A stretch of 64,000 nt of DNA from Chara braunii (lineage: Eukaryota > Plantae > Charophyceae): contig BFEA01000015.1 of assembly GCA_003427395.1 (NCBI GenBank), forward strand, positions 5,266,751 to 5,330,750, in the 5' to 3' direction. Shown in pieces: positions 1-64,000 of the stretch. The position numbers and the translations under genes are program-made. Each line of letters starts with the position of its first letter. Within the stretch, counting starts at the first letter, position 1. Under the pieces are notes generated by a model. The model did not search any database. It worked only from the letters and a program-made list of their open reading frames with translations, and had not been told where the DNA came from.

Positions 1-26074: not shown

Positions 26075-28786
26075 CCCGGGATGAATTTGGCTGATGGATA
26101 AGAACTCACCATGTCGTGTGTTTCAGAGAGGGAGGACAAAGGAAGATAGAGAAAGCACATGTGCGTTTGTGCGTGTGTGCGTGCAGGCGGGTGTGCGCAT
26201 GGGTGCTAGCATCCGTGCGTCTGCATGTGTTTGTGTATGTGTGTGTGTGTGTGTGAAGTCGAAGTCGAGCGTGGTAGTACAGAGTGAAGTAGTAAAGTCG
26301 AAGTCAAGCGTAGAGTAGTGTAGGGGTCGATCTTTCCCACGCCGTGGGATTTGCCCGTGCCGCCACCAAAAACGTGCGTGCCGCCACCTAAAAACAGTAC
26401 ACGCACCGCCACCAAAAAGTAGTTATGCACTCCGTAGGATTTTTCCATGACGCTGCCGAAAGGGGCAGCTTTCGGGAACCAAGCCCGTGCACAGAAACGG
26501 CCTGCTCCAACGGGCAAACCACTTCCCAGCAAAAGACCTCGATTGTTCCTGATTAATCTTGGGCCCGAGGTACCGGGCCAACAGTCTGGATTGACGCGTG
26601 ATCTTACGACCACACGCCAATCCAGCCCGTCAATCCGGTAGGACCCAACGGCCGGGATTTCAGATTTACTACATGTTTCAGACGATCCTAGCCGTAGGCC
26701 AGAAGGACCAACGAGGGCCCAGATCAGAGATTGGTTCCCTTAGCAATTTCAATAGTGTAGAGATACTGGACTTCGCCGGCCCCTGAACTAGTAACGAGTG
26801 ATGTTAACGGGTGTCTTTCTGGTCCACCCTTTTTGGTCCATCGGGGCAAGGGCCTACAAGGCATCACCAGCCTTTTTGGTCTAGTAAGATGAGTCTTTCT
26901 GCAGCAACATGTTAGTCGATGTGTTTTGATGTGTACCTGGGCTAGGCACTGGTGGTTCAGGGCCTCATTCAACCACTTGCCATTAAACATTTTCATGAAG
27001 ACCAGTGGTGATGGCAAAAAGATGTTTACAGCAAACTTCATGCCCTTTTGCAAAGCACCAGCCCATTGCTTGTCCGATTTCTGGCTGAACTTGTTTGGTC
27101 TTGCGCGACCATTTGAAATTTCCTGTGTAGGCGCGAAGCTGGATATACGCTGGGAACTCCGCCGAGTATCCGACCAAATGACAAATGTGTCGGTGCGGAC
27201 AATCAGCAGGGAAGTCATGTGTTGATACATGCGCTGCGCCCCTCAACGACTACACGCCAGACATCCCTGCTTGGGATGATGATATAGTCTGAACTTCGTG
27301 GCGCACGAAGGCTACAGGCATTGAAACCAAGGCGACCTGTGAGCTTGCTCGATTGATTTTGAGACACTAGGTACAGGTGTTCTAGTGCCTCATCCCGCTA
27401 TTGGCCATTTGACATTCTTCATGGCAAGTGGTGGTGAAGGCAAAGAAGCTTTTCACCCAACTGCTCCGAACAGGTACTCACTTGCCCTACATGAAGCTAA
27501 GCTGGTCCTGATGGAATCGAGCATCTGCACCTCCCCACCGAAGTTGTTTCACGGTGAACCAGATACTCACTCGCCCTCCTTGTAGCTAACTTTGTGTCGT
27601 GGCCCCATCCTCAACCCTTCGATTTTAGAGAATTGCAAGGAGCAAGCCTCTGGAACTCCCCACCAAAGTCATTTGACAGAGACATCAGAACGATATCTCT
27701 CCTCAAGCCCACGGATTGGGCAAGACAAAAACTGTGGTGGCGTTTCAGCATCCGACATTTCACAATAATCTGACACATTTACTGAGTGTCATCTTTCTTG
27801 GAGTTCTTTCTTCGTTCTTTTTTTTTTAAGGGTCGTCGCCTTGATCGTTCTTTTCTTTTCAAGGGTGACAGCCTTGAGATATCCTCATTGAACTGACCGG
27901 CCCCAGGTAATTCTGAATTATTTTATTCTGGTCACCTTTGTTGCATCTGGATTCGGACTTGGGTCTGTATTTCAACAGTTGATGGGTGTACCAATTGAGC
28001 TAAGCCCATTGGTTACTGACTTTCATCTTTGGCGAGATGGTAACGAGAAACCACTCTCAAGATCTCCCTCCACAAGACCACGGTGACATGTTGGGGAAGA
28101 TGAAACCCATGGCACAGCCTCAAACCTCCCATATTTCACAATGTTCTGACACATTTCCCAACATTCTTCTTTGACGAGTCGGTGCAACAAAGGTCTACAC
28201 TCACTTTTTCTCACCTTGTTTCAGGGTCCGTGTTGGGGATGCTAAACATCAACACTCACCCTCCCAATCTAACCATTACCAGCTCCTCTGGTCAGTCGAA
28301 CAGCAATAGACGACTGCCAAATACATTCACTAACACACATGGACACGGGCAAGGCAAAGGGATTGCGCCTCCACAAGAAGTCGTTGTCATATGTTACATT
28401 TATATCATATAAAAGAACACACATTGCAATGAAAAAAATGACCAGGTCAACCTGTTGCTGCAAACTACCTGCACAGAACCAGGGTCAAACCCACATGATG
28501 CCTGCCTTCTACCCCATCATGGTCCCCTCGCGCATACCTCCCTTTATGATTGTCCTCTCAACACCAAACAAAGAGGTAATATACATGATTTTGACTCAGC
28601 TCTGCATCCTAAAGCCGCAAAGGTTTCCTGCAGAGCGCGCAAAACCCCCATGCACACTTCACAGCATTCACTCCCGCACTTGAGGATGCTGTGTTACTCG
28701 TGAAGCTGGTTTCCCATCCAATACTGACAATGCACAAGCAGACAAACACTCGTCACCAAAGTAGTGGCAGTGAAATATTGAAACAA

Positions 28787-31700
28787 TTAGTCACCTTTCA
28801 AAGAGGGGGCAGGCTGCTGAAATGCTGGCATCGGATTAACAAAGCACAGGAGCGGGTTACTAGAGTAGCCCTGCACCTGGACCTGAGCTTGAGACTTCAG
28901 CGACGGAGGCTGCTGCTGCAGAAACATTCGTTGACTGTGTTGTTGGACTTCCAAGTCGAGAGGTCGCCGTCCATCTTGTGCACTTGTAACTGACAGAAAA
29001 GGTAGAGAAGTGCAAGAGGAGGAGACGAGAGGGAAGGTTGGCACTTCCTCCATCCCTGAAGAAGCGAAAGGATGCCCAATCTGCATGCCAGTCAGCACTC
29101 TTTCAGGGGGGGGAGGAGCCACTGGTAAATCAGGACTTAGGNNNGGNGGGGGGGGGGGNGGTTGGAAGGGTGGCGTCCCGGATGGTGGGAGGGGAGGTGG
29201 TGATGACAGTTGCATTGGGATTGGAGACGGGGGAGTGGGAGGTGGAGAGGGTGGTGGAGGTGGTTGAAACGGAGGGGGTGAAGACGGCAATGGAGGGGGG
29301 GATGGTGGCAATGGTGGTGGCGAGGTAGGGAGTGGAGCCAACCCCGAGCACTGCATTGGGGTCTCAGGGGCCATGTTCTCGGCTATCACCATTGGCACAC
29401 ATTCATCACTGTATGTTCCACCACTGCCTGATTGACTTTGCTCCATCTCACAGCTTGCGTTCTCCATGGCTTGTAACCCTGACGATTCCCTGACGTCCAT
29501 CACTTGTGCTCCCACATAGTTATTAGATACCAGTTGTGCCTGCCCACTGCTGGCACGTGAAGCACTGCCATTGAACCCACTCACATCAGGCCCTGCAGAT
29601 GTTCCACAACCATCAAATCTACCCTCTGGCATATGAACAAGTGCTGCCTCGGGCACCGGGGGCATGCTGGACACTCCATCGATAACACCCTCCAATGCAA
29701 GATATGTCGAGCACGCAGGGGGTGCCAGGTCCTGTAAGTCACCCACCGTTTGGTAACTATTTGGTAAGGGACTAGTTTCATATAGACTGGTCGCATTGCA
29801 AGAATCCTCCATATCCCCAAACCTCTCCAACAACTGGACGGCAGCATCACTACCCTCACACTCTGTAGCAGATATCGACAATGGCTGGGCCACTTCATCT
29901 GCTGCATGCATAGGAGTGGAGAACTCGCTCAGCTGCTGCTGCGGATGCATCACTGAGTCAGGAGTTGCATCAGCTTTGTAATACAAACCCGAAGCTTGTG
30001 ACTTCTCCATCTCAACCACACCACTATTCACATTTGGTCTCCCCGATTCCTCCACATTTGCTGTACACTGTATATCATCATGATTATTTGCAATGGGCGC
30101 ACCCAGTTGCATACAATTCTCCGCATTGACAAAATTACTGTCCATTTCGTTAGCAGATGATGTGCCTTGAACCTTACAGCATTGTGGAGTGGCAGCAGCA
30201 GCAGAAGCCGAAACAGTGCTGGCAACCACAAAACCATCCTCTTTTGTGTTTGGCTGATTCAAGTCATTATGCGCCTCAGATCCAAACGTCTGAGGACCGC
30301 CTACAACTCCTGTGTAAAGGATGTTAAATGAACTCTCTGGCGGCAACCCACACCCGGATTGCTGCCTCCCAGTTAGCTGGACAGATGGAGGGCCATCCAA
30401 TGGCGACACTGTCGTCTGAGAGGACACATCCACGTCTCCAGCCACTATCGACAAGGAACACGGTGAAATCTGGGGCTGCGATGGTGTGGATCCGGCCACT
30501 CCATCAGATGGCACCTGCCCCATTTGTGGAGACATATTGCTCAGATTTAACGGTTCGCTTTGGTGCTCCTGCTTCATCACCGGCTGCTGCGGAGGAGCTG
30601 CAACAGCACTCATACCCACAGAGGTACCTGCAGAGGAGCCAACTGTTGCAAAGCCATCACCGCTCATTCCAGAGAACTGCAGTTGAGGAGACTCCCCTCC
30701 AGCGCTATGCGCACTCCCCGTATCCACTGCACACCTCTTCAGAGGTGGTCCCTCAACTCCCATATCCTTGCATGTGTAATCAGAAGCATCCGCTCGCGCC
30801 CACGGCAGTTCTACCGAGTATCCATTGCCAAACACAGGTAGACTGAGAGTTGGCATGCCCACACCGGGTATACTTACAGACGGCAGGCTCAAAGGCGGTA
30901 GACTTACAGGCGCCCGACTCACAGAAATGTTGGCCGCCTGGCATAAATCCGCATTCGCTGTAGCCTCTGCCAAAAATGTAACGACAGGAGATAATTTCAT
31001 CACCCCATCGCCCACAGGGTCGGACTGTACAGGTGATGGTATGGAGGCACACAGATCATCATTGTTTCCTCCTGGGATATGTACATTATCAGCAGCAAAA
31101 TGCGCCACTGTGCCTACTGGAACTTGCATCTGGCAATCCTGGGCCGTCACATCTGAGACAGTGCGCACTTGCCGACCTTGTGCTCTGTGTTGCCGATTCT
31201 GCTCGAGTACAGGCAGCTGACTGTCTACCATGTAACCACTCACCAACCGCAAAGACAGCGGAGGAGGAGGCGGTGGGGGGGGCGGGGGTGGTGGAGGTGG
31301 AGGTGGCACTTTCCGACCAGCAGAACCCTGCTCCTGAACACGATCCGTAGGTGAGGACCCGTGTGATTGGCTGGGCTTCACTCGCAAAAGCCCAGTGTAT
31401 AGGGTAGTTTCAGCTGTCTTCTGGCTCGGGCTCACACCATGGCAAGCAATCAATTCCTCTCCCCGCCCCTCTCCAGTCTGCTCGGAGATCCTGCCGATGG
31501 GCGATCCACATGTGTGCAGCATACCATCACCACTGCCATTACTTCCTCGGGCCCTCCAGCCCCCCGACTCCATGGACCGTGCCAAGCCTAATATTGATAC
31601 ATCTTGGAAGCTCGAGTCATCACCTGTTGGTCCTGCACAGGAGTCTGGACGGGTCTCAGATGCTTGGCAAGCCCCTGCAGATCCATCCTCGGTGCGTTTC

Positions 31701-32722
31701 GAACGCTCCTGTTCCTCAACTAACCATGCACTTGCATAATTGCAAGGAGGGCGGGGAGCACATCCTAGCTGTCTAGAGTTTGCTATTGCGGTGGGGACAG
31801 AGGGCACTACCCCTGCTTCTGCATCAGAAGCCATTTGTGCACTTCTTACTGCAACCTCTAGCAATCTCACAAAATCATCTTCATCTTTCCCAGTCTGCCT
31901 CAATCTGGCAAAAGTACTATCTTCTTTTGCTTCTTGCTGTTGTCGCTTTGCGAATACCTTGAATGTGTTACTCTGCGAGCTCGCTACAGCACAAGCATTC
32001 CTGCTGGCTGCCATGTGCGCACGCACTGCGTTGCCATCTTGTGGCAAAGGATCAACAGCCGCCACATTCCTCGCAGCACTCGGGCAATCGTGTTGAGGCA
32101 GACTCTCCTCCGCCTGTCGCTGCCGCTGCCCCCGCATTGTCATCAACCCAATCCTCTGCTGCCCCATCACCTCGCGTCCTTGCTGGGGAACAGAATTAAC
32201 ATTGACCAGTTCTTCCCGATGAACTTTGGTGCTGTTATGATATCCTCCAGGGTTACCTCGGGCAAGGTTTACCCTCGACTTCTCACCAGCAGCGGAGTCT
32301 TGCTCCAACTTCGGCCTGCAGCTCACCGCCACAGCATCAGTCCTTCCCTCAGACTTCCGGCCCACTTCCCTTCCCACCAAACCACCACTTCCCCATGGTT
32401 TGTTGAACCTACACGACCCTCCTGCACCCACACCACCTCTTCCCCCCACCTTCAAATCCATCACCACTGGAGAAAGTGCTTCCTCTACCATAATTTGTTG
32501 GGGTGCGCCATTCTTCCTTGGTGTCCCGTGAGACTCTTTAGCCGGAGTATCCAGCCTCATGACTCTCTCCAGGCTTTTTGCCATCACCGAATCTGGTGAG
32601 AGGTCTCTGCCAAGGTTCAGCACACTCGCTCGTGAAGCAGCAGGGTCCCCCATAGTTCCAGAAAAGAGACGTGATGCATGTATGAAATTGCTGGCACAAC
32701 AACAGAAAACCATTACCACCAT
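28787..32722 (-). CDS. Large low-complexity S/P/Q/A-rich, probably disordered protein segment with polyproline tracts; likely one giant exon of a host gene (likely ATG at 32653)
   Basis: 1311 codons without a stop in DNA whose other ORFs are short; no domain recognised; possible GT donor near 28795. Confidence 0.75.
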   Translation of the reverse strand: MVVMVFCCCASNFIHASRLFSGTMGDPAASRASVLNLGRDLSPDSVMAKSLERVMRLDTPAKESHGTPRKNGAPQQIMVEEALSPVVMDLKVGGRGGVGAGGSCRFNKPWGSGGLVGREVGRKSEGRTDAVAVSCRPKLEQDSAAGEKSRVNLARGNPGGYHNSTKVHREELVNVNSVPQQGREVMGQQRIGLMTMRGQRQRQAEESLPQHDCPSAARNVAAVDPLPQDGNAVRAHMAASRNACAVASSQSNTFKVFAKRQQQEAKEDSTFARLRQTGKDEDDFVRLLEVAVRSAQMASDAEAGVVPSVPTAIANSRQLGCAPRPPCNYASAWLVEEQERSKRTEDGSAGACQASETRPDSCAGPTGDDSSFQDVSILGLARSMESGGWRARGSNGSGDGMLHTCGSPIGRISEQTGEGRGEELIACHGVSPSQKTAETTLYTGLLRVKPSQSHGSSPTDRVQEQGSAGRKVPPPPPPPPPPPPPPPPLSLRLVSGYMVDSQLPVLEQNRQHRAQGRQVRTVSDVTAQDCQMQVPVGTVAHFAADNVHIPGGNNDDLCASIPSPVQSDPVGDGVMKLSPVVTFLAEATANADLCQAANISVSRAPVSLPPLSLPSVSIPGVGMPTLSLPVFGNGYSVELPWARADASDYTCKDMGVEGPPLKRCAVDTGSAHSAGGESPQLQFSGMSGDGFATVGSSAGTSVGMSAVAAPPQQPVMKQEHQSEPLNLSNMSPQMGQVPSDGVAGSTPSQPQISPCSLSIVAGDVDVSSQTTVSPLDGPPSVQLTGRQQSGCGLPPESSFNILYTGVVGGPQTFGSEAHNDLNQPNTKEDGFVVASTVSASAAAATPQCCKVQGTSSANEMDSNFVNAENCMQLGAPIANNHDDIQCTANVEESGRPNVNSGVVEMEKSQASGLYYKADATPDSVMHPQQQLSEFSTPMHAADEVAQPLSISATECEGSDAAVQLLERFGDMEDSCNATSLYETSPLPNSYQTVGDLQDLAPPACSTYLALEGVIDGVSSMPPVPEAALVHMPEGRFDGCGTSAGPDVSGFNGSASRASSGQAQLVSNNYVGAQVMDVRESSGLQAMENASCEMEQSQSGSGGTYSDECVPMVIAENMAPETPMQCSGLAPLPTSPPPLPPSPPPLPSSPPPFQPPPPPSPPPTPPSPIPMQLSSPPPLPPSGTPPFQXPPPXXXLSPDLPVAPPPPERVLTGMQIGHPFASSGMEEVPTFPLVSSSCTSLPFLSVTSAQDGRRPLDLEVQQHSQRMFLQQQPPSLKSQAQVQVQGYSSNPLLCFVNPMPAFQQPAPSLKGD

Positions 32723-35209
32723 GCAGTGGTGTTAGCATTCATCTTAACATCCACCAACGTGCAGTGCTGCGAGCATGCACAATGTCACCAACATTGCAGT
32801 GGTGTGGGCATTCATCACAGCATGGCAATTTTGACACAGGAAACAGAAGATGAACAAGTGCATCTTCCCACAGATTATGGAACGATTCATCTGTTTTTCG
32901 GCACCTTATGTGGGCAAATGCACTTCTCTTTTGTTCTGGAATAGTAACAAATGTATTCTGCCCCCTTCTGTGGCCAGATGTACTTGTTTTCTTTTTCCAT
33001 TTTGTGCCCGAGGACAACAGTATGCGCAACAATCACAACACAATAGTCTTCAACGTCAGCCAGACAACAATCACAACGCAATAGTCTTCAACGTCAGCCA
33101 GACGAGCGATGCAAATTGTCACAGACACTTCACTAATATCATATAGGACGAAATGAATAAGGAAAAAAGGTAGACAAGACGAAACAATGGCATCCTCTTC
33201 TCATTCACTTCCTTCTCTCTTCCTTGTGTTCTCTTCCTTCATCATACATCATTCAGTCATTAACCATCACCTTTCCAATTTCGCCACGGCTACCTTCCAA
33301 GAATAGTTGGGTACCCATGGTCATAAGGCAAAGAGTCACAGACTCTTGACATGTGACAATCAGGCCAGGCATACAGAAACTAACAGTTCCACATAATGGC
33401 GACAACATCATGCAATTTGGAAGTGGTCAGTAAAACCACCGCACATAATGTCACTACAGCAATAACCAACCACGCAATTCAACCTGGAATACAACCTCCT
33501 TCCCTAACCGAGTGCTAAATCAGAGTGTTCTTTCGTGTTTTATTTTACATCAATCAGGCTAATTCAACTTAATTGCAGATTTGTCATCCATACAGTCTTC
33601 CCGCTGTTCTCTTTGTTTTCCTCTCTTTTTCAGCTTCTTTTTGTTCAAACCTTCTGCACCAATGAATATGATTTTGTCACATTCTTTGTATTTACCACAT
33701 GCTTCAAAAGAACACCCGACTGCCTTTCTCGGGCTATACATGCGCAGCATTGTTTTCATATTTGAAAAGACGTTCTCTTGGATTGGACACAGTCCAGCGG
33801 CGAACTCGTTAATCAAAATGTGGAAGCGGGTAACTATACAGGATGATCAGGACCTCAGGCTAACCATTGAGCTCAACAGCTTTCAAACTGCGGACTCCGT
33901 GAGCAATTAGACCACGATCGGAGACTTGGCACCATTCTATTTACGAGGATTCGAAGTAGCGCAACTCGTTATGGAGTCGTTATGGAATCTGAGGTGAGCA
34001 ATTGAAAAAGTCGTGGCCAGAGGTACCAACCTGCCATACTCGTCAAAATCGTAACTGGCATATGATTCCAAGTCGGGAAAAACGTCGTGAACTGCACGAT
34101 CAGAAGGACGTTGTCTGTATGCCATGCCATTGTTCAGCACCTTGAGCTGGGCCAAATATTTCTCCATTACCTTCACCGGAAGAACTCTGCGCTCCATCCA
34201 GCAAGTCAGCACCTGTCCACATCATGATGGCAACAACAACACCAAAAAAGGGGTCAGGGTTTGCAGATCCATTGTTCGAGGCAAGATATGGTCCGAAGAG
34301 ACATTCACGGGCACTGTTGGCTGGACGAAAATCTGTCATTTTAGGTTCCTTTTCCTCTGTTTGTGAAACCAGTCATACTGTCTTCTTTCAACCAGGCGTT
34401 CACCGATTCATCATTACAGCATGTGTGTCTAGCTTTTCTAAGAGGGACGAACTGTTTTCGATGAAAACGTTTCACAATGTCTTGAATGGAGAGTCATGAA
34501 GGTCCCACACTCAGCATTGCACAAGAACGGCTAGCGCAGACCTCCTCTGCCCTGCCGTGCGATAGCTCCCCACCAGACAGCACCAACCACATGTCAAGAG
34601 ACTGACATCGAAGGGAAAAAGAGAGAGGATACAAATGAAGCTCGCACTCACTAGTCTGCTACAGATCTTTGGGGTGGAAGACGTGCCAATTGGCAACAAG
34701 ATCAAGATGAAGGAACATAAGAGACGGGAATAGTCAAACAAACAGACGACTCACCTGGTAACAGAGCTGCCGATTGCTCCTCCCTCTGGCCCCATCCGGG
34801 GCCAACGCATTCAACACACGGGGGAGTACATTTTGTAGTTCCCGTGGATACACATCCTTCGATTTCCCTGGACCACAGGATTCCACCAAAAGAATTGGCC
34901 ACAACCACAATCAGTCAAATGCAGAAACACGAAACGGCTGAAAGGAATCATCCTTAGAGAAAACAAAAAGAAAACGGAATTACCCTGAGGTCTAGCAGGT
35001 ACAAGGTGTCAATCCAAAAATCGCAATGCCTCCCCTGAGGTCTAGCAGGTATGAGGACATCAACTCTAACACCATCAACGCCAAACATCAAACTTATGGT
35101 CCGGACATATATATATTGTCACACTGTGAAACATAATCCTCAAACAGAGCTGCCAGGTAAACCGTAGCCAGAGCGGGAGAAGAGGACAGCAAACGAGGGG
35201 CTGTGACAA

Positions 35210-35244
35210 ACTGTTTCGTCGGAGTTTCACCGACTCATCAGGAG
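35210..35244 (-). ncRNA. 5'-truncated hammerhead (family A)
   Basis: CTGATGA gtcgg-tgaaact-ccgac GAAA cagt; stem I replaced by a TA tract. Confidence 0.85.
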
Positions 35245-35776
35245 ATATATCGTCTATATATCGTCGTCTATATATTAAAAACCATCGGCAGAGAGGGAGA
35301 AGAGGACAACAAACGAGGAGCTGTATATATATCGTCAATTGTCATATATATAATATCAAACAGAGCTGCCCGGTAAACTGTAGGCAGAGAGGGAGAAGAG
35401 GACAACAAACGTATATATATATCATCACATATATATTGTCACACTGTGAATCGGAGCGCAAGGCGGAAAAGGCAAAACAAGGAAAGGAAAAGAAGGAAAG
35501 CCCCACCTGTTCATCACCTCTTACGTACAAGGCCAGCCACGTGGATGACAGGTTGAGCACTGGCTGCCCCCATCCCCGTGTGTCACAAGGACCCACTTGC
35601 ACGCAACCAAAAGGCAAAGAGGTAAAGAAAAGGAGGAGGAAACCTCCTGACAGGGAAACAAAGCAAATGACACATCCCATAGATAATCCAATTGTCACAA
35701 AGCAAATAACACATCCCACAGATCAACATTTTTTTCTTTTTCCTTATTTTCTTATTTTCTTTTTTTGCTTTTTTTT

Positions 35777-36111
35777 TTAACTGTTCCCACCTCGGCAGAT
35801 AGGACAGCTACGGTGAGGATGATGTGGATGTTCACAAGGATACCCAAGGAGAGTTGCGCCAGCACAGCATTCAGCAGGACGGCTAGCACGAACCATCCCA
35901 TCAAAACAGTCCTGACAGAGGACATGTACACATGTCAAAAGAACAGCAGGACGTTCATCACAGTGCGCCATCATGCAGTTCTGATAGCGTCCTTGGGCAC
36001 AGACCCTTCAGCACAGACAGCGGTAGTCGCAATAGATTGATAATAGTGATGGCATAGATGATGAATGCCACAACCAAGACGCACCGCGTCTCTGCCCCAA
36101 CAGGTGTCACA
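35777..36111 (-). pseudogene. Two tandem RING-like zinc fingers (frameshifted by an internal deletion)
   Basis: CDTC...CGIHHLCHHY... and CMMAHC...C.HVLCQDC...CPIC; the deleted part is retained in the copy at 38431-38738. Confidence 0.75.
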
Positions 36112-36123
36112 CAAGAGTCGGTC

Positions 36124-36681
36124 AATAATCCAGAATAAAGTATGATTCTGCAATGCACCCAAAAACTCGTTTCCGTTGGAAATAGCCTGAATCATCGTCC
36201 CACCATCCCACAGTTCCCACTGGGCGGCTACACGAACGAGTGCCATATAATGCCCGGGTCTGTGTAAAATACAGGCAGAAATATGAGGATGGTCATTGAG
36301 GTCATTGCCTGGCGTCGCATGATGCATAAGAAGGTGGCGACCATGGAAAGCTAACTGTAAGACATTTACAGCAAAGCCTCCTGAGGTAGTATATTTACTA
36401 CCTTCAGGAGGTGGGCTATTATGGTCATACAACAACCGATTTTCAACAGCGTCAAGCTGATAAGCAATCGTAACAAACTGTGACGCAGTATAACATTGAC
36501 GCTGATAAGCCTGTAGGCAGACATTTGTGGCTGTCAAACCACAAGAATTTGGTAGGTCTGCCCGCAGATCCGAATCGGTCACCACCGGAAAGCCAGCTGT
36601 GATCTGGCGGGGTCGGCGCATAAATGACGAACACCGCCGACGTGGCAGAGCAGGTTGTCGGTAAGACAAAGAACCCCTCAA
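36124..36681 (-). pseudogene. Josephin (MJD/ataxin-3-like) cysteine protease domain within the element ORF
   Basis: SCGLTATNVCLQ, IAYQLDAVE, SGGFAVNVLQLAF, GHYMALVRVAAQWELWDG and HTLFWII parallel ataxin-3 motifs; C47/H144/D159 with His-to-Asp spacing of 15. Confidence 0.8.
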
Positions 36682-36971
36682 ATTAGCATCAACACGACGT
36701 CAAGAGGAAGGGGGACTAGGAGGGGAGAATGAACGAGCCTGCCGACGTCCCAATATACATATATACATCGTCAAACAGAGCTGCCCGGTAAACCGTAGGC
36801 AGAGAGGGAGAAGAGGACAACAAACGAGGGGCTGTGACAAACTGTTTCATTGGAGTTTCATATATATCGTCACAAACAGTTTATATATATAGTATATATC
36901 GTCAAATAGAACTGCCCGGTAAACCGTAGGCAGAGAGGGAGAAGAGGACAACAAACGAGGGGCTGTGACAA

Positions 36972-37011
36972 ACTGTTTCGTCGGAGTTTCACCGACTCAT
37001 CAGGAGGCTGA
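36972..37011 (-). ncRNA. 5'-truncated hammerhead (family A)
   Basis: Core, stem II and the 3' strand of stem I present; truncated in loop I at a TA tract. Confidence 0.85.
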
Positions 37012-37584
37012 TATATATATATAGTCACAAGAATATCAGCACACAAATGCAAAAAAAAAGGAAAGAAAAAAAAAAGGGAGAAAAACAGGAAAAAATGAAT
37101 TCAGTTTTTTATCTTCTTCCTTATAACTCCCCCTGTTCAGAACCTCTTGCGTACAAGGCCGCCCACGTGGATGTAGGTTGAGCGGCGGCTGCCCCCAACC
37201 CCGTGTGTCATATCGACCCACTTGCACACAGCCAAAGGGCAAAGAGGCAAAGAAAAGAGGAAGGGAACAGCCACAAGCAATAGCACCAAAAACGGATCCT
37301 AGATGACAAGTCCCACATGCACGCACTGCCCCTCCTTCACATGCCAAACGACAGGACAAGACCACCCAGGACAAAACTCTTGTCAACCAGGATGCAGACA
37401 AGGTTACCAAAACAAATTCTACCATATCCATAGAAAAAAAACGGAACCATACAGTAGGTCCGCAAAACGAAATACCCCATAATTGGGGAAGAACAAAGCA
37501 AAAAAAGGGAGAATTAGGAAAATATTTTCTACCATAACCAAAGAAGAGCCTGCTAGCACAGGCCCGACACAACGTCATAGTATA

Positions 37585-37964
37585 CTAGGCTACCAGAGTG
37601 GCCCGGGGTCACTTGCCCGGCCGGGCAAAATAATAATAATAATAATCATAATATAATAATAATAATAATAATAATTTTTATTGAAAATTATTCAAAATTT
37701 GGTGAAGAATTTCGATGTGACCCTGAGGCAAAAGTTGTTCAGTTTATTTTTTTGCATAACATAGGTTTTTTTTCGGATTTTTTGGATTTTTTGGATTTTT
37801 TTTCGGATTTCTTGGATTTCTTGGATTTTTTGGATTTTTTGGATTTTTTGGATTTTTTGGATTTTTTGGATTTTTTTTTTTTTTTTTGGCTGAGACCTTG
37901 CCCGAATCCCTGGTCCTAGCACGGGCTGGCCACCCGGGACCCGGCGGCCCGGCTGGTAGCCTAG
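37585..37964. mobile_element. hAT-type MITE inserted into the cluster
   Basis: TIR CTAGGCTACCAG/CTGGTAGCCTAG; 8-bp TSD ATAGTATA/ACAGTATA; internal (TTTTTGGAT)n and (AAT)n. Confidence 0.8.
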
Positions 37965-38430
37965 ACAGTATATATCGTCACATGAATATAAGAGAGCAAA
38001 GGCGAAAGAAACAGAAAAAGAAAAATTAAAAAAAATAAATCGTTTTCTTATCTTGCATACCGCCCACGTGGATGTAGGCTGAGCGGCGGCCGCCCCCACC
38101 CCGTGTGTCATATCGACCCACTTGCACACAGCCAAAGGGCAAAGATATATATTGTCACATTGTGAATCAGAGCGCACAAAAGGGGAAAGAAAAAAGGGGA
38201 AGGGGAAGAGGTAAGGAAAGCTCCACCTGTTCATAACATCTTACGCACAAGGCCAGCCACGTGGATGACAGGTTGAGCGCTGGCTGCCCCCATCCCCGTG
38301 TGTCACAAGGACCCACTTGCACACAGCCAAAAGGCAAAGAGGTAAAGAAAGGGAGGAGGAAACCCTTTTTTCTTTTTTTCTCTTTTTTCTTTTTTTCTTT
38401 TTTTCTCTTTTTCTTTTCTTCTTTTTTTCT

Positions 38431-38738
38431 TTACCTGCCCCCACCTCGGCAGATAGGACAGCTACGGTGAGGATGATGTGGATGTTCANAAGGATGCCCA
38501 AGGAGAGCNGCNCCAGCACAGCATTCTGCAGGACGGNTAGCACGAACCATCCCATCAAAACAGTCCTGACAGAGGACGTGTTGTCCACATGTCAAAAACA
38601 CGGCAGGGCGTTCATCACAGTGCGGCATCATACAGTTCTGATAGCGTCCTTGGGCACAATAGGGACAACGTGTATCTGGGTGATAGGGATGTGTACAATG
38701 AGGAAATGTTGGACACCCTTCAGGACAGACGGCGACAG
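38431..38738 (-). pseudogene. Second copy of the RING-RING region
   Basis: VAVCPEGCPTFPHCTHPYHPDTRCPYCAQGRYQNCMMPHCDERPAVFLTCGQHVLCQDC...CPICR in one frame. Confidence 0.8.
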
Positions 38739-38840
38739 TATATATATATTGTCACACTGTGAATATATCATCAAACAGAGCTGCCCGGTAAACTGTAGGC
38801 AGAGAGGGAGAAGAGGACAACAAACGAGCGGCTGTGACAA

Positions 38841-38892
38841 ACTGTTTCGTCGGAGTTTCACCGACTCATCAGGAGGCTGAACCCTCAACAGT
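38841..38892 (-). ncRNA. Full-length type III hammerhead with GUU triplet (family A)
   Basis: actGTT gagg-gttcag-cctc CTGATGA gtcgg-tgaaact-ccgac GAAA cagt. Confidence 0.85.
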
Positions 38893-39894
38893 CTGCAGAC
38901 TCATCAGGAGGCTGAACCCTCAACAGTCTGCAGAATCCCCGAACCTGATGATTACACTGTTAAGTGATAATCCACCTTAACCCCGGCTGTGGTTACGCAT
39001 CAACAACTGCCCGACAACTGATAACCTGAGGTGGGCATCAACCACTGCCCTCAAGGTACCTGTGATGAAAATCACCACAGACTGTCGGTTCACACACCAT
39101 CACAAGCCACTCTACAGACTGTCGGTTCACAACCCATCACATTCCAGCAAAACACCCACGGTAGTTTGTCACAGCCCCTAGTTTGTTGTCCTCTCTCTCT
39201 CTCTCTCTCCCTCGCACGTGCGCGCGCGCCAAACCGAGCTGCCCGGTAAACCGTAGGCAGAGAGGGAGAAGACAACAACAAACGAGGGGCTGTATATTTG
39301 TCACACAGTGAATGTCACACTGTGAATCAGAGCACAAAGGCGGAAAAAGACGAAACAAAAAAAGGAAAGAACGAAGGATAGCTCCGCATGTTCAACACCT
39401 CTTACGTACAAGGCCAGCCACGTGGATGACAGGTTGAGTGCTGCCCCCATCCCCGTGTGTCACAAGGACCCACTTGCACGCAGCCAAAAGGCAAAGAGGT
39501 AAAGAAAAGGAGGAAACCAAACTTCACAGAGGCAAGAGAAAGAGAAAGGGATTCCGTCAAAGAAAAGACGAGGGAAGAGGAAGGCCTATCAATCAAACAA
39601 AACAAATGACACATCCCACAGATAAACCAATTGCCACTGTCACAGCAAAGTTCAACCTATTCTTTCTTTTCTTTTCTTTTTTCTTGTTTTCTTATTACTT
39701 GTTTTCTTTTTTCTTGTTTTCTTTGTTCTTTTCTTCCGCATTTTTTTTTTCTTTTTTTCTTTTCGTTTTATCAATTTTTTCTTTCTTCTTTCTTCAACTC
39801 CGTATCTGTTACTAGTGTTGAAAGCCTTATCTGTCCTACAAAAATTAGTGTTGCTCCTGACCTGCTTCTTGATTCTATTGGCCAATCAGGAAGA

Positions 39895-40108
39895 GGAGCC
39901 CCCACCCCGGCAGATAGGACAGGCACGCTGAGGATGACGTGGATGTTCACAAGGCTACCCAAGGAGAATTGCACCAGCACAGCATTCAGCAGGACGGCTA
40001 GCACGGACCATCCCATCAAAACAGTCCTAACAAAGGACATGCTGTCCACATGTCAAAAAAACAGCAAGATGTTCATCACAGTGCGGCATCATCCAGTCCT
40101 GATAGCGT
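39895..40108 (-). pseudogene. Third, more decayed copy of the second RING
   Basis: Homologous to 38431-38650. Confidence 0.8.
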
Positions 40109-40110
40109 GC

Positions 40111-40450
40111 CAAGACGGATCTCTCCGATTCAGTGTATTTGATAAGACTGTTGCATGGGATTTTCATGTGATACGATATCCTAATGCAACGTCGAACATT
40201 TCATCTCATCAGCCTGCAGGTGTGTTCACCGGCCAGCTTACGCGGTCTGGGCATATTTGTGACAATTGGCATGATTTCAGAACTGCGGCAGTCATGCTTG
40301 TCCACCCGTCGTTTGCTTTGGCCATGCTCCTTTGACATTGGCCCGAGGATGGACTTGTTACACTAGTGCTCGCCTGCGTCGACACCTTATACATGTGACT
40401 CGACGTACACAATGGCTTCGCCGTATGCCTCGCTGGTCCGTGCGCATCAT
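40111..40450 (+). pseudogene. C-terminal (thumb) region of a Penelope-like reverse transcriptase, Naiad/Chlamys type
   Basis: DGSLRFSVFDKTVAWDFHVIRYPNATSNISSHQPAGVFTGQLTRSGHICDNWHDF, then after a frameshift GHAPLTLARGWTCY; matches the PLE pattern YDK..F.F....P...SN.......GV...QL.R...C....DF....GY. Confidence 0.8.
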
Positions 40451-40869
40451 CCTCTTCCACCTTCTCCTCCCATTCCTTCCCTTCTCCTTCTCCCTCTCCC
40501 CCTCCTCCTCCCCCTTCCTCTTTTCCATCTTCTCATCCTCCCCCCCCTCCCCCTTCTTGTCCATTTCCCCCTCCTCTCCACTTCCCCCTTCTCCTCCTCC
40601 TCCCCGTCCTTCCCCTTCCCTTCTCCCTCCCCCTCCCTCTCCTTCTTCTTCTACTTCCCCTTCTTCTTCCCCTTCCGTCTACTTTCTTCTTTATCCTTTT
40701 CTTCCTCTTCTTCTTCTACTCCCCCTTCTTCTTTCCCTTCTGTCTACTTCTTCTTCTTCTTTATCCTTTTCCTCTTCTTCTTCTTCTTCTTCTTCTTCTT
40801 CTTCTTCTTCTTGCCTCCTCTAGTCTGTCTTCTTCTTCCCCTTATTCCAACTCATTTTCGTTTTTCCCT

Positions 40870-41248
40870 CGCCAACACCCTGCACGCCGGCTGAGATCGG
40901 CCCCTCCCTTATCTTCGTTGTCTGAATACGTCGTCAGGTTCGTTCATTCTCTCCTCCTCCCAGTTCCCCTTCCTCTCGACGTCGTGTTGATGCTAATCTG
41001 CCGGATTCTTCGTCTTAACGACAACCTGCTCTGCCACGTCGACCGTGTTCGTCTGCAACCGCGCCGGATCAGACCTGGCTTTCCAGAGGTGACCGATTCC
41101 GATCTGCGGACAGATCTACCAAATACTTGTGGCTTGACAGCCACAAATGTCTGCCTACCTCAATGGCTTATCAGCGTCAATGTTACACTGTACCCCATTT
41201 TGTTACAAATGCTTATCAGCTTGACGCTGTTGAAAATCAGTTGTTGGT
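40870..41248 (+). pseudogene. Linker and Josephin N-terminus, downstream of the RT fragment on the same strand
   Basis: Homologous to the reverse complement of ~36430-36750 (DSDLRTDLPNTCGLTATNVCL). Confidence 0.85.
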
Positions 41249-41395
41249 AGCAATCGTAACATAATGGGATGCAGTGTAACATTGACGCTGATAAGCCATT
41301 GAGGTAGGCAGACATTTGTGGCTGTCAAGCCACAAGTATTTGGTAGATCTGCCCGCAGATCCGAATCGGTCACCACTGGAAAGCCAGGTCTGATC
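41067..41395. repeat. ~146-bp inverted repeat of Josephin coding sequence
   Basis: 41067-41213 is the near reverse complement of 41249-41395. Confidence 0.95.
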
Positions 41396-41762
41396 TATAT
41401 ACATATATCGTCAAACATTGTCAAACAGAGAAAATATATATATCGTCACAAACAGAACTGCCCGGTAAACCGTAGGCAGAGAGAGAGAAGAGGACAACAA
41501 ACGAGGGGCTATCGTCAATATAGATATATCGTCATATGTTTGTCGTCATATATTAATATAATCAAACTGAGCTGCCAGGTACACCGTAGGCAGAGAGGGA
41601 GAAGAGGACAACAAACGAGGGGCTGTGACAAACTGTTTCGTCGGAGTTTCATCGACTCATATATATTATATATCGTCATATATATACATAGTCAAACAGA
41701 GCGGCCCAGTAAAACCGTAGGCAGAGAGGGAGAAGAGGACAACAAACGAGGGGCTGTGACAA

Positions 41763-41814
41763 ACTGTTTCGTCGGAGTTTCACCGACTCGTCAGGAGGCT
41801 GAACCCTCGACAGT
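41763..41814 (-). ncRNA. Intact type III hammerhead ribozyme (family A)
   Basis: actGTC^ gagg-gttcag-cctc CTGACGA gtcgg-tgaaact-ccgac GAAA cagt; predicted cut between 41809 and 41808. Confidence 0.93.
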
Positions 41815-42214
41815 CTGCAGAATCCCCTAACTGACTACACTGTAAGTGATAACCCAAACCGCGGCTTTGGTTAAGCATCAACGACTGCCCAACAACTGAT
41901 ACCCTGAGGAGGGCCACCAACCACTGCCCTCAAGGTACCTGTGACGAAAATCAAAGCAGACTATCACTCACACACACCAGATGGAAAACTCTACAGACTG
42001 TCGGCTCACACCCCATCACGAGCAAGCAAAACACTCACGAAACAAAGAAAGGTCTGTCACAGCCAAAAAATACACTCCAGACAACGTCGCTGGCATTAAA
42101 ACACAGCAAGGCCGCGAAGTGACGGCCCTGACCACTGCCGCTCGACCTGATCGGAGAAAACCGTAGCAGGGTGCTAGCAAAGTCGTGGTATATATCGTCA
42201 AACAGAGCTGATAA

Positions 42215-42259
42215 ACTGTTTCGTCGGAGTTCCACCGACTCATCAGGAGGCTGAACCCT
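42215..42259 (-). ncRNA. Hammerhead copy starting at the self-cleavage site
   Basis: Begins AGGGTTCAGCCTCCTGATGA directly after a TA tract, 1 nt short of the predicted 3' cleavage product. Confidence 0.85.
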
Positions 42260-42800
42260 ATATATTGTCACATTGTGAATCCTATATATCATCACACCGT
42301 GTATCGGAGCGGAAAGGCGAGAAATATATATATTATAAATTATATATATCGTCACATGAATATCAGAGCGCAAAGGCGAAAAAAAACAGAAGAAAACAAA
42401 ACAAAAAAAAAAATCGTTTTTTTTTCTTAATATATATATCGTCACAAATAGAACTGCCCGGTAAAACGTAGGCAGAGACAGAGAAGAGGACAACAAACGA
42501 GGGGCTGTGACAAACTGTTTCACAAGAGTATCAGAGTGCAAATGCGAACAAAAAGAACAAAAAGGAAAAAAGAAAGAAAAACAAGAAAAAATGAATTCAA
42601 TTTTTAATCTTCTTCCTTATAACTCCCCCTGTTCAGAACCTCTTGCTGCCTATACCGTCGAATACAACTGTTCAGAACCTCTTGCTGCCTATACCGTCGA
42701 ATACATACATGTGTGTGTGTGTCCATAGAAAGACAGAGAACTCGACTATGACAGCGCAGGCAAAGAGGGAAACGAGGACAACAAACAAGGGGCCGCCGCT

Positions 42801-42862
42801 GACTGTTTCCTCGGAGTTTCACCGACTGACTCATTAGGAGCGGCTGGGCCCTCCTCTACAGT
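42801..42862 (-). ncRNA. Divergent, probably inactive hammerhead
   Basis: gactGTA...ctc CTAATGA gtca gtcggtgaaactccgag GAAA cagtc; core mutated. Confidence 0.6.
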
Positions 42863-43329
42863 CCCCTAACCGATGATGGTACTGTTCAGTGACATCAACG
42901 ATTGCCGGACAACTGATACCCCTCCGCAGAGGTGGGGACCACAAACCACTGCGCACTGCCCTTAAGGGGACCTGTGACGAAAATTAAAGCAGACTATCAC
43001 TCGCCCACACCAGGCGGAAGACTCTGCTCCGCAGAATGGATATGCTTATACACACATACATGCCTATATATCGTCAAACAGAACTGCCCAGTAAACCGGC
43101 CAGAGAGGGAGAAGAGGACAACAAAGGAGGGGCTATGACAAACTGCTTCGTCGGAGTTTCAGCATAATGCAATTCTATTTATCATTAACATACTCTATCT
43201 CGTAATGCGTTCTTACTTAACGATATTTGAAATACTATTTCTCACTTCACGCACCAACCAGTCGCCGAGTCGGACAGCACATTAGGATGGTCAGAAATGC
43301 ATCTAGCCCAAAAAAAAAAAAAAAAAGGA

Positions 43330-44925
43330 AAGAAACAAAGAAAGACGCATCTGACAACGAAAGCACGCAATGGCCCTTACGCAGCGCACGACGGCGGGCC
43401 CAAGGGAGATCCGGAGGATGGGGCACCAAGGACCGAGTGCCAGCGAAGACGGTGGGAGGGAGGCCCTGGAGGACGAGAAATGGGAGAAGAGAGGTGGACG
43501 GGCAATACGAGGAGAGAGCAAAACGACGGAGCCATTGCGAAACGTAGGAACGTCAAGCAGCAGCAGGACAAACAGCTGGTATAGGAGGGTGGAATGAAAG
43601 GTCGACACATGAGAGGCCGACACGAAGAAAACGAGCTGCCGCGCAAGACGTGTGGGAGGAGAGTGCGAAGAGAGAGGAAAAGGATGCAGGAAAGACCGCA
43701 AAGACGAGCGGCAGAGAAAAGCGCGGCAGGGAAGAGAGCAAACAGAGATAGAAAGAAGACCGCCGTGAAGTCGGAAGAGAAGAGCAGCTGAAAAAAGCGC
43801 AGGCGTAGAGCGGAAGGGAAGGGCACGAAGAGAGAGAGGAAGAGGACAGCAGGGAAGACGGCAGAGAAGAGCGGAGGAGAAAAGCCCGGATGCAGAGCGG
43901 CACGGAAGTTAGCGCGGAGAGAGACCAGAAAAGGACAGCAGGGGAGAGGGCAGAGAAGAGCGGCGAGGAAGTGACCACGGCCAGAAAAAAACCGCCGACA
44001 AAGAGAACAGCAAATAACAGAACGGGCAACAACACGCCGTCGAAAATAGAGGGAAGGAAGGGAGAGAGAACATGAGTGCGTGATAGCGAGAAGGCACGCG
44101 CGGGCAAGAGGGGGCAGGGCCAAGACGGCAGCTACAAGGACATCATCGGAACAGCGGTATAACATAGAGATCAGCAGAGACGAGACAGTACGGCCAGCAA
44201 GACGAAGACGGGATTTACAAGGGGGGGGGTTGGAAAGGAAGGCTGTACGGAATACAACAAAGAACGGCCGAGAACGAGAGCGACGGCTGGGGATGCGAGG
44301 AGGACAACAGGGCACGGAGGGGAACACGACCACAGGGCACGGAGGGAAAAGAGGGCATTGGAGAAGAAGATGGGCCGGACAGGAACAAGATGGGAAGAAG
44401 GCGAAAACACGGGCGAAGCTGCCAGAAGTGGAACATGACGGAGAGGGAGAAGGACGTCCATAGACGACCTGGGCGAGGAAAGGAGGGCATGCAGTCCCAT
44501 TAAGCGAAAGAAAATGGGAGTGAGTGAGGACGGAAGACAACACGGGCAACCCCACAGTGACCATGGACACCGTGCGCAAGGACAAGGGGAGCAAGGATAA
44601 AGAGAATTAAGGAGAACGCAATGGGCAGCGACGACGCAGATGGGCTGGGAGGAGAATAGGCTTAAAGAGTTCACGGCCGCAGATGGACGACGAGAAAGGG
44701 GGGGGGGGCGGGAACCAAGAGGAGGTACCACGCACAGAAGACAGCCGGTAGATGAAGCCGGCGGACTTCCCCGCTAAGGCGGTAATCAGTAAGAGGCAGG
44801 GAAAGACAGAGAAGGAAGGCGAGCTACCACACAAAGAAGACAGCCAGTTCATCGCACCTTCCTTGCTGAGGCAGTAATAAGTAAGAGGCGGGGAAAGGCA
44901 AGAGAGAAGGAAGGCGAGACGCAAT
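43330..44925 (-). mobile_element. Possible decayed LINE (L1/Tx1-like) 3' region
   Basis: Strong strand skew; LLLPQQG-like and AHLLLQCP (CCHC-like) remnants in the expected order; heavily degraded. Confidence 0.3.
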
Positions 44926-44993
44926 GATGAATGAATTGGGAAGTATGACAGAAAATTGGGAAGTATGACAGAAGGCCGGATTGAGGCGCCTGC

Positions 44994-45143
44994 ACGGAGT
45001 GACAGGATTCGAACCTATGTGCTATATACTTTTTTATAGTAGAGTAGGTTCAATTGGTACTTCAACGCATTAGCTGAGCCACTAGCTAATATTTTCTCTG
45101 GAACTGTTGTATGTCGTTGTAGGTTCAAGTCCCACATTGCAGC
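44994..45143. pseudogene. Two tRNA 3'-half relics in opposite orientations
   Basis: Minus strand CTATA..TATAG variable arm + AGGTTCGAATCCTGTCACTCCG; plus strand GTAGGTTCAAGTCCCAC. Confidence 0.45.
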
Positions 45144-48100
45144 GAAGGAGAAGGGAAACGGGAAAACAGAGAACGCAGCAAGCACACGGCAAACAACGGC
45201 TGTGGCAAAAGACAGAGCACACGGGAGAAAGGGGGGGCAGGAAAGACTGGTTTCCGAGAGAGAGACGACCGGTAGGGAGCAAAGAGAGAGAGACGACCGG
45301 TAGGGAGCAAAGAGGAGATGACGGGTAGACCGAAGAAGAGAGACGTCAGGAACGTAAACAGTGAAGAACATTAGCATGGCCATTGCTGCTTCCTTTCTGC
45401 AGTTGTTCTGCTGGCTTCTGCCCACGGCAAGACGCTGTGTGCTGAAAGAGAGGAGTCGTTTCGAACGTCACTAAAAACTGGACACACACAAGATTAGCAC
45501 GGCCCCTGCGAAAAGGATTGACACGCACAAATACCGGAAACCGGTCCAAATGCTATAAACAGAAACAAAACAAAGGGGAAAATTTGGAACGACATAGAAA
45601 AGCAGAGGGCCCCCCTGCTTCCCCGCCCAGTTACTTTTTGGTACACACAGCGATTAGACAACTCGTATCTACCTCCATCCAGATGGACGTCTGTTAACAA
45701 ATTCCATATCAATTGAAATAATGGACTCCCCAGTGTTCCTACTATATCGCTCCAAGACATTATCCGTTCTTTGCGCGGAAAAACACTAGGCACACTCTCA
45801 CACTAGGACCTTTTCTATTCAGCTCTAGACATGATTACGGTCACATGCATCCACGTCTGAAACGTAATTGGAGTCGGATTGATTTTGGAGAGTGCCGGTG
45901 TGAGTCTGCCCTCAGACTAGTGAGTCTGCCCTCAGACTACCGTCTTCCCCCGAACACAAGGCACTATTATTTTGGCTGTATCTGGCCGGACATATAGCTT
46001 GTATACATTCATTTTTAGGGTGCGTTATGTTCGGGGGAAGACGGTAGTTATATGCGGGACAACAATTAGCTAGAACTTCTCTCCATACGAAGGACATTGG
46101 TAGAAGCTTGGCCGATTGAAGGAAGTAGGATTTGAGCCTCCAACGTTGACGACAACCGAACCAGAATCCACCCTACCACCCAGCCAAAGCTCCGGACTAC
46201 TGACAACGCATTCATTCCTCCATTGACCCCTCCCAATCACCCGTCGCTGACCCCTCCCAATTACCCGTCGCCAAATCAATAGACACCGACTTCCCGACCA
46301 TCCCACTGGGGCGGGAGGATTTGAGCTTACGACATCATCATCCCTTGAAGCAGGCAGTCGGTCACGACTTAAGAAAACTTCTGCCGACTAACGAGAAAGC
46401 CTACAAGAGTGAAATCGATATTAGCATTCTTGCTCTTCTTTTCAATTCGTTTTTTTGTACGTTTCCTCATGGAAGTGCAGAAGCACACAACGGCAGAAAA
46501 GTAAACATTGAACTACGCCCCGTTCAGTATATAGAGAAAAAAATCGGCACGTAAATCGAAATACGGTCCAAGCGAAAAACAAAATTGAAAACGGATTGCT
46601 TGCTCCATGGTGTCCAAACAATTGTCATCACAAATTCCGACAGGTTCACCAATCGTCACAGATTGACTGGGGTTTACGGCACGATTGATTGGAATCCATA
46701 ATTTGCCCCTGCTTTACCAAGCATGTTGCCTGATTGACTGAAATGTGCCTGGGTTCGTTCGTGCGACCGAATTGGACCTACCTATCATAATCCCTGAAAT
46801 CCATTCCCATCACCTCTAAATTACTAGTGGATTGACCTCTTAATTACTAGTGGATTGACCTCTTAATTACTAGTAGATTGACTAATCAAATGCTTCAAAC
46901 TTCCATACACTTGATTGCTGAGCCCAATCAATCAATGCTTGTCCCCATCGTACTATAACAGAGACTCAAACGACGCCTTCGGCGCCTTCGTTTGGCAACG
47001 AACCAATCAACCAATCAATTAGTCAATCCCCAAACAATGGTGGATTAACTAATCGCAATGCTTGAAACGTTCACGAACTCGATGTCGCGTCCAATCAACC
47101 AACGCTTATGCCTATTAACTTTTCGATCAATCAACGACTCGATCATCCACTGGATCACTGAATCCCCAACTACAGAGAGATCAAGCCCGCTTAACGAATC
47201 AAATATAAATCCCTTCGCTCCAATATTCCTATTTGTCGACCCGCACCCGTCGAATGAGGTCTACATAATCATCAAGGAAAATATCAGCAGCACTGACTTG
47301 CTCAACAAGTCAATTGTGACAACGACAGGACCTCTAGAGTAATAACCGGATCACCTGGCAAATGACTACAGAGACTGACCCACGACGAGAAGACAACGGT
47401 AAATACACAAACGAAAAAAAAAAAAAAAAAAAACACGTAACCAATCCAGATTACTGGCATAATAGATATAGATCTACTCCACCTCCCCTCCACTCCCCTT
47501 TTCTGCGCACCCCAACGCAACTCGTAATCATGATCTTGGTTGGGCCGCGCGCCCCCCCCCCCCCCCCCCCCCCCCCCCCTTTCCTCCCCCCCCCCCCCCC
47601 CCCCCCCCCCCCCACGAGGTCCAACGATGACGATAAAAGATTGTTCTGTCTTTTCGATGACGGTAAAAAGGCTGTTCAATCATTCAATGTTGATTCCTTA
47701 GTCTATATAAGAAACGTGGTCAATCGCGCGCCTCTCAGATCTCACCCCTCCCTTTCCTCGGTATATAATCATCTATAACCAAAACAGGCATCCTTATCTC
47801 TCGACGAAACATGTATACATTTTGTCCTCTTAGGTTCCTTTGTTCCCCCCTCGCCACCAACTGTCTGGTAGACTTCACTTCTCCCCTCTTCCTTCGTTTA
47901 CCTCTCCGGAGGCCAACTATGTGCCTCTGGTTTCTCACCCATTGCCACCAGCTTTTCGTCATTAACCAGGGCGGCACCACGCACCCTCTTTTTTTTCCAC
48001 TTCGTCACGTCTTTCTTGGAGATTCCCTGGCCCATCCCTGCTAACTGTCCCTTCCCCATCCCTGCTAGGAGTCCGCCACTCCCATGCCCCGGTCACCACC

Positions 48101-50066
48101 CACTCCTCCCGCATCACTTGCTCTATCATCGTCACATCCTCAGGATCACCAGTGTCGCTCACCCGCACTTATCGTCACTTATCCCCGTGCAACGACGGCC
48201 CCATCCCGCCATAATGCCTTCCGCAGCCAATTTCCCGCCGAATTCTTACACGGGTCTTCATGTTTTCTGCTTACTCCTTCCTCCTCCTGTCTCGCTGCCT
48301 GGCTCTGCACATCTACTCGTTCACTAATCAATCCCCCTCGTCTTCACCAACTCCCCCTCCCCCCCCCTTCCGCCTTTTTCTCCGCTCCTACCCCTCCGGC
48401 GCTTGTTCTCTTCCTGTCGAACTGTGTACCCACACTTGCCCCCTCTTCCCTCTTCCTTTGTTTACTCCCTCTGACAACCCCCTATGACGGTATTCCCTTG
48501 TTTACTCCCTCTGACAACCCCCTCTAACGGTAAAAAAGATGTTCACTCCTTCAATGTTTGATTCCTTGGTCTAAATAAGATAAGAACCGTGGTCAATCGC
48601 GCGCCTCTCCGTTCTGACGCCTGTTTTCCTCCCGTGCCACCATCATACACACCCTTCCACCAGTTCAAACAGCTTTCGCCTCATTTGAGTCACTGCGCGC
48701 CGTTCCCTCCTCCTCCCCACTCCCTTCCCCTCGGGCTTATCCCAACCGCATCCACTTCGCGGCACCATATTCTTTAAACAACCTTCCTCCCGTCCGCTGC
48801 GGACCTGCAATGAACCGCCGCCCGTCTGCACCCCCCCTTCGACATCAGATACATCCTTCTCCTCACCTGATCACATCGCTGGCCGGGAAAAAAAAAAAAA
48901 AAAATTTGACCATCTATCTAGACACGATCCAATCAATCACCGACGGTAGCCATTAATTACCTTCGGCAACCAATCAATCACCGACAGTAGCCAGTCAATC
49001 ACCGACGGAAAAAAAAAAAAAAAAAAAACAGCCAGAAGGAAGAAAAGTCGTTAAGTCTGAAATGGTCGGGTGCTGTCCGGATCATTTATCCAAAGAATTA
49101 AATTAGCGTTACGCGTCTCAGAAAACAACCAACTCACCTCCCTTTGTCCTGGAATTCTGCACAATAGAGTCCAGGAGGTAAAAGAAATCTGCCCGCCTCT
49201 CTAGACCCTTCTCCTTTTCCATCCCGCTCACAATCATCTCCACCACCTGCACAAGGACAAAACATCCAAAAGAGGGAGAGCCACATGAACACTTCGTTAA
49301 TTAGTCCCACGTGAGTCTCCATAACGATGCAAAGATTTTTTCGGCGAACAAAAACTATCACGCACCTCCACTCCAACTCACGAATCAACCACCATAACTC
49401 ACATCCTCATTAGGGAAACAACCAACTTCCGTCTCAGAAACAACAAACTTCTAAAAAGAAGAGAAACAAAAGAAGACAAAGAGACGACACAACACAAAAG
49501 AAAGCCACAGGAACAAAATAAAATCGACTTCCACACTCATCCCCATCATGAATACTCGCACAATCTCATAACCATCATGCAATGGTCATAATCACCTATT
49601 AACCTGCGCCACGTGGACGTTATCGCCACATCACGCCAAGAACACCCTTCGACAGACACGTCGATGAGGATCCCGCCTAATGTCAAGGACCACGTGACGA
49701 ACATATCCGAATGACAACAACGCGAATCTTCAGACAATTCTTCTCACCTAAAAATAGCGTTACCACGTGTCCCGCTCGCCTGCCACGTGGACGTGGGAGG
49801 AGGTAAGGTCAGCGGCCGAAAAGGCCAAGAAAGCAGGGCTTTAATTGCACACTACACCCGCTCCCTCTTCCTACACCTCCCTTAATGGCCTGTCTTCTTT
49901 CCCAACCAGACCGAGGGTAGGCAATCATTCACCCACCCCGACATATTCATCCATCGCGAACCGTNNNNNNNNCCCGTGGCAACAACGTATGTGGCGGTTG
50001 AGAACACTGTGGTGATTCTTGGGAATGATAGCACTGTTGAACCATTTGACATTCACGGGCTAGAGC

Positions 50067-50104
50067 CTGTCTCTTATACACATCTAGATGTGTATAAGAG
50101 ACAG
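50067..50104. other. Complete Nextera mate-pair junction adapter (assembly artefact)
   Basis: CTGTCTCTTATACACATCTAGATGTGTATAAGAGACAG, ~95 bp after a small N gap. Confidence 0.99.
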
Positions 50105-50409
50105 CTCTATATGGGGGATGAATCTTTCCAGTTCCTGTGTGAATATGCACACGGCACACGAAACGAATAAAAACGAGTGCATCTTCCACAGAAACTGGAA
50201 AGATTCATCCGTTACTATGAACAGTAACGAATTCGTCTTGCCACCTCCTGTGAGCAAATGCACTTGGCTTTTTTTCGTTTCGTGTGGCGTGACGAGGCCC
50301 ATATTCATTGTATCGCGAACTATACGCAACGCCCAGGGCTCCTCCCTGCCGCTCCGCTTGTTCGACAACCAAGTACCCTCACAGGCCAATCATAGAAGAG
50401 CACCGCCCC

Positions 50410-50476
<67 letters not shown>

Positions 50477-53400
50477 CCCCCCCCCCGCCCGTTCAACTAC
50501 CCTCACGGAGCAATCATACATGGTGAGCTGAGCGTGCTAACCTGCTCCCCGAGCCCATGATGAGCGCACACAAAAGCGTGCTGAGTCGCACAGGAGATAC
50601 TGCTTTTCGACCGCGTGAGGCACTCCAACATCCCCGCCATCGCGTCCCTGACAAACTCCGCATCCTGGCTCCTTTCAATAGTCGTTTCCTTATGCTGGCG
50701 CTTCTTCTGTTGCAACAGGTCCGCTCCCGCCCCCACCCCTCCCCCCGATGCCCCCCCCGCTCCAATGGATGCCCTTCGCAATCGCCCTGCTTCCTCCATA
50801 TTCACTGCATGTTCAAGACATATCAACATAAACCCACAACACCAGTCATCAGTCAAACGGCGTTAGTCCTGTTGCTCGTGTTGTCGACGGCGACCATCAC
50901 TAACAGTGAACCTGAGCCAGGGTATTCGACATACCCACCCTCCGGGGTGAGCACCCTCACGCACTTGAAATCTCGGGCCACATGCAACTCGATCAATCAC
51001 CCTTTCTCTCCCATGCATTCAATCATTTACTACGGACCAAACAATCAACCAATCAATCAAACCAACCGTCAATCAATGGAACCAATTAAGCAAACCAACC
51101 GTCAATGACTTTGCAATTGAATGAAACCAACCTGTCCAGGAATTTGTCGCTCCATCAGTCAAAAGACACAACATAAGTCTGATTGCCCGTCGACGATTCG
51201 GATACCAATCGCGCAAGCGAAAAACACTCGATCGATCTGTTCTGTTACGGACCCCGTATTCAATCACTGTCGCCACTACATAGCTTAGTCAGTATCAGTA
51301 ACCAAGTCAGTCTGACAATTGGACGAGTCTGTAATCGGTCGGTCCGCGGCTGGACGATAGCATGAAAGAAGAGGCGTACGGAGCCTTCGCACGTCCAAAT
51401 CTTCTGCGCGATTTCCTCGCATCACACCTGACCGATAACCTATCATCCCCCTAATGAAAATCATGGACCACATTATCGAACGCACGTCCTATATTAAAAT
51501 TCACTGAAACTGTGAATCGGAAACCCCACGGTTGGACCCTCAAGTGTGCCTTCCTGCACACCCAAACGGGCCTTCAATAGCGGGTCCCACCGGCGACGGC
51601 GAGTTTGCATGCAGTCCCCGCCCCCACGGCACTGTGAGCCGAAACCGGGATGTGCGAGGGCCACCCTGGGACAGCCAGGTTCGGAACACGCCAGACCGCG
51701 GCGGTATTTCCCCGAGGCACGTCCCGCAGCTGTCACGTAAGACTCCCCCAAGTGTTCTGAAACGGATGTCCCACGCGCAGCCTCTGTCTGGACCTGGAAG
51801 GCCTTCGGCTTGCTTCTGTTCGCAGCCCTAAGGCTGCGGTATAGTCGTAGCCCTCTTTGCTTTTTTTTCACGGTCCTCCCCCTTAGGACATACTCACACT
51901 GCGACCCTAAAACCACGAAGTATGAGGACTTGGGAAAGCGGATTTGTGGTTTTAGGCACGGCAGTGGTCAAGCTGCTTTACCATTACTGTGTACCGCGCA
52001 TGGCGAGGAGGCGCAGCCCGGAGGGCGTGGGGTCTTGGAGCGCATTTTGGAGACCCCACCGGCTGACCCTCCGCCCCTCCCAAACGCCCCCCACTTTCCC
52101 GTTTCCCTCGGAGTCGAACTCGAACTTTACCTGAAGAAGAAACCCCTGGGCGCCGTCCAAAACGAATGTTGCACGACCACTGCAGGCTATCGCTGGTCGT
52201 TCGGTTTTTGCCTCTACTGCAACCACCTAAATGACACGTCGGTCTTACGACAACGACCGCACCCTTCTGCTCCATATTCCCGCCCCCTGTACACCACTCT
52301 AAACCCAAAAAGGTCGTCGACATTTACCGGTTGGGAAACCCACTGCGTGCCAAAAATGCAACCGGGTATAGCGCAGCCTCCTGGCTGCAAATTGACTTAC
52401 CATGAGGGCACGGTGTTGGAGGGCACCGAACGCATGCTCGCAAACCTCAATTGTGTACCCGGTACTTGCTCGTGTACCCTGTTGCGTACCAGCCGCCTAA
52501 TCAGGAAACCCCCTGTGCACCAGTGGGCGCTCAGGGACCTCTGTGATGTACCGAGCTCCACGCCTACGGATCTCTGCGGTGTCATGACAAGGGTGTTTGT
52601 CGTGCTTTTTGCAGGTCGTACACGGTGCGGTTGTGGCGATGCAAGGGTTGAGTGGTGCATCATCTTTCGTCTGAACGCACACATCGGCAACTTCAGTCAT
52701 GGCAGAGAGAGTGACAGAGTAATATGTGTGATAGTATAAGCGCTTTATTGCATCGCACGGTAGATGACCAAATGTCTGCCAACCTTAGCAGTTGGTGAGT
52801 CGGTCCGTCGGTTTGAGCAACGACTAAAGTACGTGATGAAATTGGTTGGTTAGGCTACCGCTTGCATAGGACTCGCACATTAACACCCAGGACGGTCACC
52901 GCCACAATGGGTCGTCATGACATGTGGCTCCGATTAACCCCGACCATTGTGCTGAGACGTTATCGAGCGCATCGGTCCCGTAGGGGGACCCTCCCTCACA
53001 ATAAACAAGAAAAAGTTCAAGTCATTCAAACTTATGGAACAATTGCTCAAACTCCCTCTTTCAAGAACAAAAGAAACATCAAAAATTTCAAAATAAAACA
53101 AGGCGACCAAGCCATCCAACTTAGGAACAATTCCTTGGTCCCTGAAAAGCAAACATAGACAACCCTCGCAAGTCAGAGCAACCAGACGATCAAACTTAGG
53201 AACAATTGTTTGGTCCTCCAGGCAATCAAAATAAACATAGCATTGGGCCGTCCAAGTCAGAACAATGCCCAACCTTTAGTTGACTCGGTCAATCACAAGC
53301 ATAACCACCTTCCTCCCGCCTTCCCCTGATGCACAACCCTTTTACAATATGCCTTCAAACAAACAACAAAAGTGAATTTGAGATTACGCATGCCTTCCTT

Positions 53401-56218
53401 TACTTATGTCTGATTCATATCATGAAAGCAAAACGTAAAGTCAAATATAGGATGCATGCAGTATACTCAGTAAAACTGTAGCAAGATGTACAAGTAAGGG
53501 TGTTAATTGGGTTTATAGAAGGAGATGACGATTTAACACTTAGCTCTATGTCTCCAGAACCTCGTCTAGGTTCCGGCTGACCTCCCGTAATCGATGGGGC
53601 AACCTCTCACAGAGGCCTTGGCACGGATTACGGGTTGCAATCCCGCCTGCCGCCTTCCTCTCGGAACTAACAGACTAGACTTGGAGAAAGAAGGGCAGAA
53701 GGAGAAACATTAAGTCCCTCGGATCCAAAAGAGGCGCACTCAGACTTGCGTGAGAGGACCTTGGTATCTTCGAAACTCCTTAGGGCACCGCAATGGTAGC
53801 AAGAATGTGCAGCAGCTTGGTCAATCAAAGTCAAACCGCCGGTTGTTGACTCTTTGACGACTCTCCAATTCGTAACGGCGATCTCCTTTTCTTAAGTCGT
53901 GACGCCATTTCCTTTGACCAAACTGTAGTTATGCAGTCTAGAGGAGCCATATGTGGTTAGAGCACACCCCTTTTGCTCTATCCGACTGCCGGTAATTGCG
54001 CAACAATATGCCCCAGACCAGCATACCCAACAATACACGGTGCTTGATGTTTATCCGCAAACCGTGTGCATCAGTAACCAAAGCACATCAACAAGGCACA
54101 CTGCATAGTGCAAAAAGGTCGAAAACTTAACACGATAACGACAACAACTTGAGAAATAACAGTTGTCTCGACGAATCTTAGCGGCGAGGAAGCACTCCAA
54201 TTCGCCTTTGCATGGCAGTTACCCTATGGTCTTGTAAACCATAGTCCGATAAGAACCCTCGCACGAGCCACCTAGTATAGCGGCTCCCCTGAAACAGAAA
54301 CGGCTCAGCAGTCCGAAGCGCAACACACAGCAGTCGTGCAGCGGATGACCAGTAACATATAGTTCAAATCTCGCTGCAAAACTCTGGTTGGACTCGTTGC
54401 GAGTACACAATCAAAACAAAAGGAACAACACGGGTTTTGAGCACGCAGATTGAATCCTCTCATCCCCCTTTGCGAGGTGAATGACACAAATTGGCCAACA
54501 AAAGACTTGCAATCTCGTTGATCTTCTTTGTGAGCGGGTTGTTGTGATAGGCAACACACCGGCCAACAGGTTCGTATGTGATATCGCACTCGTCTCTTCG
54601 CTACTTCACCGCTAGATGAGCAATGTAGGCCCCGCTGGTAAGACTCCAAGCACAGCGGTTGTCTCTCGCTTCTTTGCTTCGACGAGATGCACAATGAATC
54701 AGCTAACGGTAATGTTTAATCCCATGATTCGCCTCACACTACTCCGATTGATAGAATGAGCAACGCCCCGATCGATCAGATGAGTCTCCTCGTTCTCTCC
54801 CTCTCACACACACTTGTTTGTACGTCGCTTAGCTCGTGCTGACCATTTCCCCTGTAATAATTTGCTTTTATGATCAGTGTTCGCTTCTCGTAGTGTGTTT
54901 GACTGCTCGACAGTGCTAGGCTCAAACGAGCTCATAGAGATATAGTCGTCGAGGGGGGGGGAACGTGCACGGACGATAAACGAGGAAAGACAAACGGTGG
55001 ACCAACAGTGCCAGGACTTATAGCACTAGGAAGAGGTTAGTCTTTCCTCTTACTCGGGCGCAAAAATGCGCCCTCTCTCAGCATGCAAAAAGAGAAAGCA
55101 TATTCCACTAAGATTCGAAAATATCCATCCACTCCCGTTCATTTCGATATAGCAGAGGTCCTTACTCCTGCCACCAAACAAGGGGAATACTTATGCCGCC
55201 TTGGCCCCGCCAAGCTTCTCCGCGAACAACAAACCATGGGGGATAGCTTCTCCGAGCCCTCAACCCCTTGGCTCCTTCGCGCTCCTCTGACGTTCCTACG
55301 TTGCCGCTTGTTATCGATCCCTAAATCACATGGATGAAAATATGACACCGTAACCAATAGTGTTAGGCCCAAGGCTGGGTTCAACACTAGCAATAAACCG
55401 TCTAAATGGGTGTCGCTACGTGCGAGGGTTCACCAACACTACCCGGTCACCCTCTCACCTCACCAGTCAAGGTCACTACCATTGCGCCACACCATCGACG
55501 CCGCCTCTCGCACGTACTCACTTATCATGGTCAAGCGCTTTGATCAAAACAACAATCTTTTTAATCATAGTTCAACCAAGAATAAAAACTTAACTGGCGA
55601 CCACGTCGGCCTCACAATCATCAACAAGAAAAGAGATCACGCGCGCTTTAAGTCTGCGCACCCACACACTCTCTACTCTAGTCAACCTTTTCGTCAGCGT
55701 ACTCAAAACACAATCGTGGCTCGTGCGGTATATTCAAACTTCACCCCAAACTTATTTTTCGGTCACTTACAAAAACCAGGGCGGATACCTTTGTAAGGGT
55801 ATTCGCACCGACAACTTACCGGACTATATTCAGCGACGTCCCTGTCGCTCCGAAGAATAAAAAATTATCAGTTCACCCATAACTCAAAAATGCTCACGAA
55901 AAAGGAACCAATCCGATTAGCCAACAGACTCTGGTTCGAGGACTTCACCAATCCATGTCAAACACAACTATATGCTGTCAGGATTCTAACTTGGTTTTCA
56001 TTGTCCTGACATTAGGACATCGGGATATTTGGCATACGTACTACAACATCAGTTTCAACGACCGTCCCAATAGACCTTTCCCTTTTGTCATAGACATCTC
56101 GTTGGATGTTCCATTTAGTATTCGTTCTGCAAGCAGGGTCATAACTAGGGACGAGTGCCCTAACCGAGACTTTTAAAGGCATTATTGCCTCCCTCTCAAA
56201 ATTCTCACAACCAATAAA

Positions 56219-56302
56219 CATATATATATATATATCGTCACAAATAGAACTGTCCGGTAAACCGTAGGCAGAGAGAGAAAAGAGGACATATATATATATA
56301 TA
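56219..56302 (-). mobile_element. Solo 3'-terminal fragment of the family A element within (TA)n
   Basis: TATATCGTCACAAATAGAACTGTCCGGTAAACCGTAGGCAGAGAGAGAAAAGAGGACA flanked on both sides by (TA)n. Confidence 0.9.
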
Positions 56303-58066
56303 TTTTCTTAGATTCTTCCTGCAGTCGAGTACATGAAGGTTAGGTCTCCATTTTGGCCCACCATAGTCTGGTTGGTCGAGTCAGATCTACGGACGACCGC
56401 GTTGTTATTTTTGTGGTAGTGCCCTCGCTAGTTATACAACGATAGACCTTTTCCTGATAAACATTCGATTAGGACTACCAAAAGACTCAATTGACTCGAC
56501 TCTTATCCCTCCGACATCCCATGGAAGTAAAACCCTCTGAGGCGGCTACACCTCCTAAGCCTTCAAGTTTACCCCTTTGGTGAGACGTGGGTCCGCTACC
56601 AGGTTACGCCGGTCGGCAACCAACACTACGGGTTGCGCCCTAATGATGTTGAGTTTTATTACTTAGCTAGGTATTCCTACATATGCCTTAAGATTAACAA
56701 TAAGTTGTTGAACGGTGTGTCACAACAAACATAGGTCTATTGCGGGACCACGCAGAGGTCTGTCACACTAAAAAAATATTTACCAGTTCTTTGTGGAACA
56801 ATACAGAGAGCTCAACATCCTCTCCATATTCACAAAACAAAATCACCGCCAAATTCACAAGGCCGTGGTCGCCCACTTGATGATCGGAGCAAGTAGACCA
56901 CGCATCTTTAATTATATCTTCCAAATGAACCACTTTTGCGACATCCCAAAACTCCACCAATAGTTCAAAACAGTTTTTTTGTCCTTTTTGACAGACTTTA
57001 TCATTCGAAATTTGTTTTTCATGCCATTAAATCTTTTAACCACCTTCCATTTGAAGGAGTCTCACTCATTAAGCCTCCCAGTCATCCCCCCACTCAAGGA
57101 TGAACCTCCATGTGACTTTTTTAAACATCTTTCATTGAAAATGAATCCAAATGAACAAATACCACCTTCCCATTTGAAGGGGTCTCACTCATAAAACCAC
57201 TCAGCACGGAGAGATCAACTTATGGGTCCTTATCACAACTCAATAATAAACATTTGGCATGGTAAAACATTCGAGTCTCAAAGACTCATAAATACCTTAT
57301 GATTCTCACATTCTTTCACAAAAACGTACTTCATTCCCCCTCCTTATACATGGACCCATCATCTGTCCGTAGGCAAGCCGCATGAGTATATCGAAGAGTA
57401 GAAAACTCACACACATTCACATTCACTAGATATAAAGTGCACGGGATGTTTCATGTACACCTCTCACACAAAGCCATCATACATCAGGACAAAACCACAC
57501 ATGTGAGGGTAATTATGATTGTCATATACAGGGACTAGTATCAAAGAATCTCAACTCAATATACATTCAAGAATAGAGTATCCCATCCAAAAACAACGTA
57601 GGCTCAAACTCACACACTTGCTCAAGCTGAGCAAAAATCGGGTCCAGAGCGGTAGAAAAGTAACCACACTGTCTATAATACACTCAAAAGTCAGATGAGT
57701 CTAAGTCACAAAAGTCAAAGATAGTCATAATGTCCATATATCACACAGTTGAGCCATGAATCCTAAATCACTAATGAAATCCTCAAAGGTAGTCATATGA
57801 TGCAAATCTATGTATGTACAGCTAAGCAGCGTGGCTACATGAAACCAAGACAAAAGTACATACGTCCTGACTTGGATATATACGCACTCGACTCGGTCGC
57901 CCTACACAAAAGAGTCAACTCTTACTTGTCTATTAGGACTGTATCCCAACGACGAGTAGTCTCCTACTGACACATAGGCAAACCAGCCTTACTCACTCAT
58001 TTCTTCATGGTTTTGCATATACAACTGTGATCTACCCCCATCAGTAGACCGTTCTACCAACCGCCC

Positions 58067-58336
58067 TTATCTATTGTACATCTTTTCATTCCTCTTGGTG
58101 ACTTTCTCTGCCGCCTTGTCCTGTAAAAAATTTGGACACTGCAAGGCCCGATGCTCTCCTCTTTTGCAGAAGAAGCAAGATTGATCACTTGTCCTTCGGA
58201 CCCTCTTCCTCCTCTTCTGGAAATTTGGTGATGGTGGGGTCTCTGTAGTCTCTCTGACCATCTCATCACATAGGGGTATCTTCATGGGCTCCTCAGGTAC
58301 TGGCTCTGATGTCTGAGTATCTAACTCGCACTGCAC
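58067..58336 (-). pseudogene. gag: Retrotransposon Gag fragment with CCHC zinc knuckle
   Basis: CFFCKRGEHRALQC = CX2CX4HX4C. Confidence 0.75.
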
Positions 58337-58567
58337 TCCACCAAACTATGGCTTGTACTAAGGTGTGTTTAATCTTTGTGGCCTTCACTCACACGTGCCT
58401 CCCGTCGTGACCACTGACACTTCCTCACGAGGCTTATCTGCAGTATGGCAGGGGCAAAAAAATGACAAAAAAAAATGTAATCGAGGAGGAGAAGGGGAGG
58501 TACCATGAAGGAGTAGGCGAATGATGACGAAGAAGAAAAACACTCGGTGGGATGAACAATGATTAGG

Positions 58568-58600
<33 letters not shown>

Positions 58601-59309
58601 NNNAAAAAAAAAAAAAAAAAAAAAAAAAAAANAGGTGCTTAGTTGGATTACCGATCACATATNNNNTTCATACTTGTGCCGGACCGGAAAGATAGTTTGT
58701 ATACGTTCATTTTTATTTTATTGTTTTCTTTATTATTTCTTCAAGGTTTATCCTACCCCTTAAGCAACACTGGCCGCGGGGAGGGAGGTCGATGGTCCAC
58801 TGCGCGCCAAATTTGGAATCGAAGTTTTGACGAGGGCCGACAGATTAAGGCAATCCAGGGCGGGGGAATGTGCAAAAGGGCGTGCGTACTGAAATGTTCG
58901 TAGCGCGCCATTAAACGAGAGAGCGCGCTCACGGGGCCGGGCAGACGGTGAGCGTTGATGGGGATGAATATCTCAAAGCGCGCGCCGTCGATAGCATTTT
59001 CGCGCCGCTTTGTGCCCCACCCCCTTTTTTTTTTTTTTTCGTATTTTGTATTTTTTTTATCGCTTTGTTTGCTTTTTATTATTTATGTTTTTTATTTTTT
59101 TATTAGTACTTTATGTTGTTTCCTTCTCGCGTGTATTTTTGTTTCTTTTTTTTTTTCTTTTTTTTTTGGTTTTGTTTTGGATAAAAAAAATATTTGTTTT
59201 TTTTTTGTCAATTTGCGTTTTTTTTGCCTGTTTAGGGACGGATTATATTCCCATGTTTTAGGGGGAGATTTATTTTGTTCTTCTATTTTTTTTGGACGTA
59301 TGCGAATGT

Positions 59310-59689
59310 CTAGCGTGTGTGTGTGTGTGCGAAGGTGTGTGTGTGTGCGAATGTGTGTGTGCGTGTGTGTGTGGGCGTGTGTGTATGTGTGTCAGAGAGA
59401 ATGCAGGCAAGACTCTGCTATCGCCAGTGGCACGAGCCGAAACAAGCGTGCGTCGTGTAGATATTGCGCGTCTGTCTCAAAAAAAAAAAAAAAAAAACTT
59501 GAAAAAAAAAAAACGTGCACGTGGTCAAGACTCACGTGCAATCTTTTGAAGCACCCGGTTGTGTGTGTGTCTCTCTCTCTCCGACTCTCTCTCTCTCCCT
59601 CTGTCTCTTTCTCTCTTTCTTTCTCTCTCTTTCCCTTTCTCTCTCTCTCTTACACACACACACAGACGCACACACGACGAAGTACGCCA

Positions 59690-59734
<45 letters not shown>

Positions 59735-60330
59735 TGTGTGTGTGTGTCCGTGCGCGTGTGTGTGTCAGAGAGAGAGTGTGGCAAAAACTCTGCCATTGCC
59801 AGTGACACGAGCCGAGACAAGTATGTGTCGTGTAGATATGGCGCGCCTGTCTAAAAAAAAAAAAAAATAGAACTTGAAAAAAAAAAAACGTGCACGCGGT
59901 CAAGACACACGTGCAATCTGTTGAAGGGCCAGGTTGTGTTTGTCTCTCTCTCTCTCTCTCTCCCTCTCTCTTTCTCCCTCTCTCTCTCTCTCTCCCCCTC
60001 CTCTCTCTCACACACACACACATACACACATACACACATACACACAGATGCACACACGAGGAAGTATGCCAATGTGTATGTGTGTGTGCGTGTGAGCGTG
60101 TGTGTGTGTGCGTGTCGGAGAGAGAGTGCAACCAAGACTCTGCTATCGGTAGTGGCACGAACTGCGACAAGCGTGCGCCGTGTAGATATGGCACGCCTGT
60201 CTAAAAACAAAGAGAAAAAAAGAGAATTCAATAAAATAAAATAAAAATATGTGCACGAGGTCAAGACGTGCGTGCGATCTACTGAAGAGGTACGTTGTGT
60301 CTCTGTCTGATCTCTCTCTCTCTCTCTCTC
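59310..60330. repeat. Three ~350-370 bp tandem units with embedded microsatellites
   Basis: AGACTCTGCTATCGCCAGTGGCACGAGC...TGTAGATAT...GGTCAAGAC core near 59410, 59785 and 60135. Confidence 0.9.
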
Positions 60331-60483
60331 TTGTTGTGTTCCCGCCTCTTCAGCTCCTTGGCGCGTTGTCTCCTTGCTTCCTCCCTTCTTCTTTCTCTTT
60401 CTCTCCCTTTCTCTCTCTCTCTTTCCCTGTCTCCCTTTCTCCTTCACTTGTTTCCTCCTCTTCGTGCTTCCTCTTCTTCTTCC

Positions 60484-60601
60484 NNNNNNNNNNNNNNNNN
60501 NNNNNNNNNNNNNNNNNNNNNNNNNNNNNNNNNNNNNNNNNNNNNNNNNNNNNNNNNNNNNNNNNNNNNNNNNNNNNNNNNNNNNNNNNNNNNNNNNNNN
60601 N
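60484..60601. other. Assembly gap
   Basis: Run of N. Confidence 1.
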
Positions 60602-60656
<55 letters not shown>

Positions 60657-61269
60657 ACTAGTCGTCGCATCCGTCGTCCCCGTCACTGTCGGTCATATAT
60701 AGTGTAGAGGAGGGAGCATGTCACAGACTTAACAACAGCAACCAGTCAATTTCGTAAAGTTGAGTGCTTTACAGACTTAACTCGAGCGTCAGACGAGCAT
60801 TACACGGCACGTGGCGACACGTAGCGAGGTGCGTTGCACGACACGTGGGGACACGTGGCGACTGGAAGAGGTGCATCAGGCGACATGTGGTGAGGGGAAG
60901 AGTTGGATTGGGCAACCCACACAGACGCTCGTGTAGTGGGAGAAGAGGGGATTGGGCAACCCACGGGGACCCTGGTGCAGTCAGTAGTGGGGTGGATTGG
61001 GCGACACGTGGCGAGCGGAAGAGGTGGATCGGGCGACCCTCACGAACCGTGGTGTAGTGGGGAAGAGGTGGAATAAGCGACACGTGGCGAGCGGTCGGTG
61101 CAGCAGATTGTTGGTGCCTCCGATTTGGAGGAGGTTAAAAACTCATAGACATGGCTCCAACCCATGTCCAGTCCCACACGTTGACCTGACGCTGGTTTGC
61201 GCCTGCAACCTCGATGATTTGGCGGTGGTCCAAGCTTCAGCCCATATACAGTCCCACACGCAGGGAGAT

Positions 61270-62270
61270 GGGTAGACAGATAGGCAGGCAGACAGATAAG
61301 CAGGCAAGCAGACAGGCAGGTACGCATACAAGCACATGAGGAGAGACGCAGGCGGACAGGCAGACAGACACACAAGCAGATAGGCAGTCAGGCGAGTCTG
61401 TCTGCCTATCGACCTATCTGACTTCGTGTCTGCCTGTGTGTGTATGTGTGTGTGTATGTGTGTCTGTCTGTAAGGCAGGCAGGGAGACAGGCGTGCAGAC
61501 AAAGAGGCAGCCAAACAAGCAGACATGCACTCTTAGTTCTGCGGGCGTGGCCCACACCGCCCGCACCCCCATGGGCCAGGACCTCAGCCAACGCGTTAAA
61601 AAAAAAAAAAAAAAAGGACAGATAAGCAGAAAGAAAGACAAAGAGACATGCAGGCAGGCAAACAACAGGCAGACAGGCAAACAACAGGCAAGCAGCCAAG
61701 CAGGCAAACAGGCAGGAAGGCACACATACGCACATACAGGTAGGTAGGTAGGTTGCCTAGCATGCACACACAGACAGGTAGGCAGGGAGACAGATAGACA
61801 GACACATAGGGAGACAGGCAGATAGGCAGGCAGACAAACTGTTTGTGTATCTGTTTGTCTGCCTGTGTGTCGGTCAATTTGTCTGTATGTTTGGCTGCCT
61901 GTCTCCCGGCCCACCAGTATGCTTGTTTATCTGTCTGTTTGACTACCTGTCTGTTTGTCTGCCCTGCCTGCAAACTGTTTGTCTGTTTGTGTGTATGTCT
62001 GTCGGTCTATGTGCCTGTCTGCGTGCATGTTTGCCTGCCTTTTTGTCTGTCAGAGAAGCAGACAGACAGGTAGACAGACACACAGGCAGAGAGGCAGGCA
62101 GACAGACAGAAAGGCACGCAGGCAGAAAGGCAGGCACACACGCAGACAGACACGCAGGAAGACACACAGGCAGACAGGCAGATAGGCAAGCACACACGCA
62201 GGCAGTCATCCAGGCAGACAAGCAGACAGACAGGCACGCAGGCACACAAGCACACAGGCAAGCAGACAGA
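61270..62270. repeat. Degenerate (GCAG/ACAG)n satellite in alternating orientations
   Basis: CAGR blocks alternate with their YCTG complements. Confidence 0.85.
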
Positions 62271-62722
62271 CACTTGGGTCTAGACTTGCGAAAAGGCCGA
62301 GACTAGGTCTGGATCCTAGGTGTTGGGCCCATGTCCAGGCTTAAGAAGTTGCCCGGGCTCATGAGCAGGCTCTTACAGGTCGAAGTTCTACCTCATGCCC
62401 AGTCCCACACGTTGACCTACATTTGGGCCCGACCCTGTTTTCAGGTTACGTAGGGTCGGACTTGGGCTTGGACCTGTGGTTGGACCTGTGGACACACGAA
62501 GGCAGGATCTGGGTCTACATGTGGGGCTGTATGGACGTCGACCTGGCCATGGCCCGTAGACAGGCAGGAGGCTGTGAGTCTGTCTATCTGTCAGGCCCAA
62601 ATCAGGGAGACAGTGTCAACATAGGTCCGAGAGACAAGATTTTTTTGGTCGGAGGGTCAGGGTTGTATCGTAGGCCTGAATCTGGTCCAGGTCCAGGGGC
62701 TGTTGGAAAGACTTCACCTCTT

Positions 62723-62792
<70 letters not shown>

Positions 62793-63197
62793 TATATCTC
62801 TTCATCTTTCTCTCTCTCGTTATATATTTCTTCATATTTCTTTCTCGCTTAATATATCTCTTCATCTTTCTCTCTCTATCTATATCTTTTTTTTTTCTCT
62901 CTCTTCGGAGGCAGGCAGGCATGCAATAGACGGGCGTGCAACCATGAAATAAAAGTTCTTTCTCTCTCTGTCTCTCTCTCTTTCTCTCTCTCTCTCTCAA
63001 TCAATCAAACAATGAATTTGATTGATTGATTGATTTTTTTTGTCCCGTTAAATGGTCGGTAAGGGCTGAACAAACATGCAGGCAGACGAGAGGAGGGGAA
63101 AGTTGGAGTATGAATCATAATACACGTTAGATTATCATCTAATTTTGTTACCGGTATATTCGTTATTTTTTTCATGGTGGTCTCCGCAGACAGATAG

Positions 63198-63962
63198 TCG
63201 TCTGTTGTATTCAGCGATTACCTCGCTGATGCTCTCACGGAAGAGAAATACTTTGAGGAATGTCGTGAACGATACGAGTATACCGCGGTTTTGGAGATTC
63301 ATAAAAAGGATGATTGTGAGTCTCGGCCTGGGTGTAAAGTGTCCTACGGTGTTCGAGGTAAGGTTCAAAACGATCCCGCATTCAAGAAACAATGCGGCCA
63401 CTACATGACAGACAATGAAGGTATTCGGTGGATCGAGGACGAGTTGCTCGGGATATTGGAGAAAAAGGAGGCGGAACTGGCTGCACTCAGAAGTGCATTT
63501 GGAAAAATCGAGTTGAATGCACAATCAGTGCTTCAAAGTTTGCTTGAAAGGAAACGAAGCGACGAGGTGGGAAATTATTTTTTATCTAATAGTGTGGATG
63601 TCAAGAAAGAGGACCATCTTGACGAACACATTTTCGAGCAATTTAGACCTTTAATGCAATCCGCCATTATAAATCAGTTGCTTAACCAAGTTGTTGAGCT
63701 TAGTGGTAAAATTGATCCACATGTCTGGCAAGAGTGCAAGTCTTTGCGTCTACGATGTGAAGCAGTCGAGAGTGGGATCATAAAATTATTGTCGACGGCT
63801 GTTTTGCCATCTATTGATCATTCTTTTGCATCAGCGTTGTTTGAGCTTCCATTAGTTGAAATTTTGGAAGGGTTTCCAAAAAACTCTTTAATTGCTATAT
63901 TGCAATCATTATGGACAATTCGTTTAGAGCTTGCATATAGAAATGCACTCTTGAAGGTGTAG
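63198..63962 (+). CDS. Unknown, probably helical protein; likely a terminal exon
   Basis: Frame open from 63198 (SSVVFSDYLADALTEEK...) to the stop at 63962; protein-like composition; no ATG at the 5' end, AG acceptors upstream. Confidence 0.55.
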   Translation, partial: SSVVFSDYLADALTEEKYFEECRERYEYTAVLEIHKKDDCESRPGCKVSYGVRGKVQNDPAFKKQCGHYMTDNEGIRWIEDELLGILEKKEAELAALRSAFGKIELNAQSVLQSLLERKRSDEVGNYFLSNSVDVKKEDHLDEHIFEQFRPLMQSAIINQLLNQVVELSGKIDPHVWQECKSLRLRCEAVESGIIKLLSTAVLPSIDHSFASALFELPLVEILEGFPKNSLIAILQSLWTIRLELAYRNALLKV

Positions 63963-64000
63963 AATACAAAGAGGTTTGCGATTAGCGATAGTCAGTTAAG

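Follow-up and report, generated by a model that had tools for sequence, protein, structure and literature searches.

Chara braunii contig BFEA01000015.1 contains, within the 64,000-nucleotide stretch analysed here (the window, to whose numbering all positions refer), a locus at 35105-43165 which raises the question of whether one Penelope-like element (PLE) can carry a reverse transcriptase (RT), a Josephin-type protease, RING-like fingers and hammerhead ribozymes together, as a sequence-only reading had proposed. We consider the locus very probably to be a pile-up of two families in a (TA)n microsatellite, one of them (J) a Chlamys-type Josephin PLE and the other (H) a separate hammerhead element.

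Truncated units at a (TA)n microsatellite

The locus holds at least 15 retroelement units of the two families, all 5'-truncated, on the same (minus) strand and ending in TGACRA(TA)n. The TGACRATATATA terminus occurs 16 times, on the minus strand only, against 0.02 expected. The (TA)n microsatellite may have been a recurrent landing site for target-primed reverse transcription (TPRT), at which these minus-strand units of two C. braunii Penelope-like families would have gathered.

J copy 1 (35430..36750, minus strand) is a 5'-truncated Josephin PLE with a 236-aa pre-Josephin and Josephin ORF (36681-35971), a first finger (36123-35974) whose second half is missing through a deletion of ~58 nt, a second finger (36007-35780) with a stop at 35777 and the 3'UTR next to it, and a TGACAA(TA)n terminus at 35430-35441. 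The earlier description of a copy running from 36750 to 35436 through Josephin, two fingers, a structured motif and the 3' end holds, with the partial loss of finger 1. In copy 2 (38146..38738, minus, including 4 N bases) finger 1 is reduced to its second half, finger 2 and the 3'UTR are retained, and the finger 1/finger 2 junction is intact, while copy 3 (39306..40108, minus) consists of finger 2 and the 3'UTR. Fragments c4 (37025..37272) and c5 (37970..38147, with a TGACGA(TA)n terminus) are 3'UTR only, and a J-type terminus lies at 42343-42354, all on the minus strand.

The 3'UTR of the J family includes a structured motif on the minus strand, at 35495..35630 in copy 1, with other copies at 38205-38345, 39375-39500, 37120-37260 and 38030-38150. 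Covariation analysis gave 22 pairs, with 95.9% of cells paired and 12 cells changed on both sides, a level reached by none of 500 shuffles, and the motif is kept across J families whose proteins share only 25-45% identity. The J ORF would be followed by a multi-helix RNA motif of ~80 nt, which may be a recognition element for the RT, and then by ...TG-TGACRA(UA)n, which could pair with a (TA)n target.

The Josephin domain and the Cys/His fingers

The 236-aa ORF of copy 1 scores 33.1 bits (cut-off 26; E 6e-8) with the Pfam Josephin profile (PF02099; MEROPS C86). A Josephin profile (A4) matches the ataxin-3 structures 3o65, 2dos and 1yzb (E 3e-5) with the CGL cysteine and the GH(F/Y) histidine in register, and a W-x-L-W-D/N motif, with a candidate third catalytic residue (Asp/Asn), is conserved after the catalytic histidine, the ataxin-3 alignment ending before that point; phmmer gave no match to the PDB for this domain. 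The J domain resembles the ataxin-3/JOSD deubiquitinases in its above-threshold Pfam score and aligned catalytic residues, and differs from them in being very divergent, in lacking UIMs and in lying inside a retroelement polyprotein. On these alignments it is predicted to be a Josephin cysteine protease.

Two Cys/His fingers follow in the J family of the window, and four in the sister family at another Chara locus (L002), with the consensus C-x3-4-C-x9-C-x2-H-x2-C-x2-[C/H/D]...C-x-H-P-x-H-P-x3-C-P-x-C. They depart from the RING cross-brace, with its eight Zn ligands, in first-pair spacing, in the sixth ligand and in having additional Cys/His residues. Against the Pfam RING families, only one of nine units gave a match, the best being zf-RING_5 at 23.3 bits, below the cut-off of 27.9; against the PDB, the best hit of a finger profile was the RING protein Z at E 0.29. 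An AlphaFold2 model built from a nine-sequence alignment reached a pLDDT of 69; of the 48,161 chains against which it was searched, 32 matched at Z>=2 and 31 of these were RING-type, at Z scores of at most 3.1. As modelled, the published but unnamed Cys/His motif looks like a set of tandem RING-like fingers.

What the protease may do

We infer that the Josephin/RING module acts on ubiquitin, either shielding the element RNP or remodelling host or chromatin factors that carry ubiquitin, and does not serve self-processing. The alternative is that the Josephin domain is a cis-acting polyprotein processing protease and that the Cys/His units are zinc fingers which bind nucleic acid or chromatin, with no ubiquitin written or erased. 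Processing proteases are common in retroelements, the fingers are sub-threshold and irregular as described above, and metagenomic relatives have Josephin without fingers. Josephins are, however, ubiquitin isopeptidases, and the Cys and His found here align to those of ataxin-3; moreover, neither an evident cleavage site nor a ubiquitin-like domain was seen in the J ORF, and the unbiased fold search with the fingers returned almost only RING E3 domains. Further evidence against self-processing comes from related PLEs, in which the same C-terminal position is occupied by USP/UCH (P0031 and P0034) or by Ulp1/C48 (P0028, from a cluster of 92 members): Josephin, USP/UCH and Ulp1 are three unrelated folds with only ubiquitin or ubiquitin-like deconjugation in common. 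No paper on USP or Ulp1 in PLEs was found in the literature. Self-processing is a plausible but unlikely account, and action on ubiquitin is the reading we prefer.

The hammerheads probably belong to a separate element

Two complete type III hammerheads, each with both CUGANGA and GAAA core sequences, lie at 41761-41816 (47.5 bits) and 38839-38894 (45.8 bits), against an RF00008 gathering score of 48.5; a sister hammerhead at 26019-26073 scores 49.8 bits. They belong to long H units B (41667-42188) and A (38743..39160), respectively. Three units have the whole catalytic core without the 5' helices (35213-35241, 36975-37003 and 42218-42246), and several others have a partial core or the tail only, so that an earlier count of about nine whole or partial type III hammerheads was a fair one. 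The core at 35213-35241 is in the 5'-truncated hammerhead of one of three H units within (TA)n at 35107..35411, the other two being tail-only; of the two units at 36753..37011, that at 36893-37011 begins 8 nt, and that at 36753-36872 ~29 nt, into the ribozyme. Long unit B lies in the group at 41437..42270, together with one unit reduced to its tail, one partial unit and one (42213-42266) whose hammerhead is partial; beyond this group are a tail unit (42433-42522) and the outermost unit, with a partial core (43065..43161). All of these are on the minus strand; H tails also form an inverted pair at 39162..39304, where Rfam gives a weak miRNA-like hairpin.

These units would represent a short non-coding element, at least 500 nt long, with a type III hammerhead ~75 nt from a TGACGA(UA)n end similar to that of J. 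The ten short H units without exception start downstream of the cleavage site, at a distance of 2-66 nt, as would be expected from self-cleaved RNA serving as the template. The position of the type III hammerhead close to the 3' terminus, the 5' truncation and the PLE-like insertion into a microsatellite are shared with Chlamys-2_cBra, other hammerhead PLEs and retrozyme-like elements, whereas plant retrozymes are LTR-type and H units are linear TPRT-type insertions. The window contains no H-type coding part (a gag-like zf-CCHC ORF or RT) that would point to an autonomous parent of H. We infer that H units borrow the RT of a J-type or related PLE through the shared 3' end; this common end is only ~8 nt plus (TA)n, and may instead reflect a common target preference.

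The sequence-only reading had made the hammerheads part of the Josephin element, and in that case the hammerhead module would be its true 3' end or pseudo-LTR. All J copies in the window do have H units on their flanks, both families end in TGACRA(TA)n, and canonical PLEs bear pseudo-LTR hammerheads (Craig et al., 2021; PMC8557442). Each J copy, however, stops at its own ...CA(C/T)(A)RTG-TGACRA(TA)n terminus before any H sequence begins, and past four such termini there is (TA)n and then an H unit or J fragment that starts from a different internal point, with H units restarting at varied truncation points. A J copy at another locus (L001) likewise ends in TGACAA(TA)n and runs into unrelated DNA with no hammerhead, and a search of loci L001-L006, of which L001-L004 are J relatives, gave no hammerhead at E<=0.1. 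The published account assigns hammerheads solely to Chara PLEs of other types, and no canonical one to the Josephin type (PMC8557442). A hammerhead end to the J element is very improbable, and the ribozyme modules most probably fall to the separate H element.

The link between RT and Josephin

The RT sequence in the locus lies in an inverted, degenerate J fragment (D; 40111..41246, plus strand). Its thumb (40114-40442) aligns in two parts, 40114-40299 and 40320-40442, to PLE protein thumbs at 56-63% identity (E 1e-21 against the metagenomic protein P0010; 82% against the Chara gene model P0029) and matches thumbs in 35 PLE-type proteins. Downstream are a Pro/Ser-rich linker (~40450-40900) and the pre-Josephin region with the Josephin N-terminus (40928-41246), a stretch sharing 85% DNA identity with 36748-36430 of copy 1. 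The order that had been read on this strand, from thumb through Pro/Ser linker to Josephin start, was borne out. The RT-to-Josephin stretch is dead, carrying three or more frameshifts and three or more stops, its thumb-linker junction (40111-40928) is single-copy in the window, and no full-length or intact copy of this J family was recovered.

Fragment D and copy 3 may be the inverted and direct arms of one twin-priming-like insertion. As in L1 twin priming, both arms come from one element and adjoin across an internal gap, the 5' arm, which runs from the thumb to the Josephin N-terminus, being inverted and the 3' arm, from finger 2 to the 3' end, being direct. In contrast to L1, the element is a PLE; a second difference is the additional fold-back at 41247, where J fragment E (41249..41396, minus; N-terminal part of Josephin) pairs with D in a palindrome at 41067-41395, and twin priming is here a candidate mechanism.

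A single PLE ORF joining RT to a predicted Josephin-type protease and RING-like fingers is supported by relatives elsewhere. In L002 a single frame, broken by only 3 stops, leads from RT through the linker and Josephin to the fourth finger. The metagenomic proteins P0010 and P0011, each 1282 aa long, have uninterrupted ORFs in which CxC, GxKY and DK motifs accompany GIY-YIG, RT and Josephin. The intact ORF of P0014 runs from thumb through a PPPPRPSP-rich linker to Josephin, the order also seen in L002, P0010 and P0011. That the RT thumb and Josephin start at 40111-41246 are chance neighbours from two elements is scarcely credible, for although 40111-40928 is spanned by one frameshift-rich copy only in the window, the order recurs in the single frame of L002 and in intact P0010, P0011 and P0014, and a published ORF of ~1800 aa fits it (PMC8557442). 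The joined RT-Josephin-finger ORF is genuine, as shown by the L002 frame, the P0010/P0011 ORFs and the clade that the Josephin-bearing RTs form (below). The J ORF would encode, in order, a GIY-YIG endonuclease, RT, a Pro/Ser linker, Josephin and tandem RING-like fingers. Of the one-frame copy expected earlier, from GIY-YIG through RT, Josephin and two RINGs to a terminal hammerhead, the part from RT to finger 4 was found in L002 and that from GIY-YIG to Josephin in P0010/P0011, and the terminal hammerhead was not.

PLE class and the published relative

In a quick RT tree, whose sequences included no named reference PLE, the Josephin-bearing RTs form one clade nested among GIY-YIG-bearing PLEs. 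The GIY-YIG domain lies N-terminal to the RT in relatives, the 5'-truncated window copies stopping short of this region: matches are weak in P0010 (residues 58-88) and P0011 (72-105), P0034 combines GIY-YIG, RVT_1 and UCH, and P0040 combines RVT_1 with GIY-YIG at 26.7 bits, above the cut-off. DCHCRK, GSKY and PVDKT can be read directly in P0010, and PVDKT in L002; here too the window copies fall short. The 5' truncation, partial tandems, inverted copies and microsatellite target at the locus are as in PLEs with an N-terminal endonuclease (the Naiad/Chlamys clade).

A Josephin-like cysteine protease has also been described in the Dualen/RandI non-LTR retrotransposons (Kojima and Fujiwara, 2005, as cited in PMC8557442). 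These differ from J, whose RT is PLE-type, in RT class and in having AP and REL endonucleases, whereas in relatives of J a GIY-YIG domain lies at the N-terminus and PLE motifs are present, and a Dualen/RandI LINE identity is ruled out.

The sequence-only reading knew of no such architecture in a PLE. Craig, Yushenova, Rodriguez and Arkhipova (2021; PMC8557442) had described it in Chlamys-1_cBra of C. braunii, whose RT is joined by a Josephin-like motif at the C-terminus and by a Cys/His motif left unnamed. Compared by its published description and not by consensus sequence, Chlamys-1_cBra shares with the J family the host, GIY-YIG upstream of RT, CxC and DK, a long ORF, a Josephin-like motif and then a Cys/His motif at the C-terminus, the lack of a canonical hammerhead, 5' truncation, and tandem and inverted arrays. 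Unlike it, the window copies are dead, truncated and two-fingered (the sister L002 has four fingers), and their target is (TA)n, where Chlamys targets are mostly (CA)n/(C)n. By sequence features the J family is a Chlamys-type PLE, of the kind published as Chlamys-1_cBra, and its architecture is not new.

Implications for the PLE clade

With the headline architecture published in 2021, the locus mainly confirms and annotates it. What is added is the naming of the Cys/His motif as RING-like, the covarying 3'UTR, the sharing of terminus and landing sites by H, and the other deubiquitinase/deSUMOylase folds in sister PLEs, which together point to a general link of this PLE clade with the host ubiquitin system. 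Tentatively, and with the balance somewhat against it, we suggest that PLEs with an N-terminal endonuclease repeatedly acquired, at one C-terminal position, isopeptidases for ubiquitin or ubiquitin-like proteins, that the Chara lineage later added RING fingers for a possible erase-and-write module, and that H mini-elements may parasitise the J machinery via UGACRA(UA)n. If true, countering host control by ubiquitin/SUMO would be a recurrent need of this retroelement clade.

Fusion of reverse transcriptase and Josephin in one reading frame

The fusion of reverse transcriptase (RT) to a Josephin domain in the Chlamys-type Penelope-like element (PLE) of this region, here called the J family, is genuine. 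At L002, a locus of a four-finger sister family on another Chara scaffold, the RT (including PVDKT), its thumb, a linker rich in PPPPRPSP, Josephin and four Cys/His units share a single frame that runs on to the stop, with just three in-frame stops across ~1,480 codons. Two related proteins from JGI metagenomes, P0010 and P0011 (JGI 3300081878), are 1282-aa ORFs without interruption, reading from a weak N-terminal GIY-YIG match through CxC and GxKY motifs, DKT, and RT with thumb to a ~100-aa linker and then Josephin at the C-terminus. A similar architecture is seen in P0014, a protein of the Logan assembly SRR32619059. The sequence-only reading had proposed one ORF for RT, Josephin and fingers, with an N-terminal GIY-YIG expected ahead of them; the L002 frame bears out the first, as do P0010 and P0011 for an RT-Josephin ORF lacking fingers, and the weak match in these two proteins agrees with the second. 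A separate C2H2-like zinc-finger motif (C-P-Q-C ... H) lies in the thumb-Josephin linker of the four-finger family (L002 11390-11450, plus strand) and is absent from the J family of the window.

Grouping of the RT with Dualen LINEs had been named as an outcome that would count against this architecture. In the RT tree, all Josephin-bearing RTs, the Chara one included, fall on one side of one branch (SH-aLRT 94) and nest within a clade where several proteins have an N-terminal GIY-YIG; the J-family RT is not Dualen-like. As the tree comes from a quick maximum-likelihood search and has no named reference PLEs among its sequences, its evidence is supportive, not final.

The Josephin domain itself is recognised in a 236-aa ORF at 36681-35971 (minus strand), which scores 33.1 bits in Pfam (cut-off 26; E 6e-8), with no match to PDB by phmmer. 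Across 11 aligned element-borne Josephin domains, the Cys of the CGL motif, the His of GH(F/Y) and a W-x-L-W-D/N motif are kept, and the window ORF retains all three residues (Cys, His, D/N). The profile built on these domains does find the ataxin-3 Josephin domain (E 3e-5), and the two align at the catalytic Cys and His. Single-sequence AF2 prediction of the Josephin-finger region of L001, a related J copy elsewhere, gave an unusable model (pLDDT 38.9).

Organisation of the array

Self-comparison resolves 35105-43165 into a mosaic of repeated pieces, almost all on the minus strand. The thumb, Josephin, finger and hammerhead features picked out from sequence alone are real, as judged by PLE thumb matches, the Josephin score, the finger copies and two complete hammerheads. 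The thumb lies on the plus strand, where 40114-40299 and 40320-40442 match that of P0010 (56% identity, E ~1e-21), the thumbs of ~35 related proteins and, most closely, that of P0029, a Chara gene model (82% identity); the pieces have no Pfam match. Gene models of Chara braunii also supply the best protein matches overall. Beyond a Pro/Ser-rich stretch, 40928-41246 has 85% DNA identity to the start of copy 1 of the J family (36748-36430). This RT-to-Josephin piece, broken by several frameshifts and stops, is a dead copy.

Read along the minus strand, the insertion consists of a short sense Josephin fragment (41396-41249), the antisense thumb-linker-Josephin piece (41246-40111) and a sense piece running from finger 2 through the 3' end (40108-39306), with ~440 nt absent between the inverted 5' arm and the direct 3' arm. 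The joining of an inverted 5' arm to a direct 3' arm is like L1-style twin priming, and a twin priming-like event may have produced it; the additional fold-back at 41247 would then represent a second switch. On the same strand as the array and ~2.4 kb away, 28787-32722 is an uninterrupted 1311-aa ORF, Pro/Ser/Gln-rich and low-complexity with no Pfam match, which looks like a large host-gene exon for a disordered protein.

The Cys/His fingers

After the Josephin ORF, a 65-aa ORF at 35974-35777 (minus strand) gives RING matches below threshold (zf-RING_5, E 7.6e-5), and region self-comparison finds further copies at 38449-38631 and 39895-40092. The junction between fingers 1 and 2 is intact in copy 2 (38146-38738); copy 1 (35430-36750) is frameshifted because ~58 nt of unit 1 are missing. 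Nine units from three families share the consensus C-x3-4-C-x9-C-x2-H-x2-C-x2-[C/H/D]...C-x-H-P-x-H-P-x3-C-P-x-C. Support for a RING from sequence is weak: Pfam matched one of the nine units, under its cut-off, and the best PDB match of the finger profile was RING protein Z at E 0.29. An AF2 model from the nine-unit alignment (pLDDT 69) has a beta-hairpin followed by a helix. Its top 50 Foldseek matches are almost all RING E3 domains, yet at E>=0.8, and in an exhaustive fold comparison with 48,161 chains, RING-type domains make up 31 of the 32 matches at Z>=2 (Z at most 3.1). The RING fingers proposed earlier stand as RING-like by fold comparison, while the sequence matches stay below the Pfam cut-off. 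We read the unit as a probable RING-like cross-brace finger with extra ligands, any ligase role being putative. The fingers are absent from the metagenomic relatives L003 and L004, so that Josephin occurs finger-free in the sampled loci and fingers are met only in Chara.

The 3' end of the J family

In the window, each of the four or five 3'UTR copies closes with ...TG-TGACAA (or TGACGA) and then (TA)n, and so does the related L001 copy, with TGACAA and (TA)n. Upstream of the terminus lies a motif of ~80 nt, whose DNA is conserved across families with proteins just 25-45% identical. A four-helix structure is 95.9% paired over the alignment, with 12 cells changed on both sides; 0 of 500 shuffles scored as high, and slid controls were 22-50% paired. 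The structure was specified by hand, RNAalifold's own consensus having missed the best-covarying helix, and since the alignment holds eight sequences from about three lineages, its support is moderate. The Chara motif is absent from L003 and L004. It is plausible that it is an RT recognition element. At 35110-35135 and 38743-38770 (minus strand), two units of the hammerhead-bearing H family are followed by a few TA and then only the last ~15 nt of a J-type terminus (TTCACAGTG-TGACAA), which would be either a very strongly 5'-truncated copy or the short 'tail' known from descriptions of PLE insertions.

Hammerheads in a separate mini-element

Rfam recognises two type III hammerheads as complete, at 41761-41816 (47.5 bits) and 38839-38894 (45.8 bits; gathering score 48.5), and two more in the region as weaker and partial; pattern searches recover the whole catalytic core in five units and the tail in about a dozen. 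These had been assigned to the Josephin PLE, an assignment that does not hold. Each J terminus precedes (TA)n and a fresh unit with a different internal start point. That unit is a further J 3'UTR fragment or an H unit, the latter starting 8, 58 or 66 nt inside the ribozyme or past it. No hammerhead was found in L001-L006 at E<=0.1. In L001, terminus and (TA)n are followed by unrelated DNA. The hammerheads are part of a separate, co-targeted mini-element, not of the J family. Neither of its two longest units (38743-39160 and 41667-42188) is coding, and one of the two directly adjoins a further TGACGA(TA)n junction at its start. The start points of the ten short H units all fall 2-66 nt downstream of the cleavage site, as would fit a self-cleaved RNA serving as the template for reverse transcription. 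The window has 16 occurrences of TGACRATATATA (expected 0.02), always on the minus strand and 15 of them within 35110-43076. The last ~8 nt and the (UA)n tail are common to both families, which suggests a possible common priming mode or shared RT.

Elsewhere in the window, on the minus strand, are a diverged sister hammerhead above the Rfam gathering score (26019-26073, 49.8 bits), a further hammerhead unit (1458-1486) and an H-type tail that closes in TGACGA(TA)n (56229-56240). On the plus strand, a group I intron match at 27077-27310 (51 bits, gathering score 50) adjoins AT-rich sequence and a gap of 808 N (23297-24104) and may stem from organelle DNA or from chance; a U6 snRNA-like sequence at 45455-45555 (37.8 bits, gathering score 44) lacks part of its 5' region and is therefore probably a U6 pseudogene or retrocopy.

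Relation to described elements and to other proteases

The sequence-only reading had put the architecture forward as a candidate new system. Craig, Yushenova, Rodriguez and Arkhipova (2021, PMC8557442) report three types of PLE from C. braunii, the first of which, Chlamys-1_cBra, has an RT, a C-terminal Josephin-like motif and a Cys/His motif, and themselves draw the comparison with Dualen that the sequence-only reading drew, so that the core architecture had been described before. The J family is likened to Chlamys-1_cBra by this published description. The window copies are all 5'-truncated, and none is full-length. In the same account, canonical hammerheads are limited to two other subclades, namely Chlamys-2_cBra, which has a gag-like ORF as well as a hammerhead at the 3' end, and an endonuclease-less type that spike mosses share, and the authors suggest that hammerheads may merely parasitise PLEs (PMC8557442). 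What is new here is limited to a family member with two fingers, the interpretation of the Cys/His motif as RING-like and the covarying 3'UTR structure, to which recurrent capture of ubiquitin or ubiquitin-like proteases is added as a lead.

This lead comes from a search with the P0010 RT followed by Pfam on the matches. In other assemblies, related PLE proteins carry other cysteine isopeptidases at the C-terminus, where the Chara elements have Josephin: USP/UCH in P0031 (56.7 bits; GCA_050300255.1), Ulp1/C48 in P0028 (28.5 bits; 92-member cluster), and UCH in P0034, a 2099-aa protein with GIY-YIG and RVT_1 (17-member cluster; ERZ25333217). The P0034 ORF is flanked on both sides by ~2,250-aa RT-bearing ORFs (locus L005, 3001-9300); a further locus with a USP/UCH or Ulp1 PLE-type RT protein is L006 (3001-5319). 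The UCH group forms a separate clade in the RT tree. We found no literature report of USP/UCH or Ulp1 proteases in PLEs, and recurrent isopeptidase carriage is offered as a lead, not as a finding from the window. Since three unrelated protease folds occupy one position and share only ubiquitin or ubiquitin-like deconjugation, we argue from these domain assignments that the selected function of the C-terminal proteases would be deconjugation, not polyprotein processing.
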